Below are positions 1 to 59,749 of a stretch of DNA of 59,749 nucleotides, one piece after another. The DNA is taken from the UHGV virus genome UHGV-0185078. The stretch is one strand, 5' to 3'. Within the stretch, counting starts at the first letter, position 1; each line of letters starts with the position of its first letter. This DNA comes from a virus. Below the pieces are notes generated by a model that saw only the letters and a list, made by a program, of their open reading frames with translations, was not told the origin of the DNA and did not search any database. The position numbers were made by a program, and so were the translations under genes.

Positions 1-71
1 GTATGGTTCGTATTAACGTAGCGAAGCTTCCAATGTTGATACGTCAAGCTATAGCAGAAGGAAAACTATAA
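1..71 (+). CDS. 3' end of neck/tail-completion protein (HK97 gp10-like) continuing from 59413 across the window junction
   Basis: If window ends are joined, the frame opened at 59413 continues ...SQQAPN|GMVRINVAKLPMLIRQAIAEGKL to TAA at 69-71, which overlaps ATG 71 (TAATG). Confidence 0.45.
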   Translation, partial: MVRINVAKLPMLIRQAIAEGKL

Positions 72-520
72 TGCTTGGATACGATTTCATTAATGATGCA
101 TTTAATAAGATGCTACGCGAAGCAGTTGGACCGGATATTGGTATAGCGTGGAAGAATAAGAAGTTTACACCTAAAGCCAACCAGATGTGGTTAAAGGCAA
201 TTAATGCTCCCGCTTCCACTTACGCAGCAACGCTAGGCGATAACGGTCTGAATGAAATTCCAGGCTTCTACCAAATCACAGTATATAGCCCTTTAAACAC
301 TGGAACGTCTAAGCAGAATCAAATCTTGGATTCTATTCGGAAAAAGTTTAAACTGGGCTTGCGTATCCCGTGCCCGGATGACCACACGTTACGGATTGTC
401 AGTTTAGACTTTTCGCAAGGTGGACAAACTTCGCTGAATGATTTTACCAAAGGCGGGGTTGAAGATAACTGGGACGTTAACTTTATCACAATCTATTGGT
501 CGGCTCGTGAGCCGAGGTAA
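71..520 (+). CDS. putative tail terminator / tail completion protein
   Basis: 149 aa ORF, start overlaps upstream stop; sits between neck genes and major tail protein gene. Confidence 0.45.
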   Translation: MLGYDFINDAFNKMLREAVGPDIGIAWKNKKFTPKANQMWLKAINAPASTYAATLGDNGLNEIPGFYQITVYSPLNTGTSKQNQILDSIRKKFKLGLRIPCPDDHTLRIVSLDFSQGGQTSLNDFTKGGVEDNWDVNFITIYWSAREPR

Positions 521-534
521 GAGAGGATCTAAAT

Positions 535-1458
535 ATGGCTACAGGTTCACGTTATTCGTGTTACTACGTCAAAGAAGATGTAAGCAACACTACGCCAGCG
601 AGCGCGAAGTTTACCCCGTTCCGTGTGACCAGTTCCGGTCTGGACATTAATATTGCAACGCTGGAATCTGAAGAACTGCGCGATGACGCTGAAACTGCGG
701 ACTTCCGCCTCGGCGCTCGCAGTGTTGAAGGTACAGTAACGGGCGAAATGTCCTTTGGCACCTTCGATGATCTTATTGCTGCTGCACTTCGTGGGGAGTG
801 GCAAGATAACGTCCTTAAAGGCGGTATCATCCGTCAGTCCTTCACTTTCGTAGACTATAACGCAGATCTACCTTCAGGTAAATATACAATTTATCGTGGT
901 TGCGAAGTTAATAGCATGACTTTCTCATTGTCTGCGGAAAACATGACCACAGTGGAATTCGGTATTGTTGGTCGCTCGATGGAGATTGCAGAATCTCTCC
1001 CATCTGGTGCAACTATCAAAGACCGTACAACTACTTCACCGATGGATGGTTTCTCCGGTCGCTTGCTGGAAAACGACGAAGAGATCAGCGTTATTACGGA
1101 AATCGGTCTTACCGTTGAAAACGATATTGCGCCGCGCTTTGTTGTTGGTTCTAAGTTCTCCATTGAACCGTCTGCTGGTCGTCGTGCTGTAACTGGTACA
1201 GCCAACGTGTACTTCCTGGACAACAAGCTTCGTACGAAGTATCTGGATGAAGTCGAAACGTCAATCAAGTTTGACCTGATCGACCCAAGCAATCCGGAAC
1301 AAAAATACACTGTGGAAATCCCTCGCGTGAAATTCACTGAAGCTCCGCGTCCTATTGACGGCGAAGGGGATATCATGCTTAATATGGGCTATCGCGGATT
1401 GCTGGACCCAACAACCGCAAGTTCCATCAAAATTACCCGCGTTCTAGCGGCAGCATAA
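535..1458 (+). CDS. major tail (tube) protein
   Basis: 307 aa; GAGAGGA RBS upstream of ATG; immediately precedes chaperone pair and tape measure gene, the canonical siphovirus order. Confidence 0.6.
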   Translation: MATGSRYSCYYVKEDVSNTTPASAKFTPFRVTSSGLDINIATLESEELRDDAETADFRLGARSVEGTVTGEMSFGTFDDLIAAALRGEWQDNVLKGGIIRQSFTFVDYNADLPSGKYTIYRGCEVNSMTFSLSAENMTTVEFGIVGRSMEIAESLPSGATIKDRTTTSPMDGFSGRLLENDEEISVITEIGLTVENDIAPRFVVGSKFSIEPSAGRRAVTGTANVYFLDNKLRTKYLDEVETSIKFDLIDPSNPEQKYTVEIPRVKFTEAPRPIDGEGDIMLNMGYRGLLDPTTASSIKITRVLAAA

Positions 1459-1467
1459 GGATAAGAA

Positions 1468-1875
1468 ATGACCGACACCAAAAAAGCCAAAGTTGCAGTA
1501 GCTAAAAGCTTTCGTGATTTTAAAACTGTGAGCCGGGCAAACGACCCGGCAAACACTAAGCCAATGAATGTGGTTATTCCTGGTGTAGGCGACACTGGCG
1601 AAAAACTCTACATTCGTAGCCGTTACTGCACAGAGTACCGTGATGCTGAACTGAAAGCACAGCGTCAACTGTTGGCGCTTATGCAGGGTAACGACGGTGA
1701 AGTAACGGATGCTATGAAGGAAGATATCCTTACCCGTTCACTGTGTAACCTTGTAGCAGGTTGGACTTTTGACGAGCCACCAACTGTTGACAACGTGTTT
1801 GAGTTCTTAACGGAGAACCCAACTGTTCGAGAAGATCTTAACGTATTTGCCGCCAAAGATAGTAATTTTTTCTAA
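1468..1875 (+). CDS. tail assembly chaperone (lambda G-like)
   Basis: 135 aa ORF between major tail and tape measure genes; ends ...AAT TTT TTC TAA with a T6C slippery run at 1866-1872. Confidence 0.55.
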   Translation: MTDTKKAKVAVAKSFRDFKTVSRANDPANTKPMNVVIPGVGDTGEKLYIRSRYCTEYRDAELKAQRQLLALMQGNDGEVTDAMKEDILTRSLCNLVAGWTFDEPPTVDNVFEFLTENPTVREDLNVFAAKDSNFF

Positions 1876-2273
1876 AAGCGCGCAGACAGTTAATTGATAA
1901 GAAGATCCTCCAATGGGAACTAAATAGCAAAGTCCCCGGCGGGGGATCTTCTTTATTATCGCAACTGCAAAAGGTTGAGGAACAGTCTGGTAAGACGCCA
2001 CCTAAGCTTAAAGAATATCGGGAAAAGGAAATACCGATTTGCTTTGAATACCTGTCTACTTTATTTGATGACATTTACACTGGAGGGGATTTTAGCTATA
2101 CAGAATTGCACAGCTATCAGGTAACAATGGGCTTACATCTTCAACCGTACGAATGCGAAATACTGCGACAGCTATGGCTTGAAAAGCGCGTGTCTGAAGC
2201 TGAACAAAATGCTAAACTCATGGAAAGTCAAATGCAAAATCAGAATAAAGGTAGAAGGAAAAGGAGAAGGTAA
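1866..2273 (+). CDS. -1 frameshift extension producing GT-like tail assembly chaperone fusion
   Basis: The -1 frame is open from the slippery T_TTT_TTC (1866-1872) to TAA 2271-2273 (about 134 codons, ...LWLEKRVSEAEQNAKLMESQMQNQNKGRRKRRR) with no in-frame ATG or RBS of its own until 2127; stop overlaps tape measure ATG. Confidence 0.45.
   Translation, partial: FFLKARRQLIDKKILQWELNSKVPGGGSSLLSQLQKVEEQSGKTPPKLKEYREKEIPICFEYLSTLFDDIYTGGDFSYTELHSYQVTMGLHLQPYECEILRQLWLEKRVSEAEQNAKLMESQMQNQNKGRRKRRR
1932..1957 (+). terminator. weak hairpin plus U-rich tract inside the GT extension
   Basis: tcccc-ggcg-gggga stem-loop followed by tcttctttatt; may attenuate transcription into the tape measure gene. 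Confidence 0.3.
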
Positions 2274-5200
2274 TGGCCGAAACTGCTTCGCTAGTAATCA
2301 GGGTTGACGCGAAAGGGATTAGCACAGCGGACTCCATGCTGCGTAACCTTGCGCGTACAGGTGACACAGCGGAGCGTTCCGCTCAACGTGTCACATCCAG
2401 CTATAAAACATTGTCTAACACATCTAACGAACTTGCAACTGTCACAAGTCGTTTAGATGCTGCAATTGTAGGAATGATCAGCGTTGACACCATTAACCGT
2501 GTTATTTCGCTATCGGACTCCTGGACTATCCTCACCAACAAACTTGAACTGGCTCGTACGGGTAATGAAACCGTTGCGGATGCACAGCAACGCGTGTTTG
2601 ATATTGCCCAGCGGTCACGTACAAGCTTGGAAGCAACTGCAACTCTATATTCCCGTCTCCAGCGTGCAATGAAGAATACTGGTATGACGGGTATGGAGCT
2701 TGGACGTATCACTGAAACAATCAACAAAGCGATGATTGTTTCCGGTGCAACATCACATGAAGCAAGCGCTGCCCTTATTCAGTTTTCGCAAGCAATGGCA
2801 TCCGGTGTTCTGCGAGGGGATGAATTCCGTTCTGTTGCAGAACAAGCCCCGCGCTTAACGCAAATTATGTCCGATGCGTTAGGTGTTACCATTGGACAAT
2901 TGCGTGAAATGGCCTACAGTGGCAAGTTAACCGCCGATGTGGTTATCAAATCGTTGTCTGGTGCTGCGGATACAATTGATAAAGAATTTAGCCGCACTAT
3001 GCCAACGTTCAACCAGCAATGGACGGTCGCAACAAATAACCTGACTAAGTTTATGGGCGAATCCCAAAAGACTCAGGGTGCGGTTGCTGCATTGGGACAG
3101 ACGTTTGTTGCATTATCCGGAAACTTAGGAACGGTTGTAACGGTTGGTTCAGCTTTAGCCACAGTAATTACCGCCCGTATCATCACCGCAATGCTTGCTA
3201 AGACTAAAGCGTCTATAGCTGCTGCAAAAGCATCTCAGATGGAAGCTGCACAGACTGCGGCAACTACTGCGGTAATGCAAAGCTCTATTGGCGTTACTGC
3301 ACAGAAAGCGGCTGCGGATCGTGCTGCTTCGCTTGCGGCGTTACAGGTTGCTCGCGGGTCATTAGCGGTTGCTAAAGGTACGGCAGCGGAAGCAGGTGCA
3401 CGTCTTGCGCTTATTAACGCTACTCGTGCGCATTCTGCGGCAATTATGGCGGACGTACAAGCGCGGCAAGCGCTCAATGCTGCTCTTAATGCAACTGTAC
3501 CAGCGGCAAGCCGAGCCGCTACAGCAATGAGCGTGCTGCGCGGTGCTATGGGGTTAATTGGCGGTCCTGTTGGTGTAGCAATGCTGGCAGCGGGTGCAAT
3601 TTACTCCTATAAAGCGTCGCTGGAAGCTGGTCGTGCGGAAAACAATCAGTTTGCGGATAGTGTTGATACTGTACGCGATAAACTGATGCAGATGACAGAA
3701 GCTCAGTTAGCTGCTAACGCAGTTAAAGCTCGCGCAATTCTCCCCGAACTTGAAGAGCAAATGAAGCGGGAGCAAACTGCTCTTAAATCTGCAACGGAAA
3801 CGCAGAAGTTCTATGAAGCGCAATTAAAACGTCGTGCTGCGTCCGGTCGTGATACAGCCAGTGCTGAAAAGAATTTACAAATTGCAACGGATAACGTCAA
3901 GCTTGCTGCTGAACGTGCTGAAGAAGCTCAACGTCGTTACAACAATGTCTTAGAAATGACAAGCCCTGCTATCGAGAAGATAATCCCGTTAGCTCGTCAG
4001 CTTGCAGCGGATATGAAAGCAGTGCTTAATATCAAATCCGGTCCGCTTATTGACGAGAAAGTGCTTGATCGTTTTAAAGGTCAGTTAGGTGACGTTAACC
4101 GTGAGATTGACGTCAACACGGTTAAAGGTGCTGGTAACGCTCGCCAGGCTGCAATCCTTAGTGGGCTGTATCAAACTCTGGGCAAAGATGCAGACACCTA
4201 CGGAAGTCTTATTCGCAAAGTAGCTATGGGTCAGGACGTTAGCTCAGAGGCAACAAGCGAATCTGCTAAAGAGCTTGTTAAATATGCTCAAGATTTAGCC
4301 CAAGCTCTTGGCAAAAACTACGATCTTGAAGAAGCAGAGAGAAACCGGACTAAAGCTACAAAAGACGCTATTAAGGCGCATCAACAAAACGCTAAGGTTA
4401 TTGACGATTTACGAAACAAGCTTAACGAAGTAACCACAGGGGTTAAGGAAAACGCCAAAGCGAAAGCGCAAGCGGTGGCACTTAATAAGCTCAATGCGTC
4501 TGCAACGGCTGCGGAAAAAGAGGAAGTTGTTAGACTTGCTGCTGCAATCTACGATGCAGAAGAAGCTCAAAAGAAACTGGACGAGCGTAAGAAGAACCGT
4601 AAGTTTGCTCAGGGTCTGTTAGATGAAGGTATGACAGACTATGAAAAAATCGCGTACGAGCAAAATACAAAGATTGCAGAGCTTAATGCAAAACAGCGAG
4701 CTGATGATTTAGCTTACTATCAGCTTTACGAAGATGCTAAAACCCAAGTCCTGAAGAAAGCAAGCATGGAAAGGGAAAATCTGGATAAAGTTCTTATGAA
4801 CCGAATGATATCCTTTTCTCAGGAATCCTTAGGCATTATAATGGATGGACTGTCACAGGCTGTAAGCCAGCAGAACTTCTTTTATAAAGCTATGTTTGCA
4901 GCACAGAAAGCAATGCAAATCCCGTCAATCCTTGCTAACACGGAAACGGCAGCATCCGCGGCGCTTGCATGGGGTACACAGCAAGGCGGTGCTACAATGG
5001 GCGCAACAATGGCAGCTATAGTGAAAACTATGGGCTATGCGTCAGCAGCTACTGTGGGTGGCTTAGCAATTGCTGGTATGGCTCACGACGGTATTGATAA
5101 CGTTCCGCGTGAAGGTACATGGTTGCTGGATAAGGGCGAACGTGTACTTAATGCTCCGTCTAATGACAAGTTAAATCGCTTCCTGGATAGCCAAGCTTCA

Positions 5201-5389
5201 CAACAAGGTGGCGTGAATATGTCCGGTGGTGTTAGCATTGTTCAGTATATCACGGTGCAAGGAAATGGCGATGCAGCACTCACACAAGCCATGCAAAAAG
5301 CAGCCCGTGATGGCGCTGAGCAGGGATATAATAAAGTTCTTAATGACTTTGCATCCCGAGGAACAATTCGTAGAACTGCAATGGGGTAA
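2273..5389 (+). CDS. tail tape measure protein
   Basis: 1038 aa, Ala/Gln/Lys-rich predicted coiled coil, hydrophobic Gly/Ala segment near C-terminus; follows chaperone pair. Confidence 0.85.
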   Translation: MAETASLVIRVDAKGISTADSMLRNLARTGDTAERSAQRVTSSYKTLSNTSNELATVTSRLDAAIVGMISVDTINRVISLSDSWTILTNKLELARTGNETVADAQQRVFDIAQRSRTSLEATATLYSRLQRAMKNTGMTGMELGRITETINKAMIVSGATSHEASAALIQFSQAMASGVLRGDEFRSVAEQAPRLTQIMSDALGVTIGQLREMAYSGKLTADVVIKSLSGAADTIDKEFSRTMPTFNQQWTVATNNLTKFMGESQKTQGAVAALGQTFVALSGNLGTVVTVGSALATVITARIITAMLAKTKASIAAAKASQMEAAQTAATTAVMQSSIGVTAQKAAADRAASLAALQVARGSLAVAKGTAAEAGARLALINATRAHSAAIMADVQARQALNAALNATVPAASRAATAMSVLRGAMGLIGGPVGVAMLAAGAIYSYKASLEAGRAENNQFADSVDTVRDKLMQMTEAQLAANAVKARAILPELEEQMKREQTALKSATETQKFYEAQLKRRAASGRDTASAEKNLQIATDNVKLAAERAEEAQRRYNNVLEMTSPAIEKIIPLARQLAADMKAVLNIKSGPLIDEKVLDRFKGQLGDVNREIDVNTVKGAGNARQAAILSGLYQTLGKDADTYGSLIRKVAMGQDVSSEATSESAKELVKYAQDLAQALGKNYDLEEAERNRTKATKDAIKAHQQNAKVIDDLRNKLNEVTTGVKENAKAKAQAVALNKLNASATAAEKEEVVRLAAAIYDAEEAQKKLDERKKNRKFAQGLLDEGMTDYEKIAYEQNTKIAELNAKQRADDLAYYQLYEDAKTQVLKKASMERENLDKVLMNRMISFSQESLGIIMDGLSQAVSQQNFFYKAMFAAQKAMQIPSILANTETAASAALAWGTQQGGATMGATMAAIVKTMGYASAATVGGLAIAGMAHDGIDNVPREGTWLLDKGERVLNAPSNDKLNRFLDSQASQQGGVNMSGGVSIVQYITVQGNGDAALTQAMQKAARDGAEQGYNKVLNDFASRGTIRRTAMG

Positions 5390-5392
5390 TAT

Positions 5393-5977
5393 ATGCTCAC
5401 TTGGCCCGAAGAAATTAGACCTTCCGAGATGGAATGGTATCTTGTTTCAAACTCTGTTGAATTTACAAGCCCCTTTAATGGGGCTTCACAAACTGTGTCC
5501 TATCCTGGGTCACGATGGGAAGCAACATTAACGTTCAGCAATTTAAATGACTGGCAATCCAGAAAGCTTGAATCAACGTTAGCTAAGCTTGACGGTAAAG
5601 CTGGTCGTATTATGCTTCAGGATTTTGGTCGCTGGGGTCGTGCACCGATTGGATCACCTGTGGTTAATGGCGCAAACAATACAGGGACAACTTTATCAAC
5701 CAAAGGTTGGACTCCTAACAGAAAGGTTCTATGGGAAGGGGATTACATCGCAGTAAATAATGAATTAAAATTAATAACCGAAGATGCTTGGAGCGATTCT
5801 TCTGGTAACGTGATTTTAAATATTGCCCCAATGCTGAGGACTATTCCACCAAATGGGGCTAAAATCGAAACTCAAAAACCACAAGGGGCTTTCCGTTTAG
5901 CAGAAAACACTAACGGGGTTAAGCGTCAACCAGCTTTTAATAATTCATTTACTTTAAAATTCTCGGAGGCGTTCTAA
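5393..5977 (+). CDS. minor tail protein (lambda M-like position)
   Basis: 194 aa ORF directly after tape measure; function from synteny only. Confidence 0.45.
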   Translation: MLTWPEEIRPSEMEWYLVSNSVEFTSPFNGASQTVSYPGSRWEATLTFSNLNDWQSRKLESTLAKLDGKAGRIMLQDFGRWGRAPIGSPVVNGANNTGTTLSTKGWTPNRKVLWEGDYIAVNNELKLITEDAWSDSSGNVILNIAPMLRTIPPNGAKIETQKPQGAFRLAENTNGVKRQPAFNNSFTLKFSEAF

Positions 5978-6561
5978 TGCTATTCAGCCCTTTCAGTGAT
6001 ACGCTTCTTAATGCAATGGAGCAGCCAAACGTTAGTTTGGTCCTTGCTGCGGAAATTGACTTTCCTTCTGGTGTAACGCGTGTACATACTGGGACAGGTG
6101 TTGTTGTTATTAACGGTCAAACGTTCCTGGGCGTTGGTACGCTTGGAGACGTAGGATCTGTAACAGAAGAAAACAGCACAAGCTCCAGCACAATGTCCAT
6201 GGCGCTAAGCGGTCTGGATATGAGTCTTGTTGGGGAGACGTTAAACGAAGAAGTTATCGGACGTAATGTTGTTTGCTATATTGCAGTGATGAACGATCAA
6301 GGTAACGTCATTGCTGCTAATATTTTGTTTGAAGGTTTCATTACAGACACCGCATTACAAGCAGGTCAACAGAATGCATTGAGTTATGTTATTTCCAACG
6401 TGTTTGAGCGTTGGTCACAAGGTTTACCAGATCGCTATACAGATGAAAGTCAACAGCGTTTATATCCGGGCGACCGTTTCTTTAGATATATTGCACAAAT
6501 GGCTGAACGTTCAATCTTTTGGGGGAGTAAAAAAGATGCGCCAGGGTTCTCCTATGAGTAA
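5977..6561 (+). CDS. minor tail protein (lambda L-like position)
   Basis: 194 aa ORF, ATG overlaps upstream stop; synteny only. Confidence 0.45.
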   Translation: MLFSPFSDTLLNAMEQPNVSLVLAAEIDFPSGVTRVHTGTGVVVINGQTFLGVGTLGDVGSVTEENSTSSSTMSMALSGLDMSLVGETLNEEVIGRNVVCYIAVMNDQGNVIAANILFEGFITDTALQAGQQNALSYVISNVFERWSQGLPDRYTDESQQRLYPGDRFFRYIAQMAERSIFWGSKKDAPGFSYE

Positions 6562-6970
6562 GTTGCCAGGCTGGCAGACACGTTTATTAACCACAGTAAA
6601 GGAGTTGTCATCGACTCCTTTTTCTTGGGGTGAAAATGATTGCTGCACCTTCGCGGCAAAATGTGTTGATGCGCAATACGGAACAAATATCTACGAACAA
6701 GTCGCTGGAAAATATAGTACAGAGCTTGGAAGTAAAAAGTTCACTATTGAAAGAGTTGGAACCGCTTACCTTCCATTGTTATTGGATACATATCTGAGCG
6801 AACGCGTTAACAAGAACTATGCGCAAAGAGGCGATGTGGTTACATTTGAGGGAGCATTGGGCTTAACTGCTGGCATATTATGGACTGGATATGTATGGGC
6901 TATGGGTCCGAACGGTGTGGAAACATTCCCGCTTAATAAGATCAAAATTACGGATATTTGGAGGGTCTAA
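6536..6970 (+). CDS. tail assembly protein (lambda K-like position), possible NlpC/P60-type Cys motif
   Basis: Start chosen at ATG 6536 preceded by GGGGGAG RBS (track ORF from 6386 would overlap upstream gene by 175 nt); contains ENDCCTF motif; stop overlaps next ATG (TAATG). Confidence 0.4.
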   Translation: MRQGSPMSKLPGWQTRLLTTVKELSSTPFSWGENDCCTFAAKCVDAQYGTNIYEQVAGKYSTELGSKKFTIERVGTAYLPLLLDTYLSERVNKNYAQRGDVVTFEGALGLTAGILWTGYVWAMGPNGVETFPLNKIKITDIWRV

Positions 6971-9900
6971 TGCCACCAGCAATAATTGGAGCAGCGATAG
7001 CTTTAGGTGCGTCGGCTGCTGCTGCGGCTAGTATTATTTCGGCTACTACCGCTCTCGTTATCGGTATTGCTGCAACTGCGGCAGGTGCTCTTTTAACTAA
7101 GACACCAAATATGAACTTTGATGCTTACAAGGGGCAGCAAGAGCGTAAACAGGTTCTGCGTGCGGCTACAGCGTCACGCTCTGTTGTATATGGCACGACC
7201 GTAGCGTCCGGACTATTAGCATTTGCGGAGGAAGAAGCTGGAGAACAAGATGAAGGTGAATGGATGCATCTTGTTGTTGTTCTTGCTAGTCATAAATTGG
7301 AAGGTATTGAAACAATTTGGTTGGGTGATGACGGAATTGATTGGTTTGGTGAAAACGCTACTTGGGAGTTTCATAACGACCGTCAGACTGTTGACCCATT
7401 CATGTTAAGACATTGTCCTTCCTGGAAGGAGGATATGATTGGCAAGGGTATTGCATGGCTACGTTTAAGCTTAAAGTTTGATGCTGAAAAATTCCCATCA
7501 GGTTTGCCAAACGTCAAGGTGTTGAAAAAGGGACGTAGAGTCTATGACCCACGTTCCGGTCAAACTGTCTTTAGCGATAATGCTGCTCTTGTTATTCTTG
7601 ATTATTTCCGCACGTATTTAAAGCGCAAGGACGAGAATATCAACTGGGACCAATTCAAGGAAGCTGCTAACATCTGCGATGAGTTTGTTACTAACGCAGA
7701 TAACACTACGGAAAGACGTTACCGCATTAACGGTGAGTTTGAAGTGGATGAAGCACCTGCCAAAATCCTTGATGCTATGCTTGAAGCTTGCGGCGGGGAG
7801 CTTACCTATATTGGTGGTAAACACGGTCTGTTAGTTGGTGCTTATTACGGTCCAGCTACCATGACTCTGGATGAAAGCTGCATTGCTGGGGACATTAAGA
7901 TTATCCCTGAGACATCTTATAAAGAACGCACCAATACCATTACAGGTACATTTGTTGACCCGAAGCAAACATACGCTGAAGCAGATTTTCCTCCAGTTGT
8001 GGTTAAGGAATGGGTGGAAAAAGATGGCGGCGAAATAACGCAAGACATGGATTTCCGCTTCGTTACAAGTGAATATCAAGCGCAACGGCTCGCTAATATT
8101 ATTTTACGTCGTAAGCGTGTTGGTCGAACAATTGAAGTGCCATGTAACATGAAGGGGTATAAATTCCGCCCGGGCATGTATGTTAACGTAACAATTTCAA
8201 ATATTGGAATGAAAAATGTTGAGATGCGCGTTACTAAATGGTCATTCGATCCTAAAGGTGGGATTAATCTTGTCCTTCGTCAAGACTTCCTGGAAATGTG
8301 GGACGACGCTATTGGTAAACCAATGGAGCGCCCGGATCTGGTAGACCTCCCGTCTGGTGCTATTGCTCAACCGCAAAACCTTCAGTATCAGGCATTGCAG
8401 ATTAGCGATGTTGTGCAGGGTGTTTTAACGTGGAGCAATATTGGACAGGTAGCGTATAACCGCGTAGCCGTGCGACAGGGAGGTACAACGGTTTGGACCG
8501 CACAAGTCCCTGGCCAAAACGTTCGCGTTACTGGGTTGCTGCGGGGCGCGTATACAGCACATGTTCAAGCGGTAGCCTATAGTGGGGCGGTATCACCGGA
8601 AGCGTATCTGGAATTTAATATTCAAGCTCCACCTCCTCCAACGTCTATTGAAGTGCAACAAGGTTACTTTGCAATAAGTCTAATCCCTAAATCCGCGGAT
8701 ATTGCAAACGTTAGCACGCAATATGATTTCTGGACGTCCGGTGAAACAAGATTGTCTTCCGTGTCTACAGATATTGTGGAACGCGAAGCGACTCGTAAAG
8801 GTATGGGTACAACATGGACTTCAGAAGGTTTGAAGAATGGCCACACTTACTACTGGTATGTTCGCACTATTAACGCTTTTGGATCGTCTGCATTTGTAGA
8901 GGTTGCTGCATTGTGTTTCACAACAGCTACAGACTTAATGCCACAGATTGATTCTGAGTTCAAGAAGACGGAGACTTATAAAGAGCTTACTGCTGAAATT
9001 ACAGGTGTTAAAGACGGTGTTACACAACTCAGTCAAACTGTAGTAGACACAGAAAAGCGTTTAAGTCAAAGTGTTAGCAACGTTCAGCAAAGCGTTATTA
9101 CTTTGGACGGCGTTGTTCAAGATCAGGGTGTTACCATCAACGAACAGGGGCAACTCATTGATGCACAGGGTCGATTAATTGATACGCAAGGTAAAACTAT
9201 TCAGCAAGTCAGCGCCACTGTACAGGAAACAAGTAAAGCAGTCGTAGATCTGGAAGGTAATGTTAACGCGCAATGGGGTGCTAAGGTACAGGTTGACAGT
9301 AAAGGGCAAAAATACGTTGCTGGTATCCAGTTGGGTATGGAAGGTTCAGGCGGTGCTGTACAATCTTACTTCATGGTGAGCGCTAACAACTTTGCTATCT
9401 ATAACCCGACAAACAGCGTAGCAGAATTGGCATTTGCTGTTAAGAACGGTCAAGTGTTCATGAAGGCTGCATTTATTGAAAATGGTACAATTGACAGCGC
9501 TAAAATTTCAAACCAGATTCAGTCAACAAACTACGCTAGCAATAGCGCGGGTTGGATGATCAACAAGAACGGTAGCGCTCAGTTTAACAACGTGACGGTA
9601 CGGGGTACGGTATACGCTAACAACGGATCTTTCACAGGAACAGTGAACGCAACAAGCGGTAAATTCAAGGGTACTGTGGAAGCTACCAGTTTTGTGGGTG
9701 ATGTCGCGAATATGTGTGTCATTGCTGAGTCTGCAATACCAAACACACAAACTACAAGTTCAAGAACCTGGACAAAAACTTTCAAAGACTCATCTGGTTC
9801 AACATTATCTAAAGACTTTGTGTTGTTATTAAGTTATAGTTTAACCGCATATACATCAAATCAGGCAAGTCGTATAATTGTGACTGCTAACATAGGTGGA

Positions 9901-10092
9901 ACATCAATAACAAGGAGGATTGAGCGAGCTGCCAATGGGCCTGCTATGGATGTAACCATACCTTTAGCAGTGAAAGGAAAGACAGCGTCGAGGGTAACAA
10001 TAAGCGTTAAGGAGGAATATACGAATGTCTATGGGAGTTACTTGCGTCCGTCTGTAATATTAATGACTCGCGGAACTGGTAGTTGGTCGTAA
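6970..10092 (+). CDS. tail tip / host specificity protein (lambda I+J-like)
   Basis: 1040 aa from ATG 6970 (GGAGGG RBS 4 nt upstream); hydrophobic Ala/Gly-rich N-terminus, large central body; position after M/L/K-like genes. Confidence 0.75.
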   Translation: MPPAIIGAAIALGASAAAAASIISATTALVIGIAATAAGALLTKTPNMNFDAYKGQQERKQVLRAATASRSVVYGTTVASGLLAFAEEEAGEQDEGEWMHLVVVLASHKLEGIETIWLGDDGIDWFGENATWEFHNDRQTVDPFMLRHCPSWKEDMIGKGIAWLRLSLKFDAEKFPSGLPNVKVLKKGRRVYDPRSGQTVFSDNAALVILDYFRTYLKRKDENINWDQFKEAANICDEFVTNADNTTERRYRINGEFEVDEAPAKILDAMLEACGGELTYIGGKHGLLVGAYYGPATMTLDESCIAGDIKIIPETSYKERTNTITGTFVDPKQTYAEADFPPVVVKEWVEKDGGEITQDMDFRFVTSEYQAQRLANIILRRKRVGRTIEVPCNMKGYKFRPGMYVNVTISNIGMKNVEMRVTKWSFDPKGGINLVLRQDFLEMWDDAIGKPMERPDLVDLPSGAIAQPQNLQYQALQISDVVQGVLTWSNIGQVAYNRVAVRQGGTTVWTAQVPGQNVRVTGLLRGAYTAHVQAVAYSGAVSPEAYLEFNIQAPPPPTSIEVQQGYFAISLIPKSADIANVSTQYDFWTSGETRLSSVSTDIVEREATRKGMGTTWTSEGLKNGHTYYWYVRTINAFGSSAFVEVAALCFTTATDLMPQIDSEFKKTETYKELTAEITGVKDGVTQLSQTVVDTEKRLSQSVSNVQQSVITLDGVVQDQGVTINEQGQLIDAQGRLIDTQGKTIQQVSATVQETSKAVVDLEGNVNAQWGAKVQVDSKGQKYVAGIQLGMEGSGGAVQSYFMVSANNFAIYNPTNSVAELAFAVKNGQVFMKAAFIENGTIDSAKISNQIQSTNYASNSAGWMINKNGSAQFNNVTVRGTVYANNGSFTGTVNATSGKFKGTVEATSFVGDVANMCVIAESAIPNTQTTSSRTWTKTFKDSSGSTLSKDFVLLLSYSLTAYTSNQASRIIVTANIGGTSITRRIERAANGPAMDVTIPLAVKGKTASRVTISVKEEYTNVYGSYLRPSVILMTRGTGSWS

Positions 10093-10098
10093 TAAATA

Positions 10099-10127
10099 AT
10101 TAACCCCTCGTTTGAGGGGTTAATTTT
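10099..10127. terminator. bidirectional rho-independent terminator between J-like gene and lipoprotein gene
   Basis: Perfect inverted repeat attaacccctc-gttt-gaggggttaat flanked by A/T runs on both sides. Confidence 0.7.
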
Positions 10128-10360
10128 CAATAATCAATTACACAGTTTGAAGGTGAACCAATTCGTCGGTATTCATGATCAATCTCATGGCACCATTGTC
10201 CAGTCATTGGAAGCTTTTCGGTATCATAAATTAAAGAACCGTTACCATCACGATCTAACGGTTTTGGAATTACGCCGGAATTAGGTTTACCAGTATTTAA
10301 ACCGTTACCACATGCAGTGAGGGATAAAGTTAATGCCAGCATAATTAAAGCGCGTTTCAT
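10127..10360 (-). CDS. small lipoprotein, candidate superinfection-exclusion protein (Cor/Llp-like)
   Basis: 77 aa, MKRALIMLALTLSLTAC signal peptide with lipobox L-T-A-C; GGAG RBS; antisense to flanking tail genes and bracketed by terminator and intergenic promoter region. Confidence 0.6.
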   Translation of the reverse strand: MKRALIMLALTLSLTACGNGLNTGKPNSGVIPKPLDRDGNGSLIYDTEKLPMTGQWCHEIDHEYRRIGSPSNCVIDY

Positions 10361-10442
10361 TGGGACTCCTTTGTGTTGTTGTCAAGGTTCAATTCTAATA
10401 TACTTGTTGTGTTGAGTAAGTCAAATAAATGTGGGAGATATT

Positions 10443-13400
10443 ATGGCAACTCGTTTACGTGGTACTTTAGTTGATGGTTTAAATAAACCAATTGTCAACG
10501 CTACAGTTGCGCTTTTAGCGAAAGGGAATAGCTTATTGGTATTGTCCGGTAGTGAAGCTATCTTTAAAACAAGCGCAACCGGAACATATGATATTACAGT
10601 CCAAACAGGCTATTACAAGGTTATTATCGGTCCGCAAGGTAGCGAGCCTTATAAAGCTGGTGAAATTGCTATTTACGCGGACAGTAAAGAAGGTACGCTG
10701 AATAACTATTTAACTTCCTGGGCACCGGAAGAGTTAACTCCGGAAGTTATTGCACAGGTTAAAGATTTAGTTTCACAAGCTGAGACAGCTAAGAATGCTT
10801 CTGCTGCATCTGCAACTAAATCCGAGCAAGAACGCGTTAAAGCAGAAGCTGCGGCACAGAATGCTGTAAACACCGCTAACGGTATGAAGGCATCTATTGG
10901 TCTGACTACCGCGCCTAGACATGTTGCAGATATTACAGTCAATCCGTCATCATTCTTGGGTTTTATACGGATTTTACGGTCTAGTACAGTAGGTTATCCG
11001 GATATCGCGTCCTCAGAAAACGCATTGGCCGGTTTTGTCTCCGCTATGGATGGAACCCCTGGATTTATAGGTGTTTTTGTTGGAGACATGACCGGGACTA
11101 TATATAGCTATAGATGGATTAAGGACGTTGGTGTTACATGGTGGAAGCAAGTTAACTATTCTACTGTCAACAGATATACCCAGCTAAACGCAGAAACTAA
11201 TTTTACAAACCAATTAGGCAATGCAAAACTCCTCATAGATAATAATAAAGTTTGGGGAGCATATGATAATGAAAATAAACGCTTCATACCTCTAGCAATA
11301 GCTCAAGGTGGTACAGGAGGAACTACTGACGCGGATGCTCGTACAAACTTAAGACTTGGTTCTAACGATACACCTCAATTCAGAAACCTTAATCTTGTTA
11401 CAGTAGCAGACTCCGCACAAGCGCCTTCCGGCATTGTGAGCGGTTATTTAAATAATAGCTCTGGAGTTCAAAGATGCCGCTACCGCATATATTCTGAAAT
11501 AAGAGGTGACAATAAAGCGTGGTTAACCTTACACCTTCAATCAGACACAGCAACAAATAAATATGCTGGTCTAAGCGTTGATGGTAATTTTCAAATCAAT
11601 GGAAATTTTATTGGTAATGCTTTGCAGTTGTCAGACGCTCCAAATTCCAGGATTAATCTACAGTTAGATCGTTTTTATCAAAGTGCTAACGAAACGGTTA
11701 TTTATACTCCGTCTCGTCAAGCATATATGACAATTTCTAATAACAAGACTTGGGGTGCTTATGACGCGGAAGCTCAAAACTTCATCCCTTTACCTATTAA
11801 TAGGGGAGGGACTGGTGCTTTAACAATATCCGACGCTAAGACTAATCTTCAAATTCCGTCTGTAGGTGGGGGTGATTGGTTAACTTATAACGCTCCTCCT
11901 GGCGTGGAAGCTGGAAAGTATTATCCAGTTATCATCGATATGGCATACAGCTCTTTATATGCTTCTGGTGCTTTTATAGATATAAAGACACGTTCTGCCG
12001 CTGGTGACGATCCAATGAACTGTTGCACTTTTAACGGATTTATTAGATGTGGTGGTTGGAGCGACCGAAAAGACGGCGGTTATGGTTACTTTAACAACTA
12101 TGCAAGAAATGAAATTGCTATGAAATGTATTCTTTCTTCATCTAAAGATGCGGAAAGATACGTTGCAATATATGTTGAAGGTCGTGGTTTCCCTCTTCAA
12201 TTGCGTGTCCCTGCATTCTGTGAAGTAACAGTACCAACATCAAACTTTACTTATAAAAATACAACCTATGCGTGGGGTACAGCTAACCCTGCAACGGATT
12301 CTGTAGCTATAAACACCTTATTTGATTTTTCATTAAACCGCGTTGGTTTTTACCAGGCCACGACAGAAGGTAATTATTATATCGGAAATGGGGAACGTAT
12401 TGTTTTATCTAACGGAATGTCTGTGGGTGAAGAGTTAAGTCTAACCACACCTAAAGTGTCTTTCAGTGGAACCATTGCGGCTGGTAACGGTGTCATTGCA
12501 GATGGAACATCTGTATCCAACGCTACTTTTTATAGCCGTTATCGTGTTGGTGACGTAATATATGGCAGCGAGTTTCGCGCAAGTGAAAATGCTGGTCAAA
12601 TTATAGTCCGCGATCCAACGGGTGGGACTGCGCATCAATTCTTTAACTTCAATCTCAACGGGACATTCAGCGCCCCCGCTGGTTTGCTATCTTCTACTGG
12701 AGTAGATTGGAACGGTCAGATTAATACCGTCAATAAATTCTATGGGATTGCTGGACAAGTTAACACACCAGAAAACAATGTGGTTTATGGTGGTATACAT
12801 GTTGGATTCAGCGGCAACTATGCTTTCCAGATATGCGGAAGGAAAGGTAAATCCTTCTTCCGCACATTTGAAGCAGGAGTAGAAGGACAATGGCAACAAT
12901 TAGTAACTAAAGGGAACTACGGAGTTGGTCTAATTGGAACTTTTAAACCGGAAGATGGTTCAAGTGGTTTTTACACTGATTCCGATGGGGCAAATACTTG
13001 GTCGCCCGCTAACGGAGGGGGTTTTCAATCTTCGTATACTCAGCAGCGAATATTCCAATTTTGGATGACATCAAGCTCGCAGGGGTTTATTCGTTTTAAC
13101 AATAGCGGTAACGCGCAAGCGTCTAAGACAGATAGACCTTGGACAACGCTTCAAGCTGCTGGTACATCTGATATTAACTTCAAACGTGTTCACGGTGAAA
13201 TGGACACAGATGTTGCGTTAGATAATATTAGCAAGCTTGAATTTGTTTATTTCAACTACTTGTCCGACGGTCCGGAGCGTGAAATCCGTAGGGGTATTAT
13301 TGCTCAACAGGCCCAGGAAGTTGATCCTGAATATGTACATAGTGCTGAAACATCCGGAAAAATGACTTTGGATTCTAACCCATTGTTATTGGATGCATTA

Positions 13401-13529
13401 GCTGCAATACAATCCCTCAAGAAAAAGGATCAAGATAATAAAGACCGCATTAGCAAGCTTGAAACTGAAGTTGAGGAACTCAAAAAGCTAGTTGCTACGC
13501 TTGTTAATAAAGATCAACCATTACCATAA
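10443..13529 (+). CDS. tail fiber protein with C-terminal intramolecular chaperone (peptidase S74-like) domain
   Basis: ATG 10443 after GGGAGA RBS; repeated GGTG..A.TNL fiber motifs; C-terminus SDINFKRV...GIIAQQAQEVDPEYV...LLLDALAAIQSLKK matches the endosialidase-chaperone pattern. Confidence 0.8.
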   Translation: MATRLRGTLVDGLNKPIVNATVALLAKGNSLLVLSGSEAIFKTSATGTYDITVQTGYYKVIIGPQGSEPYKAGEIAIYADSKEGTLNNYLTSWAPEELTPEVIAQVKDLVSQAETAKNASAASATKSEQERVKAEAAAQNAVNTANGMKASIGLTTAPRHVADITVNPSSFLGFIRILRSSTVGYPDIASSENALAGFVSAMDGTPGFIGVFVGDMTGTIYSYRWIKDVGVTWWKQVNYSTVNRYTQLNAETNFTNQLGNAKLLIDNNKVWGAYDNENKRFIPLAIAQGGTGGTTDADARTNLRLGSNDTPQFRNLNLVTVADSAQAPSGIVSGYLNNSSGVQRCRYRIYSEIRGDNKAWLTLHLQSDTATNKYAGLSVDGNFQINGNFIGNALQLSDAPNSRINLQLDRFYQSANETVIYTPSRQAYMTISNNKTWGAYDAEAQNFIPLPINRGGTGALTISDAKTNLQIPSVGGGDWLTYNAPPGVEAGKYYPVIIDMAYSSLYASGAFIDIKTRSAAGDDPMNCCTFNGFIRCGGWSDRKDGGYGYFNNYARNEIAMKCILSSSKDAERYVAIYVEGRGFPLQLRVPAFCEVTVPTSNFTYKNTTYAWGTANPATDSVAINTLFDFSLNRVGFYQATTEGNYYIGNGERIVLSNGMSVGEELSLTTPKVSFSGTIAAGNGVIADGTSVSNATFYSRYRVGDVIYGSEFRASENAGQIIVRDPTGGTAHQFFNFNLNGTFSAPAGLLSSTGVDWNGQINTVNKFYGIAGQVNTPENNVVYGGIHVGFSGNYAFQICGRKGKSFFRTFEAGVEGQWQQLVTKGNYGVGLIGTFKPEDGSSGFYTDSDGANTWSPANGGGFQSSYTQQRIFQFWMTSSSQGFIRFNNSGNAQASKTDRPWTTLQAAGTSDINFKRVHGEMDTDVALDNISKLEFVYFNYLSDGPEREIRRGIIAQQAQEVDPEYVHSAETSGKMTLDSNPLLLDALAAIQSLKKKDQDNKDRISKLETEVEELKKLVATLVNKDQPLP

Positions 13530-13546
13530 CCACATCTAACTTCAAC

Positions 13547-13571
13547 AGCGCGTCTTCGGGCGCGCTTTTTA
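13547..13571 (+). terminator. rho-independent terminator after tail fiber gene
   Basis: agcgcgtcttcgggcgcgct hairpin followed by ttttt. Confidence 0.7.
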
Positions 13572-13700
13572 TTGGCTGTCAATCCTGATTTACAAAATCT
13601 TTACATATGGATCATTGTAAAAAGCATGTTAAGGGGTATGCTTTACTTCGTAACCAGTTGGTTACATCCGCTTAACAAATCCATATATGGAGATTTTCCT

Positions 13701-14408
13701 ATGTCTGACATGACTCTTTTACCTACTAATCTCGGTGGCGACGGTTTCGGCGGTGAAGCTGGTGCGGCTGGTATCGGTGGCGCGATCGGTGGCTTAATTG
13801 GTTCCTGGATCGGTAATGGTTGGGGTGGCAATGGTGGTTGGGGTGGTCGCGGTAACTTCGCTGGCCCGGTGGAAGTGCAAGCTTCTGTTGACACCAACGC
13901 AATTCTGCAAGCTATCAACAACGGTACTCTTCAGACCATTCAGGGGCAGAACGGTACTAACCTGACTGTTGAGCGCTCCGCTGCTTCTACCTATAACGGC
14001 ATCACTCAGCAGAACACTCAGAACATGCTGGCTTCCGTTCAGGGCTTTGCTGGTCTGAACACGCAAATTCAGGGTGGCACCAGCCAAGTGCTCGCGGCTC
14101 TGTGTAGCAACGAAGCGGCTAACATTACCCGTTCTTTCCAGGCCCAGTTAGCAGCCGAGAAGTGTTGCTGCGAAACCAACCTGAACATCGAGCGTCAAGC
14201 TGAAGCTACCCGTGCGCTAATCCGTGACCAGCACGCACAGGCGCAAGCAGTTCTGATCTGTGACCTGAAATCTCAGTTGCAGGAAGCTCGCTTTGCAAAC
14301 TCTCAGTTGGCACAAACGGCTGGTCTTACTTGTAAGATCAATCAGGTTGAGCAGTTAGTTAACTTTAAACTGCCAACTCCTCCAACTCCTCCGACTGGCT
14401 GCTGCTAA
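13701..14408 (+). CDS. glycine-zipper / Cys-cluster protein of unknown function (possible fiber-associated adhesin)
   Basis: ATG 13701 after GGAGA RBS; N-terminal GGDGFGGEAGAAGIGGAIGGLIGSWIGNGWGGNGGWGG, Gln/Asn/Thr-rich middle, CCC motif and C-terminal PTPPTPPTGCC. Confidence 0.55.
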   Translation: MSDMTLLPTNLGGDGFGGEAGAAGIGGAIGGLIGSWIGNGWGGNGGWGGRGNFAGPVEVQASVDTNAILQAINNGTLQTIQGQNGTNLTVERSAASTYNGITQQNTQNMLASVQGFAGLNTQIQGGTSQVLAALCSNEAANITRSFQAQLAAEKCCCETNLNIERQAEATRALIRDQHAQAQAVLICDLKSQLQEARFANSQLAQTAGLTCKINQVEQLVNFKLPTPPTPPTGCC

Positions 14409-14429
14409 TCGTTGAAGTGTGGTTAAACT

Positions 14430-14464
14430 AAAGCGCCTTTCGCTCCTCCGCTTGGGGCGCTTTT
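14430..14464 (+). terminator. candidate terminator after Gly-rich protein gene
   Basis: aagcgcc...ggcgctt inverted repeat (long loop) followed by ttt. Confidence 0.35.
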
Positions 14465-14479
14465 AACAGAGGTACTATC

Positions 14480-14848
14480 ATGAGCCACATTAAAATCGCA
14501 ACGATGGGAATGCCACGGGTCAAATTGCCTAAGGTTGCTTTACCTCGCATTAGCGTAGGCGAGCACCACCATGAACATGAGAAAGAGGAATATAAACATG
14601 CTCACTCTTATGCTCGAGATCATGAACATATGGCAGCTATGTCAAATGTTCTTGACCGGATGGAAGAACCTCCGCATACGTGGGCGGCGTACCACGACAA
14701 GCCCGGCGGTATGATGTCCATCGTTGAAATGGAATACCGCGAATTAATGGAGTGTAAGAAAGAAGGCGACCGCGCAGGGATCATGAAAGAGTTGACTGAT
14801 CTTGCCGCAGCTTGTACTTGCGCTCTTCAAAAAATGAAAGATATGTAA
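14480..14848 (+). CDS. His-rich protein, possible MazG-like nucleotide pyrophosphohydrolase domain
   Basis: 122 aa; HHHEHEKEEYKHAHSYARDHEH stretch; C-terminal EYRELMEC...KELTDLAAA resembles ExxE...ExxD of all-alpha NTP pyrophosphatases. Confidence 0.35.
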   Translation: MSHIKIATMGMPRVKLPKVALPRISVGEHHHEHEKEEYKHAHSYARDHEHMAAMSNVLDRMEEPPHTWAAYHDKPGGMMSIVEMEYRELMECKKEGDRAGIMKELTDLAAACTCALQKMKDM

Positions 14849-14863
14849 GAATAGGAAGCCGAC

Positions 14864-15394
14864 ATGCAAAACGTAAACGCAGGAATGGGCGTAACCCAGT
14901 TCAACGGGATGAAACCGAAAAACTCCATCAACATGGGCGGTGTTGATTGGACGTTACGTCGGGACGCTACCGATTCAACTACCATGTTCCCACACCAGAA
15001 GGTGAGCTGGCTTAATGCAGGCTGTGAACCTATGGGTGATGGAAGGGTTCATTACTGTTGGATTATGGGGGTGATACCGCCTACGCCGGGCACTATCGAA
15101 CGACCCGTGAATGTGATGTATGTCGGCTTCCACCAGTTTAAAATCACGATCGCTCCAAACTCCATTAGTCAGTCTGATCTTGATCGTATGCACGTTTACG
15201 TCAGCGATGGTACAGACTTTGCAGGGGATTTTATTAATAAGTTTCTTGGTATGCAACCTGAGCAGCCTGTAGAAGCACGCGAGCATATTAGCCCGTGGCC
15301 ACCCATGATTGATCAGGAAGTGCTGCAACCAAAGACCGCTCAAACGGTCCCTCAGAAACCGGAGCAGAAGGTGAAACCAAATGACGAAGAATGA
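14864..15394 (+). CDS. hypothetical protein
   Basis: 176 aa ORF with AGGAAG RBS. Confidence 0.45.
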   Translation: MQNVNAGMGVTQFNGMKPKNSINMGGVDWTLRRDATDSTTMFPHQKVSWLNAGCEPMGDGRVHYCWIMGVIPPTPGTIERPVNVMYVGFHQFKITIAPNSISQSDLDRMHVYVSDGTDFAGDFINKFLGMQPEQPVEAREHISPWPPMIDQEVLQPKTAQTVPQKPEQKVKPNDEE

Positions 15395-15665
15395 AGGTAT
15401 TGATAAAGTTGTTGAAGGACTTTCTATTCGTGCTCATGTTATAGCCGATGAAGGTCATGATCAACTTACTATTATGAAATCCGCATTCAGCGATTTCAAG
15501 TCGCTTGGAAACTTAAGCGGGTTAATGACAGTAGTGTCGACCGGAAAATTAACGCAGCAGCAAATCAGTCTAGCTCAACGTATTGCTGTTAAAGTTATTG
15601 CGGTACTTGGGATGATTGAAGCTGAAAAGCCCAGTTCCAAGCAGGATAACGAAAGCGACCTTTAA
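15381..15665 (+). CDS. hypothetical protein
   Basis: 94 aa ORF, GGTGA RBS, overlaps upstream gene end. Confidence 0.45.
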   Translation: MTKNEGIDKVVEGLSIRAHVIADEGHDQLTIMKSAFSDFKSLGNLSGLMTVVSTGKLTQQQISLAQRIAVKVIAVLGMIEAEKPSSKQDNESDL

Positions 15666-15676
15666 GGAGGTCTACG

Positions 15677-15880
15677 ATGTGTGGTAATACTAACCGTTGC
15701 TGTCTAGGCAGTCCTGCAACACAAGCAGGTATACTTCAGGGGCAATTGGCTCAAGCGGCGTGTAATTGCAAAACTTTTCAACCAGTAGCCCCAACTCCTG
15801 TTTTTGTGAATGCTTTTGCACCGCCTGTTTTCAATACTTTTGGCGTATACCCATACGGTGCTTTCTTTCGTATATTCTAA
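15677..15880 (+). CDS. small Cys-rich hypothetical protein
   Basis: 67 aa, AGGAGG RBS; MCGNTNRCC...ACNC; last gene of the rightward unit before a bidirectional terminator. Confidence 0.45.
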   Translation: MCGNTNRCCLGSPATQAGILQGQLAQAACNCKTFQPVAPTPVFVNAFAPPVFNTFGVYPYGAFFRIF

Positions 15881-15887
15881 GAAGAGA

Positions 15888-15913
15888 AAAGGGGGCAAAC
15901 GCCCCCTTTCTTT
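15888..15913. terminator. bidirectional terminator at the convergence of rightward and leftward units
   Basis: aaagggggc-aaac-gcccccttt perfect hairpin with A-run upstream and T-run downstream. Confidence 0.65.
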
Positions 15914-16193
15914 AACGCTTATGAAAAGCTGACAGGATTGCAAGTGTTACAGCACCCAATCCAACGACGGTAGCATAAGTGAGTTGATGTTGAACTTTAA
16001 CAAAACCGTAATGGGTGCTAGGGATCTCCACAACCCCAAACGCCATAGCAAAACTTGTCCCAAGCAGTGCAACAGCAAGGGCGCGTAATAACGCCCTGCT
16101 CATTGCTGTAAAGCCCTTCTCATTACTATCTCCGGTCATTATAACAACAATGATTAGAAATAGCGCAACGACAACTAATAGATATTCCATCAT
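15912..16193 (-). CDS. small membrane protein
   Basis: 93 aa with 2-3 predicted hydrophobic helices. Confidence 0.45.
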   Translation of the reverse strand: MMEYLLVVVALFLIIVVIMTGDSNEKGFTAMSRALLRALAVALLGTSFAMAFGVVEIPSTHYGFVKVQHQLTYATVVGLGAVTLAILSAFHKR

Positions 16194-16396
16194 TTGCGTT
16201 TCCTGTACATGTATTGATCATATGCAGTCGCAATAATAGTGACTGGCCAGCAAGCAAGTATACATAGAAGACTCACAAGCTTCTCCCAACGTTTCTTATG
16301 GGCTATCGCATAACCATAGTTATCCCAACAAAAGAAATAAGTCATTGCCGCAATAACTGCGCCGATTACAAAATACATAACTACATATTCATTCAT
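16190..16396 (-). CDS. small membrane protein
   Basis: 68 aa, two hydrophobic segments; ATG overlaps upstream stop (ATGA); GGAG RBS. Confidence 0.45.
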   Translation of the reverse strand: MNEYVVMYFVIGAVIAAMTYFFCWDNYGYAIAHKKRWEKLVSLLCILACWPVTIIATAYDQYMYRKRK

Positions 16397-16584
16397 TTAG
16401 CAAACTCCCAAATTAGATTATAATTATTGCCCACTGGTACATAACGCCCTGGACGTGAGTCGAAGCTTTTCACTGAAAATTCCAGCGTTCCAGCGCTATA
16501 TAATTGCACCTTCTGCCCGTCCCACGGTCCACCTATCAATTTAAAAGTCTGTCGATAACCTTTTGCTGCTCTAGCCATATTCAC
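16393..16584 (-). CDS. hypothetical protein
   Basis: 63 aa ORF with GGAG RBS. Confidence 0.4.
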   Translation of the reverse strand: MNMARAAKGYRQTFKLIGGPWDGQKVQLYSAGTLEFSVKSFDSRPGRYVPVGNNYNLIWEFAK

Positions 16585-16592
16585 TCCTTAAA

Positions 16593-16614
16593 ATACCCGC
16601 GCGAACGCGGGTAT
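16593..16614 (-). terminator. hairpin terminator within the small-protein operon
   Basis: atacccgcg-cgaa-cgcgggtat perfect palindrome; U-rich on the minus-strand 3' side. Confidence 0.5.
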
Positions 16615-16621
16615 TATTTTA

Positions 16622-16828
16622 TTACGCTTCCGGTGATTCCGGAGTTGGCTCATTTGGAACAACAATAACGTCCGCTAAAACTTTTAACGCTTCTTGCTGC
16701 TCCGCGGTCATATTATTCCAGTAATAGACGTGAATGTAAACTACTGGTTTGTCACCATGTTGCCACGGTTCGCGACTTACTACATCCGCAGCTAAATCGC
16801 TTGCTACGCTCTTTTCTTTACCAGCCAT
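16622..16828 (-). CDS. hypothetical acidic protein
   Basis: 68 aa ORF followed by a terminator hairpin. Confidence 0.4.
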   Translation of the reverse strand: MAGKEKSVASDLAADVVSREPWQHGDKPVVYIHVYYWNNMTAEQQEALKVLADVIVVPNEPTPESPEA

Positions 16829-16860
16829 GCTAATATACCCCTTTAAGGTTTTACACGCGG

Positions 16861-17154
16861 CTAGCCCCCAAAAGCACCCCTATGATCAAGGGTTCTAATG
16901 CGCTGCTCCAGCCAACGTGCGTTCTTTTCAAAATGTTTATTGGTACGCGCTGCTTTGCACGCATCAATAATACCTAACTCACATCCAAGCTGCGTTTGTC
17001 CCATCACGTAAGAATGGGTTAACATGCTGGATACAAGATCTTCACATTGTAACTTAATAGGATGGTCTTGGCATAGTTTCTTTGCTGCATCTTTTAAATC
17101 CACAGCTTGGACACCAGGCGCTATCAGCAAAGTTACGAGTAATAAACGTTTCAT
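16861..17154 (-). CDS. small secreted protein (signal peptide, 4 Cys)
   Basis: 97 aa, MKRLLLVTLLIAPGVQA signal-peptide-like N-terminus. Confidence 0.45.
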   Translation of the reverse strand: MKRLLLVTLLIAPGVQAVDLKDAAKKLCQDHPIKLQCEDLVSSMLTHSYVMGQTQLGCELGIIDACKAARTNKHFEKNARWLEQRIRTLDHRGAFGG

Positions 17155-17438
17155 TATGCTTTCCCTTTACGGCATAAGGCTTGAAGTTCCAGAAGCGCAT
17201 CAATGTCTTCCTGTGGAGTTACACCAACGTGAATTGGATATTTAGCACGGCATTCGTAGCCAACGTCAACAGTGTGGTTAATGTAGCCGTAAACACATCC
17301 ACCAATAACAGTGAAGATAAGCGCAACAATCATTGTAAGGTATTTACCTTGTTTGCGTTCTTCATTTTGTTTATTAAGCTGACGGTTAAGTTCCACCGCG
17401 TCAATTTTACCTTTATTGTAATCGTCTACTAAGCTCAT
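17154..17438 (-). CDS. membrane-anchored hypothetical protein
   Basis: Start set to ATG 17438 (AGGAGA RBS 7 nt upstream) rather than the TTG at 17510; one central hydrophobic helix. Confidence 0.45.
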   Translation of the reverse strand: MSLVDDYNKGKIDAVELNRQLNKQNEERKQGKYLTMIVALIFTVIGGCVYGYINHTVDVGYECRAKYPIHVGVTPQEDIDALLELQALCRKGKA

Positions 17439-17502
17439 TTTGCATCTCCTCTTGTTGTATGCATATATTAAAACAGACCAGCGAATGGTCTGCAAGTAGA
17501 AT

Positions 17503-19488
17503 TTAGGCATATCCCATGTCTTCGAGATACTTCTCTGCTTTAGCTATATAAGCATCATAATCTATGTCGTCCGGTATTTTATCCGGTAGCGTCATGATTG
17601 GGACACCTCCCGCGCTACCAGCTACACGGTTGCCCGAGTTAGCATAAATTATTTCGGGAGTTTCTTCATTGGTGCTTAAATACCAGCGTACAACCTTACC
17701 CAAAAATTCGCCATTCCATACCGCGCCACCTTTCACCGCACGTAGGATAATGAATTTTCTAATATCGTTGCAATTGCGTATAGTACGAGAAACAGGCGTA
17801 CCGTGGGCCAGGCATTCGCATACAGCTTCCATGATAATTTCACCAGTACAGTTCTTTTGAAGTCCTGTCTTAGCAAACCAGCCTTTACGTTTAACTTCAA
17901 TGTTACCTTCTGCATCAGGTTCTTTGACAGCTACATAGTTGTTAACGTTCGCACTATATAGCTTGTCATAATAAGTGGATTCCATTTCAAAACCTGTGAC
18001 GGATTCCCACCACTTGATCATGTTATCAACGAAGTCTTGCATGTGGTCAGGATACTTAACCACAATACCATCGGTATTTGCTGAAATTACTTTAACACCG
18101 TTCAGCTCAAATGCTTCAATAAGCATTAACAGTGATAGTTGCCCTGTGATAGTTACCTGTATCAATAATTGCGGCGCGTACAGTACGGACCACATGGACC
18201 CTAACTTACCGAACGATCCGTTGATTACGATCTTCAGCGTGTTGGCTGTGTTCTTGTCCCCTGAGTGCTTAGCTGCAATACGGCGATCTACAATACTTTT
18301 ATAAACACGAAGGAACGCTGGTCCCAACTGCTCAGGGTATAATCCCTGATTAAGAATAATTGAAGGGTAATAGGACGTTACGTCAATGTCCCGCTTCTTA
18401 ATACCGGGCTCTTTACCGTGACCAGCACACTCTTCGGAGCTGTGCAAACCGCCAATACCCATACGGTAGACACCGTCCGCAATCTTGATTTCAAGACCTG
18501 TTAACGCTGGAGGCAGGCTAACGCCACCGTTATCGCTAACAATAAAGCGGCAGTCCCGAACAATATCCAAAACACTGTTCATCAGAGGTGTTTGAAAACG
18601 AATAAAGTCCGGTATGTTATACGCATACTTTGTTCCAGGATAAACTTGTGGACGCTGCGGACGCACACCAGTTAACGCTTGAATTTCGTGTTTAATTACG
18701 TCTTCTGCAATCTGTGCATCAGACCGTGAACGCAGATCCACACCGTATTCTTTCGACATAATTTCACGAAGGTGCAAAGGCTCTTGCAATGCAATAAAAC
18801 ATTCTTCCGTCTGTACAAGGTCGTTAATACAGTACCAGCGTACAATTAACATCTGGTCCTGCGTCAACATTGTATTTGGCTTGAACGGTAAATCCTGCAT
18901 ACGGCGAGTATGTACACGTCCGCCATATTGTTTCAAACCACCGGACCCAGGCAGCACTTCCATGATATCAATGTGGTTAACGTTCTGCATACGCTTGAGA
19001 CGGTAACTCTTCAATACATCAGAAGGACGCCAGTCTTCAACGATTATTTTATCGGTCGCGTCTTTAAGCTGCGCATTAGAACAGCCGTTAAGCGCAAGCG
19101 TAGCAATGGGCATATCGTACCCGTTACCGTTAAAACTCACGATAAGGAAGTTTGTCATTACCCAGTTAAGTAGCAAGCAATTCAAACTACAACCGTGATA
19201 CATTTCGAAGTAGACAACTTTCTTAGTTCGTACTCCGCGAAATGCAATTAAGAAATAGTTTGGATAACATTCGATATCGTATACAAGCGGTTCGCGGTTA
19301 ATCCATGCTTGAATAAGTTCATCCTGCGTATACAGGTTGTATTGGAAGTTCCGCGCTTCCTCAAGGTTAGGTAGATAATCCGGGCGCTCCCAAGTGCGCT
19401 CCGGCGGTAAACGTTTAACCTTTTCTTTCTTCACTTTTGGCTCAGGCGGTAAGTCCTGCCAAAAGAAACCAATAGCATCTGTCCGCAT
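17503..19488 (-). CDS. DNA polymerase, family B (with 3'-5' exonuclease domain)
   Basis: Exo I YDIE, Exo II NGNGYDMP, Exo III YCINDLV; pol motif A DVTSYYPSII, motif B KIVINGSFGKLG, motif C NTDGIVV; ATG 19488 overlaps upstream stop (TAATG). Confidence 0.85.
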   Translation of the reverse strand: MRTDAIGFFWQDLPPEPKVKKEKVKRLPPERTWERPDYLPNLEEARNFQYNLYTQDELIQAWINREPLVYDIECYPNYFLIAFRGVRTKKVVYFEMYHGCSLNCLLLNWVMTNFLIVSFNGNGYDMPIATLALNGCSNAQLKDATDKIIVEDWRPSDVLKSYRLKRMQNVNHIDIMEVLPGSGGLKQYGGRVHTRRMQDLPFKPNTMLTQDQMLIVRWYCINDLVQTEECFIALQEPLHLREIMSKEYGVDLRSRSDAQIAEDVIKHEIQALTGVRPQRPQVYPGTKYAYNIPDFIRFQTPLMNSVLDIVRDCRFIVSDNGGVSLPPALTGLEIKIADGVYRMGIGGLHSSEECAGHGKEPGIKKRDIDVTSYYPSIILNQGLYPEQLGPAFLRVYKSIVDRRIAAKHSGDKNTANTLKIVINGSFGKLGSMWSVLYAPQLLIQVTITGQLSLLMLIEAFELNGVKVISANTDGIVVKYPDHMQDFVDNMIKWWESVTGFEMESTYYDKLYSANVNNYVAVKEPDAEGNIEVKRKGWFAKTGLQKNCTGEIIMEAVCECLAHGTPVSRTIRNCNDIRKFIILRAVKGGAVWNGEFLGKVVRWYLSTNEETPEIIYANSGNRVAGSAGGVPIMTLPDKIPDDIDYDAYIAKAEKYLEDMGYA

Positions 19489-20441
19489 TAGACACGTTCT
19501 CCAATTAATACACCGCGAAGATTTTCCCCAAAGAATGCGCAAGGTTGCGGATACAAACTAAAGTCCGCAGTCTTAACCACATTTTCGAGCAATAGCAGGA
19601 TGTCAATATTGTACACTCCCGTTATTGTACGGTCCTGTAATACAAAGCTTGCACCTTCCGCATCATCATAGTGAGTACGGGCTAGACCGTTTTCAATATA
19701 TACACGCGGTCGGTCTTCTGCGAACGGTTTAATTTTATGCAAGCCTTCAAAAAGACCTGGATCAACAGGATGTGCATTGCATTGAACATTTAAAATACGA
19801 CGTATATCGGGCCACTCTGCATCAATAAGCTGTGTGCGCAACCAGCGACCTTCCGGATAATGAAACGTCACATTATTCTTGCTAACCTGAATATGTGTCG
19901 GGTTAGCCTTAATGCGCAGTATTTCTTTAATTGCAACGGAAGGTATTATGCAATCGATAGGGAACTGATTACCAAACCAGTATTCCGCAATAGTGACGTT
20001 ATTTGTAGCAAACAGGCTACCGTTATTAATCAGGATACCGCAAGCCCACGGACGGGAAGCATCGGAGCCTACAAACGGAGCAACGGACTTTACACCATGC
20101 ACGAAGCGAGCACCGTCTATTTCGTACAAATCACCTTCAGGGAATACGTGCGGCGTTTCTTTATCGATGCAGCGTATAGCAACACGAAACGGACCGGACT
20201 TGATATTAAGTTTACCGTTAGCCATCATTGTTAGCTGCACCGTTTCATCGCAGTTTGAAATAGCTTTAATCATAGGTCCAGCTTCGGGCTTGCAATCAAT
20301 ATCCAGCTCAATAGGGCTACCCAGTGCAATAACACCGTTAAAGCCCTGTACTTGTCCATCACGAATAAGAAAACTGGTAAGCCCTTCTACCAGTTCCTTT
20401 TTAGCGACGGAGCCTTGAACAAATTTAAGAGCGTCTAACAT
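19488..20441 (-). CDS. DNA polymerase sliding clamp (DnaN/beta-clamp-like)
   Basis: 317 aa; RWLRTQLIDAEWPDIRRIL resembles DnaN KLVDGRFPDYRRVLP; translationally coupled to the polymerase gene. Confidence 0.55.
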   Translation of the reverse strand: MLDALKFVQGSVAKKELVEGLTSFLIRDGQVQGFNGVIALGSPIELDIDCKPEAGPMIKAISNCDETVQLTMMANGKLNIKSGPFRVAIRCIDKETPHVFPEGDLYEIDGARFVHGVKSVAPFVGSDASRPWACGILINNGSLFATNNVTIAEYWFGNQFPIDCIIPSVAIKEILRIKANPTHIQVSKNNVTFHYPEGRWLRTQLIDAEWPDIRRILNVQCNAHPVDPGLFEGLHKIKPFAEDRPRVYIENGLARTHYDDAEGASFVLQDRTITGVYNIDILLLLENVVKTADFSLYPQPCAFFGENLRGVLIGERV

Positions 20442-20668
20442 TAGCGATCCTCGATTGCTCTAATTGTGGTTAAATCTAATTCACAGGTTGGAGGTAATCC
20501 ATAAAGCCCCATTTGTCTTCCTTGCGCATTAAACCATGTACCTGACGGATCCTGCCACTGCTTAGGTGTCTTGTGGAGAAATACTACTCTGTTTTCACCG
20601 TAATAATTAATTCTTACACCTGTGTGAGTATATTTACGTTTACCTTTTGGTCTTCTTAAGTTAGCCAT
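20441..20668 (-). CDS. hypothetical basic protein
   Basis: 75 aa ORF, start and stop overlap neighbours. Confidence 0.4.
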   Translation of the reverse strand: MANLRRPKGKRKYTHTGVRINYYGENRVVFLHKTPKQWQDPSGTWFNAQGRQMGLYGLPPTCELDLTTIRAIEDR

Positions 20669-21588
20669 CAGAACAACTCCATTACACGATCACGGAATGT
20701 GCCATCATGGGTAGCGTTAATGTTTGCAGCAATTACACCATACGCCCATAAGTTGAAGGCAGCACGTGATTCATAGATTGTTGATAAACGTTCGTAAGTG
20801 AAACCGTTTTGCTCAAGGTATTTAAGGACAGCGTCTTGTTCAATTTCAGTTAATGTTGAAACATGCTTACCAAAATGATGGCGGTCCGGTGACTTATCTG
20901 ATACGCGCATTGGCCCCCACGGAGGAGTAACCACACTTCCAAACGCTGCCGCTTGAATCCAGGAGGATGAGTCACAACTATACCACGGATAACGTTCCAT
21001 AATGGTTGTTGACGTAATACCAAACGCATGAAGTTTAATCTTAGCACGTCCGCTACCATCGCAAATATATTTGTCCCACATGCGGTCAAGCCAAGTCTTA
21101 AGCGTGTCCGTTGAACGTCCTACCATGCCCCCGATGGTGATATATTCGTAGTTCTTCATGTAGTATTCAAGATAGCGGAAGTCCTCCCCAAAGTGAAAGC
21201 ACGGTAACGGTTTAGCACCGCGTGCTTCCATTTCAAGCTGGTTACGGTAGGTCTGCAACGGATCACCGATACCATCGAGCACTGACGCCATTACAGCACC
21301 ATCTTCTACCCGCAAAATGTCTTTATTGCGCTTGATGTACTCGCAGTATTCAACAATATCAATGTGAGCACCCAAAGAGTGAGCGGAGAATGCACCAGAG
21401 TCGAGAAACACTTTAGCCCCATCCGCACGCATTTGATCAACATACTTCTGACGCCCAACGTAGTGGTACGATTCCAAAATATGGGGCAGGTTGCGAGTGA
21501 TATTTTTCTCATGCTCGGATAGCTTTTCGTAACGCTGCTGTCCAGGCATATATCCGTTAGTATACACAGCCGCCATGAATACATTCAT
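20668..21588 (-). CDS. dpdA: DpdA, tRNA-guanine transglycosylase-like DNA 7-deazaguanine transglycosylase
   Basis: 306 aa; TGT-like VFLDSGAFS motif; clustered with folE, queD, queC, queE. Confidence 0.75.
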   Translation of the reverse strand: MNVFMAAVYTNGYMPGQQRYEKLSEHEKNITRNLPHILESYHYVGRQKYVDQMRADGAKVFLDSGAFSAHSLGAHIDIVEYCEYIKRNKDILRVEDGAVMASVLDGIGDPLQTYRNQLEMEARGAKPLPCFHFGEDFRYLEYYMKNYEYITIGGMVGRSTDTLKTWLDRMWDKYICDGSGRAKIKLHAFGITSTTIMERYPWYSCDSSSWIQAAAFGSVVTPPWGPMRVSDKSPDRHHFGKHVSTLTEIEQDAVLKYLEQNGFTYERLSTIYESRAAFNLWAYGVIAANINATHDGTFRDRVMELF

Positions 21589-21612
21589 ATCTTAAATATA
21601 CCTCCAATGACT

Positions 21613-21648
21613 AAAAAGCCCATACCAGTATTATGACCGATATGGGCT
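21613..21648 (-). terminator. rho-independent terminator between folE and dpdA
   Basis: Minus strand reads agcccata...tatgggct hairpin followed by ttttt. Confidence 0.55.
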
Positions 21649-21667
21649 TGATCTGTAAAGCTATCTA

Positions 21668-22270
21668 TTATTTACAAGCTTCAAGGAACTCCCGGCGCCA
21701 AATTTGCCCCATCTCGGTACATTGATCCGTTTCCCCGCGAAACGCCTTAGTGATGGTAGAGCTTCCGCACACTTGCTTAACGCCGCGCGACTCCATGCAC
21801 ATATGCTTGGCGTCAATATAAACACATACAGCTTTCGGGTTTAAATTCTCTTCAATAGCGTCTGCAATCTGGTTAGTAAGACGTTCCTGAACTTGCAGTC
21901 GACGACTAAAAGCATCCACCACGCGAGACAGCTTACTAAGCCCAACGATCTTCCCATTGGGGACATAACCCACAACAGCATGACCGATAATAGGAGCCAT
22001 GTGATGCTCACAATGGCTGTATACAGGGATATCACGGACAATGACCATTTCATTGGTGTTTTCCGCCCCATCCTCAAAGGTCTTAAACAGCCCAGCAATA
22101 TCTACATCGTAACCGCCGAACCATGTAGCATAGGCTTTAGCGACACGATATGGAGTCTCTTCCAAACCTGGACGTAATTCAGTGCGATTTTCAATTCGAG
22201 TTAGTAAAGCGCGCACCGCGCGAGTAATTTCAAATTGAATACTTTCGTCATTAATAGTAAATTTTGACAT
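21668..22270 (-). CDS. folE: GTP cyclohydrolase I
   Basis: 200 aa; conserved CEHHMAPI...GHAVVGYVPNGKIVGLSKLSRVVD signature. Confidence 0.9.
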   Translation of the reverse strand: MSKFTINDESIQFEITRAVRALLTRIENRTELRPGLEETPYRVAKAYATWFGGYDVDIAGLFKTFEDGAENTNEMVIVRDIPVYSHCEHHMAPIIGHAVVGYVPNGKIVGLSKLSRVVDAFSRRLQVQERLTNQIADAIEENLNPKAVCVYIDAKHMCMESRGVKQVCGSSTITKAFRGETDQCTEMGQIWRREFLEACK

Positions 22271-22305
22271 GGTTTGCAGTTTCCTTGTTTGTTAATGTGG
22301 TCATA

Positions 22306-22839
22306 TTACAGGCTATAGTTTACGTGACATTTCGAAGTTTCTTCGATGGTGCATTCTACAAGTTGAACACCATGTTCGTCAAGCAGTTGCGGCCCAATTA
22401 CGTTTACCATGTATGCAGCTAAGTTTTCCGCAGTAGGGTTGAACGGTAAAGATACCAGCGAGTCAAAGAAATGGTATCCGTCCTCTTGCTCTACCACGTC
22501 ATACCCTATAGCAGCGTCGTGACGTAAAAGAGCATCGAGTCCTTTAATGAGAGGATCATTTTCCCAATGCAGGAATTTATGATCCCAGTTATCTTCCAGC
22601 CATTGGCAGAGCGTAGTTTTAACCACACTAAAATCAATAACGCGCCCAACATCGTCCAGTTTACCTTCAACGGAGAAACCTTTCGCACCCGGGATGTAGT
22701 TTTCGCTTTCTACGCGCTTCGGTGCAACCTTAAAGTGAAACTTATAGTTGTGACCGTGAAGGTGGCGACATTTGCTTTCATGACCCACAACACGATGTCC
22801 GGCGCAAATTTCATGTGAACGAATTACTGTATAGCTCAT
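22306..22839 (-). CDS. queD: 6-carboxy-5,6,7,8-tetrahydropterin synthase
   Basis: 177 aa; CAGHRVVGHESKCRHLHGHNY zinc-binding signature. Confidence 0.85.
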   Translation of the reverse strand: MSYTVIRSHEICAGHRVVGHESKCRHLHGHNYKFHFKVAPKRVESENYIPGAKGFSVEGKLDDVGRVIDFSVVKTTLCQWLEDNWDHKFLHWENDPLIKGLDALLRHDAAIGYDVVEQEDGYHFFDSLVSLPFNPTAENLAAYMVNVIGPQLLDEHGVQLVECTIEETSKCHVNYSL

Positions 22840-23168
22840 TAGAACTTCTCCGCGTGTTTTTCGTATGCTTTATTAATGACAGTGAGAAAGCACTGGTCCC
22901 ACTCACTCCACAGGACTTTACCCATACTTACCGCTTCAATGTAAAAAGTATGAGTGGCATCATCTTGGAACAATTTAATAGTGACGTCCGAACCATTTTG
23001 GATATAACCCATCAACGCGCGTATTTTATCACCTACATCCATGTATGGATTAAACTGAGGAACTGCTTCTTCAACCGCATCAATTAAATCATAAGCTTGC
23101 TGAGGGATGGGATTTCCGAAGGCCTTATGGGCAACACCTATTCTTGCTAGATTGCTCAGCTTATTCAT
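22839..23168 (-). CDS. hypothetical protein inside deazaguanine cluster
   Basis: 109 aa ORF, start/stop overlaps with neighbours imply co-translation in the cluster. Confidence 0.45.
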   Translation of the reverse strand: MNKLSNLARIGVAHKAFGNPIPQQAYDLIDAVEEAVPQFNPYMDVGDKIRALMGYIQNGSDVTIKLFQDDATHTFYIEAVSMGKVLWSEWDQCFLTVINKAYEKHAEKF

Positions 23169-23755
23169 TTTAATACCTCTTTAGATTGTTCGATTTCTAA
23201 CGCACGCTGTGCAGACGCAATAATGTCTTTCAAATCTTCTACCAGACTTTTATGACCGCGTTCGCCCGGCTGCAACGCCTTTTTAATTAAATGTTGTAAA
23301 GCTGGGTTAGTTGTTTTCCAAGCTTCCAAGACATCATACACGTCCACGATGCATTTTACAACATTGCCGTTTTGATCTTTACCATGAATAATTCTCTGAT
23401 ATTTATTCATAGGGATTTTAGACGGTTCGTATTTCGTAAAAACTGCACCATTAAATGTATTACTTATGCTTATTTCACTAGAAGGTTGATGATACACTCC
23501 GGAGCGAGTATTTTCCCGGGCTTGTTTGACGTAATCATCCGCAACGATATATCTCCAGGCTATAATATCTTGAATTTTATAAGGGCTATCCTCATCCATA
23601 GCTGAACGCCCGTCTATAGCCCAATCCCATCCATGTAATAGATTCTTAACGTGTGTGCCGTTGCGCAAACGAACTTCAAACTTTTCATTGCGAAGAAAGA
23701 TTGGCATTCCTTTCCCATCGTGCTGGTGCCAAATTTTATTAAGATTATCTTTCAT
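23165..23755 (-). CDS. hypothetical protein inside deazaguanine cluster
   Basis: Start set to ATG 23755 (track start at 23794 is TTG); 196 aa; no recognised motif. Confidence 0.45.
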   Translation of the reverse strand: MKDNLNKIWHQHDGKGMPIFLRNEKFEVRLRNGTHVKNLLHGWDWAIDGRSAMDEDSPYKIQDIIAWRYIVADDYVKQARENTRSGVYHQPSSEISISNTFNGAVFTKYEPSKIPMNKYQRIIHGKDQNGNVVKCIVDVYDVLEAWKTTNPALQHLIKKALQPGERGHKSLVEDLKDIIASAQRALEIEQSKEVLK

Positions 23756-23756
23756 T

Positions 23757-24239
23757 CTACGCTCTTGCTGTACTTGAATGAACTTCGTAAACAATCCAAA
23801 GGATAGCGGATGCTGTGAACTTACTTAAGCTCATTGCCACCATTGATCCAGGATTAACAATACCTATAATACTTAAGAACACAATGGAGTCAATCGGTAC
23901 AGCTACCAAAGAGCTAATAAATACACGTTGATGAAACGGCTTCTTAGTAATCGTGTATACCGCATAGTCCGCAAACTCACTAAGCGCAAAAGACGCAACG
24001 GATGCAACTACAACAGCAGGATCCCCAAATACCCAGCTAAGGATGCAACCCACAATCATTGCAGGGATAACGCCTTTGCCAGCGTTACGCTGTGCGTAGT
24101 CACGCAACACAAAGATAATACCTACAAAGAAAGCCATCATTGGGACTACACCGAGTGGTGTATTAAGCATTGGAAGGTAGGAAAAGCCCAGGTTTACGAA
24201 TGTAATTGCAGCCAGATAAGCAACGATAAATTTCATACT
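23757..24239 (-). CDS. integral membrane protein, possible YhhQ/QueT-like 7-deazaguanine precursor transporter
   Basis: Start set to ATG 24239 (GGAG RBS 9 nt upstream); 160 aa with 4-5 hydrophobic helices; weak resemblance to the YhhQ family; lies between queD and queC. Confidence 0.4.
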   Translation of the reverse strand, partial: SMKFIVAYLAAITFVNLGFSYLPMLNTPLGVVPMMAFFVGIIFVLRDYAQRNAGKGVIPAMIVGCILSWVFGDPAVVVASVASFALSEFADYAVYTITKKPFHQRVFISSLVAVPIDSIVFLSIIGIVNPGSMVAMSLSKFTASAILWIVYEVHSSTARA

Positions 24240-24356
24240 TTTGTTCTCCAGTTTTAACAGCGTTATTCGCTGGTTGTTGGGTTTAAAAGCTTTAGTAGTA
24301 TAGTTGGGTTCCCGCACCCTAAACAATGCGCTAGCGGTGCGGTTTTCGCGGTAAGA

Positions 24357-25064
24357 TCAAGCTTTGCTAATAAATTCGCTGTACCCTTTAGCACGCAGTT
24401 TGCACGCAGGACATTCACCGCAACCATAGCCCCAGTCATGCAGAGTGCGACGGATACCATTATAGCAGGTATGGGACTGTTCAATTACTGTGGTTAAGAA
24501 ACCAACCTTATCCGCCAGTTCAAACGTTTCCGCTTTGTTTAAACGCATAAGAGGGGTAACAAAATGAATATCTGTTTCATATCCAACGTTTAACGTAGCT
24601 TCAAGGAGATCAACAAACTGCTGGCGACAATCCGGATAACCGCTATAGTCTGTTTCACAAACGCCTGTAACCACATATCGAGCGCCAACTTTCTGTGCGT
24701 AGGCGTGAGCGGTAGTCAGGAAAAGAGCATTACGGTTTGGCACAAAGCTTGCTGGAAGGTTGTTGTGCTGTTCGTGATGTTCGTTAACATCACCTTCGTT
24801 CCCGATTAAAGCGCTATTGCCAATCTGTTTTAAAGCAGGTAATTCAAAGACAACAAATGGGACATCGTGCTCTTTACAAATTTGATTAGCACAAGCCAGC
24901 TCAATGTTATGACGTTGACCGTATGCAAAACCAATAGCGTAGACCTTATCATAGTTATTAAGTGCAAGGCCCAAACAGGTTACGCTGTCCTGGCCGCCAG
25001 ACAGGACGACAACGGCGGAGTTATGATTTTTTACAGGGAATACCAGTTTATCTAATTTATTCAT
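24357..25064 (-). CDS. queC: 7-cyano-7-deazaguanine synthase
   Basis: 235 aa; PP-loop VVVLSGGQDS; C-terminal Zn-Cys cluster CYNG...CGECPAC. Confidence 0.9.
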   Translation of the reverse strand: MNKLDKLVFPVKNHNSAVVVLSGGQDSVTCLGLALNNYDKVYAIGFAYGQRHNIELACANQICKEHDVPFVVFELPALKQIGNSALIGNEGDVNEHHEQHNNLPASFVPNRNALFLTTAHAYAQKVGARYVVTGVCETDYSGYPDCRQQFVDLLEATLNVGYETDIHFVTPLMRLNKAETFELADKVGFLTTVIEQSHTCYNGIRRTLHDWGYGCGECPACKLRAKGYSEFISKA

Positions 25065-25269
25065 TTACTTCACCTTTAATATCACAAGGATTGATTGTTA
25101 CGTTTGACATCACAATTGGATGATTGCGTGCCCCAATTGTACTAACGTAATTAATATCTAATTCTACATGCACGCCCTGCATAGTAGCGTGAGCAATTGC
25201 AGAATTAAGTTTTTCCACCAGCTCAGTGATCATTTCCTGATGCTGTTTCGCTTCTTCCAAAGTGATCAT
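25057..25269 (-). CDS. hypothetical protein inside deazaguanine cluster
   Basis: 70 aa; ATG 25269 with GAAGGTGA RBS; overlaps the upstream ORF. Confidence 0.4.
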   Translation of the reverse strand: MITLEEAKQHQEMITELVEKLNSAIAHATMQGVHVELDINYVSTIGARNHPIVMSNVTINPCDIKGEVNE

Positions 25270-25522
25270 TTCTTTTCACCTTCACTAATGTTTGTTTATA
25301 ATCCATACCTTCAAGGTCAACTTCTGCCATTTCACAAAAGTTATTATCTTCCCAGTATGGTGTCCATTCAGTTTCACCATCCCTCAATGTTGGCTCATAC
25401 TCGAATCCGTAAACTGTACCGTCTTGATCCGTAGCCATCCACCGTACCCATTCAGGGACATCAATCTTATTGCCAAAGTATTCAACTTCTTTAGTATGCA
25501 CAACCTGACTTAACACACGCAT
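25223..25522 (-). CDS. hypothetical acidic protein inside deazaguanine cluster
   Basis: 99 aa ORF, start overlaps queE stop. Confidence 0.4.
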   Translation of the reverse strand: MRVLSQVVHTKEVEYFGNKIDVPEWVRWMATDQDGTVYGFEYEPTLRDGETEWTPYWEDNNFCEMAEVDLEGMDYKQTLVKVKRNDHFGRSETASGNDH

Positions 25523-26229
25523 TATTCCACCCCGATATATTTGTGAACCTGAAGCTGCAACGTGTACCCGTGTTTCATACAGCTTTGGACAACCGCTTGG
25601 ATGTTACTGTGGTTAAGATCTTCATCCTGCTCGTCCATTGGCTGTAAATATATCTTACCCTTGAACCCCTTCGGAGGTCTAGCGATAAATGGCGTAGCTT
25701 GATGATCTAATGCTTGAAGAGGTAAACCATCTTCCACGTTTACACAGCACGCTTTAAGTACATATTTAAATGCATTAGCGCGGTAAAGCACAGAAGGATG
25801 AATCTTTGAGGTCTTGGGACTACATACAATCACAGGCAACTGGGAAAAGTTCTTAGGTAAAGGCATAGACCCATTAGTTTCGATTTGCACCAAATAGCCC
25901 CGCGATAACAGTTGTTCAATAAACGGGTTAATTTGCTGACGGAACGGTTCACCCCCAGTAATAACCACAAGTGAGGTGCTATTGCCTGATTCCAGCTTAC
26001 GGCTTTCGATTAAACGCATGATATCAACAATGTGGTAAAGAGAACGACCAACAGTATAATCCGTGTCGCAGCCCGGGCATTGTAGGTTACATCCAGCAAG
26101 ACGCACAAATACAGCAGGTTGGCCGCAGAATGGCCCTTCACCCTGAATGGTAGAGAATACCGAATGCACGTCTAAATACATATCGTTTTCTTTAGAACGA
26201 GACTCGGGAGCTTGTTGATTAATATTCAT
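25522..26229 (-). CDS. queE: 7-carboxy-7-deazaguanine synthase (radical SAM)
   Basis: 235 aa; radical-SAM Cys triad CNLQCPGCDT; AGAGGA RBS. Confidence 0.9.
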   Translation of the reverse strand: MNINQQAPESRSKENDMYLDVHSVFSTIQGEGPFCGQPAVFVRLAGCNLQCPGCDTDYTVGRSLYHIVDIMRLIESRKLESGNSTSLVVITGGEPFRQQINPFIEQLLSRGYLVQIETNGSMPLPKNFSQLPVIVCSPKTSKIHPSVLYRANAFKYVLKACCVNVEDGLPLQALDHQATPFIARPPKGFKGKIYLQPMDEQDEDLNHSNIQAVVQSCMKHGYTLQLQVHKYIGVE

Positions 26230-26245
26230 CTTAAATCCTCTAGTG

Positions 26246-26274
26246 AAAAAGAAGGCGCCCCATTGGGCGCCTTC
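26246..26274 (-). terminator. rho-independent terminator upstream of queE
   Basis: 10-bp perfect stem gaaggcgccc/gggcgccttc, 4-nt loop, then ttttt on the minus strand. Confidence 0.7.
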
Positions 26275-26298
26275 ATTATAACGTGATATGTTTTGATA

Positions 26299-27102
26299 TT
26301 ACAAGCCGTTCAGGGCTTCCGGTACTGGTACAGGTACGCGACCAGTCACACCATTAAATTTCTTCCAGCGTGCATACTGGGTTTTAACAGTATCTTCGTT
26401 CAGACCGTGACGACCAGCCAGGTTCAGAACATAAGAGATCGGAGCAGGCTGGCCCAGCGTAGCGCTAATCTGGTCCATCAGAGCCCAGGCACGACCGCAG
26501 GAAGTTTCCGGTTGCGGACGGCGAACACCGTTCTGTTCCGGCATACGATTAGCTTCTTTTTCTTTCTCGCGGAGCTCTTTAGCGCGCGCTTTTTCCGCTT
26601 CTTTTTCTGCCTGTTTTGCAGCACGGATCTTGTCTTTGAAGCCTTTAATAGTAGATTCCAGTTCGTCGACCATGCTCTGAGCAGCAGTCACTGCACCGGA
26701 CAGATCTTCACCTTTGGATTTTTTAACAACTGCTTTCAGATCTTTCAGAGCATTCTTTAAATGCTTCAGCTGTTCAGAACCCTTAGATTCTGCTTCCGTA
26801 ATCTGTTCAACAGTGCTTTCATCGGTAATACCGGATAAAGCAAACTTCACGGTTTCAACTGCCTGGGAAAGAGCGGTAAATTTGTTTTCCGCTTCAGCGC
26901 GGATTTCAGCTTGTTTCTTTTCAGCGGCAGCTTTTTTCTCTGCTTCTTTTTTCTCTTTTGCTACGCGTGCAGCTTCAGCAGCAGCGGCTTTCTTAGCTTC
27001 TGCGTCATTCACAGTAGCTTCTTTCTTTGCAGGTTTAGCAGATTTTGCGGCGGCAGCGGCAGCGGCTGCGGCAGCAGCTTTTTTGTCTTCAATGTTGCTC
27101 AT
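26299..27102 (-). CDS. Lys/Ala-rich histone H1-like protein with conserved C-terminal domain
   Basis: ATG 27102 with GGAG RBS; poly-Ala run and KKAAAE repeats; C-terminal WALMDQISATLGQPAP...YARWKKFNG paralogous to C-terminus of ORF 43605-44219. Confidence 0.55.
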   Translation of the reverse strand: MSNIEDKKAAAAAAAAAAAKSAKPAKKEATVNDAEAKKAAAAEAARVAKEKKEAEKKAAAEKKQAEIRAEAENKFTALSQAVETVKFALSGITDESTVEQITEAESKGSEQLKHLKNALKDLKAVVKKSKGEDLSGAVTAAQSMVDELESTIKGFKDKIRAAKQAEKEAEKARAKELREKEKEANRMPEQNGVRRPQPETSCGRAWALMDQISATLGQPAPISYVLNLAGRHGLNEDTVKTQYARWKKFNGVTGRVPVPVPEALNGL

Positions 27103-27229
27103 TCTCTTCACTCCGAATTGTTATGGGTTCGTTTGTTACCAACGGGGTTAAATGTACCAAAGGATTTTGTGACACGCAACCCCTTATCTGAACATTTTTA
27201 AAAATATTTTTGATCAAGCTTAGAACTTA

Positions 27230-27724
27230 CTAGCTCTTTGCCCCTCTGCCCGGCGTCCATGCAGCTTGCAATGCGGGTTGCTCACAAACAACCCTGGCAC
27301 CGGAAATAATACCACCCTCCCGTTCAGCATCGTATTTGACACGGGCAGGTTTCCAAAGTCCTTCATCCATTGACGGAACGTATTGCCCAATTTGAGGTGA
27401 GCAAAAGCCTTGGATATCGTATTCCACACAGAATTCAGCTTGTGCGCTGATTTGGGCGTGATCCAGGATTGTTTCTGGAAGTTGCGTAAAGTAATCAAAC
27501 AAAATGCGCTCAACGATTTCCCGTTCATAAGGTGCAGCTCCTAAATTTTCTGTCAAGTTAATATAAAGCATTTGAAGATCAACATCTTCAAGATCGTGTA
27601 AATCGTCCACTGGTGTTACCAGTGTTGACTCCGGACAACAAATAATTCCAAGTTGGTGTAGTGTCAGCCAATTGGGATGCTTTGCCAAGAGCTCAAATTT
27701 ATCTGTATCAATTAGGACGTACAT
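27230..27724 (-). CDS. hypothetical acidic protein
   Basis: 164 aa; AGGGGA RBS 5 nt upstream of ATG. Confidence 0.45.
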   Translation of the reverse strand: MYVLIDTDKFELLAKHPNWLTLHQLGIICCPESTLVTPVDDLHDLEDVDLQMLYINLTENLGAAPYEREIVERILFDYFTQLPETILDHAQISAQAEFCVEYDIQGFCSPQIGQYVPSMDEGLWKPARVKYDAEREGGIISGARVVCEQPALQAAWTPGRGAKS

Positions 27725-27745
27725 TGCAATCCCCTGTAAATAAGT

Positions 27746-27768
27746 AATGCCCCAATAGTAGGGGCATT
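27746..27768 (-). terminator. candidate terminator after helicase gene
   Basis: aatgcccc-tactatt-ggggcatt hairpin followed by a U-rich stretch on the minus strand. Confidence 0.4.
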
Positions 27769-27783
27769 AGATGTTGAAGTCAA

Positions 27784-29763
27784 TTAGAACGGAACGTAAT
27801 CCGGATCATCTACTTGCACAGGATTAACCACATTGTTCACCGTTATGCCTTGCGTATTCTGTGAAACAATATCATCCCAGCTCACATCATCATTGTTATA
27901 GCTCGGACCTTCTGTTGTTCCATCCTGCCCGTATACTTTAACCTGAATAGCTTCGTCGTCCTGTGGTGCTTCAAACTTACCGAAACACGTACCATCATAA
28001 TCATAGTTCAATATCTCAGGCCATTTCTTATTGGTATGAACTTTGATGTATTTCGGTGTTTTAAGCATTGCAGCAACATCAAGGGCTTCTTCAATAGTTT
28101 GTGGTAAAGGAAGATGCGTCCTTTTCTTCCACCATGCAACCGCTTTACGACCTGCCCAGTCACCATGAAGCAGAGCTACCCATTCGCTGAATATTTTACT
28201 ACCGCAATAATAAGTCACCTTCATTGTTGGAGGTTTGGAGCTGTCATTGCGTTTAGTGTGCTTCGCATAAGTGACATGCGTAACTTTAAAGTCTTCAACT
28301 ACCGGAATGTCTTGCTTGATTAAAGCTTCGGTACTTGCTGCCTTTTTAAGTTTTGTCTGGAACTTAAACTCATGACCGCAAAATCCTTCTTTAACATAAT
28401 CCGTTCCACGTAGTCTGAATCCCTTCAAATACAATTGTTGAACTTGTTCCTGTGTAACGCTGTCCATAGGAATTGGTGCAAAGCCACCGCAATAGCGAGC
28501 AGATGCATGATTATACGACCCGCACACATCGCATTCTTTAACCGGAGCAGTACCAGCACCTTTTTCGCCCGGGCGCTTGGGTTTAACAGGGTCGTTAATA
28601 GGGCCCAAACGACGCGTATTACCGCTGAAATCCAGTACAAGGCAGTTCTGCTTAGGGCTTGCTGCAATAGCTTGCAAGCGACCTTCCTGCGTGGAAAGAT
28701 CAAAGCCCTCCGCATATACCGGACGCGTACCGCGACCCAACATCTGAACCCATAGCACTGCCGAGGCAGTGGGGCGAAGCATAATAATTAGATCAAGCAT
28801 CGGATGGTCGAACCCTGTGGTTAAGACGTTGTTGTTCGTCAGCGCTCGAAACTCTCCACGCTTGAATTTTTCAATAATTTCATCACGCTCTTTTGCATCA
28901 AGCTTTGAGTGAATACATCCGCAACTAATACCCATATCGTTCAGCATATCACACGCATCTTTAGCGTGTTCAATACCAGAACAAAATATAAGCCAGCTTT
29001 GACGGTCTTCACCACATTCAATGGCTTCCTCAAGTGCGCGGAGTGTTGCGTCGTCGCGGTTCACTGCACTTTGCAGCTCACTCTGAATAAACTCACCGCC
29101 GCGTTTACCTACCCCGTTGAGGTCCAGTTCCATCTTTGTACGCTTTGGCACAACCGGAAGCAAATAACCTTGCTCCAGGAACCAGTTAAAGGCTTCAGGA
29201 GTAGTCGCATCAAACGTTACTTTATCAAATAAAGCATCATCGTCTTCGTTTTCCTTAACAATTGAGCCGTAACCCAGTCGATAAGGTGTAGCGGTAAGAC
29301 CGATAATTTTTAAATACGGGTTAACTTCACGCAATGCTGCAAAGAACTTCTTATACATTGTTGCATCACGCGGACTAATAAGGTGCGCTTCATCCACAAA
29401 GATTAGATCAACCTTGCCGAACTTTTTAGGATGCTTAGCAACGGATGCAATCCCCGCAAATGTGATAAGATTATAAACTTCTTTACGCTTCAAACCTGCA
29501 CTGTAAATACCTGCTGGCGCTTCAGGCCAGACTTTCATTAATTTATCATAGTTTTGCGCGATCAACTCTTTGACGTGAGTTAACATCATTACGCGCTGGT
29601 TTGGATACCATTTATAAAGCAGATCGAGGAACCCCGCGATAACGAGCGATTTTCCTGTCCCTGTTGGTAACAGGATCAAAGGGTTCCCCGCGTTACCCTT
29701 TTCAGCATCAAAATAGCGGAATACGCTATAAACTGCTTCCTGTTGATAATCGCGGAGCTGCAT
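27784..29763 (-). CDS. SF2 DEAD/DEAH-box DNA helicase
   Basis: Motif I LLPTGTGKS, motif II FVDEAH, motif III LTATP, motif VI QMLGRGTR; start taken at ATG 29763 (track start is TTG). Confidence 0.85.
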   Translation of the reverse strand: MQLRDYQQEAVYSVFRYFDAEKGNAGNPLILLPTGTGKSLVIAGFLDLLYKWYPNQRVMMLTHVKELIAQNYDKLMKVWPEAPAGIYSAGLKRKEVYNLITFAGIASVAKHPKKFGKVDLIFVDEAHLISPRDATMYKKFFAALREVNPYLKIIGLTATPYRLGYGSIVKENEDDDALFDKVTFDATTPEAFNWFLEQGYLLPVVPKRTKMELDLNGVGKRGGEFIQSELQSAVNRDDATLRALEEAIECGEDRQSWLIFCSGIEHAKDACDMLNDMGISCGCIHSKLDAKERDEIIEKFKRGEFRALTNNNVLTTGFDHPMLDLIIMLRPTASAVLWVQMLGRGTRPVYAEGFDLSTQEGRLQAIAASPKQNCLVLDFSGNTRRLGPINDPVKPKRPGEKGAGTAPVKECDVCGSYNHASARYCGGFAPIPMDSVTQEQVQQLYLKGFRLRGTDYVKEGFCGHEFKFQTKLKKAASTEALIKQDIPVVEDFKVTHVTYAKHTKRNDSSKPPTMKVTYYCGSKIFSEWVALLHGDWAGRKAVAWWKKRTHLPLPQTIEEALDVAAMLKTPKYIKVHTNKKWPEILNYDYDGTCFGKFEAPQDDEAIQVKVYGQDGTTEGPSYNNDDVSWDDIVSQNTQGITVNNVVNPVQVDDPDYVPF

Positions 29764-29765
29764 AA

Positions 29766-30674
29766 TCAATCTTTCCCGTAATAGTTAGCTACTTGATAGT
29801 TTTGACAACCAACTTTTTGACCCTGAGTATCTACTGCAACGGAATGGAAATTGCAATACCATGTTCCATCATCTTTTGGCTCAAGAAATTGACATGTGCG
29901 ACAGTTTACTTCCGGCATAGTTTTACGCCAGCACAATGAGGAGTGGTCGCACCATTTGCATTCGAAGAAGGTAGAGTCTTTGAATGCACGGTCAGGAATA
30001 TCCGTAGCAATAGCAATCTGCACACCACGATCAATATACATGTCCGCAGTGACCGGATCAAATGGAATAATTTCTGCGTAAACTTCATCATCGTTCTTGT
30101 TTACAGCAAGATATAACGCTGCGCCAAGTCCAAGCTTTCGCATGTACACGTTCATTTGCACATAGTGCTCAGGTTTAGCTTCTTTGACACCTTTAGCTTT
30201 CAGCTTCTTGAAAGACTTATCGTTGTGGGTCTTCATTTCAGTAAGCACAGGCATCCCAGGCTGAACGTCCGGACAACCTATAACCACACCATCGCAGGAA
30301 CCTCCAAAGTGTCCACCCGCTTCACTGATACGGAACTGGTGTCCGTTTTCATCCTGCTGGTAGACCTGCATACCTGCCGCAAGAAGCATAGCAATGAAAC
30401 GCGCTTCTTCCAGATGTCCGCGGTTAAATAGGCGGAGCTGGCGTCCATCAAATTCTTTACGAGTAGCCCAGCGATACCCGTAGAACAGCTTGCGAGCACA
30501 TTGTTGTCCAATAAGGGAAGCACCTAAGTGACTGCGATTCCCGCTTTCAGGACGATATGCGTCTTCAATTGTGGGAATAACTACGCCGAGATATTTACGG
30601 TAAGTCCCACCCTGATCTTTTTGCACACCGTCATTGATCGCTTGAAGTGTTTTTTCTGCAATATAAATAGCCAT
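29766..30674 (-). CDS. PD-(D/E)XK exonuclease with C-terminal Cys cluster (RecB/Cas4-like)
   Basis: GSCDGVV...LTEMKT D/ExK core; CKWCDHSSLC...CRTCQF...WYC cysteine cluster. Confidence 0.6.
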   Translation of the reverse strand: MAIYIAEKTLQAINDGVQKDQGGTYRKYLGVVIPTIEDAYRPESGNRSHLGASLIGQQCARKLFYGYRWATRKEFDGRQLRLFNRGHLEEARFIAMLLAAGMQVYQQDENGHQFRISEAGGHFGGSCDGVVIGCPDVQPGMPVLTEMKTHNDKSFKKLKAKGVKEAKPEHYVQMNVYMRKLGLGAALYLAVNKNDDEVYAEIIPFDPVTADMYIDRGVQIAIATDIPDRAFKDSTFFECKWCDHSSLCWRKTMPEVNCRTCQFLEPKDDGTWYCNFHSVAVDTQGQKVGCQNYQVANYYGKD

Positions 30675-30739
30675 TGGAGCACCTTAGAAAAATAAGCCGT
30701 CTTTCGACGGCTTAGGGACACTACAGAGGGAGGGTTAAC

Positions 30740-31624
30740 TTACTGCTGCCACGGCGGGACTGCTGCTTGTGCCGGATGGGGTTCAGCTTGCTGCTGTGGC
30801 TGCGCTTGCTGCTGCGGTGCTGCTGCCTGGCCCGGCTGCGCTACCTGTTGCGCCCACGGTTGCTGAGCTGCTTCCGGCGCTACTGGTTGTTGTACCGGAG
30901 CTTGCTGAACTGGCTGCTGTGGCGCTGCGTTTTGAGCAGGGTTATCCCACGGCTGCGGTGCAGCATTCTGCCACGGTTGAGCTGCTGCGCCCTGCTGCGG
31001 TGCTGGTTGCTGCTGCACAGGCTGCTGAACTGGCTGCTGTTGCTGTACCGGAGCTTGCTGCTGTACAGGCGCTTGCTGTTGCTGAGCAAACGGGTTAGCT
31101 GCTGACTGCTGTGGCGCTGCGCCTGGGAAAGTCGGTTGCTGTGCTGGCGCACCTGCACCAAACGGGTTAGCTACTGCTGGAGCACCCATTGATGGAGCCT
31201 CTGCTGCTTTTTCTGCATATTTAACCGGATCGTTGATGTTAGCGTAACCGTTAGGCTCGTTGCTGTCTTCATAACCTTCCTGAGAACGAACTTTCAGACG
31301 CAGGTTCAGCGGAATGTTATGCAGTTGCGCAGGAGTATCCCAGCGAATTACACCAACTGCATGAGACAGAGCGCCCAGTTGCTCGTAAGCGATACGCACA
31401 GTATCTTCGTTGTCATTGATGACGTTATAACGAGCAAAGATTTTACGCCCTTTAGCAAAACCGTCAATGATGCTAAACGTTGCCTGGATCGCCATACCGC
31501 CATTTTTGGTCGGTTTAAATTCAGATGCTTCAATTACTGCTTTATACCAACCTTTCGGCAATGCGCCGTAAGAAGGTGCTTGATAGCTGCTCGCGTCAAA
31601 GTGGAAATTAGTTGGCATAGTCAT
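30740..31624 (-). CDS. putative ssDNA-binding protein with long Gln/Pro/Ala-rich C-terminal tail
   Basis: 294 aa; N-terminal globular part then about 160 aa of A/P/Q low complexity with PWQ/PWD repeats ending PPWQQ; adjacent to Sak4-like ATPase. Confidence 0.45.
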   Translation of the reverse strand: MTMPTNFHFDASSYQAPSYGALPKGWYKAVIEASEFKPTKNGGMAIQATFSIIDGFAKGRKIFARYNVINDNEDTVRIAYEQLGALSHAVGVIRWDTPAQLHNIPLNLRLKVRSQEGYEDSNEPNGYANINDPVKYAEKAAEAPSMGAPAVANPFGAGAPAQQPTFPGAAPQQSAANPFAQQQQAPVQQQAPVQQQQPVQQPVQQQPAPQQGAAAQPWQNAAPQPWDNPAQNAAPQQPVQQAPVQQPVAPEAAQQPWAQQVAQPGQAAAPQQQAQPQQQAEPHPAQAAVPPWQQ

Positions 31625-32352
31625 TAGTTGATACCTTTCATTTTGTTGATAACAGAACCTAAGTGTGGGACTTCAACCGCATCTAAACGTCCCGAACGAT
31701 CCTTAGCGATTGTATTAAAGTCCGGTTGAGTTTGCAAGTAACGATATGAGTTACCTTGCTGATCCTTATTTACATTCAGACGAAACACTTCGTCGAAGAA
31801 GTAAGGGAGCATTTGCCCCAATTTGGACCCAGGCATAGATGGAGCATACGCGGTAACACCGGAGACTTCATCTTTGTCTTTGCCCATTTTAGCAGACATA
31901 TAAACATGTTTGCCAGGAATATCGCGAAATTTACGGATCAGATCTTGCATCTTTTCAAGCAAAGTACCATAAGCTTGACGAGGATCTTTTGTTCCTTTTT
32001 TCGCATTGTTTAAACATTGTTCAGCAATTTCGCTCAAGCTGTCAAGCGCAATAGAATCGAAATACTGCTGGTTAGCTGGAGTTACACACCACTGATAAGC
32101 AGCTTCAACGTCCTCCAGACATTTAACTTCGATAACAGGAATATCATAAACGATCGGCAATCCCATGTTACCATAAACGCGATTAAGGTTTTCCGCTGCA
32201 ATAGATAACAGACCGGACTCTGCGCTGATCAAAATTGGTTTAGGTAGTGTGGCTACAAGGCTGGTTTTACCCATACCCGCTTCACCGTAAACCAGAATTT
32301 TAACGCCTGTGTCTTGCACTACTTGTGAAGACATTTTAATTTCAATGGCCAT
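31624..32352 (-). CDS. RecA-fold ATPase (Sak4-like)
   Basis: Walker A LVYGEAGMGKTS; hydrophobic-Asp Walker B IALDSLSE; 242 aa. Confidence 0.65.
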   Translation of the reverse strand: MAIEIKMSSQVVQDTGVKILVYGEAGMGKTSLVATLPKPILISAESGLLSIAAENLNRVYGNMGLPIVYDIPVIEVKCLEDVEAAYQWCVTPANQQYFDSIALDSLSEIAEQCLNNAKKGTKDPRQAYGTLLEKMQDLIRKFRDIPGKHVYMSAKMGKDKDEVSGVTAYAPSMPGSKLGQMLPYFFDEVFRLNVNKDQQGNSYRYLQTQPDFNTIAKDRSGRLDAVEVPHLGSVINKMKGIN

Positions 32353-32417
32353 TTAACGCCTCTCTTTTAAGTTCGTGCTCATTGTAACGTAATATACTTT
32401 GAACCCTCAATTACTTT

Positions 32418-33344
32418 TTAATCTAAAGCCTGATCAGTTTCATCGCGGAAATGCATAAAGTTAGCAAAACGCGGTTTATCTTTAACACCATGAGGGAAGT
32501 GTTTATATGAAATAGTCCGACCTTTAATCTTGTCAGGGTTATTCCAATAATAAATCTTATCCTCTTGTGTTAGTTTACCAGGACTAACGTTGATTGTATT
32601 ACCAGTCTTAACGTCTTTACAAACAAGCGTCCCAATCATACCGTTAGGAACTTTATTTTCCTGATGTGAAGATCGTGTAGTCCTTCCCAGCTCGTTAACG
32701 GTAGCTTCATTAAGATTAGTTTCACCCTCAATAATATCGAGGACAATAGCGTCTTCCTGAATAAAGCGTTTAATACGAAGATATCCACCTTCGCGAACTG
32801 TACCTCGCCCATGCTTATAAGGCTTTTCAGGATCGCGGATAATAATACCTTCATAACCCATATCAAGCCAGATGTTTTCCCAGTAGAGCAGCTCTTGCAA
32901 AGACTTAACCACATACATTGGCACAACTTGCAGATCGAGCAATTCGCCTTTAGCGTGCTGTGTGGTTATAAAGTCTTTCATCATGTTGTAGCGTGCTTCA
33001 TAGCCCAGCTCTGCAACACTTTCCGCGCACAGATCAAAGATGTGCCATTTCAGGAATGGTTCACCTTCAATTGTGTTTACCGCACTGGTTGTTTTACGGC
33101 ACAGATCCGGGTCCGTTTCAACTCCTGCCGCAAGCTCACCGTCATAGCCCATGTATTGAGGACCGCTGAAAATTGCGCTTGTATGGCGGTTTTTAAACAG
33201 CTTTAAGCTGCGCCCTACTATTTGCCCATCCGGATTTAAACCGCGCACACCGTCGATTTTAGGCAGTATACAGCACGGAAACTTAATCTTTTCTTCAACA
33301 GCGTCAGTCGCTAAATGTGGTTTGAATGCCATTGTTAACCTCAT
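32418..33344 (-). CDS. ATP-dependent DNA ligase
   Basis: Adenylation motif I KIDGVRG, downstream YDGEL and EGIIIRD motifs; 308 aa. Confidence 0.8.
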   Translation of the reverse strand: MRLTMAFKPHLATDAVEEKIKFPCCILPKIDGVRGLNPDGQIVGRSLKLFKNRHTSAIFSGPQYMGYDGELAAGVETDPDLCRKTTSAVNTIEGEPFLKWHIFDLCAESVAELGYEARYNMMKDFITTQHAKGELLDLQVVPMYVVKSLQELLYWENIWLDMGYEGIIIRDPEKPYKHGRGTVREGGYLRIKRFIQEDAIVLDIIEGETNLNEATVNELGRTTRSSHQENKVPNGMIGTLVCKDVKTGNTINVSPGKLTQEDKIYYWNNPDKIKGRTISYKHFPHGVKDKPRFANFMHFRDETDQALD

Positions 33345-33964
33345 TCATAATAATCATGTTGATGGGAACTGCTGCGTATACCGCAACGTTCTAAAAGTAT
33401 TGCAGCTTTTTGAGCTTTCTCTTTCATACGGGTATTACGGCGTAAATGTCCGCTACCCTTTTTAGGTCTATTTTCCTTTTTCTTTGCTTCGGAAATAAGC
33501 TCTTTGCATTCCTGCAAACGGATCTTGCTTCTTTCCAACCGCATAGCAGAACGCGCACGTTCATCGCAGAATCTTTGAGCTTTGCTACGCTGGTCCTGAT
33601 TACTTGTATGACCTTTAACGTGGCGAAACTCAATAGTAAGGTTATATTTACGAAGTTGATCGTTCAACCATTTGAAAGCTGTACCTTCCTGTTCGCTTTT
33701 CCAGCTTGCCTCTTTATACACTTTAATAGCTGTTGAACAATCTGTTTGCACAATTAAATGATCACCCGATTGAATTAAATTAGCTTTCAATCCTTCCCAA
33801 ATGACATTACAAATTGCCATTGTTTCAGCTGCATTGTTATCCGGAGCGCCGCGTAATGGACCACCATTAGCATTATTTCCACGGTTACAGACTACCCATC
33901 CACCATATCCCGCGGCTTTTGTATTTGGGCAAAAACTTGCATCAGAAATAATTGTTACTCTCAT
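33341..33964 (-). CDS. RNase H-like nuclease
   Basis: 207 aa; IISDASF, AAETMAI, QTDCS, KGHTSNQD arrangement consistent with RNase HI catalytic residues; basic C-terminal tail. Confidence 0.6.
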   Translation of the reverse strand: MRVTIISDASFCPNTKAAGYGGWVVCNRGNNANGGPLRGAPDNNAAETMAICNVIWEGLKANLIQSGDHLIVQTDCSTAIKVYKEASWKSEQEGTAFKWLNDQLRKYNLTIEFRHVKGHTSNQDQRSKAQRFCDERARSAMRLERSKIRLQECKELISEAKKKENRPKKGSGHLRRNTRMKEKAQKAAILLERCGIRSSSHQHDYYE

Positions 33965-34008
33965 TGTTTTTCCTTAATAAAAAGGGGGTCGAAAGACCCC
34001 CTTGTAAG

Positions 34009-34239
34009 TTATGCAGGAATAGATTCTTCCGGTTCTTCAGGGATCACAATTTCAATCTCTTCTTCATTTTGGAAGGTTAGACGGAAACCATCTCCTGGGC
34101 GCCCGAAAGCAAAGGTAAGGGCTATCGTATTATCCTGCTCGTAATGACAGATACTTTCTACTTTCATTTCGTTACCGTAAAAGTCACGGTAAATCATTCC
34201 AGGAAGCGCATCGGTCGCTTTGATCTTTCTTACAGCCAT
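34009..34239 (-). CDS. hypothetical protein
   Basis: 76 aa ORF. Confidence 0.35.
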   Translation of the reverse strand: MAVRKIKATDALPGMIYRDFYGNEMKVESICHYEQDNTIALTFAFGRPGDGFRLTFQNEEEIEIVIPEEPEESIPA

Positions 34240-34250
34240 TATTCCCCCGT

Positions 34251-35042
34251 TTACAGTTTGTCTTTGAACTCTTCGATATATTGCTCGATCGGATACTGCT
34301 TGCGCTTGAAACGATCAAACAAGATTTTAGCAGATTCTACGTCTTCGTCGCTCTCTTTACTTGCGCCCGGTGCCATAAAATCACGCCATGTAAAACCGTT
34401 CAGATTATGCATCTTAGCGATGTGTTTATTGTAACGACTTTCCCAGTCCACACGCGGGCCTTCCATCTTGCGTAAACCGCGCCCAAGCACCTGTACATAT
34501 AAATCTTTCTGACGTTGTACAGCTTCGCCATTATAAGGTCCGGTTTTAAACTCAACAACACTACCGTTAAGATCTGCACCATCCGCAAAGTTGTGTAGCA
34601 TAGTTTCAATAACGTCATTCAATGTTGGAACCGTCACTTTGCCCTGGGCAATACCTGCCAAATAACCAACATTTTCTTCACCGTACAACTCGATCAGTTC
34701 TTTCTTGGTCGCTTCTGCTTCTTTATTTGCAAACAGAGCTAACATCTGTTGTTCGAACATGTGTTCCTGTTCCAGGAAGTGGGCATAGCGTTCTTCGTCC
34801 ACTTTGCACACAATCCATTTATATTCAACATCCTTGCTGAAGTCCGGATACTGATCCACTTCTACTACTTCCGTAGTAAAGAACTTGCCGTTATATTGAA
34901 TAACAACAGTATCGCCCGGTTGTAGTTCGTCGCTTTCCAGGGCACGGTAGGTATAAAGACGACCACCTGCTTCAAACTTAACTTTGACAGTTACAACACC
35001 TTTTAACAGGGCATGATAAGCTTTCTGAAATTCTTTACGCAT
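34251..35042 (-). CDS. hypothetical protein
   Basis: 263 aa ORF in replication module, no recognised motif. Confidence 0.45.
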   Translation of the reverse strand: MRKEFQKAYHALLKGVVTVKVKFEAGGRLYTYRALESDELQPGDTVVIQYNGKFFTTEVVEVDQYPDFSKDVEYKWIVCKVDEERYAHFLEQEHMFEQQMLALFANKEAEATKKELIELYGEENVGYLAGIAQGKVTVPTLNDVIETMLHNFADGADLNGSVVEFKTGPYNGEAVQRQKDLYVQVLGRGLRKMEGPRVDWESRYNKHIAKMHNLNGFTWRDFMAPGASKESDEDVESAKILFDRFKRKQYPIEQYIEEFKDKL

Positions 35043-35083
35043 TTTAGTTTCCTCTTGGGCGGATTGACCGCCCGTTAATGTGG

Positions 35084-35494
35084 TTAAGCTTTATTTGGAA
35101 CGATTTCCAGTGATGCAGATCCAACTTTAGATTCAACACACTGGTTGAAGACTGCGGCTTGCTCCGCTGTAAGTTTACGCCAAGCCGCAACTTTCAATAC
35201 AGGTTTATTTTCCACAAGCTGATCAACGTTAACACCAACTTTAATCAGATCGCCCAGGATTCCGTTAAGACTTGGAAGATCAATCTTACGATCAATCTTG
35301 TGGGTCATTTTCATAACCCCGCCAGTAATTTCAACTTTATTAGTCCCCTCAGACGGCGCTGGGAAATAGGACTTAATAATCTTATCACGGAGTGCTCGCT
35401 CACGAGCTTGCAGCTTCTGCAATTCCGCTTTAGTTTTATACCACTCAATTACATCTGCTTCTGTTGCTTGTACTGCTTTATCTGCGTCGAACAT
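35084..35494 (-). CDS. hypothetical protein
   Basis: Start set to ATG 35494 (GAGGA RBS 7 nt upstream); 136 aa. Confidence 0.45.
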   Translation of the reverse strand: MFDADKAVQATEADVIEWYKTKAELQKLQARERALRDKIIKSYFPAPSEGTNKVEITGGVMKMTHKIDRKIDLPSLNGILGDLIKVGVNVDQLVENKPVLKVAAWRKLTAEQAAVFNQCVESKVGSASLEIVPNKA

Positions 35495-35558
35495 TTTTTC
35501 TGTCCTCTGTTGTGTTTCGATGTATGTATAGTAGCACATCCATGTGCTTAGGCAAGAC

Positions 35559-36152
35559 TTATTTTTTATCTAAATGACGTGAAGTCATGATCGGATGCGT
35601 AGCAGCTTCTTCCTCTGCTGTAACCACATTGGCAGATGTACCAGTGGACCCGAAACCATTAGCACCGCGCTCAGTAATTTTGAGCTCGTCTACTTCTACC
35701 AGTTGCACGCAAGGGACCTTAATAAGCATAGCTTGCGCAATACGATCACCATGACTAACGGTAAAACTACCATCATGATCAATAGTGAGCTTAACCTTAA
35801 CTTCCCCAGTGTAATCGCTGTCAATAACACCCACGCAGTTTGCCAGACGCACGTCATTTTTGAATCCGTGCCCACTACGGGAATAGACCATAAGCGCATA
35901 CCCTTTAGGGATATCAAACGCTAACCCTGTGCGGAATATGTGCTCGTAAGAGAAAATGATTTGTTCACAACCGTCTTCACTTTTGAGATCCGCGTGCAGG
36001 TCAAAGCAAGCTGCCCCGGCAGTAGCGAACGCTGGCAAGATGGCGCTGTCTGTTAAGCGTTTCACACCGACCGGAATTGTGCTTAATGATGCAGCAAGTT
36101 TTTCAACATCAATTGCAAAAGAATTTTTTGTGATATTTAATACGTCAGTCAT
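35559..36152 (-). CDS. dut: dUTP pyrophosphatase (trimeric dUTPase)
   Basis: AGAACFDLHA, YSRSG and GVIDSDYTGEV motifs. Confidence 0.85.
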   Translation of the reverse strand: MTDVLNITKNSFAIDVEKLAASLSTIPVGVKRLTDSAILPAFATAGAACFDLHADLKSEDGCEQIIFSYEHIFRTGLAFDIPKGYALMVYSRSGHGFKNDVRLANCVGVIDSDYTGEVKVKLTIDHDGSFTVSHGDRIAQAMLIKVPCVQLVEVDELKITERGANGFGSTGTSANVVTAEEEAATHPIMTSRHLDKK

Positions 36153-36164
36153 AATTTCACCTTA

Positions 36165-36629
36165 TTAAGAGTATGTACCTGTTTGAACAATGTGATTAAT
36201 AGCATGTGCTCTGAAGATTTCCCTAAAATCTTCAAGTTCTATTGTAGCACGAATTGGTTCCTTTTTAATATAATGATTGAACTCATTAATATCAAAGACG
36301 GAAGGGTTCATACATATAACAACTTTCCAACCTGCTCTAGGAATCTTATACATTAAGACTGGGATTTTATTACATTCCTGTGCAGACTTAACAGTTTGCT
36401 TCCACCATGTGTTAACAGCAAGAGTTGCATGGTTTTTGATCTCTACACAATATTGGCAAGTATTATCAATATCCGCACCACCTACAGCCGATTGATTTTG
36501 TCGCCTTTGTGCAATAGGTTTAGGTGGTAACGGTTTACCAATAAGCTTATGCACTTCCGCATAGATATCGTTGAAAAAATCGCAAGCTTCCCTTTCAGCT
36601 CTCTGACCTTTTTGCCGTATGTTGACCAT
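36165..36629 (-). CDS. PD-(D/E)XK-type nuclease-like protein
   Basis: GGADID...CVEIK motif; start placed at ATG 36629 (AAGGA RBS); 5' end overlaps HNH gene by 35 nt. Confidence 0.45.
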   Translation of the reverse strand: MVNIRQKGQRAEREACDFFNDIYAEVHKLIGKPLPPKPIAQRRQNQSAVGGADIDNTCQYCVEIKNHATLAVNTWWKQTVKSAQECNKIPVLMYKIPRAGWKVVICMNPSVFDINEFNHYIKKEPIRATIELEDFREIFRAHAINHIVQTGTYS

Positions 36630-37107
36630 GATTTGCAAATTCCTTATGTAATTCCAATCTTTTAGTTCTAACCCAAGCTTTAGCAGCTTGTAAACCTTCA
36701 GGTGTAAGTTCAAAATATTTTGATACCAAAACACCTTTTACATGTAAGTTTGCATAATAGACTTGAATGCCATTATGTTTTGTAATAGTTACGCACTTAA
36801 CACCAGTCTTTGAGTCTTTACGAATAACCATATTATAATTGTTCTGTGAACGATCAGCCAGTCTAAGATTTTCTATTCTGTTATCATCTCGAACTCCGTT
36901 AATATGATCAATTATCTTGTCTTCAGGAATATCACCATTGAAGTATTGCCATATTAACCTGTGAGCGAAATAAAATCTCTTATCAATTTTACCTTGAATG
37001 TAACCATCCTGACGTTTTGTACCAAATGGTCTTTTATTATAACCGTTTTTATTTCTTTGAAATAATTTGCCATCTATATAAATAAAGCGATCGTTTACAT
37101 TGATCAT
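36595..37107 (-). CDS. HNH homing endonuclease
   Basis: HRLIWQYFNGDIPEDKIIDHINGVRDDNRIENLRL HNH motif; start taken at ATG 37107. Confidence 0.75.
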   Translation of the reverse strand: MINVNDRFIYIDGKLFQRNKNGYNKRPFGTKRQDGYIQGKIDKRFYFAHRLIWQYFNGDIPEDKIIDHINGVRDDNRIENLRLADRSQNNYNMVIRKDSKTGVKCVTITKHNGIQVYYANLHVKGVLVSKYFELTPEGLQAAKAWVRTKRLELHKEFANHGQHTAKRSES

Positions 37108-37153
37108 GTTTACCTCCTTTATATGTATTTTAATATGAAGTAAAATCAATCTC

Positions 37154-37185
37154 AATAAAAAAGCGCAACGTTTTCACGCTGCGCT
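37154..37185 (-). terminator. rho-independent terminator closing the structured non-coding island
   Basis: Minus strand agcgcagcg-tgaaaa-cgttgcgct hairpin followed by tttttt. Confidence 0.6.
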
Positions 37186-37491
37186 TAGTTTAAATAAGGT
37201 ACTTGACTATTCAGCTTCCCTTATTTCCGGTAAATTGTACAGCCTCGCCAAAGGCTGGTGACGGTTTGGTACATCTGGCGCCGTCGCGTTAAACATCGTT
37301 TACATCGTTCAGTAAGTTGCGGGTTTACCCTGTCCGCTCCAGGAAGCCCAGCGAAAGTAGTTGCTGTAAGGAGGTACAGCTACCGCTTTCAAGGGCTTGA
37401 GTTAAGCATCGTTCACTAAGTTAATGTTGTTAAATTGTTAAACCTCGTTAACTGTGGTTATCTTAAAGGATGCAGTCTTGAATGGCAAGCT
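37186..37491 (-). other. GC-rich structured non-coding island (candidate ncRNA or cis element) between the HNH genes
   Basis: No ORF on either strand; multiple short perfect stems (cagcct-cgccaa-aggctg, gctgta-aggagg-tacagc, gggt-tt-accc); closed by terminator 37154-37185 on the minus strand. Confidence 0.4.
37294..37423. repeat. direct repeats catcgttca(g/c)taagtt within the structured island
   Basis: Copies at 37303-37318 and 37408-37423 (15/16 identical) plus partial copy catcgtt at 37294-37300. Confidence 0.5.
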
Positions 37492-37806
37492 TCAATTTTG
37501 CGCGGTTCCCTTTGCCGCTTTTGGTGCTAAAGTACCATCATTTAACATCAACTCAAAACCTGTTACTTGATCGGTTGGAACAATAGGGTAATTCATAATA
37601 GCCATGTGGATACGATGCCCTCCCTCACACTCGTCGATGTATTCATTACCCCAATAGTATAAATGCCCATCTCTTCGAATATCCATTGCCGTCGGGAAAT
37701 CTACAAGAATTCTTTTAATTTCTTTTCGTCCTTCTTTATGCAGATTAGTTTCAATACGGATAAGCTCCGCATAAATTGCTTCACAGATAGTATTTACAAT
37801 ACTCAT
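37492..37806 (-). CDS. hypothetical protein
   Basis: 104 aa ORF followed by about 300 bp non-coding structured DNA. Confidence 0.4.
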   Translation of the reverse strand: MSIVNTICEAIYAELIRIETNLHKEGRKEIKRILVDFPTAMDIRRDGHLYYWGNEYIDECEGGHRIHMAIMNYPIVPTDQVTGFELMLNDGTLAPKAAKGTAQN

Positions 37807-37831
37807 TTTTCGTTCCTCACAGAATGTACAA

Positions 37832-38386
37832 TTAAGATTCTTTTCCGTGTCTAAGACTATACCCTAATTCATACTCTTTGGCAAATCTTACTTCAATAGC
37901 TTCATCTTTTGTAGGATAACTACCAAGATGCGTCCATTTTCCGTCAATACTTATAGCAGCTTGCCAAAGTCCTGTAGCAGGATTAAATTTTACGCCCGTA
38001 CATCCGGACGTGTTGTTAATGTTCATGCGTCTATTCTTTTGGTTATCTTGTCGTGAACTATTTTTTAAGTTCCATGGACGGTTATTCAACCCATTCCCGT
38101 CATCATGATCAATTTCTTCAGGTTCTTCATTATAGAGCATCTTCCAGATTATACGATGTGCCAGATAATGAAGACCGTCTAGACCAACAAGAATATAAAC
38201 GTTTCGGTCTTTAACAACAGCGCGACCAGCTTCTTTTCCTGCGAACTGAGAGTTGAATTTGGAACAAGCTCTTTGTGTTTTAAAGAACTTTAAAGGCGCT
38301 TTCTTCCATCTTAAAATGCCAGTCTCTTCATTATACTCAAAACGATCATGCAAATAGTCAAATGAAGGTAAAGGTCTAAATCTCAT
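37832..38386 (-). CDS. HNH homing endonuclease with AP2-like C-terminal domain
   Basis: HRIIWKMLYNEEPEEIDHDDGNGLNNRPWNLK HNH motif; C-terminal GVKFNPATGLWQAAISIDGKWTHLGSYPTKDEA AP2-like; start taken at ATG 38386. Confidence 0.75.
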   Translation of the reverse strand: MRFRPLPSFDYLHDRFEYNEETGILRWKKAPLKFFKTQRACSKFNSQFAGKEAGRAVVKDRNVYILVGLDGLHYLAHRIIWKMLYNEEPEEIDHDDGNGLNNRPWNLKNSSRQDNQKNRRMNINNTSGCTGVKFNPATGLWQAAISIDGKWTHLGSYPTKDEAIEVRFAKEYELGYSLRHGKES

Positions 38387-38627
38387 ATTATTACCTATAA
38401 CCAATATGTAAACCAGAAATAACCAGCTACGAAAATAGCACCCGCAAATAATTTTAAAAGCTCGAACATTGTCCCCTCCGTTAACTTTATGCTGTAAGTA
38501 TAGCAGGACTTGCGATGTATGCAACAACTTTAGACTTGAAATGCATCTATAAAATAGCACGATTTGCCTTTACCTCTGATCCGTCTAGCTGTACTATTAA
38601 CCCATAAACAGAGCGGAGGATTACAAA

Positions 38628-38852
38628 ATGGTCATGCTGAATAAAGTATATAGCACAATGGGCGCGGATTATAAAGTTGTACGTCACCCGCGTACTGGTA
38701 AATTTGAAGCATACATCCGTCCAATGGGTGAAGGTTGGATGTATTACGGTACTTATGACGACGCTGAGAAAGCTTATAAAGAAGCGGAAAGTACAGCGGA
38801 AGCATCCGAAATTATGGCAAGGTACGACGTCGATGATTACTACCTTAACTAA
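38628..38852 (+). CDS. small hypothetical protein encoded antisense to the replication module
   Basis: 74 aa; GGAGGA RBS 7 nt upstream of ATG; followed by a perfect hairpin terminator. Confidence 0.5.
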   Translation: MVMLNKVYSTMGADYKVVRHPRTGKFEAYIRPMGEGWMYYGTYDDAEKAYKEAESTAEASEIMARYDVDDYYLN

Positions 38853-38857
38853 CAATA

Positions 38858-38883
38858 AAGGGCCTTTCGGCCCTTTATTTATT
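38858..38883. terminator. bidirectional terminator between small + gene and primase gene
   Basis: aaagggcc-tttc-ggcccttt perfect hairpin flanked by A and T runs. Confidence 0.7.
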
Positions 38884-41221
38884 CCTCTTCACCTAAGTTT
38901 GCCATAATTCCTTCAACATCTTGCGTAATGCGCCAAGCTGCCCCAGTAAATCCCAGTTTAATAGTCTCCTCCCGTGTTACCGGAACAAGGGCCCCCATAG
39001 CAACCATTTCCTTGATCGTAGACTCGATCGCTGCGGACAATCCGTGGTGATAGTTTTTAAACGCGGACTTACTTGCAAGACGCGTAGTAATATCCCCCCG
39101 CGTGATAATACCTTCTTTACGTAGATCTACACGTTTAACTTTCACCCAATCTTTAGTTAGATAATTCACACAAACCTGGCACATAGTACGGATACGAGCT
39201 TCGTCATTAGTACCAATACCCCCGCTATGCCATTCCTTCATAATGATATCCTGTCCATGGCGCACAAAGTCCAAGGCCCATTGAACATGATAGGTCTGCA
39301 CAACTGGATTGATCCAATTTTCTCCCACAGCTAACAGGGCGGATAGACGTAATACCTTCAGGTGTGCACGGTTCCATGGCTGACGGATTGCTTCATCTTT
39401 GGTTGCGTTAATATTACGGTCGCATTCATCGTTAAACTGATCACATAATGCTTCAGCATCCGGACTAAACTGCACTTCAATACTTTGATGCTTTGCCATT
39501 GCGACTAAGGTGTGGTTAACAAGATGGCACACCATATCCCGCAAATGCTGATCCATTGTAGTCTGCTGGTTCTTGTTTAAAGGCGGTCGATCCCCTTCAT
39601 AGCGGACAACATGGAAACGGGATAAGAAACCATCCTCCATCATTTCACGGGTTAATGCTTCAAAGAACGTATCCGGTGTCGTTTCGCCCATGATGCTATA
39701 TGCCACACCTTGTTGAGCTTCCGTATTATTAGCCTTATCAGAATAAGACATACCACCAACAATAGACATCTGACCGGACTTTTGATAAACATCGGTAAGG
39801 TCATTCTTGAAGCTTTGCATTGGTGAACCTGCTGGTGCCGTAGCCATTGCTTTAATAATCTTACCAAACTCACCGTTCAAGTTGATAAAAGATTGTTTGT
39901 CCGCAAAAGATTTACGCAGTGCGGAGCCGGAAGCGCATCGGTCAAAAGATACAAAGCTATGAATCTGCGGGAACGGTTCCTGAAGCTGGCTAACTATATT
40001 AGATAGCCCACTGTTCAACGTTTCTTTACCAACACCAGAACGAGCAATAAGGACGAAATATCCATTAAGACCAGATTGCGGAATCTGCCAGACCTTCCCG
40101 CATACCCCAGCCATAAAGCCTAGCGCTGTCACAATAGAAATTTCTTTCACTGGTCGGACGGATGCTTTGTAGATGTACTTCGCAAGCTCCCCAGCAAGCC
40201 CCGGCGGCCAGTCAATAGCGGTTGCATCAATAGATGTACTTTCTGCAACTACGGTCTGCCCCTGAGTTGTTTCAACAGTTACGGGCATTTCCGCTACCTG
40301 CTGCATTGCACTGTGTGCAGCTTGCATACGGGCAGCATAATCCCGCGCCAGCGCAGCTACGTTTTCCTGGGCAATGCGCTCACGCTCCATGCGTCCGCGA
40401 CACATACGCAAGCAACGGTCAATATGAACATTGTTCTTATTAGCCTTCTCACGTTTGCCCAGTGCACTGTAACGGAACAGACGACGGCATTGCTCATTAC
40501 TTTCCGTGTAAAATGCATACATAGAAATAAGGGCAAGGTCTGCTTCAGACTGGGAAGGGAAACCCATTTCAACCCATTCACCATTGAATAACCGTGAATA
40601 CTTATCGCCGTTATCTGCTTCAAGTGCGCGCTGATGAATAGTTGCATCATCTTCTACCGGATCTTTTTCTACCAGTTCAATTTCATATGTCTTGCGCTGA
40701 AGATCAATTTCATTCACAAGCATAGTAAGGTAATGATCACGTTCGGCAACTGATTTATTGTAGACAGGATTGCCCGTGCAGATAATAAAACGCTCCTGAC
40801 TATAAACCTCGACACCATCACGTCGACGACCTTTACCGATGTTACCTCTTAACCACAGGTGAACACCTAAGCCTGAGCGACTTACTTCGGTGTAAGTATC
40901 GAACGCAGTCATGATCTGTTCGAAGCGGCGCAACTGTTCCGGCGTCGTGTGCTTCTTGGGATCCGGTTCATTGGTTGCGTTCTTCACATCCAGGTCGATG
41001 CAGGTGAACGGGTCTTGTGCAGTAAGCACGAATCCAATATAAGGTTTATTGAAATGAGCGGCGCAACCTTTGGCAGCTTCAAACGTCATAAGCATATCCG
41101 GATCGGTAACGTCCGCCGCCATCAAACGTCCAATATCGCTATCCCATACCAACGGCTTTTTATCCGCATCGGCGACCGCCCATTGTGGGAAAGCTTTAAT
41201 TTCAGCGGGAAACAGTTCCAT
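38879..41221 (-). CDS. DNA primase (AEP/prim-pol-like N-terminus) fused to P-loop helicase domain
   Basis: 780 aa; N-terminal GLGVHLWLRG-type primase signature; Walker A-like ARSGVGKET in the second half. Confidence 0.6.
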   Translation of the reverse strand: MELFPAEIKAFPQWAVADADKKPLVWDSDIGRLMAADVTDPDMLMTFEAAKGCAAHFNKPYIGFVLTAQDPFTCIDLDVKNATNEPDPKKHTTPEQLRRFEQIMTAFDTYTEVSRSGLGVHLWLRGNIGKGRRRDGVEVYSQERFIICTGNPVYNKSVAERDHYLTMLVNEIDLQRKTYEIELVEKDPVEDDATIHQRALEADNGDKYSRLFNGEWVEMGFPSQSEADLALISMYAFYTESNEQCRRLFRYSALGKREKANKNNVHIDRCLRMCRGRMERERIAQENVAALARDYAARMQAAHSAMQQVAEMPVTVETTQGQTVVAESTSIDATAIDWPPGLAGELAKYIYKASVRPVKEISIVTALGFMAGVCGKVWQIPQSGLNGYFVLIARSGVGKETLNSGLSNIVSQLQEPFPQIHSFVSFDRCASGSALRKSFADKQSFINLNGEFGKIIKAMATAPAGSPMQSFKNDLTDVYQKSGQMSIVGGMSYSDKANNTEAQQGVAYSIMGETTPDTFFEALTREMMEDGFLSRFHVVRYEGDRPPLNKNQQTTMDQHLRDMVCHLVNHTLVAMAKHQSIEVQFSPDAEALCDQFNDECDRNINATKDEAIRQPWNRAHLKVLRLSALLAVGENWINPVVQTYHVQWALDFVRHGQDIIMKEWHSGGIGTNDEARIRTMCQVCVNYLTKDWVKVKRVDLRKEGIITRGDITTRLASKSAFKNYHHGLSAAIESTIKEMVAMGALVPVTREETIKLGFTGAAWRITQDVEGIMANLGEEE

Positions 41222-41232
41222 GATTTATCCTT

Positions 41233-41448
41233 TTACTGAGAACTAACCATTGCACAACCGATAGCAGCAAATAAGTGCTTCTTAGTCTCATTGATCACTT
41301 TCTCTGCATCCAGATAGCTCTCATAATGTCCAAGGTAAACAATAGTCCCTACAACCATAATATAAGCTGTGCGGTAATGCATGTAATGACCAATGAACCA
41401 TCCCTGCTCCCGAAGCTTATTTTGTCCAACTTCACTAAGTACCATCAT
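41233..41448 (-). CDS. hypothetical small protein
   Basis: 71 aa ORF with one hydrophobic segment. Confidence 0.35.
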   Translation of the reverse strand: MMVLSEVGQNKLREQGWFIGHYMHYRTAYIMVVGTIVYLGHYESYLDAEKVINETKKHLFAAIGCAMVSSQ

Positions 41449-41648
41449 GACCTCCGACGCTTATCGCCTTGCATCTTTTCCAGGGCGGGTACTGCTAAGG
41501 AACGTTTGTAGATGTACTGGTTAGCAATTCTAATAGCGCCCGGGATGCTGTCACGTATGCGCGACATCTTAAACTTAGATATACCGTAACGGTCTTCAAT
41601 TTCCGCCGCCGTTATGTAGTTCAAATCAAATTCCGATTCGTGATCCAT
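41445..41648 (-). CDS. small DNA-binding protein (helix-turn-helix-like)
   Basis: Start set to ATG 41648 (GGAGG RBS 6 nt upstream); ITAAEIEDRYGISKFKMSRIRDS resembles an HTH. Confidence 0.4.
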   Translation of the reverse strand: MDHESEFDLNYITAAEIEDRYGISKFKMSRIRDSIPGAIRIANQYIYKRSLAVPALEKMQGDKRRRS

Positions 41649-41673
41649 AATACCCTCCGTTACAACCGTCCAC

Positions 41674-41702
41674 ACAATACACAGTAAAGTCTTACTTTGC
41701 AA
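41674..41702 (-). promoter_or_regulatory. candidate sigma70-like promoter upstream of HTH gene, with palindrome in the spacer
   Basis: Minus strand TTGCAA-17-TATTGT; spacer contains agtaagactttact palindrome. Confidence 0.35.
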
Positions 41703-41713
41703 CTATTTTTGCA

Positions 41714-42442
41714 TTATTGCGGAGTTGTGATAATATGGTTACCAACTTCTAACATAACGTCCTGTGGCTCCCTTCCCTGTCTTAAGCTAATGAGCCAATT
41801 ATCAATATTGGGAAGAATATTTTTAGCCTGCTCAGAATCCCTGTATAGTGCAAGGTCTACCCATTGAGCCCCAAGCTTCACACGTATAGCGGTAGCGGTT
41901 TCGTAATGGTGCAGGGAACAGGTAGGCCAGCGACCGCGATTATCCCAATCCTGGATATCGCCGCTCCGGCGCATCCTGTACCAACGATGTGTCAATTTAT
42001 CCGCTTCCTTATCTGTCAGAGGATCCCCTTTAAGCAAAGCTTGGCGCTGTATCCAGGCCTTAAGTTCGGCGTTCTCCTTGCGCCCTGTTTTACCCTTATC
42101 CACTTTTACCTTCAGTGCTTCTTCATATGGGTCGTTACCCTTGCCCATGTGGTAATTGAATTTGCCCGTATAGCTGCGAAGCTCTTTGGCGTCCATCTCA
42201 TGCCCCAGCTTATCGCTAACCCATGCAAGGAAAGCCGCCCGCTCTGCATCCAGCTTACCTGCTTTTTGTCTTACCGCTTTTTTAACTGGTTGCTCCACAT
42301 CTTCGTTGAAGTAATCCTCCACCATAGCAAGCGCCTGAGCCTTAGTGGGCGCGCCCCGTAACCGCGAGCACGCTTGCACGACCCAGGCGGCAAAGCACAA
42401 ATCCTTAACCACAGTTTTAGATGTAATAGTTTCTTCGCTCAT
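41714..42442 (-). CDS. hypothetical protein, first gene downstream of the iteron region (candidate replication initiator or regulator)
   Basis: 242 aa; AGGAGG RBS; transcribed from a promoter that overlaps an iteron. Confidence 0.5.
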   Translation of the reverse strand: MSEETITSKTVVKDLCFAAWVVQACSRLRGAPTKAQALAMVEDYFNEDVEQPVKKAVRQKAGKLDAERAAFLAWVSDKLGHEMDAKELRSYTGKFNYHMGKGNDPYEEALKVKVDKGKTGRKENAELKAWIQRQALLKGDPLTDKEADKLTHRWYRMRRSGDIQDWDNRGRWPTCSLHHYETATAIRVKLGAQWVDLALYRDSEQAKNILPNIDNWLISLRQGREPQDVMLEVGNHIITTPQ

Positions 42443-42463
42443 AAATCCTCCTAGTGAACTGGT

Positions 42464-42740
42464 AATGCCACTATAAAACAGCTATTAGCTATTTGCAAGA
42501 ATTGTTTTAATATAGTGCTTAGTGGCGTACATAGTGGGCAAAACGTGTATAGTACGTCGTTACTGGCTTTGTAAAAGTTTGCCACTATAAACCACTATCC
42601 CACTATCCACTAATTTTTTATTTTTACACAGAGCAAAGTTTATAAGTTTACGGTTTCCCCCTTATTACCCCGTTTTCAAACAAAGAATTAGTAGTAGTAG
42701 TGAAAACGTGTAAATGCCACTATCACTACTATACTATTAA
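42464..42740. repeat. iteron cluster, repeated (G)CCACTAT motif in both orientations
   Basis: gccactataaa (42467), inverted atagtgc/tagtggc/atagtggg (42512-42538), tandem gccactataaa-ccactatcc-cactatcc-actaa (42581-42613), gccactatcactactatactatt (42716-42738). Confidence 0.55.
42470..42498 (-). promoter_or_regulatory. candidate sigma70-like promoter for gene 41714-42442, overlapping an iteron
   Basis: Minus strand TTGCAA-17-TATAGT, then AGGAGG RBS and ATG; the -10 is the reverse complement of the CCACTAT iteron. Confidence 0.45.
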
Positions 42741-42769
42741 TTATCTGAAAAAAGTTGGGAGTATACCCC

Positions 42770-42935
42770 TATAAACTTATAAACTTTCAGTCAACTAACT
42801 AAAATAAACCAAATTAAACTAATATTAATAATAACTATAAATATATATAAAATAAGGATTTATTATTATTGTATATAGTACCTATTGGTATTATGTGATG
42901 AGTTTATAGTCACTAAATAAACTCTATAAATTTTA
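42770..42935. other. strongly AT-rich tract with ATAAAC repeats (candidate DNA unwinding element)
   Basis: About 165 bp of mostly A/T with repeated ataaac/ataaat motifs immediately beside the iteron cluster. Confidence 0.5.
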
Positions 42936-43110
42936 ATAAACCTGAACGGATGCAGATCAAAAACGAGAAGTCAAGTGCTTTTGAGGGAAATTTATTGAAC
43001 TATTGTGATCGAAAGGTATATCAAGCTATAATGCGCTTAATCGCGGAGTATTGGAGGAGGACTTTATTGCGCGGTTAACCGGACCAGTTGGAGGGCTGAC
43101 CCGGTTGGAG

Positions 43111-43440
43111 TTAAAGTTCGGTGATTTGGTAAAGGCTAATAGTGTCGTTGGACATTACGCCGGACAGGATGCCGTTCGTCCAGTTTATGCAGTAAGGCGA
43201 ATGTAACGTGTTATGCATGAAGTAAAGGTCGTTATTGATAATGCTTCGCATCGGCTGTACTGCAATAAGGTTGTCTTCTAAAACGTGCTTTACATAGTCG
43301 TCATTAGGAATAGTAAAGCTGTCTTTAAACTTGCCGAACATTGGCGTTAATTTTACAAGGCGACCTTTTTGTTCAACCTTGTATACGTTCTTGCGGAAGA
43401 ACTGACCGTGTTCAATATAGCTGCGTACGAAACTAGTCAT
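43111..43440 (-). CDS. hypothetical protein
   Basis: 109 aa ORF. Confidence 0.4.
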   Translation of the reverse strand: MTSFVRSYIEHGQFFRKNVYKVEQKGRLVKLTPMFGKFKDSFTIPNDDYVKHVLEDNLIAVQPMRSIINNDLYFMHNTLHSPYCINWTNGILSGVMSNDTISLYQITEL

Positions 43441-43551
43441 TTATTCGTCCTCCATCAAAGCGCGTTTCATGTCACCGTTGCATACAACGGCAATTCCCAT
43501 TTCATAAAGTGCTTCAAGTTGCTCGATAGTAATTGTTTCATAGTAAGACAT
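43441..43551 (-). CDS. small hypothetical protein
   Basis: 36 aa from ATG 43551 (GAGGA RBS); longer track ORF starts at a non-ATG codon and overlaps the upstream gene. Confidence 0.3.
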   Translation of the reverse strand: MSYYETITIEQLEALYEMGIAVVCNGDMKRALMEDE

Positions 43552-43604
43552 GTTTGTATCCTCAGGTTGTTGAGGGCTCCCGCAGAAGCCGATGTGGTTA
43601 TCGA

Positions 43605-44219
43605 TTAAGCGTCCAGGCCGTTGTACTTGCGCCATGCGTAGAACTGGATTGCTACTGTTGTGCCGTTGTAAGAAGGCATTGCAGCTTTCATTTCTTTCAG
43701 CTCAGGTGTACGTCCCAGCTCAGCGAGCAGCTTGTCACCCATTGCCCAAACTTCAGCAGTTTTACCTTTCAGCGGCTTGCGAGCGCCATTTTTAAAATCA
43801 CAGCGAGCAGCTTTTGCATCTTGTTTTGGCGCGGCAGCTTTTGGCTCTTCAATTTTGATTTCAGAAACCTGCGTGGCAGCTTTTGCGTGTTTCATATCTT
43901 TCTCTTCCTCCTGCTCCAGAGCTTCGAGGCAGCTTTTGACGATTTCCGGATTTACCATCGGGCGCAGTACCGAGACGCTAGCAGCAGGCGCGGCGGTCGG
44001 TGCCGGGACTTTCTGCCCCGGCTGTTGCGCTTTTTTATGGTCGCGCAGTACCTGAAGCACTTCCTTCTCGACGATATAAAAACCGATTTCGTCCTGATGG
44101 ATAAGCTGTTCGTGTGCATCGCGTGCAACCTGGCCCCAGCGGGTCTTAAGGGCACGGCGTGCATTCGTTTTCATGGTGTAACGCATTTTGTCCTGTTCGC
44201 GGTGAGTTACTTTAGACAT
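43605..44219 (-). CDS. Lys/Ala/Glu-rich protein with conserved C-terminal domain (paralog of 26299-27102)
   Basis: 204 aa; C-terminal VWAMGDKLLAELGRTPELKEMKAAM...FYAWRKYNG aligns with the C-terminus of ORF 26299-27102. Confidence 0.45.
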   Translation of the reverse strand: MSKVTHREQDKMRYTMKTNARRALKTRWGQVARDAHEQLIHQDEIGFYIVEKEVLQVLRDHKKAQQPGQKVPAPTAAPAASVSVLRPMVNPEIVKSCLEALEQEEEKDMKHAKAATQVSEIKIEEPKAAAPKQDAKAARCDFKNGARKPLKGKTAEVWAMGDKLLAELGRTPELKEMKAAMPSYNGTTVAIQFYAWRKYNGLDA

Positions 44220-44308
44220 GGTATGTTCCTTCTGTTAGATTGTTTAGTTGTCTTGCTAAGTTGACTTATTATTGCCCACCGTGTTGAAATGGGCAAGATA
44301 TAAATCAC

Positions 44309-44458
44309 TTAATTTGTAATTTTATCTACACAGTAGTCAGCATCAAATTCCGCCGGGCTAATACCCAATTGGGCAATTGCAGCCGCTTCAGCTTCAACGA
44401 AATTGTTGGCTTCAATGAACGCGACGATAACACCGTATTTATTAATGACTTCGTACAT
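44309..44458 (-). CDS. small hypothetical protein (first leftward gene)
   Basis: 49 aa ORF MYEVINKYGVIVAFIEANNFVEAEAAAIAQLGISPAEFDADYCVDKITN, translated by hand; below the track size cutoff. Confidence 0.3.
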   Translation of the reverse strand: MYEVINKYGVIVAFIEANNFVEAEAAAIAQLGISPAEFDADYCVDKITN

Positions 44459-44795
44459 GGTCTAACCCTTAATGTGGTTAAGCAGTATTGCTTTGTTGAA
44501 GTAATAATAGCCTTGCATCGTGATATTGAATAGGCCAAAAGTGCTATTTTAGATCACTATTACATCTACAGCTTTGCAGTAACGCTACGCTAAAAATGCA
44601 AAGTTTTACGTTTGCTAAACATGTAGATTTTGTGCTCATCCCTCTTAGTACGTATAACGTCTATTATGTTAAATAGCTAAGTTATTGATTTATGGTAAAT
44701 CTTGTATCAATTTGGACGTTATAGGCGTCTAACGTATTGATTTATAAGGGTGTAAAATTTTGCTGTTTGTAGCGCATAAAAAGGAACAAACCGGG

Positions 44796-44824
44796 ATGTC
44801 ATAAAATGACATGTGTTTTGTCAT
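44796..44824. promoter_or_regulatory. operator-like overlapping inverted repeats in the divergent control region
   Basis: atgtcat-aaa-atgacat perfect palindrome overlapping atgaca-N7-tgtcat; three TGTCAT-type half sites just upstream of the putative rightward promoter. Confidence 0.4.
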
Positions 44825-44844
44825 TATAAATGCCACGTTTGGCC

Positions 44845-44873
44845 TAGACATAGATCAAGTCATGGCGTACTAT
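44845..44873 (+). promoter_or_regulatory. candidate rightward early promoter
   Basis: TAGACA-17-TACTAT about 45 nt upstream of the first rightward ORF and its GGAGG RBS. Confidence 0.35.
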
Positions 44874-44916
44874 ATAGTCAAAGGAAAGATAAAGCCGAAA
44901 GGCGGAGGAAAATAAA

Positions 44917-45066
44917 ATGAGAAAGTTTAAAGTCATGTACTACGGTAACTACATTGGAGACGTTAAAGCTCCGAATCGTGCAGATGCAGAAGGTTTCGTT
45001 CGCGCAGAGATGCAGATTGGAATCGCCGATTTTGCAGCCATTATCGAACTGGTAGAGGTATTTTAA
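44917..45066 (+). CDS. small hypothetical early protein
   Basis: 49 aa ORF, GGAGG RBS 9 nt upstream of ATG, directly downstream of the putative rightward promoter; hand-translated. Confidence 0.4.
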   Translation: MRKFKVMYYGNYIGDVKAPNRADAEGFVRAEMQIGIADFAAIIELVEVF

Positions 45067-45067
45067 T

Positions 45068-45208
45068 ATGTCACGCAAATACACGCTTACACGCGCACAG
45101 CACGCGTTATTAATTGCAGCAATGCACGCAGAATATGCAGTTCATGGCTGGCATAGTGCCATGATGCGCGGTAAAAGCATATATGCGGACATGCGCTCGC
45201 AAGGATAA
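45068..45208 (+). CDS. small hypothetical early protein
   Basis: 46 aa ORF starting 1 nt after the previous stop; hand-translated. Confidence 0.3.
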   Translation: MSRKYTLTRAQHALLIAAMHAEYAVHGWHSAMMRGKSIYADMRSQG

Positions 45209-45244
45209 CGCACACAGCGCCACGCTAGCGAGCTAATGTACATA

Positions 45245-45264
45245 GGTAATGGTAATGCATTACC
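45245..45264. repeat. ggtaat direct repeat followed by 14-bp perfect palindrome ggtaatgcattacc
   Basis: Read directly from the sequence in the 45209-45774 non-coding region. Confidence 0.5.
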
Positions 45265-45475
45265 AACACACAACGAGCGCGCTGTACCCCACAAAGCGGC
45301 GCTAATTTCAATACTCACAGGCTGTACGTTAACGCGTACGGCCTGCTCTTCTATATGCACGCCATGTATATAGCCAGCTCACGATGCACATCAATATAAT
45401 TACGAATGAAATGGATTCGTTTTGGAAGAATAACGATTCTTACCGTCGCAGACCGGTCCGATGAGCCAACTCATA

Positions 45476-45600
45476 GACCCCACCTAGGATCATCAGGGTA
45501 CTAATAATCACCCAAGGGCGCCTTATCCATCCTGATAGTAAGTGCTTGTCTAAATCTCACCCATCACATAGCCTATCCACCTACATCCATGACCCCACCT
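45476..45600. repeat. direct repeats gaccccacct (45476-45485 and 45591-45600) with tatccac-like motifs between
   Basis: Two 10-bp identical copies 115 bp apart; intervening ccatcc / ctatccacc motifs. Confidence 0.45.
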
Positions 45601-45774
45601 ACCTTCTTTTTGAATATATTGCGCTCATCCTTTCTAAATATATGGATTTTGGTAGTAAATTCTAAGTCGTCAACGTATAATTCGTCTTGTAGCTGCTCCA
45701 TAGCTACCATCTTTAAGCGGATGCAACCAATTTCTATCAATTCACACCTGTTTTTAGAGCATCAAGGAGGTATT

Positions 45775-46026
45775 ATGTGCGACTCCAGTGCAAGCGCTAC
45801 ACCCAGCACCTCCAGCAATGTGGTTACAGAGGTAAATGCAATGCGATTAGGTCCATATCGCGGCTATTATGGTCGTGCTGCATGGAATGACGCTACTCAA
45901 CGTTTTGAAGGCTGGATTATCTGCCCGGAACGTGTTAAATTTCACTCCGTAAAAGAGAAAAATATCGTTCTTAATTTTCAAAAATGTGTCACTAAATATG
46001 TAGAGGAGCAAGAAGAATGCGTGTAG
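45775..46026 (+). CDS. hypothetical protein
   Basis: 83 aa from ATG 45775 with AGGAGG RBS. Confidence 0.45.
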   Translation: MCDSSASATPSTSSNVVTEVNAMRLGPYRGYYGRAAWNDATQRFEGWIICPERVKFHSVKEKNIVLNFQKCVTKYVEEQEECV

Positions 46027-46307
46027 AAGAGATTGTTGAAGGTAAAGAGTATCGTTTACTGACCGATATTGGCGGTGTTGGGTATACTCCGGATGGTGCA
46101 GCTTGTTTTAACGTCCTTCCGCAAGCTGCTATCGTGACAGTTAACAAGGTTGTTACAGATTTATACAGCGTTCATGACGGCAACTGGCCACATGCAGTTA
46201 TTGTCACCTTCGGTAAAGATGGGTATGTGGATCTTGACGGTGAAGATGACACTTACGAAGTTGCTTATACAGGTCTTGTAAGCCCCAATTTCCTGGAAGA
46301 AGTATAA
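46017..46307 (+). CDS. hypothetical protein
   Basis: 96 aa, GAGGAG RBS, start overlaps upstream stop. Confidence 0.45.
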   Translation: MRVEEIVEGKEYRLLTDIGGVGYTPDGAACFNVLPQAAIVTVNKVVTDLYSVHDGNWPHAVIVTFGKDGYVDLDGEDDTYEVAYTGLVSPNFLEEV

Positions 46308-46358
46308 TTATCATTCTATAATGGGCTCTACGGAGCCCTTAATTATCTGGAGGTTGTT

Positions 46359-46661
46359 ATGCTGTATTTAGGAATGGACGAAACTGGACACGCAATTCCT
46401 TCTGTCAACAAGAAGACGCAAGTATTTACAGACTATTACGGGTCTGCTATCCCTGTAGAGGCTTGGGCTAACTTTATCGCTGTAGATGCAGACGGTAAAG
46501 TTCATTGTTATGACGCCAAACCTTCTTGCTATGAATCTGGTAAGCAATGGATGCTTGGCGTATACGGTTTGCATGTTCGCTACTGCGGCGAAGTTGACAT
46601 TGAAGGTGTGGACTGGCGCGATACGCTAATGGAAATTAAAGAATATAGGCTTAACCAATGA
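46359..46661 (+). CDS. hypothetical protein
   Basis: 100 aa, GGAGG RBS. Confidence 0.45.
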   Translation: MLYLGMDETGHAIPSVNKKTQVFTDYYGSAIPVEAWANFIAVDADGKVHCYDAKPSCYESGKQWMLGVYGLHVRYCGEVDIEGVDWRDTLMEIKEYRLNQ

Positions 46662-46882
46662 AAATATTCATGATACTAGGCGTTATAATTGCCGCTTTCG
46701 TTGTATTTGCAATTGTAGACTCTAAAGAAATGGAGCGGCAAAACTGCCAACGTACTGGTAACAGCCGGGATGATATCATTTGGCAATATATTTATGATGC
46801 AAAAGGTAATGTTATGTCAATGTATCCTCAAGTCATTACTGAGTATGAATATAAATGTGATGACCGTAACAGGTGGAGATAA
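46658..46882 (+). CDS. small membrane protein
   Basis: 74 aa, N-terminal hydrophobic helix. Confidence 0.45.
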   Translation: MKIFMILGVIIAAFVVFAIVDSKEMERQNCQRTGNSRDDIIWQYIYDAKGNVMSMYPQVITEYEYKCDDRNRWR

Positions 46883-46884
46883 TA

Positions 46885-47424
46885 ATGAGCTGTCAAAAAT
46901 GTAACGGAACGGGAATGGTTGATAGTGGTGGAGTTCAACCGTGGGGTGAGTCTATTCTGGTGGAGTGTGATTGTTTATATCGTGATCGCGACGCTTGGGA
47001 ACTGGATCAAGCTGGAGGTTATTACTCCCGTCATGTTATGGCAATGACATCCGAAGGTTTGCACAGCAAAGGTGATATTGCTGCGGAGCTGGGCTATCGT
47101 GATATGCGGATTGACCAGTTAGAAGCAGAATGGCGTGCTCAGGAAGAACGTGCCGAAAATGCTGAAACTAACCTTGTCGACATGCGTGCTGCTGAGCACG
47201 CTCTATCCGATTCTTATATTCGTTTGCGTCAAATTGTTGGTGCAATGAATCCGCCGGGTGTGACCAGCGAAGAGGTGTGGGCGCATACCGAGAAGAAGGC
47301 TCAAGAGTTGCGTGATCGCTGCGAAGCTCTGGAAGCTGTAGCAAAGGACTTCCTGCGTCGTAACGCTAACGGTCCTTTGTTCTATCGTGATCTGTATAAC
47401 CGTTTTAAGGAGATTGTAAAATGA
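46885..47424 (+). CDS. zinc-ribbon protein (DnaJ-type CxxCxGxG motif) with coiled-coil C-terminus
   Basis: ATG 46885 after GGTGGAG RBS; N-terminal CQKCNGTGMV...CDC. Confidence 0.45.
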   Translation: MSCQKCNGTGMVDSGGVQPWGESILVECDCLYRDRDAWELDQAGGYYSRHVMAMTSEGLHSKGDIAAELGYRDMRIDQLEAEWRAQEERAENAETNLVDMRAAEHALSDSYIRLRQIVGAMNPPGVTSEEVWAHTEKKAQELRDRCEALEAVAKDFLRRNANGPLFYRDLYNRFKEIVK

Positions 47425-47690
47425 TTACTGCTCAAGAAGCTCGTGAATTAAGCGATAAGCTGGATATTAGCGAAGATATTGAATTTATCAGTGACAGCAT
47501 TCGCGTAGCTGCTACAAAGGGATACAATAAAGTATCACTGGTAACCAAATACGGAGCTGTTGGCAATCCTGACACTCAAGACCCGACCACTATGAAGATT
47601 GCTAAATGGTTAGCCGATTCTGGTTTTACGGTGCTATATTATCCTTCCATGGACCAACGTGATAACGAGCGTACTGAGGTGGCATGGTGA
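47421..47690 (+). CDS. hypothetical protein
   Basis: 89 aa, GGAG RBS. Confidence 0.45.
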   Translation: MITAQEARELSDKLDISEDIEFISDSIRVAATKGYNKVSLVTKYGAVGNPDTQDPTTMKIAKWLADSGFTVLYYPSMDQRDNERTEVAW

Positions 47691-47757
47691 TTGAAGAAAA
47701 TATCAAATATTGGAAAGGCTTTATTGACGAAATGTTGAAACCATTGGAGAAGAAATA

Positions 47758-48150
47758 ATGCTATTAGTCGTCACCGGAGGTCGAGATTTTAAGCATGTGG
47801 AGTATATTTACGCTCAATTGGATAAGCTGCATATGCAAAGAAGGATAACCACACTTCGCCACGGTGACGCTGACGGTGTTGACCGGATTTGCGCACATTG
47901 GTCAGAGCGCAACGGTATTAAGACAGAAGCGTTCCCTGCCCCGTGGGACAATCTTTCGCTTCCAAATACTAAGATACGGTATAACGCCAGAGGTGCTTAT
48001 AATGCCCAAGCGGGCGCTTACCGTAATCAATTAATGCTGGATACTGATCCTAAACCAGATCACGCTATTGTGTTTCCGGGCGGAGCTGGTACTATGGACA
48101 TGTACAGACGGATTAAAGCATCCGGTATTCCTTACACATTAGCGGAGTAA
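47758..48150 (+). CDS. SLOG/DUF2493-like Rossmann-fold protein
   Basis: LLVVTGGRDF...RHGDADGVDRICAHW...FPAPWD...GAYRNQLML...AIVFPGGAGTMDMY pattern typical of the SMF/DprA-LOG superfamily. Confidence 0.4.
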   Translation: MLLVVTGGRDFKHVEYIYAQLDKLHMQRRITTLRHGDADGVDRICAHWSERNGIKTEAFPAPWDNLSLPNTKIRYNARGAYNAQAGAYRNQLMLDTDPKPDHAIVFPGGAGTMDMYRRIKASGIPYTLAE

Positions 48151-48153
48151 ATA

Positions 48154-48624
48154 ATGGCTGACGTTAAAACTATTGTTGATGCAATGGACGAATCCAAAGA
48201 CTGCCAACTGAAGAAGTCGTTTGAAGTAAAACAGGTTACAGAGACTCAGTTAATAGCAAGATTCGCACGTCGTTGCGGCTTGGGGCGCGGGAAAGACTGG
48301 AACGGGCTTATTGTTATGCCCACATCACAGATCCTTGTCTATGTCCGTAATGTTGTAGAAGATCTTTTACGTCTTCAAATAGATATTGGTGACGTAGAAA
48401 TTAACATGACCGCGAGCACTACTATTGTGGTTAAATGGCAGTCGGGCGAGACACTGCGTTTGGAAGCGTGCCATTGTGCTAAAAGCTTGCACCACCTGCG
48501 CGGTTGTTACTACCAGTTTGTTGGGTTTGTGCATCCGCAAGGGTTAAGCGAGCGTACGGCGCTGGTAGCGCGTTTGCTGCTGCGTCCTTATAATAACGAG
48601 CCGGAAGTCATATACGAGGCATAA
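48154..48624 (+). CDS. hypothetical protein
   Basis: 156 aa, GGAG RBS. Confidence 0.45.
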   Translation: MADVKTIVDAMDESKDCQLKKSFEVKQVTETQLIARFARRCGLGRGKDWNGLIVMPTSQILVYVRNVVEDLLRLQIDIGDVEINMTASTTIVVKWQSGETLRLEACHCAKSLHHLRGCYYQFVGFVHPQGLSERTALVARLLLRPYNNEPEVIYEA

Positions 48625-48626
48625 AA

Positions 48627-49052
48627 ATGTCAGTAAATTTTGTCAAACAGCCAACTTTAAATACATGCGTTTCTGCGTGTTTGGCAATGATCCTTAATAA
48701 ACCTGTTGAGAAGGTGATTGAGGAATTTCATAGTCGTTATTATAACAACTGGGAAATCACTATCAGCGAATATTTGACTAAAAACGGCGTCCAGCATCAT
48801 TGTTCAGAAGGTGGTGGGCGCGAAACTTTGCATATGGGGGGTTTGTTCCTGTGCACGGTGCCAAGTCTTAATATTCCGGGCGCATTGCACCAGATTGTGA
48901 TTGATATGACAGATCACAAGTTTATTGTGCATGATCCAATTAAAGGATGGGAAGGTAAAAAGTTCTATGTTGGTCCGGATCAAGATCCTGAAGAGCCAGG
49001 AGCTTTTATCATTCATACTTGGGTCAAAGACGTTGAAATCCTGCCTTATTAA
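48627..49052 (+). CDS. papain-like cysteine peptidase (C39-like)
   Basis: N-terminal QPTLNTCVSACLAMILNK resembles the C39 catalytic Cys region; later HQIVIDMTDHKFIVHD supplies candidate His/Asp. Confidence 0.45.
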   Translation: MSVNFVKQPTLNTCVSACLAMILNKPVEKVIEEFHSRYYNNWEITISEYLTKNGVQHHCSEGGGRETLHMGGLFLCTVPSLNIPGALHQIVIDMTDHKFIVHDPIKGWEGKKFYVGPDQDPEEPGAFIIHTWVKDVEILPY

Positions 49053-49114
49053 TTTTCTTGCTATCACATAACCCTTCATTGTATTGTGTACCCATCGAAT
49101 AAGAGGGGTACACA

Positions 49115-49300
49115 ATGACCAAACTATACGCCGGATTGTTTTTATTTGCGACGTTAATGTTCGCTGGGCTTTATACCTATACAGTAGTCGAACAACCTTC
49201 CACGGTTATCCGAATCTTTGCAAGTACAGGGCTTTGTATCTGTCTTATTCTATTTGTTTTATGCATTGTTATTATCCAAGACCAAAGGAAAATTAAATGA
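49115..49300 (+). CDS. small two-helix membrane protein
   Basis: 61 aa, AGAGGGG RBS, two hydrophobic helices. Confidence 0.4.
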   Translation: MTKLYAGLFLFATLMFAGLYTYTVVEQPSTVIRIFASTGLCICLILFVLCIVIIQDQRKIK

Positions 49301-49761
49301 CCACAATTGCGTTTGATGGAAAAGTATTAGCTGCGGACCGTGGAGTTATGCGCGGGGAAGCTGTGACTGCTTATAAGAAAGTTCATAGCGTAAATGGACA
49401 TCGTGGACGGTTTTTACTGGGCTTGTGCGGCCTTACAGCATTTACCGATCAGGTGTTGCGTTATTTTAATAGCGCGGAACCTGTTAAGTTCCCTGATATT
49501 AAACTTTACAGCAAAGATGATGATTACGGGCAAACTTGCGGTCTTGCGGTTACTCCGGAAGGTACTTGCCATTTTATTTATAATGATGGTACTTTGAGCG
49601 AACCCATGCTGGATGGATGGGGATCTGAGGGTAGCGGTTGTGTGTTTGCTGCTGGCGCGTTAGCTGCTGGTGCAAGTGCGAGCGAAGCTATTGAGTTAGC
49701 AATTAAACACACCACATGCGCATTCCTGGGAGTTGATACAATATCATTTGAGGGTTTTTAA
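49297..49761 (+). CDS. HslV/proteasome beta-subunit-like Ntn hydrolase
   Basis: N-terminus MTTIAFDGKVLAADR parallels HslV MTTIVSV...IAGDG (Thr nucleophile after Met); GSEGSGCVFAAGALAAG parallels the HslV GSGG...A motif. Confidence 0.55.
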   Translation: MTTIAFDGKVLAADRGVMRGEAVTAYKKVHSVNGHRGRFLLGLCGLTAFTDQVLRYFNSAEPVKFPDIKLYSKDDDYGQTCGLAVTPEGTCHFIYNDGTLSEPMLDGWGSEGSGCVFAAGALAAGASASEAIELAIKHTTCAFLGVDTISFEGF

Positions 49762-50022
49762 ATGACTACATTCAGTCACCTGATCCCACCTGCTTATCAT
49801 AGTAAGGTAGTTGACCACGGGACGCATGTTGTAATTGGTGGCGAAATCTTTATCACAGATAACGAGGAAATCGCCATTGCAATTATTGACAGCACTCAGC
49901 ATGACTTTATGGTTATCCTGCAACACGAACCAGATAACTTCACTTTTTACTCCAACTACGGGGTCGATAAAGGTGGAAAAGGTCTTGTTAGCTGGTACAT
50001 TAACGACTGGTTTGACGGGTAA
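49762..50022 (+). CDS. hypothetical protein
   Basis: 86 aa, GAGGG RBS. Confidence 0.4.
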   Translation: MTTFSHLIPPAYHSKVVDHGTHVVIGGEIFITDNEEIAIAIIDSTQHDFMVILQHEPDNFTFYSNYGVDKGGKGLVSWYINDWFDG

Positions 50023-50104
50023 TCTCCTTAGATCAATTCTCCTTGCGCCGTATCAAGTTTCTCTGTTACCCTTGAGTGGTTCATGTCAAGCGGAGGAACT
50101 CGAT

Positions 50105-50542
50105 ATGGCACTTCAACCTCGTGGTATTCGTAATAACAATCCAGGTAATATTCGCTGGGGTGACAATTGGCAGGGCTTAGTTCCTGCTGATAAGCGAACC
50201 GATAAATCTTTTGCTCAATTCACGCAACCGATTTACGGCATTCGTGCACTAGCGAAAATCCTGACAAACTACACCAAACGTGAAGGCTTACCCAATGTGG
50301 GTAAGAAAAACATCGACACTGTACGTGAAATCATCACTCGCTGGGCACCGCCTAACGAAAACGATACGGAAGCGTATATTCGCTCTGTTGCCAAAGCAAT
50401 TGGTGTTCAACCTAACGATCCAATTAATGTCTTTGACAAGGCAATTATGTCAGGATTGGTGAAAGCAATCATTCGTCATGAAAATGGCATGATGCCCTAT
50501 ACCGACGACGTAATTAACCGCGCTATTGCAATGGTAATTTAA
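50105..50542 (+). CDS. putative endolysin (peptidoglycan hydrolase)
   Basis: ATG 50105 with GGAGG RBS; 145 aa soluble protein immediately upstream of holin and spanin genes; fold class not assigned. Confidence 0.5.
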   Translation: MALQPRGIRNNNPGNIRWGDNWQGLVPADKRTDKSFAQFTQPIYGIRALAKILTNYTKREGLPNVGKKNIDTVREIITRWAPPNENDTEAYIRSVAKAIGVQPNDPINVFDKAIMSGLVKAIIRHENGMMPYTDDVINRAIAMVI

Positions 50543-50547
50543 CTGAC

Positions 50548-50569
50548 GGGGCGTTAGCCCCTTTTATTT
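50548..50569 (+). terminator. candidate attenuator/terminator between endolysin and holin
   Basis: ggggc-gtta-gcccc hairpin followed by ttttattt. Confidence 0.4.
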
Positions 50570-50578
50570 GGAGGGAAC

Positions 50579-50923
50579 ATGTTCAATTCACCCAACGAAC
50601 ATTGGGCAGTTCTAGCGGGGTTTGCGTTTATCTCCCTTATTGGGGGAGCTCTCGGTTATGTTATGCGTACAATAGACGCTGGTAAGAAAGTACGGGCAAG
50701 CATTGCATTTCTTGAAGGCTTATCCGCCGCTTTCTTTGGCGTTATAATGTATGCGATCTACAGGGAGTTTAACATCAGCCTTTGGTTCGCTTTTGGCCTT
50801 GCTGGCCTATTTGCTTGGGCAGGTTCACGTGCTACGCTAAAAGCCCTAACGTCGCTTATAGCTTCACGGACAGGGATCAAACTCGATTCAGGGGACTGCA
50901 AACATGAAAACGATTCTAAATAA
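50579..50923 (+). CDS. holin (three transmembrane helices)
   Basis: 114 aa, three hydrophobic helices, charged C-terminus; GGAGGG RBS. Confidence 0.6.
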   Translation: MFNSPNEHWAVLAGFAFISLIGGALGYVMRTIDAGKKVRASIAFLEGLSAAFFGVIMYAIYREFNISLWFAFGLAGLFAWAGSRATLKALTSLIASRTGIKLDSGDCKHENDSK

Positions 50924-51380
50924 CTTCTTCGGTTTTATAAAAACTAAACCGCGTCTGTTTATCGAGTATTTGATGATCGGCGCGGTTGTGTTTTTATGCG
51001 GGGTGGCTGCTTACTTGTGGTCACAGAACGAGCTCAGCAAAACTAATTTAAATCATGCTGAGCAAAGACTAACCGTTGTAGAACGGGACAATGCAAAGCT
51101 GGGCGAAGCTGTTGTATTTCTTGCATCCCAACGGGAGAAGGATACTGAATCCTATCGAAAATTGGCTTCAGCAATTGAAAGTGAGCAACATAACCACAGG
51201 TTGCTTCAGGACAAATTAAAAGCACTGGAGAAAAGCAATGCCGACGTCAAAGCTTATCTTAATGAGCGTGTTCCTGATGATTTGCGCAGGCTGCTCGACG
51301 GAGATACAACCTCCACCACCGCCACAGATAGTGAAGATAAAACTTCCGGCTCATCTGTTGGTAGAATGTCGGGAAGTTGA
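50904..51380 (+). CDS. i-spanin (Rz-like)
   Basis: N-terminal transmembrane helix, coiled-coil periplasmic domain; contains the o-spanin gene in another frame. Confidence 0.55.
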   Translation: MKTILNNFFGFIKTKPRLFIEYLMIGAVVFLCGVAAYLWSQNELSKTNLNHAEQRLTVVERDNAKLGEAVVFLASQREKDTESYRKLASAIESEQHNHRLLQDKLKALEKSNADVKAYLNERVPDDLRRLLDGDTTSTTATDSEDKTSGSSVGRMSGS

Positions 51381-51543
51381 TAAATATCCTTTGGTTTATA
51401 CAAGGGACATTATCCAACGTTTGCAGGATACAGAAACAGCTCTGACTGAATGTAAACTGAGGGTTAAGGAAATCATACGCTATGAAGCTGAAAATGTTTC
51501 GCTTGATTTTGTAGGATCAAGCAATTATATTCAGCCTAAATAG
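51238..51543 (+). CDS. o-spanin (Rz1-like lipoprotein)
   Basis: LMICAGCS lipobox then PPPPP tract; starts inside the i-spanin gene and extends past it. Confidence 0.55.
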   Translation: MPTSKLILMSVFLMICAGCSTEIQPPPPPQIVKIKLPAHLLVECREVDKYPLVYTRDIIQRLQDTETALTECKLRVKEIIRYEAENVSLDFVGSSNYIQPK

Positions 51544-51566
51544 CAATAAGAAAAGGGGGGGCTTCC

Positions 51567-52124
51567 ATGAACGGGGCAAGTCAAGAGCAATATGATCGTG
51601 ACTGGACGAATTACATCCAGTATGCAAATAGCTTGTCCGCTGAAGAGATGGCAATACGTGACAAAGTTGTTGCTGAGTACATGTTCGACTACAATTGGAC
51701 TAACGCTTGCATGAGATGCGGGTTCAATGCTATGTTTGCACAGGAGCTTGGCCAACGCTTTGCCACGGACTGTTATGTTCGATGGAAGCTCAAGGAGATT
51801 GAAAGATCCCGTGTTCAACGTACTTCTGAGCAAGCTAACATTGAAGCAGACCTTGAGCGTCAGCATATCATTGAAGCATTAAAACGTGAAGCTCATTATA
51901 CAGGACCGGGGTCTTCTCAAGCTGCTAGAGTCGCTGCATTGGGCAAGCTTGCACAAATTTATGATTTGGATGCTCCCAAGAAGGCTAAGATTGATGTTAC
52001 TAACAGAGGCGGCGTAATGATAGTCCCTGCTGTAGCAAATATTGACGAATGGGAAAAAACTGCATCCGAGTCTCAACAACGACTAGTTAAAGAGACTGAA
52101 GATGGAGCTAAACCGACAACCTGA
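51567..52124 (+). CDS. terminase small subunit
   Basis: 185 aa ORF directly upstream of, and overlapping, the large terminase gene. Confidence 0.55.
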   Translation: MNGASQEQYDRDWTNYIQYANSLSAEEMAIRDKVVAEYMFDYNWTNACMRCGFNAMFAQELGQRFATDCYVRWKLKEIERSRVQRTSEQANIEADLERQHIIEALKREAHYTGPGSSQAARVAALGKLAQIYDLDAPKKAKIDVTNRGGVMIVPAVANIDEWEKTASESQQRLVKETEDGAKPTT

Positions 52125-53661
52125 TAACATGCCGCGAGTAGTCTGGAAGCCACATCCAGGTTCACAGACGCTCGCTTTATCCTGTCCTGCTGATATCATT
52201 TTATACCACGGTACTCGCGGTCCTGGAAAGACGGACTGTCAGCTTATGCGTTTCCGTAAGAATGTTGGCGTAGGGTACGGTAAATTCTGGAAGGGTATTA
52301 TATTCGACCGTGAATATAAAAACCTTGATGACCTTGTAACTAAGTCACAGCGTTGGTTTCCTGAATTTAAAGACGGTGCTAAATTCCTTAGTTCCAAGTC
52401 TGATTATAAATGGGTTTGGCCTACTGGGGAAGAATTGCTGTTCCGTGTTGCTTGCAAAGAAAAGGATTATTGGTCTTATCATGGTCACGAATACCCGTTT
52501 ATCGGATGGAACGAATTAACAAAGTATCCGGACGGGCGTTTGTTTGAAGCAATGATGTCCTGTAACCGTTCATCATTCCTACCCGAAGATAATCCAATCA
52601 TCAATCCGGACGGTACTGTCACATATTTACCAGACATTCCTCTGGAAGTGTTTGCCACCAGTAACCCGTTTGGCGCGGGGCATAACTGGGTTAAGAAACG
52701 CTTCATTGACGCTGCACCGATGGGTAAAATACTCAGGAAAACTACGCGAGTGTTTAACCCGCGGACGCAGAAAGAGGAAGATGTGGTTACGACGCAATGC
52801 CATATCTTCGGATCTTACCGTGAGAACAAAAACCTGAGCCCGAAATATATTGCAGAGCTTATGTCCATCACAGACCCGAACAAACGAGCTGCATGGTTAG
52901 GCGGTAGCTGGGATATCACCTCCGGCGGTATGTTCGATGATCTGTGGCGTAGCACTGTTCATAAAATACGCCCATTCCCAATCCCATCAAGCTGGAAGAT
53001 TACACGTTCTTTCGACTGGGGTTCTTCAAAACCATTCTCCGTTGGCTGGTGGGCTATTAGTGACGGTTCGGATGTTATACGTGAAGATGGTACTACATTC
53101 TCTACTGTTCGCGGTGACTTATTCCGTATTAACGAGTGGTACGGCACTAATGGTAAAACAAACGAAGGTCTACATTTGCTGGACTCAGAGATTGCAAGCG
53201 GTATACTGGAGCGGGAATTGGCCTGGGGTATACACGACCGTGTAGTTCCCGGACCTGCGGATAACTCTATTTGGGATCTGGAGAACAATAACTCTACCGC
53301 CGCAACAATGGCGAAGAAAATCCGTCTTAACGGCAAGCTGTATAACGGTATTCATTGGAAGAGAAGTGATAAATCTGCTGGGTCGCGTAAACGCGGATGG
53401 CAGAAAATGCGTGAGTTTCTTAAAGCTGCATTGCGGGAAGATGCAAACGGTAAACCTTTGCCGGGACCACGTGAAAATCCAGCAATGTATGTTTTTGATA
53501 ACTGCAATTATTTCTTTGAACTTGTTCCAAGTCTTCCGCGCGATGAAGTAGATCAGGACGACGTTGATACGGAATGTGAAGACCATATGGGCGATGAAGT
53601 ACGTTATATGGTTCTGGATCAAGCTGTTTATACAGGTGTCGGTAAAACTATCGGTATTTAA
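52102..53661 (+). CDS. terminase large subunit
   Basis: 519 aa; P-loop YHGTRGPGKTD; acidic nuclease-domain motifs in C-terminal half; followed by portal gene. Confidence 0.85.
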   Translation: MELNRQPDNMPRVVWKPHPGSQTLALSCPADIILYHGTRGPGKTDCQLMRFRKNVGVGYGKFWKGIIFDREYKNLDDLVTKSQRWFPEFKDGAKFLSSKSDYKWVWPTGEELLFRVACKEKDYWSYHGHEYPFIGWNELTKYPDGRLFEAMMSCNRSSFLPEDNPIINPDGTVTYLPDIPLEVFATSNPFGAGHNWVKKRFIDAAPMGKILRKTTRVFNPRTQKEEDVVTTQCHIFGSYRENKNLSPKYIAELMSITDPNKRAAWLGGSWDITSGGMFDDLWRSTVHKIRPFPIPSSWKITRSFDWGSSKPFSVGWWAISDGSDVIREDGTTFSTVRGDLFRINEWYGTNGKTNEGLHLLDSEIASGILERELAWGIHDRVVPGPADNSIWDLENNNSTAATMAKKIRLNGKLYNGIHWKRSDKSAGSRKRGWQKMREFLKAALREDANGKPLPGPRENPAMYVFDNCNYFFELVPSLPRDEVDQDDVDTECEDHMGDEVRYMVLDQAVYTGVGKTIGI

Positions 53662-53672
53662 CTGGAGGGTAT

Positions 53673-55169
53673 ATGGGTATTGATGCAACTCACCCGCTAT
53701 ATGACAAGTGGAAGGATGCATGGGTTAAGTGCAACGACTGCTATGAGGGTGAAGATAAAATTAAGGAAGAAGGTGTTAAATATCTGCCACCTTTAGCTTC
53801 CATGCTTATTGATGGGATGAATAATCCTAATGATTTGGGCTTTCAACGTTGGCTCGCTTATCGTCTGCGTGCTAACTTCCCTGACGATTATTCAAGTGCT
53901 GTCACAAACAATTTAGGTCTGTTGCACCAGAAGCCTCCTACAATCCAGCTTCCTCCTGAAATGGAGTACATGCGGGAGCTGTGTACTGCGGACGGTGAAG
54001 ACATTATTGCTCTGCTACGTCGCATCAACGAAATGCAGTTAAAAAATGGACGTTTGGGCCTGCTGCTGGACTTGCCGAAAGGTGAGGATGTAAATAACAG
54101 ACCTTATATTAGCGTTTATGATGCTTTATCCATTATCAACTGGGATGATGGTAAAGATGAACTGGGTAATATCAACTTGAACATGGTTGTACTGGATGAA
54201 AGCGGTCCTGTACGTGTCAATCAGTTTGACTGGAAAGAAGAGAAGCGTTATCGCGTTCTGCAATTAGGTCCAATGGACACAGATGAAGTTGCAGGTGGGG
54301 CAGTTTACTCCCAGCATTTATTTATTAACAATACCAATTATGATGAAGGGCAAATGATTGCTCCTTATTATAAAGGTAACACGCTGGACGAAATACCTTT
54401 CCAGTTTGTCAATACAACAGATATTACCCCAGCACCGGAAGCGCCTCCATTGTTAGGTCTTGCTAACATTTGTCTAAGCATGTACCGAAGTGACGCGGAT
54501 TACCGCCAAAGCTTGCATATGCAGGGGCAGGACACTTTAGTCGTTGTTGGCGGTACTGGGGAGAATGGAGATAAAGCCCCTCAGCGCATCGGTCCTGGAG
54601 CGGTCATTAACGTTGCTATTGGTGGTGACGCTAAATATGTAGGCGTTAGCGGTGACGGTTTGTCCGAGCAACGCCTCGCATTAGCAGCGGATAAGCAAGA
54701 AGCTCAGATTAAAGCCGGGCAGATGGTAAACAACACCAAGAGCACGCAGGAATCGGGCGAAGCTATGAAAACGCGTATTGCTGCGCGTACCGCTAGCCTG
54801 ATTCGAATTGCGTATACTGGTGCGGCAGGTTTGGAAAACTTGCTGAAGGTTTGTGCTAAATGGATGGGTGCTGATCCAGAGAAGGTTGTGGTTAAGCCTA
54901 ATCTTGAATTTACCAAGAGTATGTTTAACGGTCAGGACTTTGTTCAAATTATTACTGCACGCAACCTTAAGGCTCCGATCAGCTTGCAGTCTATTCATGG
55001 CTGGCTTGTTGATCAGGGCTTAACCACACTAAGCTTTGAAGAAGAAATGGCAATTCTTGAAGAAGAGCTTAAGAAGTGGCCTCTGCCCGATGATGCTAAA
55101 GCTGATTTAAACGCAGAGCAGCAAGTAAACAAAGATCCTAAGGAAGACGACGCTTCCGATAAAGAATAG
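53673..55169 (+). CDS. portal protein
   Basis: 498 aa with acidic C-terminus, between terminase and scaffold/capsid genes. Confidence 0.7.
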   Translation: MGIDATHPLYDKWKDAWVKCNDCYEGEDKIKEEGVKYLPPLASMLIDGMNNPNDLGFQRWLAYRLRANFPDDYSSAVTNNLGLLHQKPPTIQLPPEMEYMRELCTADGEDIIALLRRINEMQLKNGRLGLLLDLPKGEDVNNRPYISVYDALSIINWDDGKDELGNINLNMVVLDESGPVRVNQFDWKEEKRYRVLQLGPMDTDEVAGGAVYSQHLFINNTNYDEGQMIAPYYKGNTLDEIPFQFVNTTDITPAPEAPPLLGLANICLSMYRSDADYRQSLHMQGQDTLVVVGGTGENGDKAPQRIGPGAVINVAIGGDAKYVGVSGDGLSEQRLALAADKQEAQIKAGQMVNNTKSTQESGEAMKTRIAARTASLIRIAYTGAAGLENLLKVCAKWMGADPEKVVVKPNLEFTKSMFNGQDFVQIITARNLKAPISLQSIHGWLVDQGLTTLSFEEEMAILEEELKKWPLPDDAKADLNAEQQVNKDPKEDDASDKE

Positions 55170-55264
55170 TTGCAACTTCCAAATTGATTGGTTTATATTA
55201 ACGAACACGGGGCTGGGACGGCTCAGCCCCAAAAACGTCACACGGGTGACAACGGAGATAAGAA

Positions 55265-56137
55265 ATGAAAAAGAGTTCTGTAGCTATTAATGTTGGTATG
55301 GCTTTAATTAATCCACGCGCTCGCGGTGAAGGTGATGTGGAACTGGAATACGAATATGCATCTGCGGAAGAGATTCCGGCAGAGTTTGCTGCTCTTTACG
55401 CAGAGCAGGGCGGTAAATACGTTCTTGCAAAAGTTAAAGGTGTAGCCCCTGCTGATAGCGTTCGTCGTCTGGAAAGTGCGTTAGCTAAAGAACGTAACGA
55501 CCATCGTCAGGTGAAGCAACAGATTAGCGCACTTGGGCGTCCGGTTGAAGAAGTCCTTGCGGACCTTGATCGTATCCCTCAACTGGAAGCTGCCGCTAAC
55601 GGTAAAGGTACTCCGGAAGACATCGAAAAGATGGTTAAAGCCCGTCTTGCTCCACTCGAGCGTCAATTGCAAACTGTAGCAGCTGAACGCGATTCCGTTA
55701 AACAGGAAATTGAAGGCTACCGCACTCGCGAAACTAAAGCGAAGATTAAAGATGCAGTTATTGCCGCTGCTTCTGGTGCTAAATTGCGTCCATCCGCTAT
55801 CGAAGACGCTGTAACTTATGCACAGTTGCAGATGACCGTCGACGAGAACGGCAATGTGGTTACGAAAGATGGGGCTGGTGTAACTCCTTACCTGACTCCG
55901 GCTGACTGGCTGAACGAAATCCTTCCGAAACGTCCGCACTGGGTTGAAGGATCTGCTGGTGGTGGTGCATCTGGTCCGGGCGCTGGTGGCCATCACGGTG
56001 AAGATCCATACAGTCACGACGGTTGGAACATCTCTAAGCAGATGAACCTCTGGAAAACTAACCAATCTTTAGCTAAACGTTTAGCTGAAAAGAATGGCGT
56101 AGACCCGCTGAAGCCTGTACGTCCTGCTAAGAAATAA
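55265..56137 (+). CDS. scaffolding protein
   Basis: 290 aa, Ala/Glu/Lys-rich predicted coiled coil, directly upstream of the major capsid gene. Confidence 0.5.
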   Translation: MKKSSVAINVGMALINPRARGEGDVELEYEYASAEEIPAEFAALYAEQGGKYVLAKVKGVAPADSVRRLESALAKERNDHRQVKQQISALGRPVEEVLADLDRIPQLEAAANGKGTPEDIEKMVKARLAPLERQLQTVAAERDSVKQEIEGYRTRETKAKIKDAVIAAASGAKLRPSAIEDAVTYAQLQMTVDENGNVVTKDGAGVTPYLTPADWLNEILPKRPHWVEGSAGGGASGPGAGGHHGEDPYSHDGWNISKQMNLWKTNQSLAKRLAEKNGVDPLKPVRPAKK

Positions 56138-56138
56138 G

Positions 56139-56184
56139 TTGACATCCCGACGTCCCTGATGTTAAGTTTCAACACATCAGGGAC
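56139..56184 (+). promoter_or_regulatory. candidate promoter with overlapping 11-bp inverted repeat upstream of capsid gene
   Basis: TTGACA-18-TAAGTT; inverted repeat gtccctgatgt...acatcagggac spans the -10 region. Confidence 0.3.
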
Positions 56185-56259
56185 ACGGGTTCCTAAACAG
56201 CCTTCCACGGGGAAAGGCTACCAACAGTAAACAAATCAATCCTTTTCCTGGAGACAAGT

Positions 56260-57321
56260 ATGTCTAAATCTAAAATTATTCTACCATTTGGTCGTGGTGA
56301 AACTGACCTGACTCGTTTGAAGGATGTCATTGTCCCTGAAATCTTCACTGGTTATGTGCAGACGCAGACCGCTGAACTTTCTGCTCTGATTCAATCCGGT
56401 GCAGTTGTAATGGACGAGCGTTTATCTGCTAACCTTGCTGGTGCAGGTTTGACTTTTAACGAGCCGTTCTATAACGACCTGAAAGATGAAGACGAAGATA
56501 TCGCGGTTGATAAAGGTAATCCGTCCAAACCGTCAAACATCACTACCGGATCTGAAGTTCAGGTTCGTATGAGTCGTTCAAAATCCTGGGGTTCTGCGGA
56601 TCTGGTATCTGCTTTGATTGGTAACGACCCAATGACCGCTATCGGCAACCGCGTGTCTGCGTGGTGGGTTCGCCGTCTGCAAGCTGCATACATCGCAACC
56701 TGGAAAGGTGTATTTGCTAATGCGAAGAAATCCCATAACGACGATTTGACTTTCGATATTTCCGGTTCTTCGTTTGTAAACAACCAGACCAACTTTACCG
56801 CGTCTAACTTCATCAACGCAACTGCAACGATGGGTGATGCTGCTCGCGGTCTGACCATGATTATGGTACACTCTACCGTTCGTAACCGTATGCGTCAGTT
56901 GAACCTGATCGACTTCATTCCAGATGCTCGCGGTGAAACTCAGTTTGAGTATTATCAGGGTCTGCGTATTATTGAAGACGACTCCATGCCGCACGATCCG
57001 TCTACTGGTGTCTTCGAAAGCTGGCTGTTCGGTCCGGGCGCCACTGCAATGGGTGCTGGTTCACCAAAAGTTCCGACCGCTGTGGTTCGTGACGAAGCTG
57101 CTAACAATGGCGCTGGTGAAGAAGTTCTTCACAACCGTGTTGAATGGATTCTGCATCCGGTCGGTCATGCTTGGGCCGCTGCCCAAACTGCTAAAGGTGG
57201 TCCGTCTAACGCTGCTACCACTAACAACCTGGCCCATGAAGATTCCTGGCGTCGTGCGTTCCCTGAGCGCAAGCAGCTTAAAGTCGCACGCCTGATCACT
57301 CGTGAGTATCAGGGTTCCTAA
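56260..57321 (+). CDS. major capsid protein
   Basis: 353 aa; GGAG RBS; followed by a strong terminator; position after portal and scaffold. Confidence 0.7.
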   Translation: MSKSKIILPFGRGETDLTRLKDVIVPEIFTGYVQTQTAELSALIQSGAVVMDERLSANLAGAGLTFNEPFYNDLKDEDEDIAVDKGNPSKPSNITTGSEVQVRMSRSKSWGSADLVSALIGNDPMTAIGNRVSAWWVRRLQAAYIATWKGVFANAKKSHNDDLTFDISGSSFVNNQTNFTASNFINATATMGDAARGLTMIMVHSTVRNRMRQLNLIDFIPDARGETQFEYYQGLRIIEDDSMPHDPSTGVFESWLFGPGATAMGAGSPKVPTAVVRDEAANNGAGEEVLHNRVEWILHPVGHAWAAAQTAKGGPSNAATTNNLAHEDSWRRAFPERKQLKVARLITREYQGS

Positions 57322-57352
57322 GGCTTCACTCAACGCCGCGCTGTAGTATTTT

Positions 57353-57378
57353 GGGGACATTTATGTCCCCTCTTTTTT
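57353..57378 (+). terminator. rho-independent terminator after major capsid gene
   Basis: ggggacat-tt-atgtcccc hairpin followed by tctttttt. Confidence 0.75.
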
Positions 57379-57390
57379 AGGAGAACAACC

Positions 57391-57714
57391 ATGCGTTATC
57401 AACGTTATGAACGACATGACTTGATGGAAAAATCGTTGCAGGTGGAGCCAATTTCGATTACTCTTGATCCTGCTAAGATTGACACCACAACTTCAGAAGT
57501 AAAGACGGTTACTGTTAAAATAAACTTTGTCCCAGGCGGAACTACAAACAAAGCGTATAGCGCGTCAGTTGACGGTTCCTCTGCTACAATTAAAGACAAC
57601 GGGGACGGTACAATTACCGTGACCACAACCGCAAGCAGTGGTACTTCAAACTTGACAGTAACGTCCAAGGCAAAGGATAGTGTTACTGGTACATGTGTTA
57701 TTAATGTGACCTAA
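57391..57714 (+). CDS. Ig-like (Big_2-type) domain protein, possible capsid decoration protein
   Basis: 107 aa, Thr/Ser/Val-rich beta-strand pattern typical of bacterial Ig-like domains. Confidence 0.55.
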   Translation: MRYQRYERHDLMEKSLQVEPISITLDPAKIDTTTSEVKTVTVKINFVPGGTTNKAYSASVDGSSATIKDNGDGTITVTTTASSGTSNLTVTSKAKDSVTGTCVINVT

Positions 57715-57730
57715 AAATAAGGATTAAACA

Positions 57731-58384
57731 ATGAAGACATTAATTGAAGCATTGTTAGAACTTGATCCGGATAACCCGAATCATTGGACTAGCGACGGTC
57801 TACCTAAAGTTGACGCTCTGCGTTTCGCTACTGCTAACCCGTCTTTAACCCGCGACGATATTACAACTGCTGCTCCGCTGTTTACTCGCGATAACCGCGT
57901 GCTGGAAGAGCCAGAGCCAGTGGAACCTGTTAAATCTGCTGATCCAGTTTTACATGAAGCTGTCAAACAGGAGAAAGCTCATGAAGAACAAAAGAAAGTC
58001 GCGGTTGCAACGATGCAAATCGAAGTTAAGATTAGCGAAGCACTGCGTGCTCTTCTGGAGCCGGAAAAAATCGGTGACACTTCCAGCCTAAGCGATGAAG
58101 AGCTAAAAGCGAAGCGTGAAAAGCTTAGCAATGTGGTTAAAGAGATTGCCCACACTAAGCACGCGCTGGAGCTTGCTATTACCGACGTTCAAGCGGATCT
58201 GGATAAGATTATCGTTGAGCAGGAAAGTCGTCGTCCTAAGTCCGGTCTTACTGCAACTCAGATGTATCTCGAGGCGCAGAAAAAACGTAAACCTGAAGAC
58301 ATGCTTTCTGACCATCGCTTCCAGAACCCTATTGACGATCCGGTTGCCCGTATGGTTGCACGTAATATGATGCGTCGAGGTTAA
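57731..58384 (+). CDS. hypothetical structural-module protein
   Basis: 217 aa, acidic coiled-coil-rich. Confidence 0.4.
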   Translation: MKTLIEALLELDPDNPNHWTSDGLPKVDALRFATANPSLTRDDITTAAPLFTRDNRVLEEPEPVEPVKSADPVLHEAVKQEKAHEEQKKVAVATMQIEVKISEALRALLEPEKIGDTSSLSDEELKAKREKLSNVVKEIAHTKHALELAITDVQADLDKIIVEQESRRPKSGLTATQMYLEAQKKRKPEDMLSDHRFQNPIDDPVARMVARNMMRRG

Positions 58385-58522
58385 TCATGGAAATGAGCCA
58401 TAGACAATATGTGTTGTGGCTCCTCCGACGTAATAGAAAACGGCGTCAAGAAGACGCCGTTTCTGTTCCTGAAGAAGAGCTCCCGCCACTTATCCCTACA
58501 ACCATCGCAATGAGGAAGAAAG

Positions 58523-59029
58523 ATGGAGATTCCACTGATAGTTGAAGATGGTACTGGTGTACCGGACGCCAACAGTTATGTGACCATTGAACAAGTCCGC
58601 ATGTATGCAGCAATGCGAGGTATTGTACTTCCAAGTGAAGATGAAGATCTAAAGACAAAGATCTTTGACGCTATGGATTTTGTGGAAGGGTACAGCCAAC
58701 GCTTTAAAGGTTATAAAATTGACCCACAGCAACCGCTAAATTGGCCACGCTACGGGGTGTTTGTGGACGGGTTCGAGCTACCCCAAAGCCCCTTACCAAA
58801 GGCGCTTATAAACGCTGTTTGCCAGCTTACAGCGGACTCATCTACTGGCGGTCCTCTTAATGGGAAAACTACTGCATACGCAGTCAAAAGAACTAAAGTA
58901 GAAGGTCTTGAGATTGAATATGCAACTGGTAGCACCGCACAGTCCGGTCCAGCAAAAACATATGATAAAGCTATGACGTTTTTATCACCTTTGCTGGGTT
59001 ATCAAATGGGTAATAGATTGATACGGTGA
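58523..59029 (+). CDS. head-tail connector protein (gp6-like)
   Basis: 168 aa; position between capsid and tail genes. Confidence 0.45.
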   Translation: MEIPLIVEDGTGVPDANSYVTIEQVRMYAAMRGIVLPSEDEDLKTKIFDAMDFVEGYSQRFKGYKIDPQQPLNWPRYGVFVDGFELPQSPLPKALINAVCQLTADSSTGGPLNGKTTAYAVKRTKVEGLEIEYATGSTAQSGPAKTYDKAMTFLSPLLGYQMGNRLIR

Positions 59030-59032
59030 TTT

Positions 59033-59413
59033 ATGAGCTTTCCTTACGAGCAGCTAGTTGAAGCCGCAAAGCAAATGATCAACGATGCTGGTGTTAACTG
59101 TACCCTTGTGGTTATGGAGCAAGGGGAAGGTCAAGATGAATGGGACGATCCAAGCGTTGAAAAACGATACCCATTCATTGGAGCTTTCCTTTCACCAAAG
59201 GAAAAGATGATTGGTGGCAGCCTTGTTTCTGCTGGTGAACTGAAAGTGTTAACTTACCCAATGACACCTCCATTGACTCGCGATAAAGCAATGACTGCAC
59301 GCATTGAGCGTATGTCGCCGGATGGGGAGCTGGAAGTGTGGACCATAAATGAGTTTGTTGATACACGACCAGCTAACGTTTCTGTTCTTTACACTTTTAA
59401 GGTGACGCGATAA
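59033..59413 (+). CDS. head-tail joining (head closure) protein
   Basis: 126 aa; position in neck module. Confidence 0.45.
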   Translation: MSFPYEQLVEAAKQMINDAGVNCTLVVMEQGEGQDEWDDPSVEKRYPFIGAFLSPKEKMIGGSLVSAGELKVLTYPMTPPLTRDKAMTARIERMSPDGELEVWTINEFVDTRPANVSVLYTFKVTR

Positions 59414-59749
59414 TGGGATTCGGGGCGGATATTCGACGTGCGAGCCAGAAGGTACTTGTTCAGACAAGCGAGCAAGCCAAAAAAGTCGTTGTCAAGTTCA
59501 CAGAGAACGTGATACAGGATACTCCTGTTAAGACCGGACGTACAAAAGGTGGTTGGCGGTCATCCATTGGCGCGCCGTATGCAACGGAAACTATCCGCCT
59601 CGATCCTACTGGAGAGATGGCTAAAGCTGAAGCCCGAGTTGTTGCACGTCAACTACCTAATGATAAAGACTGGACTTTCTATTTTAGCAACCTGACACCA
59701 TATGCTGGCAAACTGGAGTTCTTAGGTTGGTCACAGCAAGCTCCGAACG
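59413..59749 (+). CDS. neck/tail-completion protein (HK97 gp10-like), 5' part, runs off window end
   Basis: ATG 59413 (GGTGA RBS) overlapping upstream stop; open to the last base of the window. Confidence 0.5.
   Translation, partial: MGFGADIRRASQKVLVQTSEQAKKVVVKFTENVIQDTPVKTGRTKGGWRSSIGAPYATETIRLDPTGEMAKAEARVVARQLPNDKDWTFYFSNLTPYAGKLEFLGWSQQAPN

Follow-up and report, generated by a model that had tools for sequence, protein, structure and literature searches.

Two paralogous proteins sharing a basic C-terminal domain as candidate DNA-binding architectural proteins of a 7-deazaguanine phage

Genes and genomic setting

The DNA analyzed here (the window) is the genome of a coliphage with modified DNA, 59,749 nucleotides long (UHGV-0185078). 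Two open reading frames put forward as paralogues by a first-pass annotation, made by a model from the sequence alone, were both found to be real genes on the minus strand and are referred to as p1 and p2 (Table 1). The p1 start was assigned to an ATG with GGAG 9 nt upstream, a GTG at position 27111 being the less likely alternative. The p1 protein matches phrog_11298 (E 2e-118), and its gene is kept at 93–97% nucleotide identity in 35 records of Seuratvirus-type phages; p2 matches phrog_22313 (E 8e-143). Two plus-strand reading frames overlapping p1 (26293-26760 and 26714-27151) were rejected as shadows of a conserved, codon-adapted minus-strand gene.

Table 1. Features of the p1 and p2 loci, in window coordinates
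Feature	Position	Strand	Details or basis
queE, start of the 7-deazaguanine cassette, next gene downstream of p1	25522..26229	-	
Terminator-like hairpin between p1 and queE	26251..26274	-	10 bp stem, 8 GC pairs, T run
Promoter-like site TTGTAA-18-TATAAT over the p1 stop codon	26275..26304	-	Consensus match only
p1 coding sequence	26299..27102	-	267 aa, stop codon within coordinates
p1 aa 185-260, shared C-terminal domain	26323..26550	-	Profile match, E 5e-42
p1 aa 159-186, Glu/Lys/Arg-rich helical linker	26545..26628	-	Structure prediction and composition
p1 aa 76-158, lineage-specific helical region, hydrophobic pattern	26629..26877	-	25% large hydrophobic residues
p1 aa 33-75, Ala/Lys/Glu-rich charged helix with KKxAE elements	26878..27006	-	Predicted helix
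p1 aa 1-32, disordered Lys/Ala head with the Ala tract	27007..27102	-	pLDDT <50 for aa 1-30
Upstream neighbor, conserved partner gene	27230..27724	-	164 aa, phrog_7864
Superfamily-2 helicase, upstream boundary of the conserved slot	27784..29769	-	
p2 coding sequence	43605..44219	-	204 aa, stop codon within coordinates
p2 aa 139-204, second copy of the shared domain	43608..43805	-	BLASTP, profile, Smith-Waterman
p2 aa 1-60, N-terminal module with YTxxxNARRA motif	44040..44219	-	Motif recurrence

The slot occupied by p1 belongs to the replication module. An orthologue lies between the helicase gene and queE in 78 of 80 metagenomic (IMG/VR) loci and in all six annotated phages, with hosts from Escherichia to Rhizobium. 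The distance from the orthologue to queE has a median of 97 nt, and in this window queE begins 70 nt downstream. The description of p1 as heading the DNA-modification region is borne out by this gene order, but a strong terminator-like hairpin intervenes between the two genes. In phage SA80RD a terminator is annotated at the corresponding place, and a promoter at the site corresponding to the promoter-like sequence over the p1 stop codon. A homologue of the upstream neighbor precedes the p1 orthologue in 57 of the 80 loci, bearing the shared domain in 12 of the 57, and in one protein (P0013) it is fused to a p1-like protein (E 4e-8). NCBIfam yielded no match for p1, p2 or this neighbor.

Protein architecture and the shared C-terminal domain

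p1 contains 53 Ala, 37 Lys and 31 Glu among its 267 residues. With 49 Lys/Arg against 40 Asp/Glu its net charge is +9, that of a polyampholyte, and its orthologues have median contents of 23.5% Lys plus Arg and 19% Asp plus Glu. The Lys/Ala-rich stretch spans aa 7-27 and includes the poly-Ala tract, which is present at aa 9-19 with a length of 11 residues rather than the 12 first counted. The repeated KKxAE-like elements are three in number (KKEAE, KKAAAE and KKQAE). Helices were predicted at aa 33-90, 98-127 and 135-184 with pLDDT >85; a match to phrog_18634 spans aa 95-259. The charged helix of aa 33-75 has 37% Ala and 7% large hydrophobic residues, and a short TPEQIA-type N-terminal motif was found at its far end in 18 of 78 orthologues. 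The order of charges in the Lys/Glu helices was not significantly more salt-bridge-like than in shuffled sequences (0.33 vs 0.24±0.06), so that a single alpha-helix is a bare possibility for p1. When the full-length model was searched against PDB folds, only generic helical-bundle matches were returned, all of them non-significant.

The part of p2 preceding the shared domain had also been called Lys/Ala/Glu-rich, which is true to a moderate degree only; in addition p2 has an N-terminal module of its own. The YTxxxNARRA motif of this module is likewise N-terminal in proteins of bacterial islands and in helicase-proximal paralogues of other phages, and was also found in stand-alone small proteins. 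A search with the module returned unnamed small proteins only.

The two proteins share a C-terminal domain of about 70 aa, as had been proposed, with 30% identity across 69 residues (BLASTP E 1e-6), and through it both match phrog_17772 and phrog_21588. The Smith-Waterman score of 80 was far above that of shuffled controls (22.7±4.3; z 13) and was reached by none of 5000 shuffles. A profile of the domain run against the six-frame translation of the window found exactly two copies, those of p1 and p2. The p2 copy resembles those of bacterial islands more closely (41% identity, E 1e-11).

An AF2 model built on a 51-sequence alignment (pLDDT 89.7) predicts that the domain consists of a beta-hairpin and three helices. 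In an alignment of 154 copies, 98% carry a net positive charge, with a median of +4.5. Lys or Arg accounts for at least 70% of the residues at each of eight positions, which group on the hairpin, helix 3 and the GR motif after it; an acidic residue is conserved at one position only. In helix 3 the sequence T-Q-Y-x-R-W-R-K-F hardly varies between the phages of Escherichia, Pseudomonas, Vibrio and Rhizobium. A profile search of PDB sequences gave one spurious match, to a designed cytochrome variant, and no sequence-related solved structure; a BFVD search returned uncharacterized family members only.

Family, expression and virion data

The family carrying the shared domain comprises at least 2041 cluster representatives (50% identity clusters) by exhaustive profile search, which made it visible; a single-sequence search of the 83-aa domain against an index of 5.8 billion proteins returned one protein. 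It is thus a large family, conserved across phages of many Proteobacteria, yet the domain as such is not in Pfam, and PHROGs 11298, 22313, 17772 and 21588 are all annotated as of unknown function. Labels in public records are confined to 'hypothetical' and an unsupported 'transcriptional activator'; the latter, an inherited label, implies a site-specific regulator. An FtrA-type activator was rejected: Pfam and NCBIfam gave no AraC, DJ-1 or FtrA-type match, and the GenBank label has been propagated among records. Literature searches on FtrA in phages, PF18780, CRISPRi in Seuratvirus and transcriptomics of Queuovirinae found no functional study of the family.

The architectures are typical of a nucleic-acid-targeting module. 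The domain occurs in two or three tandem copies (P0002, P0016) and is fused to an SprT-like protease (E 1.7e-8), to MuF head proteins bearing ADP-ribosyltransferase or HExxH domains and, by a weak match, to a Rho_N/SAP-like motif. Truly basic KKAA tails are seen in a few members (P0035, P0024 and P0151). Some bacterial integrative islands carry the domain without a phage replication module; in islands a homologue of about 140 aa lies by itself, with the replication genes on the other strand.

By sequence comparison the family is a distant relative of PF18780 (HNH_repeat, the homing endonuclease associated repeat), of which p1 and p2 are themselves not members by the model. Two copies from MuF proteins, P0135 (27.1 bits) and P0140 (29.1 bits), passed the gathering threshold of 26 bits. 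Five of 51 domain sequences gave weak matches, p2 falling below the threshold (14.6 bits, E 0.044), and p1 had no match even at E ≤ 1. PF18780, whose own function is an inferred one, and this family are both helical modules of about 50–70 residues in which a helix, a G-x-P turn and a second helix are arranged in the same way; in both, the final helix ends in an aromatic/Trp-basic motif and the module is often in tandem. The present family differs in its extra N-terminal NG-x-RRP beta-hairpin and its conserved GR tail. Pfam detected no HNH nuclease domain among the best 150 of the at least 2041 representatives, and no nuclease domain in p1 or p2.

Codon adaptation to E. coli was calculated as a proxy for expression only, with Sharp-Li weights. 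On this scale p1 has the highest CAI of the 65 ORFs (0.584), followed by the major head protein (0.548), an SSB-like protein (0.514), p2 (0.486, rank 4) and the scaffold protein (0.482). With amino-acid composition controlled, p1 ranks third (z 7.5) and p2 seventh (z 4.7). Judged by codon bias, both proteins are apparently very highly expressed, at levels like those of capsid proteins.

Virion proteomics across relatives gave one positive and two negative results. The p1 orthologue S0112_001 was detected in CsCl-purified virions of a Shewanella phage by three peptides with 33.7% coverage (PMC6893657, Table 4); it was the sole virion protein from outside the morphogenesis module, and its score was the lowest in that table. 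The published virion proteins of Pantoea phage Vid5 (PMC6266253) and of Alteromonas phage R7M (PMC8265664) do not include the orthologue.

Function of p1 and p2 and comparison with known systems

DNA binding is the most likely activity of the two proteins, because the predicted three-helix fold is basic, the family is distantly linked to a homing-endonuclease repeat of DNA-binding type and the domain occurs in fusions with SprT-like and MuF proteins. Tentatively, we prefer to read p1 and p2 as architectural proteins that are abundant and bind DNA non-specifically, most probably coating or tethering it, and not as relatives of H1 or H-NS. The shared basic C-terminal domain would bind DNA without strong sequence specificity, and the long Ala/Lys/Glu-rich helices of p1 would act as a spacer or self-association element, so that p1 may coat, bridge or tether intracellular phage DNA while replication proceeds. 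Oligomerization through these helices is conjecture, because they have no clear coiled-coil core. Family-wide, the domain could be a portable 'go to DNA' module placed on differing N-terminal effectors. Against this reading, the near-invariance of helix 3 among such dissimilar hosts might just as well reflect a single conserved protein partner.

Such a partner, for example a replisome component or host RNA polymerase, onto which the domain would dock its differing N-termini in place of DNA, would account for the strong conservation of the helix 3 surface, for several paralogues with different N-termini lying side by side near the helicase and for the TPEQIA-type motif. We nevertheless regard a protein-protein adaptor as quite unlikely, since the domain is also found in MuF head proteins, in the SprT-like fusion and in islands lacking the phage replication module, the hosts are very diverse, and the conserved positions are chiefly Lys/Arg, which suits phosphate contacts; the PF18780 link likewise favors DNA. 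Site-specific regulation, for example activation of middle or late genes, with the C-terminal domain as a helix-turn-helix, is unlikely. The predicted fold may be winged-helix-like, p1 forms a terminator-flanked unit of its own, the solitary island homologue has a regulator-like position, and these phages do not encode their own RNA polymerase in the regions examined; but codon adaptation at or above that of the capsid and SSB-like genes is atypical of regulators, recognition helices of specific regulators normally diverge with their operators whereas helix 3 does not, no relevant multi-copy operator-like repeat came up in a scan of the window, and the 'FtrA' label has no support in Pfam or NCBIfam. 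A virion-internal protein, packaged and ejected with the genome and perhaps protecting incoming DNA, is very unlikely. MuF/SPP1 gp7-type proteins are packaged and ejected alongside DNA (polyvalent proteins), and the domain occurs twice in head proteins of this type. The detection of S0112_001 points the same way, but it was the lowest-scoring one in its table, the orthologues went unreported in two other virions, and p1 lies in the replication module and not in the late morphogenesis module; that detection would also suit the abundant, DNA-adhering protein of our preferred reading.

The position of p1 next to queE raises another possibility, that p1 is a dedicated accessory of 7-deazaguanine DNA modification, which might present DNA to DpdA, read or protect dPreQ0-DNA, or shield newly replicated unmodified DNA. 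Besides the conserved order in 78 of 80 loci and six of six annotated phages, the curated phage collection contains 153 records with the domain and 155 with full-length DpdA of this type, with matching counts by genus (domain/DpdA: Escherichia 41/41, Pseudomonas 32/32, Vibrio 24/23, Rhizobium 13/14, Enterobacteria 8/8). Phage DpdA is not known to have a DpdB-like partner of the kind found in the bacterial Dpd system. These phages nevertheless share one replication backbone, in which the helicase and exonuclease co-occur equally, so that the association is confounded by descent. In one locus (L051) the helicase, a paralogue and the p1 orthologue are retained, while the slot of the cassette contains no queE, queC, queD, folE or dpdA; the hairpin divides p1 from queE; DpdA phages of Mycobacterium, Streptococcus and Cellulophaga gave no match to the domain; and no Que genes lie close to p2, the MuF fusions or the bacterial islands. 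On balance a dedicated accessory is fairly improbable. By analogy, p1 could be the deazaguanine-phage counterpart of SPO1 TF1, an abundant DNA-coating protein that co-evolved with the DpdA/preQ0 cassette and that would prefer or shield 7-deazaguanine DNA or new unmodified DNA, a rather unlikely reading; such a protein might also pass DNA to DpdA in the place of bacterial DpdB. Were it true, the domain would represent a novel module for reading or handling hypermodified DNA, one reused on protease, toxin and other modules.

Should the family provide the DNA-handling protein of these phages, it would account for the organization of intracellular phage DNA in a model 7-deazaguanine lineage, define a portable DNA-targeting domain shared by satellite-like islands and by head proteins that carry toxins and are ejected, and offer a definite candidate for the partner that phage DpdA is missing. 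Even an ordinary architectural protein would make a useful re-annotation.

Likeness to known DNA-binding proteins is partial. The first-pass annotation had seen in p1 a tail of the histone H1/Hc1 type, and had noted a GRTP-like motif faintly recalling the H-NS loop. The Lys/Ala-rich stretch and the KKxAE elements do give p1 a local low-complexity sequence like that of histone H1, Hc1 and the Burkholderia H1-like proteins, and the impression is right for P0035, P0024 and P0151, the first of which weakly matches an H1-like NCBIfam family (E 0.0067, 16.7 bits vs a cut-off of 80), but for p1 it is wrong. p1 and its orthologues differ from H1/Hc1 in being polyampholytes that are predicted to be helical, not unstructured basic tails, and aa 1-70 of p1, with 17 Lys/Arg and 12 Asp/Glu, have a pI of merely 9.56. 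No linker histone, Hc1, H-NS or H1-like model was matched (Pfam E ≤ 1, NCBIfam E ≤ 0.1). H-NS, MvaT and Lsr2 have a plan like the one proposed for p1, in which an N-terminal helical self-association region and a linker precede a small basic C-terminal DNA-binding domain, but the GRTP motif is confined to p2, and the C-terminal H-NS DNA-binding fold with its Q/RGR minor-groove loop was not found in p1. As far as sequence and predicted fold go, homology of p1 to H1, Hc1 or H-NS is refuted, and even a close analogue with an H-NS-like loop is scarcely credible.

KfrA of IncP plasmids is built, as p1 would be, from a small helical domain that binds DNA and a long charged alpha-helical stretch rich in alanine, which in KfrA is a coiled coil, and the spacing of the G-x-P turn and Trp-basic helix is similar by eye. 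Its domain order is reversed, with DNA bound by the N-terminus, and it is a site-specific autoregulator; the KfrA_N model did not match p1 or p2 and matched one paralogue from another locus weakly (E 0.011, 16.9 bits vs a cut-off of 26.1). In the role that we favor, the two proteins would most resemble phi29 p6 and SPO1 TF1, small and very abundant histone-like phage proteins made alongside replication genes. TF1 belongs to the HU family and prefers the hydroxymethyluracil DNA of its phage, and p6 has a fold of its own. The resemblance would be one of role and not of ancestry, there being no relation in sequence or fold and the abundance and DNA binding of p1 and p2 being deduced, and in that sense p1 may do for the DNA of a 7-deazaguanine phage what p6 and TF1 do for theirs.

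A C-terminal domain common to p1 and p2

Both ORFs of the first-pass annotation, p1 and p2, were confirmed on the minus strand (see the table of features). Their C-terminal regions, which that annotation had taken to be related, were aligned by BLASTP (E 1e-6) and by Smith-Waterman, with a score of 80 against 22.7±4.3 for shuffled sequences. Since none of 5000 shuffles reached 80, an alignment no better than chance is excluded, and the paralogy stands: the two C-termini are homologous. Both proteins matched phrog_17772 and phrog_21588 via this region, and a profile of the shared domain (approximately 70 aa) found exactly two copies in the six-frame translation of the window.

The domain was modelled with confidence from an alignment of 51 sequences (pLDDT 89.7, pTM 0.75) as a short beta-hairpin (NG-x-RRP) followed by three helices. 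Across 154 aligned copies P13, W23 and W63 were essentially invariant, the median net charge was +4.5 (positive in 98%), and Lys or Arg made up at least 70% at eight positions, located in the hairpin, in helix 3 (T-Q-Y-x-R-W-R-K-F-N-G) and in the G-R that follows. The domain itself has no Pfam model. Copies in two MuF proteins exceeded the gathering score of PF18780 ("homing endonuclease associated repeat"), and weak matches to that model were given by p2 and by five of the 51 domain sequences; neither p1 nor p2 falls within PF18780. On sequence grounds the family is read as a probable divergent branch of the PF18780 superfamily, with the domain a putative new variant of the three-helix DNA-binding type.

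Features of the window, with codon adaptation index (CAI)
Feature	Coordinates	Strand	CAI	Remarks
p1	26299-27102	-	0.584	267 aa; ATG start, GGAG 9 nt upstream; highest CAI of 65 ORFs
p2	43605-44219	-	0.486	204 aa
p2 N-terminal module	44040-44219	-		YTxxxNA(R/K)RA; recurs elsewhere, including loci L016, L017, L020, L046 and L051
Terminator-like hairpin	26251-26274	-		Strong; separates p1 from queE
Promoter-like site	26275-26304	-		Near-consensus; overlaps p1 stop codon, just upstream of the hairpin
164-aa protein gene	27230-27724	-		Between helicase and p1; PHROG 7864, unknown function
Helicase	27784-29769	-		Upstream of 164-aa protein gene
SSB-like gene	30740-31624	-	0.514	phrog_6015; third-highest CAI
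Direct repeats, ~120 nt	30754-31121			Internal to SSB-like gene; GCTGCTG-rich
260-aa protein gene	13626-14408	+		phrog_9288, unknown function
Major head protein			0.548
Scaffold protein			0.482

Distribution and architectures of the family

When 1.84 billion cluster representatives were searched exhaustively with the domain profile, 2041 proteins were recovered at E ≤ 0.001, 774 of them at E ≤ 1e-10. Among the best 150 of the 2041 the domain was usually C-terminal and followed an Ala/Lys/Glu-rich region (median 62%). The representatives P0002 and P0016 carried two or three copies in tandem. Three metagenomic proteins (P0058, P0135 and P0140) are large head proteins of the Phage_Mu_F (SPP1 gp7-type) kind with two copies each and, in addition, an ADP-ribosyltransferase and/or HExxH metalloprotease-like region; from their sequences these are putative "polyvalent" ejected proteins. 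Further fusions were to an SprT-like metalloprotease (E 1.7e-8), to a Rho_N/SAP-like motif (weak match) and, by eye, to a Zn-ribbon-containing module. A small domain that follows so many unrelated modules behaves as a targeting module does. The literature yielded no functional study of any member; the family is uncharacterised, widespread and probably highly expressed.

A distinct domain-bearing form of about 140 aa was found in chromosomes of Pseudomonas, Comamonas, Stenotrophomonas and other bacteria, within small integrative islands encoding an integrase, HTH_17, DUF3987 or AAA_25, and DUF5681. Examples are loci L089 (Pseudomonas aeruginosa), L092 (Comamonas kerstersii) and L097 (a metagenome contig), which resemble phage satellites; L089 and L097 carry restriction-modification cargo (a HindIII-like or BglII-like enzyme with a methyltransferase). 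The C-terminal domain of p2 is closer to this island form (41% identity, E 1e-11), and the two have an N-terminal YTxxxNARRA motif in common. The corresponding module, without annotation anywhere, also occurred in helicase-proximal phage paralogues and in stand-alone proteins of 40-105 aa.

Gene order around p1 and the deazaguanine cassette

Over its full length a 1.4-kb query from the p1 region was 93-97% identical to Seuratvirus-type coliphages (CAjan, Seurat, Skure and SLUR phages; Queuovirinae), and the window, at 59,749 bases, is as long as a complete genome of these phages. The gene lies in a leftward replication and DNA-metabolism module, preceded in the direction of transcription by a Cas4-type exonuclease, an HNH endonuclease, the helicase and the 164-aa protein gene, and followed by queE, small ORFs, queC, a preQ0 transporter, queD, folE, dpdA, a clamp and DNA polymerase. 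Unusually, the promoter-like site at the 3' end of p1 precedes the terminator-like hairpin; phage SA80RD has this promoter and terminator annotated as well.

The 164-aa protein had no Pfam or NCBIfam match and low codon adaptation (rank 60 of 65 ORFs). Of 80 IMG/VR loci retrieved with the shared-domain profile, at least 57 have a homologue of its gene ahead of the p1 orthologue, and in 12 loci the homologue itself ends in a copy of the shared domain. P0013, another family representative, is a fusion of such a homologue to a p1-like protein (E 4e-8). The 164-aa protein gene is thus a conserved partner gene of p1.

In six annotated phages of Escherichia, Pseudomonas, Vibrio, Rhizobium, Stenotrophomonas and Achromobacter (genomes 42-95 kb) the p1 orthologue followed the helicase and directly preceded queE. 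Likewise, queE lay downstream in 78 of the 80 loci, at a median gap of 97 nt; of the remaining two, one is truncated. In 57 of the 80, two to four domain-bearing genes separated helicase and queE. One of the main alternatives is that p1 serves the deazaguanine system as a dedicated partner. The co-occurrence is striking: 153 records of a curated phage collection contain the shared domain and 155 contain full-length DpdA of this type, and the counts match genus by genus. In that collection DpdA phages infecting Mycobacterium, Streptococcus and Cellulophaga gave no shared-domain match. The co-occurrence is confounded, however, because all these phages have one replication backbone in common. Against a dedicated partnership, locus L051 (IMG/VR 3300049917_000087; 8313-10248) keeps the exonuclease, helicase, paralogue and p1 orthologue, with only a DUF4406 gene ahead of the clamp in the cassette slot and no match to queE, queC, queD, folE or dpdA in the 16 kb covered. 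Given this locus and the terminator-like hairpin between p1 and queE, p1 is counted as a backbone gene and not as part of the modification cassette, with a link to modification kept as a less likely, more novel reading. In place of the Que/DpdA genes L051 has the DUF4406 gene and a SLOG-family (YAcAr) gene, which could serve a different nucleotide or DNA modification; its polymerase is of family A, not family B.

Codon usage, proposed role and comparison with histone-like proteins

As a proxy for expression, CAI was calculated with Sharp-Li E. coli codon weights for the 65 ORFs encoding 90 aa or more, whose median was 0.30. As a composition control, codons were resampled from the phage's own usage according to the amino-acid composition of each protein; the bias persisted for p1 (z 7.5, rank 3) and p2 (z 4.7, rank 7). 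The other genes with such bias are those needed in stoichiometric amounts, which speaks for p1 and p2 being abundant structural or architectural proteins and against catalysis or regulation. The second-strongest corrected bias (z 8.1), just below that of the major head protein, belonged to the 260-aa protein, probably an abundant virion component.

The C-terminal domain would contact nucleic acid through the basic surface of hairpin, helix 3 and GR, and with little sequence specificity, since helix 3 is almost invariant across hosts. The long, charged, Ala-rich helices of p1 may space or link these contacts, and at high copy number p1 could coat, bridge or tether replicating phage DNA; p2, an early-region gene product, would direct its own, different N-terminal module there. 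Paralogy, fold class, charge pattern, architectures, synteny and codon bias are observed; DNA binding, abundance and the coating or bridging of DNA are inferred. Besides the deazaguanine partnership, p1 and p2 could, less probably, be site-specific transcription regulators, to which the near-invariant helix 3 and the codon bias are poorly suited; protein-protein adaptors, in which the domain would dock onto a protein and not onto DNA; or packaged internal proteins. Public labels of the p1 orthologue ("transcriptional activator FtrA domain-containing protein", "putative transcriptional activator", "outer capsid protein") were backed by no model. As to packaging, ORF1 (104 aa) of Shewanella phage S0112, a family member in the equivalent post-helicase position, was detected in CsCl-purified virions as the one protein not encoded in the morphogenesis module, although its score was the lowest tabulated (PMC6893657), and p1 orthologues are absent from the reported virion proteins of Pantoea phage Vid5 (PMC6266253) and Alteromonas phage R7M (PMC8265664). 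These data are compatible with a very abundant DNA-sticking protein and are not taken as evidence for a regular virion component.

The first-pass annotation, which had proposed DNA-binding paralogues, was partly right, as to paralogy and probable DNA binding; the kinship it drew to H1/Hc1 and H-NS was wrong. The poly-Ala tract is present at aa 9-19, with 11 Ala and not 12, and three KKxAE-like elements were found. The protein contains 20% Ala, 14% Lys and 12% Glu, with 49 Lys/Arg against 40 Asp/Glu (17 basic and 12 acidic in the first 70 residues), and had no match to linker histone, Hc1, H1-like or H-NS families (Pfam E ≤ 1; NCBIfam E ≤ 0.1). AlphaFold2 predicted a disordered head (aa 1-30), long helices (33-90, 98-127 and 135-184) and the compact C-terminal domain. 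Large hydrophobic residues make up 7% of the charged stretches (aa 33-75 and 159-186) and 25% of aa 76-158, which looks like a folded, lineage-specific helical unit. The GRTP motif likened to the H-NS loop is specific to p2; the family conserves a G-x-P helix turn, its middle residue mostly Q, S or A.

In 78 positional orthologues of p1 the region before the domain (medians 94.5 aa, 73.5% Ala+Lys+Glu, 23.5% basic, 19% acidic) is a polyampholyte, not a basic tail. Eighteen of them, including L017, L020, L025, L036, L046 and L051, start with a short conserved (K)TPEQ(I/L)AAE-type motif, located where the charged helix is farthest from the domain and absent from the p1 of the window; it may be a docking peptide. 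Truly basic KKAA tails occur in a minority of the family (P0035, P0024 and P0151), so the H1 impression is true for that part of it, and one basic-tailed member weakly resembles the Burkholderia H1-like family of NCBIfam.

Follow-up and report, generated by a model that had tools for sequence, protein, structure and literature searches.

Two HNH endonuclease genes lie between primase and dUTPase

The DNA analyzed here, referred to as the window, is the 59,749-nucleotide virus genome UHGV-0185078, a Seuratvirus (Queuovirinae) and thus a Seurat-like E. coli phage; the sequence of its locus of interest is identical to ENA contig ERZ1034925 NODE_71. The 59.7-kb window contains only two open reading frames of the HNH_3 type. 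These genes, HNH1 and HNH2, occupy variable slots in the DNA-replication and DNA-metabolism region, between primase and dUTPase. The original prediction had placed two HNH genes here, on either side of gene 37492-37806 and a structured non-coding island. The coordinates agree, the two genes do enclose that gene together with a non-coding stretch at 37156-37491, and the HNH_3 and phrog_99 scores of both reading frames are far above chance. Scans of the whole window for tRNAs and Rfam families gave no match. The features of the locus are as follows:

36165..36629, minus strand: PD-(D/E)XK nuclease gene (‘allele A’), 154 aa; Pfam PDDEXK_15, motif D...ExK
36167..37234, no strand assigned: mosaic block, 1.07 kb, AT-rich, with terminator, promoter, HNH1 and nuclease allele A
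36595..36629, minus strand: HNH1/nuclease overlap, 35 nt, 3’ end of HNH1 and 5’ end of the nuclease gene in different frames
36595..37107, minus strand: HNH1, 170 aa, ATG at 37107, ribosome binding site (RBS) AAAGGAGG; predicted free-standing HNH (H-N-N) endonuclease with an AP2-like C-terminal domain
37127..37186, minus strand: intrinsic terminator (37186-37161) followed by a sigma-70-like promoter, TTGAGA-17-TAAAAT (37155-37127), from a pattern scan
37235..37491, minus strand: ultra-conserved non-coding island between HNH1 and HNH2, outside both mobile cassettes
37492..37806, minus strand: 104-aa gene, phrog_25787, function unassigned, conserved in all relatives
37807..38408, no strand assigned: HNH2 cassette, 602 bp, replacing a 219-bp segment with a 65-aa gene (Seurat gp58 type)
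37832..38386, minus strand: HNH2, 184 aa; predicted free-standing HNH (H-N-N) endonuclease with an AP2-like tail
38395..38469, minus strand: 24-aa hydrophobic ORF, MFELLKLFAGAIFVAGYFWFTYWL, RBS GGAGG, adjoining the HNH2 slot on its upstream side

HNH1 and HNH2 combine an H-N-N site with an AP2-like tail

HNH1 matches the Pfam HNH_3 profile (PF13392; gathering score 24.8 bits) with 74.9 bits (E 3.7e-21) and HNH2 matches it with 37.1 bits (E 2.4e-9), while against phrog_99 (‘HNH endonuclease’) their E values are 2e-45 and 8e-56, respectively. The HNH1 protein is 100% identical to SA126VB_63 (‘homing endonuclease’) and to its Dru_SM1 counterpart (‘HNH endonuclease’), and is already annotated in GenBank as a homing endonuclease. 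Residues H68, N76, N80, N89 and N92 of HNH1 are invariant in its family alignment, as are H94, N102, N106, N115 and N118 of HNH2 in its own; the DH/N/N/N catalytic columns are invariant in both, and none of these residues is changed in the window copies. Canonical H-N-H motifs had been predicted for the two proteins. Each does contain an HNH domain, but the motif reads DH...N...N...N and its second histidine is not conserved; because the last metal ligand is an asparagine rather than a histidine, the site is the H-N-N variant, as in I-HmuI.

Structure models were obtained with a pLDDT of 86 overall for HNH1 (<50 at residues 161-170) and 85 for HNH2. I-HmuI (PDB 1U3E) is the best PDB match to each model, ranked first with probabilities of 0.93 and 1.00, but with E values of 1e-2 and 1e-3; its superposition gives TM values of 0.38-0.42 and a large global rmsd, as the domain arrangement differs. 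The modeled HNH2 tail consists of three strands (residues 132-135, 140-147 and 150-157) and a helix (160-174), and residues 106-157 of HNH1 form a β-β-β-α tail of the same topology. The Foldseek matches to the HNH2 model include the AP2 domains 7WQ5, 7ET4 and 1GCC further down the ranking, behind a Toxoplasma gondii mitochondrial ribosome chain (9hqv_Yn) in second place, and the HNH2 tail superimposes on 1GCC with an rmsd of 1.6 Å over 50 columns (probability 0.99).

A search of HNH1 and HNH2 themselves with Pfam AP2 (PF00847) gave no match even at E values up to 10, and for lack of a direct match the AP2 assignment was made through full-length homologues and the structure models. The profile is matched by 24 of 39 aligned HNH1 homologues (best E 8.7e-11) and by 8 of 17 HNH2 relatives when their aligned tails are searched (best E 4.9e-9). 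The case is weaker for HNH1, because the best fold matches to its tail are T. gondii mitochondrial ribosome chains and integrase arm-binding domains. The AP2-like tail originally proposed for HNH2 is thus borne out by fold and homologues, but its restriction to HNH2 is not, as the HNH1 tail is AP2-like too.

The overlap with the nuclease gene leaves its start codon fixed

The gene downstream of HNH1 encodes a protein that scores 51.7 bits (E 1.2e-13) against PF24608 PDDEXK_15, for which the cut-off is 27 bits, and its motif GGADID...CVEIKNH is kept in alleles A and B across a 12-allele alignment. The proteins encoded by the two alleles are 62% identical, and allele B is present in ~30 Seuratviruses that lack HNH1. 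A PDB sequence search with the nuclease returned nothing meaningful and no solved relative. The label ‘RusA-like resolvase’ that it carries in GenBank and PHROG is a name only, and its function is predicted.

Since the HNH1 stop codon occupies 36595-36597 and the nuclease gene spans 36165-36629, the overlap, predicted at about 35 nt, is exactly 35 nt. It had been taken to make the nuclease start ambiguous, which it does not: the ATG at 36629 is fixed by a conserved N-terminus, M(A)VNIRxKGxRxERE, found in both alleles and in 12 phages. This ATG sits within the HNH1 codons AAT-CAT-GGT, which encode the family-conserved N-H-G, and the C-terminal consensus of the HNH family, HKEFANHG, ends exactly there. 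The last nine codons of HNH1 (QHTAKRSES) are a low-confidence read-through tail beyond the conserved C-terminus. The idea that the overlap encodes a functional fusion or coupling domain was rejected, as the conserved ...EFANHG stops at the nuclease ATG and is followed only by this tail.

Both genes are polymorphic among relatives and decay in some of them

The presence/absence polymorphism on which a claim of mobility turns is clear for both genes. Of ~32 distinct Seuratvirus records, only four (SA126VB, Dru_SM1, VogelGryff and OddieOddie) carry HNH1. Full-length HNH2 is found elsewhere solely in Salmonella phage STP-SP5 (84% nucleotide and 90% amino acid identity) and a truncated form in SA126VB; the other relatives have unrelated small genes in the HNH2 slot. 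In SA80RD the HNH1 slot is occupied by an unrelated HNH gene (SA80RD_62) that does not overlap the nuclease gene, and a third HNH lies between nuclease and dUTPase in KS_A3, KS_S4, SHIN8 and Skure; a single nuclease gene is adjoined by these three distinct HNH lineages. Decayed copies of HNH1 are found in metagenome contigs, one with a frameshift (L027) and one with a 155-nt 5’ deletion (L022), and the HNH genes must be dispensable, because frameshifted, deleted and chimeric copies sit in otherwise intact genomes. The nuclease gene, the 104-aa gene and the 24-aa ORF all keep their full length and their collinearity with HNH-less relatives. As these neighbors are intact, HNH1 and HNH2 are free-standing genes, and an intron- or intein-encoded HNH was ruled out.

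These data bear on whether the HNH proteins are domesticated nucleases that exclude competitors, degrade host DNA or, in the case of HNH1, work with the PD-(D/E)XK nuclease during replication or recombination. The position of HNH1 as first gene of the nuclease-dUTPase operon, its strong RBS and its overlap with the nuclease gene would suit such a role, and marker exclusion by homing endonucleases can favor the carrier phage (PMC2988022). However, both genes are missing from most close relatives, the broken copies include a frameshift, a deletion and a chimera, and the overlap encodes a disordered nine-residue tail (pLDDT <50) that has no equivalent in the non-overlapping HNH of SA80RD. We consider domestication very unlikely.

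HNH1 is part of a mosaic block

The 1.07-kb block that contains HNH1 takes the place of a 623-bp block in HNH-less relatives, with BLAST breakpoints at the nuclease stop codon and at the end of the conserved island. Its GC content of 0.32-0.37 is below that of the genome (0.443) and of allele B (0.449). The window, SA126VB and Dru_SM1 share 99-100% identity over the HNH1/nuclease block but only 85-88% over the adjacent dUTPase gene, which makes a recent arrival of HNH1 a reasonable reading. SA126VB_63, bas25_0057 of VogelGryff (‘putative homing endonuclease’) and NGRRMQZB_63 of Dru_SM1 are the same gene at the same locus as HNH1; the GenBank copies have 95-100% protein identity to it and the same 35-nt nuclease overlap.

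Allele A always occurs with an upstream HNH gene in the five database phages identified by tblastn. The exact allele A protein is present in 23 metagenome contigs, and HNH1, intact or decayed, lies upstream of it in 10 of the 10 places listed. An HNH-free allele A, i.e. an empty site, was not found in phage records, IMG/VR, JGI metagenomes or the listed places of the exact protein, and therefore the HNH1 insertion cannot be viewed as clean presence/absence in an identical background; the nearest HNH-free case is a 77%-identical nuclease in a distant contig (L016) with a different gene layout. The comparison with related phages that had been proposed for defining insertion boundaries placed the limits of block and cassette, but gave no clean empty site for HNH1.

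The window, Seurat, GottfriedDienst, KS_A3, SHIN8 and STP-SP5 were compared side by side in the promoter region. A homologous TTGAGAT...TAAAAT after a terminator precedes allele B in HNH-less phages, which excludes that HNH1 brought its own promoter; judged from this alignment, the terminator and promoter are native to the phage and not HNH-borne. HNH1 is perfectly linked with nuclease allele A and the A-type terminator/promoter, a pattern that fits co-conversion and also a single ancestral acquisition. HNH1 is not a simple insertion, since the nuclease allele and the terminator/promoter that accompany it are both divergent.

HNH2 occupies a slot used by many small genes

The limits of the HNH2 cassette were located by an anchored slot comparison of 11 relatives. 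On the left it begins inside the final 4 codons of the 24-aa ORF, and on the right it is bounded by the ATG of the 104-aa gene. The 24-aa ORF, unannotated in the records examined, is present in 11 of 11 relatives, including STP-SP5, with conservative substitutions, and all slot occupants begin at one common offset past it. SA126VB_65 is an in-frame chimera of HNH2 and the 65-aa gene, joined at TGAAGAACCT, that lacks the catalytic core. HNH2 is linked to a YWL/YWV ending of the 24-aa ORF, and this linkage, too, fits co-conversion and also a single ancestral acquisition. The divergence of HNH2 from its STP-SP5 copy (84% nucleotide identity) is close to that of the flanks (~82%) and is therefore compatible with old vertical residence, not recent invasion. 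The recent mobile-element invasion first proposed for the pair thus stands as to mobility, and ‘recent’ is reasonable for HNH1, but neither gene is a clean insertion.

At least six alternative non-HNH genes occupy the HNH2 slot with shared boundaries, and because these exchange there, the variability of this slot needs no endonuclease. Both HNH genes might accordingly be passive passengers that do not drive their own spread, possibly inactive cargo of mosaic slots whose contents are exchanged through homologous recombination between conserved flanking sequences. The limits of the HNH1 block, which are gene borders and the end of the ultra-conserved island (a would-be recombination anchor), and the mosaicism of the neighboring dUTPase and primase genes point in the same direction. 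Against this, three independent HNH lineages surround one nuclease gene, two of them in exactly the same slot, a clustering not easily accounted for unless endonucleases drive the targeting; moreover, the window copies keep all catalytic residues, and their HNH plus AP2 architecture is that of a known homing endonuclease family (PMC10448857). We regard the passenger explanation as improbable.

An ultra-conserved non-coding island separates the two genes

The island between HNH1 and the 104-aa gene is 98-99.6% identical over 33 records. It contains iteron-like repeats and a 20-bp hairpin (37345-37397) with the loop ACCUCCUUA, in which six compensatory pair changes are seen relative to STP-SP5, a covariation that rests on few lineages because island homologues are few and near-identical: the island is missing from four more distant loci (L016-L019), and an IMG/VR pattern scan recovered only 3 near-identical loci. 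A 53-aa plus-strand ORF that some records annotate in the island was rejected as coding, as its differences from STP-SP5 are spread 9/10/12 over the codon positions; in addition, gap lengths in this region are not divisible by three, and locus L014 has kept no ORF. The hairpin loop equals the anti-Shine-Dalgarno end of 16S rRNA and is complementary to the HNH1 RBS, AAGGAGGUA, at 9 of 9 positions, and a promoter-like site (37488-37460) together with the terminator at 37186-37161 would bound a minus-strand RNA of ~290 nt. That such an RNA regulates translation or serves as a decoy for Shine-Dalgarno sequences, with HNH1 as a possible target, is a speculative reading of these sequence features that we think improbable.

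Discussion

We conclude that HNH1 and HNH2 are probably free-standing homing endonuclease genes of the phage HNH_3 plus AP2-like family, residing in two recombination-prone slots. Their closest structural reference is I-HmuI, which together with I-HmuII comes from the Bacillus phages SPO1 and SP82. The similarity includes the H-N-N variant site (DH...N...N), the rank of 1U3E as best PDB match by sequence and fold, and the same order of an N-terminal β-hairpin region, a catalytic core and a C-terminal DNA-binding module, but it is weak (sequence E 0.035 to 1, TM ~0.4). I-HmuI is encoded in a group I intron of a DNA polymerase gene and nicks one strand, whereas HNH1 and HNH2 are free-standing and intergenic, and their AP2-like C-terminal module presumably differs from that of I-HmuI.

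The HNH-AP2 enzymes of phages, cyanobacteria and protists share an N-terminal HNH, a C-terminal AP2 domain and a size of ~160-190 aa with HNH1 and HNH2, which unlike them fall below Pfam AP2 detection. HNH plus AP2 is a recognised phage homing endonuclease family (PMC10448857, citing Magnani 2004), and its genes, like HNH1 and HNH2, lie scattered in phage genomes at genetic-exchange boundaries. Homologues of HNH1 and HNH2 occur in ~3000 phage records. The ‘IPA-HNH’ homing endonuclease genes of Vibrio phage ICP1 are different, as HNH1 and HNH2 match the canonical HNH_3 profile. Among the phages that carry HNH1, SA126VB, VogelGryff and Dru_SM1 differ from the window in that none has an intact HNH2, SA126VB having the truncated chimera.

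Co-conversion and marker exclusion are established for the free-standing endonucleases of phage T4 (PMC2988022, PMC2790892). T4 MobE (HNH) and SegF/SegG (GIY-YIG) are likewise intergenic among DNA-metabolism genes and absent from close relatives, and the linkage of HNH1 to a divergent nuclease allele fits the co-inheritance of flanks seen in T4 intronless homing. T4 belongs to another phage family, however, and the Seg catalytic families differ; its cleavage sites and crosses are experimental, whereas HNH1 and HNH2 are known here from sequence and models, from which we infer their catalytic activity, target sites and homing.

In the homing model, when a relative without the gene infects the same cell, the AP2-like tail would bind near the empty slot, where the β-β-α-metal H-N-N site would nick or cut the DNA, and recombinational repair would then copy the endonuclease gene and flanking donor sequence into the recipient. 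In the case of HNH1, the whole 1.07-kb block, including the 62%-identical nuclease allele, would transfer as one unit, and carriers are probably immune to cutting owing to their divergent sequence in nuclease and promoter. HNH1 would be the first cistron behind the operon promoter, with the nuclease translated from its own RBS (AAGGA) inside the HNH1 3’ end and the 35-nt overlap a mere nine-codon read-through of HNH1. HNH2 would have displaced the 65-aa gene in the small-gene exchange slot after the 24-aa ORF. In a more speculative reading, the nuclease gene may itself be a preferred target of three HNH lineages, with HNH1 spreading by swapping in a resistant xenologous allele.

The HNH pair is real but ordinary and implies no new biology; its value lies mainly in comparative genomics and annotation. 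The results settle the start of the nuclease gene, allow names to be given to HNH2 and to its homologue in STP-SP5, which is annotated ‘hypothetical’, identify SA126VB_65 as a dead chimera, and make the primase-dUTPase region unsuitable as a marker in phylogeny. In compact form, the locus illustrates the life cycle of a homing endonuclease, with invasion, co-transfer of divergent flanks and replacement by another endonuclease, as well as frameshift, deletion and loss via microhomology recombination. Seuratvirus DNA carries a 7-deazaguanine (dpreQ0) modification (PMC8594841), which we counted against the homing reading; the locus could therefore offer a way of asking if HNH-AP2 enzymes cleave DNA modified in this manner.

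Gene order of the region

The genome is that of a Seuratvirus (Queuovirinae), and the region lies in its DNA-metabolism module. By megablast it matches 37 phage records, mostly of Seuratviruses of Escherichia (Seurat, CAjan, VogelGryff and SA126VB among them), and the ENA metagenome contig ERZ1034925 NODE_71 (59,804 bp) is 100% identical over window 36100-38900. All genes lie on the minus strand with one exception, a 74-aa ORF.

Features of the region (window coordinates)
35559-36152, minus: dUTPase (gene call)
36165-36629, minus: PD-(D/E)XK nuclease (gene call)
36595-37107, minus: HNH1 (gene call)
37155-37127, minus: promoter-like site, after the terminator
37186-37161, minus: terminator, upstream of the promoter-like site
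up to 37491: non-coding island between HNH1 and the 104-aa gene
37492-37806, minus: 104-aa gene
37832-38386, minus: HNH2 (gene call)
38395-38469, minus: 24-aa hydrophobic ORF
38628-38852, plus: 74-aa ORF
between the 74-aa ORF and primase: bidirectional terminator
38879-41221, minus: primase

Both HNH proteins carry an I-HmuI-like motif and have AP2-like tails

The two HNH ORFs of the original prediction are confirmed at their coordinates: both exceed the Pfam HNH_3 gathering score of 24.8 (HNH1, 74.9 bits; HNH2, 37.1 bits), both match phrog_99, and they are the sole two HNH_3-type genes within the window. Homologues of each protein occur in about 3000 phage records. The motif is not the canonical H-N-H that had been claimed; it reads DH...N...N...N, an I-HmuI-like H-N-N variant, and no second histidine is conserved. 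An AP2-like tail, proposed for the second protein, is present in HNH2 and is not exclusive to it, as the HNH1 tail is AP2-like too. The Pfam AP2 profile gave no match to HNH1 or HNH2 themselves; among their relatives the aligned tail region matches it in 8 of 17 for HNH2 and in 24 of 39 for HNH1. In the predicted HNH2 model (pLDDT 85) the C-terminus consists of three strands and a helix, and its PDB matches are I-HmuI first, followed by the AP2 domains 7WQ5, 7ET4 and 1GCC, the last superposing at 1.6 Å over 50 columns. The HNH1 model (pLDDT 86) has the same tail topology. I-HmuI is again the top match, and further beta-beta-beta-alpha modules follow in integrase arm-binding domains and in T. 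gondii mitochondrial ribosome chains, one of which ranks high for HNH2 as well.

The nuclease start is fixed within the overlap

HNH1 and the nuclease gene, predicted to overlap by about 35 nt, share exactly 35 nt by coordinates and sequence. The nuclease start, previously considered ambiguous, is set at ATG 36629 by an N-terminus (MVNIRQKGQRAERE) conserved in both versions of the gene, alleles A and B, across 12 phages. The ATG lies inside the HNH1 codons AAT-CAT-GGT, and because the conserved C-terminus of the HNH family (…EFANHG) stops exactly there, the overlap represents a 9-codon read-through tail, which is predicted to be disordered. The nuclease matches Pfam PDDEXK_15 and carries a D...ExK motif. 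In Pharokka-annotated relatives it is named 'RusA-like Holliday junction resolvase' (phrog_244), which is probably a misnomer taken over from the PHROG name.

HNH1 lies in a mosaic block with nuclease allele A

Only four phages in the database have HNH1 at this position: SA126VB (99.5% nucleotide identity), Dru_SM1 (99.1%), VogelGryff (94.5%) and OddieOddie (88.7%). Judged by its breakpoints, it is not a simple insertion. In comparisons with the HNH-less phages Seurat, GottfriedDienst, KS_A3, SHIN8 and Skure, homology is lost at 36166/36167, the nuclease stop, and regained at 37235. The nuclease within this 1.07-kb block is allele A, which shares 62% protein identity with the allele B carried by about 30 Seuratviruses. 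With a GC content of 32-37%, the block falls below both the genome (44%) and allele B (45%). Allele-B phages hold diverged but recognisable homologues of the terminator and promoter, indicating that the promoter is part of the phage operon; HNH1 is placed between this promoter and the nuclease. The block is 99-100% identical among the window, SA126VB and Dru_SM1, whereas their adjoining dUTPase genes are only 85-88% identical, and therefore the block appears to have moved recently between backgrounds. The suggestion of recent mobile-element invasion is reasonable for HNH1 in view of this near-identity.

An HNH gene lies upstream of allele A in all five database phages that have this allele, and at all 10 places listed from the 23 public contigs encoding the exact allele-A protein; no clean empty allele-A site was found in these phages or places, nor in IMG/VR or the JGI metagenomes. 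In SA80RD, allele A is joined in the identical slot by an unrelated HNH (42% amino acid identity to HNH1), with swap breakpoints at 36602/3 and 37098/9, and a third HNH lies on the opposite side of nuclease B in KS_A3, KS_S4, SHIN8 and Skure. Two contig copies of HNH1 are decayed, one (L027) by a frameshift within the HNH motif and the other (L022) by loss of 155 nt, including the start codon and the first 49 codons.

HNH2 occupies an exchangeable slot

The variable segment of the HNH2 slot spans 37807-38408. Seurat, GottfriedDienst, OddieOddie, SHIN8 and Skure instead hold ~219 bp with a gene for a 65-aa protein, and still other occupants are found in VogelGryff, Dru_SM1, KS_A3, SA80RD and the contig L024. 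Every slot gene starts at a constant offset, 8 nt past the stop codon of the 24-aa ORF, whose last four codons vary with the cassette (YWL/YWV with HNH2, otherwise YIL). The only other full-length HNH2 genes are in Salmonella phage STP-SP5 (84% nucleotide and 90% amino acid identity; labelled 'hypothetical') and one matching Logan contig; the exact window protein is found in only four contigs, listed as a single place whose genes are ordered as in the window. SA126VB_65 (L003 6010-6357, cf. window 38109-38386; labelled 'hypothetical protein') is an in-frame chimera of HNH2 codons 1-89 and the last 26 codons of the 65-aa gene (Seurat gp58 type). Its crossover lies in a 10-nt microhomology (TGAAGAACCT) directly before the catalytic DH, so that the nuclease core and AP2 tail are missing; by its predicted product it is a dead homing endonuclease remnant.

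An 85-nt patch (38077-38161) coding for the catalytic core (AHRIIWKMLYNEEPEEIDHDDGNGLNN) is 95% identical to a paralogous HNH of SA126VB that has ligase and RNase H as its neighbouring genes and whose overall protein identity to HNH2 is only 42%. Across paralogues elsewhere (L003 1501-1585; comparison locus L007 2614-2690) the patch is 85-95% identical and overall protein identity is 36-42%; the core peptide is also common to several otherwise distant metagenomic relatives. The pattern points to gene conversion between paralogous endonucleases, or to shuffling of their domains.

Neighbouring small ORFs and the non-coding island

The 24-aa ORF (MFELLKLFAGAIFVAGYFWFTYWL) has a GGAGG ribosome-binding site, is kept in 11 of 11 relatives compared, even in the diverged STP-SP5 (MFEFVKIFASVIFIALYFWLMYWV), and is not annotated in the GenBank records examined; it probably encodes a genuine small membrane protein. 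The 74-aa ORF occurs in all relatives and belongs to phrog_22269, where its function is unassigned. Its match to Pfam AP2 is sub-threshold (E 0.013; 16 bits versus 33), and it may be a stand-alone AP2-like DNA-binding protein.

Felixounavirus Salmonella phage SPJ41 (L012 2317-3164, cf. window 38409-38647) contains a stretch of ~0.9 kb that is 93-95% identical to Seuratvirus DNA, a match shared by SWJM-02. The segment includes the 24-aa ORF and the divergent promoter region, along with parts of two genes: the N-terminal portion of a KS_A3-type slot gene and the opening codons of the 74-aa gene. It is split by a 127-aa ORF and adjoins an HNH gene placed between two DNA polymerase ORFs. It looks like a cross-family transfer, perhaps captured in the course of endonuclease-induced repair.

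The island poses a question of its own, apart from the HNH genes. Across 33 Seuratvirus records its conserved part (37235-37491) shows 98-99.6% identity, exceeding the conservation of neighbouring coding genes, and an Rfam search of it gave no match. A plus-strand ORF annotated there in some GenBank records is not conserved and was rejected. A 20-bp hairpin (37345-37397, minus) shows six compensatory pair changes relative to STP-SP5, and G-U pairs in its stem favour a minus-strand RNA. The invariant loop, ACCUCCUUA, is the 3' end of 16S rRNA, the anti-Shine-Dalgarno sequence. The island also contains iteron-like repeats (GT[GAT]AACGA[TG]G[CT]TTAAC), with a promoter-like site upstream (37488-37460) and the terminator downstream (37186-37161). 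It is a candidate phage small RNA or origin element.

Homing endonuclease genes or passive cargo

The main rival explanation is that the HNH genes are passive cargo in recombination-prone slots; it is less likely but may apply, especially to HNH2, as its slot is exchanged among many non-HNH genes. The domains, sporadic distribution, sharing of slots by HNH lineages, composition, flank linkage and decay together form the signature that is classic for homing endonuclease genes of the free-standing type, whereas activity, target site and actual homing are inferred. Such elements are well known, and HNH1 already has an annotation in GenBank, where entries 100% identical to its protein bear the names 'homing endonuclease' or 'HNH endonuclease'. 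The same signature is seen in the Seg and Mob enzymes of T4 (PMC2988022, PMC2790892), and the pattern agrees with the HNH-AP2 family of phages (PMC10448857). Regions like this one are already called 'infested with homing endonucleases' by those who assembled the BASEL phage collection (PMC8594841).

Follow-up and report, generated by a model that had tools for sequence, protein, structure and literature searches.

A probable small structured RNA gene (about 300 nt) in Seuratvirus coliphages, predicted by comparative sequence analysis

Phages and prophages encode small RNAs equipped with their own promoter and intrinsic terminator (e.g., T4 RNA C and D, lambda OOP, DicF and IsrK), and in Staphylococcus aureus the C-rich apical loops of RNAIII and RsaE pair with Shine-Dalgarno sequences. 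Coverage of structured non-coding RNAs from lytic phages in existing catalogues is poor, and the Seuratvirus element described here is missing from Rfam; our literature search found no account of this RNA. The element lies in the genome UHGV-0185078, of which we analyzed a stretch of 59,749 nt (59.7 kb, hereafter the window) whose source phage is a Seuratvirus (Queuovirinae) coliphage. It resembles the phage small RNAs in being a discrete non-coding unit with a predicted sigma70-type promoter, a Rho-independent terminator, conserved hairpins and exposed loops; unlike them, it resembles no Rfam family either in sequence or by covariance model, and compared with most base-pairing small RNAs it is larger and more elaborate (about 300 nt, at least five helical elements, invariant loops). 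A CCUCCU sequence that caps a stable hairpin as its apical loop, invariant over a covarying stem, recalls RNAIII and RsaE, but there is a single such loop and it is missing in the homologue from Hafnia phage yong3. The motif spans the full 9-nt 3' tail of 16S rRNA and thus points to mimicry as much as to targeting; the copy is identical in sequence to that tail (ACCUCCUUA), but is held in a closed hairpin loop and not at a free 3' end.

We consider it likely that the element is a discrete structured RNA. With confidence somewhat better than even, we further read the region as a Seuratvirus-specific gene on the minus strand for a small structured RNA (about 300 nt) that is transcribed independently, and for which a trans-acting mechanism is preferred. 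That the RNA is made, and what its role may be, we infer from the sequence, and action in trans is our best guess. The unit (37488->37155, minus strand) comprises a predicted promoter P1, an intrinsic terminator and, between them, about 300 nt in which no reading frame is conserved. It follows a complete gene for a 104-aa protein with its own stop codon (37492..37806, minus strand; PHROG 25787) and precedes a free-standing HNH_3 homing endonuclease gene (36595..37107, minus strand, ATG at 37107; Pfam HNH_3, E = 3.7e-21), the 3' end of which overlaps by 35 nt the start of a resolvase gene (Pfam PDDEXK_15, matched from profile position 2, with its own start codon). An earlier note on this DNA had pictured a GC-rich island between two HNH genes. 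The HNH_3 gene does adjoin the element, but the second HNH gene (37832-38386) is separated from it by the 104-aa gene. The region overall is not GC-rich (41.9% vs. 44.3% for the window); the description fits only the core (37235-37400, 53%, in the top 6% of windows by GC content) and not the 5' repeat part (30%).

For the host sigma70 RNA polymerase, P1 (37488-37460) would set the beginning of transcription near 37453, and the intrinsic terminator (37186-37155) would end it. P1, found by a consensus scan (37460..37488, minus strand), combines a -35 hexamer TTGCCA, a 17-nt spacer and a -10 hexamer TAAGAT, and begins 3 nt past the stop codon of gene 37492-37806. This predicted sigma70-like promoter, which fits only 8-10 of 12 consensus positions, recurs in four lineages with its position and hexamers retained but a different spacer sequence: Seurat has TTGCCA-17-TAAGAT, Salmonella phage STP-SP5 TTGACA-17-TAATAT and yong3 TTGCAA-17-TAAGAT, and the counterpart in ECP2304 has a TTGACG -35. 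The predicted terminator (37155..37186, minus strand) reads AAGCGCAGCG-UGAAAA-CGUUGCGCUU followed by a U tract, and the earlier recognition of a minus-strand terminator belonging to the region itself holds (stem 37186-37161, 11 pairs of which 6 are G-C, then a T run). A G+C-rich stem with a U tract ends the RNA unit in all four lineages at the matching place, with differing stem sequences (Seurat, GCCCAGG/CCUGGGC+U6; STP-SP5, GCCCAGGA/UCCUGGGC+U6; yong3, GCCCACU/AGUGGGC+U6). If the start lies 6-9 nt past the -10 hexamer and the U tract of the terminator marks the end, the predicted primary transcript would be about 298 nt long (37156..37453, minus strand).

The secondary structure of the element is conserved by covariation, above all 500 shuffles and the slid controls. 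Folding of the minus-strand RNA gave -99.2 kcal/mol (z = -3.8), a value equalled by none of 100 dinucleotide shuffles, so that the fold is better than chance. The transcribed strand has z-scores of -3.8, -3.2 and -2.6 in the window, Seurat and yong3, respectively, vs. -2.35, -1.7 and -1.6 for the opposite strand, and constant G-U pairs as well as one-sided changes to G-U are found on the transcribed strand. Of all cells in the full-length alignment of 17 sequences, 97.2% are paired; both partners changed in 13 pairs, compared with 6.0 +/- 1.2 in shuffles (0/500 reach 13) and 1-3 in slid controls. Over the 3' half with yong3 included (10 sequences), both partners changed in 10 pairs (shuffles 3.6 +/- 1.2, slid 1-3). 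Sequence diversity in these alignments is low, as they comprise essentially three lineages plus one variant 3' domain and few independent events. Thus, the structured RNA proposed earlier is supported by the promoter and terminator predicted in four lineages, by the compensatory changes and by the better folding of one strand.

A long central hairpin (37344..37398, minus strand; RNAalifold and pair counts) has 20 pairs in four segments and the apical loop CCUCCU. Its fraction of paired cells is 99.1%, and both partners changed in 6 pairs; 11 pairs differ in STP-SP5, where just one is broken, and yong3 has a short, different hairpin in its place. Next to it (37319..37343, minus strand), CCUG/CAGG interleaved with GCGG/CCGC may form a small pseudoknot, a weakly supported candidate: GCGG/CCGC becomes GUGG/CCAC in STP-SP5, which is one compensatory pair, one sequence is mismatched, and CCUG/CAGG is invariant. 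Two hairpins follow the second repeat region described below. Hairpin A (37260..37285, minus strand) has a GACGG/CCGUC stem under a 16-nt loop, CGCCAGAUGUACCAAA, that occurs once in the window; in yong3 the stem is GAGGG/CCCUC, a compensatory change, with the loop differing by one base, and the whole hairpin falls within the covariance-model match 37287-37190. Hairpin B (37240..37257, minus strand) has a CAGCCU/AGGCUG stem and a UUGGCG loop, with two compensatory pairs in yong3 (CAACCC/GGGUUG) and G-U variants in STP-SP5 and Greed. In every sequence the UUGGCG loop could pair over 6 bp with CGCCAG in the loop of hairpin A, and this candidate pairing is invariant. The 3' hairpin (37192..37226, minus strand) is built of an outer stem AAAUAAGG/CCUUAUUU, an internal loop GAA / CAAGUA and an inner stem GCU/AGU. 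Its outer stem takes four forms, namely that of the window, GGAUAG/CUAUCC in Seurat, GAUAGGG/CCUUAUC in SA80RD and a partial one in yong3; its inner stem changes from GAC/GUC to GUC/GAC in PLYYY01; and GAAG and AAGUA are unchanged across all lineages. Two further candidates were rejected: a GGG/CCC hairpin predicted at 37329-37320, since G-to-A changes disrupt it in six sequences, and a 5' hairpin AGUUAA/UUAACU, since one arm is deleted in STP-SP5.

The element is not literally free of ORFs, as had been stated earlier: a 53-aa ORF on the plus strand (37258-37419) and ORFs of 27-29 aa are present, some of them annotated in GenBank, where records either leave the element blank or carry small hypothetical proteins. 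In the window, Seurat, STP-SP5 and yong3 these ORFs have different frames and sequences, and a run of invariant nucleotides is read in differing frames. Since indels break the frames in STP-SP5 and yong3, they do not represent conserved coding, and small peptides were rejected as a product of the element because the frame shifts between lineages. The ORFs called over the element are thus probably spurious, which corrects the annotation.

Among the alternatives to a separate small RNA gene, a cis-acting role appears unlikely, either as a regulated leader (attenuator, riboswitch or antitermination site) that governs read-through into the genes for the resolvase, dUTPase and replication, or as a structured 3' UTR that both ends and stabilizes the upstream operon. 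The succession of promoter, long structured RNA, strong terminator and genes is the usual attenuator layout; two invariant hairpin loops could make a ligand or protein pocket; and there is no terminator between the upstream gene and the element, so that upstream transcripts would run into it. Against this, the element has its own predicted promoter straight after the upstream stop codon, and a further promoter for the downstream genes, P2 (TTGAGA-17-TAAAAT; 37127..37155, minus strand; consensus scan), is predicted right behind the terminator, which marks a separate transcription unit and would make the downstream genes independent of read-through. P2 adjoins the terminator in three of four lineages according to the scan (Seurat, TTGCGA-17-TAAAAT; yong3, TTGCAA-18-TATAAT); in STP-SP5 the scan missed it and a weaker candidate was picked by eye from the alignment. 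Moreover, inspection of the alignments revealed no conserved terminator-competing or antiterminator pairing common to the lineages, the terminator stem is wholly different between them, and no Rfam riboswitch or leader family matches.

A DNA-level function, either as a replication origin or as a single-strand initiation signal, seems quite unlikely as well. The 5' A/U-rich region (37401..37452, minus strand; 30% GC) contains six pentamers spaced by 8-10 nt, five of them UUAAC and one UGAAC, and five GTTAA fall in one 100-bp bin, the densest of the window, vs. 0.21 expected; yong3 has a pentamer run of similar kind with exactly 8 nt spacing. A 16-nt unit, GTNAACGAKGYTTAAC in RNA sense, occurs in three copies, all within the element and none elsewhere in the 59.7-kb window: units 1 (37452-37437) and 2 (37416-37401) lie in the A/U-rich region, and unit 3 (37303-37288) in a second repeat region (37288..37318, minus strand) of the form UGAACGAUG-UAAACGAUG-UUUAAC. 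The 16-nt direct repeat reported earlier is likewise real, with copies at 37303-37318 (CATCGTTCAGTAAGTT) and 37407-37422 (CATCGTTCACTAAGTT). In Dru_SM1 a 10-nt tandem duplication in the second repeat region creates a fourth AACGAUG, i.e., the copy number is variable. As in iteron-type or RNA-primed origins (lambda ori, P4 ori/crr, ColE1 RNA II), the short direct repeats are locally unique, an AT-rich stretch and a predicted promoter adjoin them, and replication genes are nearby, the PrimPol-helicase gene (38879-41221) lying 1.4 kb away. The three 16-bp units and the TTAAC cluster are found nowhere else in the genome, and copy number differs between phages, like that of iterons. The units and the TNAAC pentamers would be iterons for an initiator such as the primase-helicase, with the 30% GC part as an unwinding element, P1 providing activation or a primer, and the hairpins forming in single-stranded DNA, where those with compensatory change could act too. 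However, spacing is irregular, that of the pentamers (8-10 nt, exactly 8 in yong3) being out of phase with the DNA helical repeat, the 16-bp units are 36 and 113 bp apart with hairpins between them, and the primase-helicase has no detectable relationship to an iteron-binding initiator. Unlike such origins, the element has strand-biased folding, G-U pairs and a U-tract terminator in every lineage, all of which fit RNA, and the two extremes of the cumulative GC skew lie near 15 kb and 43.5 kb, away from 37 kb, although this last evidence is weak because phage skew follows transcription.

It is very improbable that the region lacks function and consists of leftovers from repeated HNH insertion and recombination with chance stems. 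The slot is a hot-spot of HNH insertion and mosaic exchange. A diverged mosaic block (36165..37234, minus strand) takes in the 3' domain of the RNA, the terminator, P2, the HNH gene and the entire PDDEXK_15 resolvase gene: in the alignment to Seurat, close identity ends at 37234 and resumes at the start of the dUTPase gene, and the resolvase protein shares 62% identity with the Seurat type but 97-100% with those of HNH-carrying phages. The last ~127 nt of the element (37234->37108) travel with the HNH gene, being common only to five phages with HNH in the same slot; the HNH_3 gene is missing in Seurat, STP-SP5 and the majority of relatives. Its first 257 nt (37491->37235), in contrast, are kept at 98-99% identity in 34 Seuratvirus records whether or not HNH is present (77% in STP-SP5), and the RNA unit is present in all 35 matching database Seuratvirus records, those without HNH included. 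Thus, the element is not HNH debris, and the idea of a mobile-DNA remnant in the earlier note applies at most to the last ~127 nt; the comparison with HNH-less relatives that the note proposed found the first 257 nt and both neighbouring genes kept there and the last ~127 nt diverged. The compensatory pair changes well above shuffled and slid controls, and the invariance of loops across lineages with differing stems, are also at odds with a lack of function. Conservation as such is not exceptional once mosaicism is allowed for. The notion that conservation of the element far exceeds that of its neighbours did not survive direct measurement, which gave for Seurat vs. STP-SP5 79.6% identity in the RNA and 84.8% in the resolvase, and for Seurat vs. 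yong3 57% and 71%, respectively.

A group I intron or its remnant carrying the HNH ORF, with 37492-37806 and 36165-36629 as exons, can be dismissed as far as the sequence shows, since its sole resemblance to introns with HNH or GIY-YIG ORFs is a structured non-coding stretch beside an HNH gene in a lytic phage, while Rfam gave no Intron_gpI core match (P3-P9, P7 guanosine-binding site) even at E <= 10, the flanking genes are complete and separate (a stop codon in the upstream gene, an own start and PDDEXK_15 from profile position 2 in the resolvase) and come from unrelated protein families with no split host gene, the predicted terminator and promoter P2 separate the structured part from the HNH gene outside it, and HNH-free phages retain the element and both genes as separate ORFs. 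Instead, the comparison shows that the HNH genes at this locus stand free, as insertions into a hot-spot of recombination rather than passengers of an intron.

For the preferred reading, a trans-acting small RNA, one suggestive feature is the apical loop of the central hairpin. The minus-strand hairpin with a CCTCCT loop noticed earlier is real (ACCTCCTTA at 37367-37375), and the RNA sequence ACCUCCUUA at 37375-37367 is the same as the 9 nt that end the annotated 16S rRNA in every one of the 5,426 E. coli genomes searched. This 9-nt sequence is invariant, yet the stem beneath it changes at 11 pairs. Set against the 2.2-kb rrn operon with position ignored, a 9-nt match is within chance, and similarity of the element to the rest of the operon is not above chance. 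The loop is also complementary over 9 nt to the ribosome binding site AAGGAGGUA of the HNH_3 gene (37119-37111, minus strand). We give only a low probability to this anti-Shine-Dalgarno loop being the working part, and it cannot be a universal one, because the CCUCCU hairpin is missing from yong3.

In the preferred mechanism, the RNA would be made early in infection and act in trans. Its 5' arm would be single-stranded and A/U-rich with UNAAC pentamers; the long hairpin would display CCUCCU within the 16S 3' tail sequence; two hairpins with invariant loops able to pair mutually would form a compact core; and a 3' hairpin with the invariant GAA/AAGUA internal loop would precede the terminator hairpin. 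The CCUCCU loop might pair with Shine-Dalgarno sequences or be a decoy for readers of the 16S 3' tail, and the repeated pentamers and invariant core loops might bind a protein partner. A more specific version, which we regard as rather improbable, is that an early and abundant Seuratvirus RNA imitates host rRNA, notably the 16S 3' tail on the long hairpin, and either soaks up mRNA Shine-Dalgarno sequences or diverts host factors or defence nucleases that recognize the 16S 3' end, with the UNAAC repeats and the two-hairpin core recruiting protein. If true, it would add a novel RNA-based strategy by which a lytic phage can seize or protect translation. More generally, two features suggest specific molecular partners: the covarying core with its invariant loops, and the apical loop that carries an unvarying copy of the 16S 3' tail. 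If expressed, the RNA would offer a new and tractable case of phage-host interaction based on RNA. Experiments would be easy to set up, as the carriers of the element include VogelGryff (Bas25) of the BASEL collection, a phage able to grow on E. coli K-12.

Searches for other known signals and targets gave little. The boxA consensus is GCUCUUUAACAA, and the sequence of the rrn leader was confirmed; a boxA or nut site of this consensus is not present in the element, with which only UUUAACAAUUUA is common, the 5' GCUC reading GAGG. Local alignment of the boxA type gave p ~0.03 in Seurat and was not significant in STP-SP5 or yong3. Antisense matches of at least 13 nt to other transcripts of the phage's own genome were limited to a terminator-like T run, no more than chance would give, and a manual count from the sequence found no enrichment of CsrA-type GGA motifs in the element. 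ARAGORN detected no tRNA or tmRNA. The check for intron and small RNA families by cmscan suggested in the earlier note likewise found nothing in the element: Rfam 15 at gathering thresholds gave no match over the whole window, and at E <= 10 over 36400-38000 two chance matches to unrelated families, both outside the element.

Searches for more distant homologues added no diversity. Genome and metagenome scans recovered close relatives or chance matches: three close Seuratvirus contigs by exact and gapped motif scans of IMG/VR, 120 chance matches by a loose motif scan, two close copies plus one chance match within a coding region in JGI metagenomes, and 7 matches in GTDB genomes, approximately the chance number, all at 13 bits or less with the covariance model. 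At 80 IMG/VR loci with resolvase relatives (blastn), the element was found in known Seuratvirus contigs only, and a covariance model run on the first 26 of these loci (the closest, three known carriers omitted) detected no new carrier. No copy was detected in Nonagvirus 9g, Klebsiella phage K9PH25C2, Providencia phage PSTCR4 or Pantoea phage Vid5; the Nonagvirus gap is uninformative with respect to an analogous RNA because the sequences are too alike. Homologues of the upstream protein led to three further contigs with a near-identical RNA, and diverged copies are known from STP-SP5 (77-79% identity; 79% over the full ~400-nt unit when compared with 30 phages) and yong3 (about 57%). As a side observation, related phages hold other RNA genes in the same slot, e.g., a tRNA-Ser gene in Pantoea phage Vid5.

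The non-coding region at 37108-37491 probably holds a real structured RNA gene, approximately 300 nt in length, with the minus strand of the window as the RNA sense. Together with its neighbours, the region is 97–99% identical to E. coli Seuratvirus phages (Queuovirinae), including SA126VB, VogelGryff, Seurat and CAjan. Apart from one short plus-strand ORF, all genes considered are encoded on the minus strand; their order of transcription is a PrimPol-helicase gene (41221-38879), a first HNH_3 gene (38386-37832), a gene for a 104-aa protein of unknown function directly 5' of the RNA element (37806-37492), a second HNH_3 gene directly 3' of the non-coding region (37107-36595), a PDDEXK_15 resolvase gene (36629-36165) and a dUTPase gene. 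Thus, just one HNH gene abuts the region, which an earlier note had described as flanked by two. The 3' end of this HNH ORF and the start of the resolvase ORF overlap by 35 nt (36595-36629). The plus-strand ORF (38628-38852) is convergent with the primase-helicase gene, and a terminator-like hairpin between them (AATAAAGGGCC-TTTC-GGCCCTTTATT, 38854-38879) is given as a bidirectional terminator in the SA126VB and Seurat annotation.

The predicted promoter of the element (P1, 37488-37460, minus strand; TTGCCA-17-TAAGAT) has counterparts in Salmonella phage STP-SP5 (TTGACA-17-TAATAT), ECP2304 (TTGACG) and Hafnia phage yong3 (TTGCAA-17-TAAGAT), hexamers and spacing being retained across lineages while the spacer sequence varies. 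It is followed on the same strand by a 5' arm of ~55 nt with UNAAC pentamers every 8–10 nt, the densest TTAAC cluster of the window (5 per 100 bp vs. 0.21 expected). At 30% GC, this repeat part falls outside the GC-richness that the earlier note ascribed to the whole region (41.9% vs. 44.3% for the window) and that applies to the structured core only (53%). A 16-nt unit, GUNAACGAKGYUUAAC, occurs in three copies confined, within the window, to the RNA element, and the 16-nt repeat pair noticed earlier is indeed present (37303-37318 and 37407-37422). In Dru_SM1 (locus L132, ~550-570, aligned to window position ~37311), a 10-nt tandem duplication, ATGAACGATG, creates a fourth AACGAUG, so that repeat copy number differs among isolates.

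The long central hairpin (37398-37344, minus strand; 20 pairs, CCUCCU cap) is the CCTCCT-loop stem of the earlier note, which proved real, with ACCTCCTTA at 37367-37375. STP-SP5 differs at 11 of these 20 pairs: six carry changes in both bases and still pair, four carry a single-sided change into or out of G-U, and one is broken. A separate C-G to U-A change is found in two other phages. The CCUCCU loop with its closing bases, ACCUCCUUA, is invariant and matches exactly the 3'-terminal nine bases of E. coli 16S rRNA as annotated; at this position yong3 has a short, different hairpin, whose loop (CCAGAUUCUUACCAAAG) is similar to that of hairpin A. A small pseudoknot (CCUG/CAGG with GCGG/CCGC) is possible, one compensatory change being its sole basis. 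Hairpins A (37285-37260, minus strand; stem GACGG/CCGUC, loop CGCCAGAWGUACCAAA) and B (37257-37240, minus strand; stem CAGCCU/AGGCUG, loop UUGGCG) carry compensatory stem changes in yong3, to GAGGG/CCCUC and CAACCC/GGGUUG, respectively. Both loops are invariant, which leaves covariation with no bearing on a predicted 6-bp pairing between them. The 3' hairpin (37226-37192, minus strand) consists of an outer stem, an internal loop and an inner stem. Its outer stem exists in four sequences, all pairing (Seurat, window and SA80RD types and, partly, yong3), its inner stem changes from GAC/GUC to GUC/GAC in PLYYY01, and its internal loop is invariant, with GAA opposite (C/A)AAGUA; GAA facing AGUA is characteristic of sarcin-ricin or loop E motifs, one of which this loop may represent.

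The strong minus-strand terminator reported earlier was confirmed as a predicted intrinsic terminator (37186-37161), with a different stem in each of four lineages (window type, Seurat type, STP-SP5 and yong3). Directly after it, on the same strand, lies a predicted sigma70-like promoter (P2), which was detected by scanning in three of the four lineages; at this position STP-SP5 has a candidate, TTGCGA...TATAAC, seen by eye in the alignment and absent from the promoter-scan list. A promoter, 300 nt of conserved structure, a terminator and a fresh promoter in succession argue for a separate RNA gene, not a leader. A cis-acting leader or a 3' untranslated region is a possible alternative, against which stand the conserved P2 and the finding of no antiterminator pairing shared among the lineages.

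Covariation was counted on a hand-specified structure. In the full-length alignment of 17 sequences, 97.2% of cells are paired and 13 pairs have changed on both sides (6.0 ± 1.2 in shuffled controls, none of 500 reaching 13; 1–3 in slid controls), and in the 3'-half alignment of 10 sequences including yong3 the values are 93.6% and 10 pairs (3.6 ± 1.2 shuffled; 1–3 slid); since independent lineages are few, these counts exceed the true number of evolutionary events. Even so, the central and 3' hairpins are each convincing by themselves. The folding check recommended in the earlier note gave z = -3.8 for the minus-strand RNA (0/100 shuffles as good) and only -2.35 for the plus strand, and the transcribed strand also folded better than the opposite one in the other two of the three lineages tested (-3.2 vs. 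-1.7 and -2.6 vs. -1.6). Several pairs on the transcribed strand are constant G-U or show a one-sided change to G-U, which, together with the strand bias of folding, points to RNA as the folded molecule, a single DNA strand being less likely. The structured RNA suspected earlier is thus supported both by compensatory changes above controls and by strand-biased folding. Action at the DNA level, as a replication origin or a site of single-strand initiation, would be in line with repeats unique to this locality, an AT-rich stretch and replication genes close by. It sits poorly with the irregular spacing of the repeats (8–10 nt), the asymmetry between strands, the presence of a terminator in each lineage and the lack of a GC-skew signal. 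The covariation is at odds with a remnant that lacks function.

Other identities were rejected. A group I intron, the alternative raised in the earlier note, finds no match in Rfam (nor does any other family there match the element), its supposed exons are complete and unrelated genes, a terminator and a promoter separate the structure from the HNH gene, and the element persists in phages without HNH. The absence of any ORF, also claimed earlier, does not hold strictly: small ORFs exist over the element in the window (37258-37419, plus strand) and in two compared loci (L004, 2573-2734; L132, 605-694), and are annotated as hypothetical proteins in GenBank records of VogelGryff (bas25_0058), Dru_SM1 (NGRRMQZB_64) and several KS_ phages. 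These are probably spurious because their frames are not conserved in STP-SP5 or yong3, and coding was discarded on finding an identical nucleotide stretch read in different frames in different phages. A tRNA or tmRNA was ruled out by a search of the element. As for a boxA/nut site, UUUAACAAUUUA of the 5' arm (37424-37435, minus strand; RNA nt ~19-30) coincides over 12 nt with the boxA region in the rrn leader of E. coli (TGCTCTTTAACAATTTATCA), but the 5' GCUC part of boxA is absent and the match is barely above chance (local alignment vs. shuffles, p ~0.03 in Seurat, not significant in STP-SP5 and yong3). For yong3, the best match (UAACAAGGUAA) lies elsewhere, with a site close to the 16S rRNA 3' end.

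The product of the upstream gene shows 43% identity between Seurat and STP-SP5, and 54–64% in two contigs with 99%-identical RNA, which initially suggested that the element is much more conserved than the genes around it. Direct measurement of identity replaced this idea with a mosaic picture: between Seurat and STP-SP5, identity is 79.6% for the RNA element, 84.8% for the resolvase, 64.1% for the primase and 53.6% for the dUTPase, and between Seurat and yong3 57.4, 70.6, 64.8 and 57.4%, respectively. What carries the case for an RNA gene is therefore structure and architecture rather than raw conservation. The first 257 nt past the upstream stop codon (37491 to 37235) are 98–99% identical in 34 database phages, most without HNH here, and 77% identical in STP-SP5. 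Comparison with HNH-free relatives, as advised earlier, showed the element retained in a non-coding interval of ~400 nt (e.g., in Seurat and STP-SP5) that aligns end to end at 79%. The last ~127 nt of the window's version are common only to five phages with HNH in the slot. The block diverged from the Seurat type (36165-37234, minus strand) runs from 37234 through the terminator, P2, HNH and complete resolvase gene (protein identity 62%), close identity being regained exactly at the dUTPase gene start. Taken together, this indicates that a resident element had its 3' end swapped along with an HNH-bearing module; the exchanged end is a diverged, recognisable version of the same RNA structure. 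The mobile remnant of the earlier note is apt in part only: the ~127 nt belong to the exchanged block, and the 257 nt are resident also without HNH.

A third lineage, yong3, carries the element upstream of its resolvase gene; beyond the genus, nothing turned up when IMG/VR, the JGI metagenomes and the GTDB genomes were scanned, neighbouring proteins looked up and a covariance model applied. Neither Rfam nor the searchable literature yielded a description of the element, which is most aptly seen as a new structured RNA, restricted to the genus and belonging to a familiar general class, the phage-encoded small RNA gene. Unusually, it displays a copy of the 16S 3' tail. The element is readily testable in a model phage, and its distribution is narrow.

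As to function, each step of the following mechanism is one that we infer. The element would act in trans after transcription by host RNA polymerase early in infection, and in E. coli and Salmonella phages the CCUCCU loop is the candidate surface for its action that is best defined. Regulatory RNAs are known to engage Shine-Dalgarno sequences through C-rich loops on stable stems, and the loop may do so here; its exact identity to the 16S tail would suit equally a decoy for a factor recognising that tail. The UNAAC repeats, variable in copy number, and the unvarying loops of hairpins A and B are putative protein binding sites. That the anti-Shine-Dalgarno loop is the working part of the RNA is a tentative and rather doubtful proposal, and the mechanism as a whole calls for caution: the loop is absent from yong3, which speaks against a universal role, the 9-nt match to the 16S tail is unremarkable unless its position is counted, and a search of the phage's own genome yielded no target. 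The HNH ribosome-binding site, AAGGAGGUA (37111-37119), is a perfect 9-nt complement of the central-hairpin loop UACCUCCUU (37368-37376), 248 nt upstream on the same strand, a complementarity that arises because the site is an ideal Shine-Dalgarno sequence and that need not imply regulation. If the terminator were read through, the loop could mask this site in cis.

The locus is a hot-spot of HNH insertion and exchange. The slot is occupied by a different HNH_3 gene in SA80RD and OddieOddie, and in one compared contig (L130) HNH follows the resolvase gene instead. Aeromonas phage SD04 and Cronobacter phage CSP1 are 98–99% identical to the coliphages over the element and upstream gene, unexpectedly close given such different stated hosts. 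In the equivalent slot upstream of the resolvase gene, Pantoea phage Vid5 has a tRNA-Ser (L141, 3194-3281), while phage 9g (L138, 3038-3494) and Providencia phage PSTCR4 (L140, 2855-3494) have unannotated gaps of 457 and 640 bp, each with a terminator-like hairpin at its end. Neither gap matched the Seuratvirus RNA in blastn or with R1, the covariance model of the element, and both may represent unrelated RNA genes in the same slot. PSTCR4 also contains AACTTAGTGAACCAAGTGA, which is similar to AACTTAGTGAACGATG of the window.

Follow-up and report, generated by a model that had tools for sequence, protein, structure and literature searches.

The open reading frame at positions 38628-38852 (+ strand) of the studied window, the whole 59,749-nt stretch of virus genome UHGV-0185078, is a real core gene of Seuratvirus that forms its own compact expression unit inside a leftward replication module. 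The gene starts at an ATG (38628), ends at a TAA (38850-38852) and encodes a protein of 74 amino acids, predicted to consist of a lone AP2/ERF-like domain that ends in an acidic helix. It corresponds to CPT_Seurat59 / phrog_22269. The ORF is very probably an expressed, autonomous and genus-wide gene that is insulated by a hairpin from the primase operon.

The window was assigned to Seuratvirus (CAjan/Seurat-like coliphages; Queuovirinae). Its genes are directed rightward at 71-15665 and from approximately 45589 on, with a long leftward block in between, and the GC skew tracks the direction of transcription across the window. The ORF sits within the leftward replication and nucleotide-metabolism block and converges with the gene of a 780-aa primase/helicase (38879-41221, - strand; phrog_3022). 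The 2-kb stretch around the ORF is matched by 37 phage records, 35 of which are Seuratvirus-type (including CAjan, Seurat, slur01 and several BASEL phages). The identity to this stretch is 94.8-97.6% in 34 of these 35 records and 83% in the divergent Salmonella phage STP-SP5.

A lone rightward ORF with a GGAGGA ribosome-binding site, lying antisense within the leftward module, had been described in a sequence-only reading of the window, and all these elements are present as described. The match to phrog_22269 spans the full length of the product (E 6e-53). A tblastn search found the full-length product in 35/35 Seuratvirus records, always at the same site and in the same orientation; the Seuratvirus-type primase is also present in 35 records, with identity of at least 99% in 16 and of 60-80% in 19. 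Of the 35 records, 34 have an orthologue with 93-97% identity. The STP-SP5 product is 40% identical to that of the window, whereas the primases of the two phages are 74% and the dUTPases 75% identical.

The substitution pattern indicates purifying selection. For the window and L004, a metagenomic relative with 81-82% identity, Sd = Nd = 17.5, which corresponds to dS of 0.57, dN of 0.105 and omega of 0.18. Third codon positions account for 20 of the 35 differences from L004 and for 35 of the 65 differences from L006. Within Seuratvirus the selection pattern is that of ordinary purifying selection and not of an arms race. The phrog_22269 match, the presence in all records, and the low dN/dS ratio combined with the third-position bias thus establish the ORF as a real gene. 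An antisense ORF (38547-38855, 102 aa) was considered as a coding region and rejected as a by-product: substitutions hit the first positions of its codons, and STP-SP5 has an interrupted frame.

In GenBank, the orthologue CPT_Seurat59 (AIW03922.1) is already annotated as a 'hypothetical protein' without domain assignment, and NCBIfam contains no family for the product. Scans of IMG/VR and JGI metagenomes yielded close Seuratvirus relatives only. In the literature that we searched, there is no transcript map, proteome or genetic data for the gene, and no transcriptome or proteome for any Seuratvirus.

The gene is followed by a hairpin (38854-38879, both strands; AATAAAGGGCC-TTTC-GGCCCTTTATT) with a perfect 11-bp stem (arms 11/11 complementary, 100%) and a 4-nt loop. 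The TAA stop codon of the primase gene (38879-38881, - strand) overlaps the last stem base, so that the hairpin takes up all 26 nt between the convergent genes. The RNA folding energy is -16.4 kcal/mol on the + strand and -17.8 kcal/mol on the - strand, with z-scores of -5.0 and -4.3, respectively, and none of 200 shuffled sequences is as stable. The consensus scan, which applies a strict U-run rule, called a terminator for the + strand and none for the primase strand, where the U-tract UUUAUUGUU qualifies only when the A/U extension of the stem is read as part of the tail. The record of phage Seurat (KM236243) independently annotates the RBS and the terminator on both strands for CPT_Seurat59.

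The stem is maintained by compensatory changes, from GGGCC/GGCCC to GGGTC/GACCC in STP-SP5 and from AAAGGG/CCCTTT to AAGGGG/CCCCTT in L006 and L016. The loop is free to vary and takes at least seven sequences (including TTTC, GAAA, GTTT, AAAT, AAAC and TAGT). Such a combination of a compensated stem and a free loop looks like a signature of selection on structure. The earlier proposal that a perfect hairpin is shared with the convergent primase gene is borne out by the complementary arms, the stability on both strands and the compensatory changes. The GC-rich stem, the A-/U-tract flanks and the evolutionary upkeep expected of a bidirectional terminator are all found here, with termination itself being predicted.

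The hairpin also coincides with a change in sequence similarity. Between Skure and the window, the intergenic region is 94.8% identical, the gene is 96.4% identical and the stem is the same, whereas the next 400 nt of the primase gene are 52-61% identical. Approximately half of Seuratvirus genomes have a primase allele that is about 60% identical to that of the window over the C-terminal 300 residues. Since in Skure the identity drops exactly at the hairpin, the predicted terminator is also a recombination junction, and it forms a sharp mosaic boundary between the cassette and the primase alleles.

The strong Shine-Dalgarno sequence GGAGGA (38615-38620, + strand) is located 7 nt before the ATG, and its GGAGG core is invariant in all relatives. 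The consensus scan detected no sigma-70-type promoter for ORF 38628-38852. From conservation, we infer a private promoter that would start transcription of the ORF. Its candidate -10 element TACTAT (38592-38597, + strand), preceded by TG, is invariant in six lineages and in a fragment from phage SPJ41 (see below), and a possible -35 element TTTACC (38569-38574, + strand) is separated from it by a 17-nt spacer. The predicted transcript start falls in the block TTAACCCATA (38597-38606, + strand), an exact 10-mer shared with phage Vid5 from another genus. This block is unique in the window, where the leader does not recur beyond chance. The folding of the leader is ordinary (z-score +1.0). The N-terminal peptide is kept through synonymous changes, and therefore the constraint acts on the peptide.

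The upstream intergenic region of 157 bp (38471-38627) is unusually conserved and separates the ORF from a divergent leftward unit. The first gene of this unit is a conserved mini-ORF for a hydrophobic 24-aa peptide (38396-38470, - strand; MFELLKLFAGAIFVAGYFWFTYWL) with the Shine-Dalgarno sequence GGAGGGG (38474-38480, - strand). It is intact in every relative examined, with 10 conservative replacements in the STP-SP5 copy, and has no annotation in the three feature tables examined (Seurat, KS_A3 and STP-SP5). The second position is variable. In the window it is occupied by a gene for an HNH_3 + AP2 homing endonuclease (37832-38386, - strand; 184 aa from the ATG at 38386), an insertion whose only other carrier is STP-SP5 (83% nucleotide identity); in Seurat, KS_A3, Skure and L004 it is filled by other small genes. 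The final gene of the unit encodes a 104-aa protein of phrog_25787 (37492-37806, - strand), and the unit ends at a terminator-like hairpin found by the consensus scan (37186-37161, - strand). The ORF and this unit therefore form the two arms of a small divergent cassette that is enclosed by terminators.

Two putative extended -10-like elements are directed towards the leftward unit, a proximal one (TGCTATACT, 38497-38505, - strand; TATAAT in STP-SP5) and a distal one (TGCTATTTT, 38551-38559, - strand). Each of them is overlapped by one of two 14-nt direct repeats, ATAGCAGGACTTGC (38500-38513) and ATAGCACGATTTGC (38554-38567), which are 54 bp apart. No further exact copies of the repeat motif were found in the window. 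A search of positions 37400-39400 against Rfam gave nothing meaningful.

The product of the ORF is, with good probability, a homologue of AP2 domains. The match to the Pfam AP2 family (PF00847) is sub-threshold (16.2 bits, E 0.013; gathering cut-off 33.3). An hhalign comparison of the product family with seven AP2 domains, three from phage HNH enzymes and four Pfam-verified, yielded a probability of 95.9% (E 5.7e-9); the negative controls gave 0.2% (Vid5 gp60) and 2.5% (ORF 41233-41448). The latter 71-aa ORF looks AP2-like by eye and was rejected as an AP2 candidate at this low value. In PDB, the family profile matched WRI1 (7wq5), a DNA-bound AP2 factor, with E 6.8e-6, and ERF096 and AtERF1 more weakly. 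In a library of 1.84 billion proteins, it identified three more divergent family members (P0004, P0006 and P0017), and its matches there include proteins confirmed by Pfam as multi-AP2.

The motifs shared with the AP2/ERF family (PF00847; plant WRI1/ERF, the C-terminal domain of phage HNH_3 enzymes, phrog_99) are G-K/R-F/Y-x-A-x-I/V-R, followed by W/Y-x-Y-x-G-T-Y/F-D-x-A-E-x-A, and a beta-sheet with a helix is predicted for the product. The AlphaFold2 model, built from seven sequences (pLDDT 81.9), contains strands at residues 7-9, 13-19, 26-32 and 38-43 and a helix at 46-69; an AP2/ERF domain has a three-stranded antiparallel sheet packed on one helix. Foldseek searches of PDB with two AlphaFold2 models revealed no significant match, with no AP2 structure in the top 50 and no significant match to known small acidic inhibitors. 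In BFVD, searched with one model, only the orthologue was significant, and many small uncharacterised phage proteins matched weakly. Given the Foldseek result, the AP2 homology therefore rests on sequence. In contrast to AP2/ERF proteins, the window protein is stand-alone, nuclease-free and without any other domain, is acidic and not basic, and has an extra conserved N-terminal strand, MVMLNKVYS. Several Arg and Trp positions expected to contact DNA, whose roles we take to be those of AtERF1, are not conserved in the window family.

All eight family members are acidic, with pI of 4.05-5.05 (4.8 for the window protein) and net charge from -2 to -12, compared with pI of 6.9-10 for the comparator AP2 domains. 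The C-terminal helix has a net charge of -4 to -9. For the sheet half, the net charge is +3 in the main Seuratvirus clade but negative in P0017 and STP-SP5. The invariant positions are the N-terminal MxMLN..YS, D14, R31, W37, A49 and E61; the only conserved basic positions are K16, K/R25 and R31, and most basic residues of the sheet vary. By its charge, the family does not have the basic DNA-contact surface of an AP2/ERF domain, and this family-wide acidity argues against classical DNA binding. On the other side, every AP2 domain tested so far binds DNA, to our knowledge.

Our tentative preference is that an AP2 scaffold has been turned into a small acidic effector that binds protein. The scaffold would most likely derive from a phage HNH endonuclease, namely from its DNA-binding domain, and it could now serve as a small, abundant, non-catalytic binder of a protein target, either host or phage, via its acidic helix, and not as a classical binder of specific DNA sequences. 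Counting against this reading are the ordinary purifying selection within Seuratvirus, the absence of significant PDB matches and a promoter missed by the consensus scan. The private rightward promoter would stand back-to-back with two leftward promoters driving the 24-aa membrane peptide and the downstream genes. The hairpin would halt both converging transcripts, so that antisense read-through would be prevented. The product would occupy an accessory expression slot, which in sister genera is filled by unrelated small acidic proteins.

It is possible, though on the whole unlikely, that the product is a classical AP2-type DNA-binding regulator of the divergent intergenic promoters, that is, of its own and of those of the leftward unit, with binding sites such as the 14-nt repeats, where it would repress these promoters or set their timing. 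The layout between the terminators at 38854-38879 and 37161-37186 is that of a textbook divergent regulator and operon, and the repeats, with the consensus ATAGCAsGAyTTGC, reach into the promoter spacers. The AP2 homology itself, the positive sheet half of the main clade, the invariant R31 and the conserved K16 and K/R25 point in the same direction, and phage HNH endonucleases and CasPR repressors use their AP2 domains to bind DNA (bioRxiv 10.64898/2026.02.23.707548). However, acidity extends throughout the family, with distant members reaching a net charge of -10 to -12 and a negative sheet half. Moreover, the sheet residues mostly differ between the window and STP-SP5, while the intergenic DNA blocks, including the candidate operators, are almost unchanged. 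The conserved DNA is therefore unlikely to be an operator of the product, and a protein of such low identity beside near-identical intergenic DNA does not look like part of an operator-repressor pair. The repeat motif, with no further exact copies in the window, gives no sign of a regulon.

Comparison with sister genera bears on the choice between an effector and a regulator. Pantoea phage Vid5 and Nonagvirus JenP2, whose primases are 61% and 39% identical to that of the window, have the same slot occupied in the same orientation, convergent with the primase gene, by gp60 (73 aa) and gp58 (74 aa), respectively. Both slots contain a TATAGT -10 element, a start context ending in ...ACAAAATG and a GC-rich two-way hairpin. 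The RBS of JenP2 gp58 is GCGGAGGAAC, and Vid5 encodes a homologous 24-aa peptide, MGYILSLISSGLFAFAYFYIVWWL. The occupants are acidic, with net charge of -8 for Vid5 gp60 and -7 for JenP2 gp58 by hand count. Neither of them has detectable AP2 similarity, and hhalign comparison of both with the window's family gave a probability of at most 0.2%. The slot is missing in Pseudomonas phage JG054, where dut directly follows primase. As the signals are kept in Vid5 and JenP2 with unrelated occupants, the expression signals outlast the contents. Vid5 has kept the TTAACCCATA leader together with the gene of the 24-aa peptide, and its slot protein is nevertheless non-homologous, which speaks against a regulator of these promoters. 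The slot pattern fits an accessory effector better than a dedicated regulator.

We speculate further, at low confidence, that the region downstream of primase in enterobacterial siphophages of Queuovirinae type (Seuratvirus, Nonagvirus and Vidquintavirus) could be a 'plug-in' cassette with interchangeable small acidic host-takeover or anti-defence effectors, the Seuratvirus occupant being an HNH-derived AP2 domain turned into an acidic protein binder or DNA mimic. Such a cassette would combine a private promoter with the conserved leader TTAACCCATA...ACAAAATG and with a two-way terminator doubling as a recombination junction, and would be paired with the conserved 24-aa membrane peptide in at least Seuratvirus and Vid5.

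An origin tied to the neighbouring homing endonucleases is improbable. The ORF would then be a cargo or moron of the adjoining HNH gene, as the sequence-only reading had suggested, or a decayed HNH-AP2 endonuclease perhaps shielding a homing site. The region is indeed a hot spot of free-standing HNH genes (37832-38386 in the window and STP-SP5; a second one at 36595-37110 in the window), AP2 is the usual DNA-binding module of HNH enzymes, and the product has weak matches to phrog_99/953. However, the gene is present in 35/35 records and an HNH gene at that site in 1/35, and therefore the gene is independent of HNH. The comparison with relatives that lack the neighbouring HNH gene refutes the cargo idea, as the gene is still there. 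The ORF is encoded on the strand opposite to the HNH genes, and its GC content is 42.7%, compared with 44.3% for the genome and with 37.7% and 32.2% for the two HNH genes. Its frame is intact and evolves under purifying selection, its private N-terminus is conserved, and the product is equally distant from phage HNH AP2 domains and plant AP2 domains, not closer to the former.

Two Felixounaviruses illustrate the traffic in this region. In these phages, SPJ41 and SWJM-02, the mini-ORF and the leftward half of the intergenic region are present at 94.5% identity, followed by an inserted unrelated 127-aa gene and then by the -10 element, the RBS and the first six codons (MVMLNN) of the ORF. This fragment abuts an HNH-AP2 endonuclease gene beside split DNA-polymerase genes, which would favour an HNH-related element, but the gene body was not transferred. 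Thus the cassette flanks travel with homing-endonuclease traffic, and the gene body does not.

The moron label stands in part. Lambdoid-phage morons, which Juhala et al. are said to have described in 2000 as autonomous promoter-gene-terminator units, resemble the ORF in being autonomous units (here with a putative promoter) placed between genes of a functional module. In contrast to them, the ORF is fixed in a lytic genus, has GC content typical of the genome and is absent from bacterial chromosomes and plasmids; neither the sporadic distribution nor the atypical composition of a moron is seen. A search of 5,426 complete E. coli genomes yielded no match to the cassette, nor did PLSDB contain one to the protein, and a prophage or plasmid origin was rejected on these grounds. 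At the genus level the label has more to offer, given the varying slot occupants, with unrelated genes in Nonagvirus and Vidquintavirus, and the absence of the slot in JG054.

That the protein is incidental and the locus acts at the RNA or DNA level, whether through a rightward transcript with an antisense or insulating role, as a junction for recombination or as an origin of replication beside primase, is very improbable: the terminator does coincide with the mosaic boundary (96% identity on the left vs 52-61% on the right) and tandem promoter-like repeats lie near primase, but the substitution pattern and the N-terminal peptide point to selection on the protein, the Rfam search and the leader folding gave no signal, and the GC skew has no switch near 38.5 kb, where an origin was considered and rejected.

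Among known systems, the closest functional precedent for the product is the CasPR group, CapR + AP2 anti-CRISPR repressors of Bacillota phages and prophages (bioRxiv 10.64898/2026.02.23.707548), which likewise are phage-encoded, nuclease-free AP2 proteins. CasPRs are much larger and need a Cys-rich CapR zinc domain and conserved AP2 Arg residues (10.64898/2026.02.23.707548), whereas the window protein lacks Cys and, at 74 aa, is too short to hold a second domain. Without a CapR zinc domain, it is therefore not a CasPR member. CasPRs demonstrate that phages deploy AP2 for non-homing purposes. The product can tentatively also be compared with T7 Gp2 and Ocr. These are small acidic phage inhibitor proteins, similar to it in size, acidic charge and a private strong expression signal, with no sequence or Foldseek similarity.

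The gene itself is already known from public annotation and its architecture is ordinary: CPT_Seurat59 / phrog_22269 is the same gene at the same position, with the same RBS and two-way terminator and no structural difference. The new findings are modest: the product is assigned to AP2 and is acidic, its slot recurs across genera, and the terminator marks a mosaic boundary. The proposed nuclease-free acidic AP2-like protein would be the first domain assignment for phrog_22269 and adds to recent evidence of phage AP2 use outside homing endonucleases. The locus also offers a tidy natural case of a compact, predicted two-way terminator that both insulates the convergent genes and lies at a sharp mosaic boundary. 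BASEL-collection phages growing on E. coli K-12 make the slot idea testable, and should the slot prove to hold interchangeable effectors in different genera, new host-takeover or anti-defence proteins could conveniently be sought there.

A variable site separates the 24-codon mini-ORF from the 104-aa gene, as seen when window 37832-38386 is compared with L001, L002 and the metagenomic relative L004. It is occupied by an HNH gene in the window and in the divergent Salmonella phage STP-SP5, by a 65-aa gene in Seurat, by a 71-aa gene in KS_A3 that is also found in Salmonella phage SPJ41, and by three small genes in L004. A second homing endonuclease gene with HNH_3 and AP2 domains (36595-37110, minus strand, GC 32%) sits about 0.7 kb from the first HNH gene (37832-38386), and the GC minimum of the window is the 36-39 kb region (0.37-0.40).

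The mini-ORF itself (38396-38470, minus strand) is hydrophobic and conserved and has a strong Shine-Dalgarno sequence; it is not annotated in the feature tables of three records (Seurat, KS_A3 and STP-SP5). Its reading frame is unbroken in all relatives examined, and Pantoea phage Vid5 has a 24-aa homologue. The product is probably a real small membrane peptide.

About 300 nt of the minus strand within 37155-37491, flanked by a promoter-like site (37488..37460) and a terminator (37186..37161), contain no convincing ORF. This stretch carries repeated GAACGATG motifs and has a folding z-score of -2.9; its sole Rfam match is a sub-threshold hit to ncS54 (21.6 vs 43 bits). It is a candidate non-coding RNA or long 3' UTR.

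Two primase alleles occur among Seuratvirus genomes, with about 100% and about 60% identity over the C-terminal 300 residues. The alleles part precisely where the terminator hairpin lies, at the 3' end of the primase gene (window 38854-38883). The same post-primase slot holds acidic genes of 73-74 codons in Vid5 (3425-3646) and Nonagvirus JenP2 (3446-3670), which are not related to the 74-aa gene of the window; their -10 elements, RBS context and two-way terminators resemble those of the 74-aa gene. JenP2 gp58 corresponds to phrog_17131.

A predicted 45-aa protein of the representative library, P0012, combines a Seurat58-like N-terminus, derived from a leftward gene, with the last ~25 residues of the 74-aa protein, encoded rightward. 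Such a protein points to either a rearrangement or a chimeric assembly.

A Seuratvirus-derived segment (94.5% identity) is present in two Felixounaviruses, SPJ41 (ON868915, 2470-3165) and SWJM-02. It comprises the mini-ORF, half of the intergenic region, and then the -10 element, RBS and first six codons of the 74-aa gene, and is interrupted in the middle by a 127-aa gene. At this segment, an HNH-AP2 endonuclease adjoins split DNA-polymerase genes. The arrangement looks like an inter-family transfer tied to homing-endonuclease activity.
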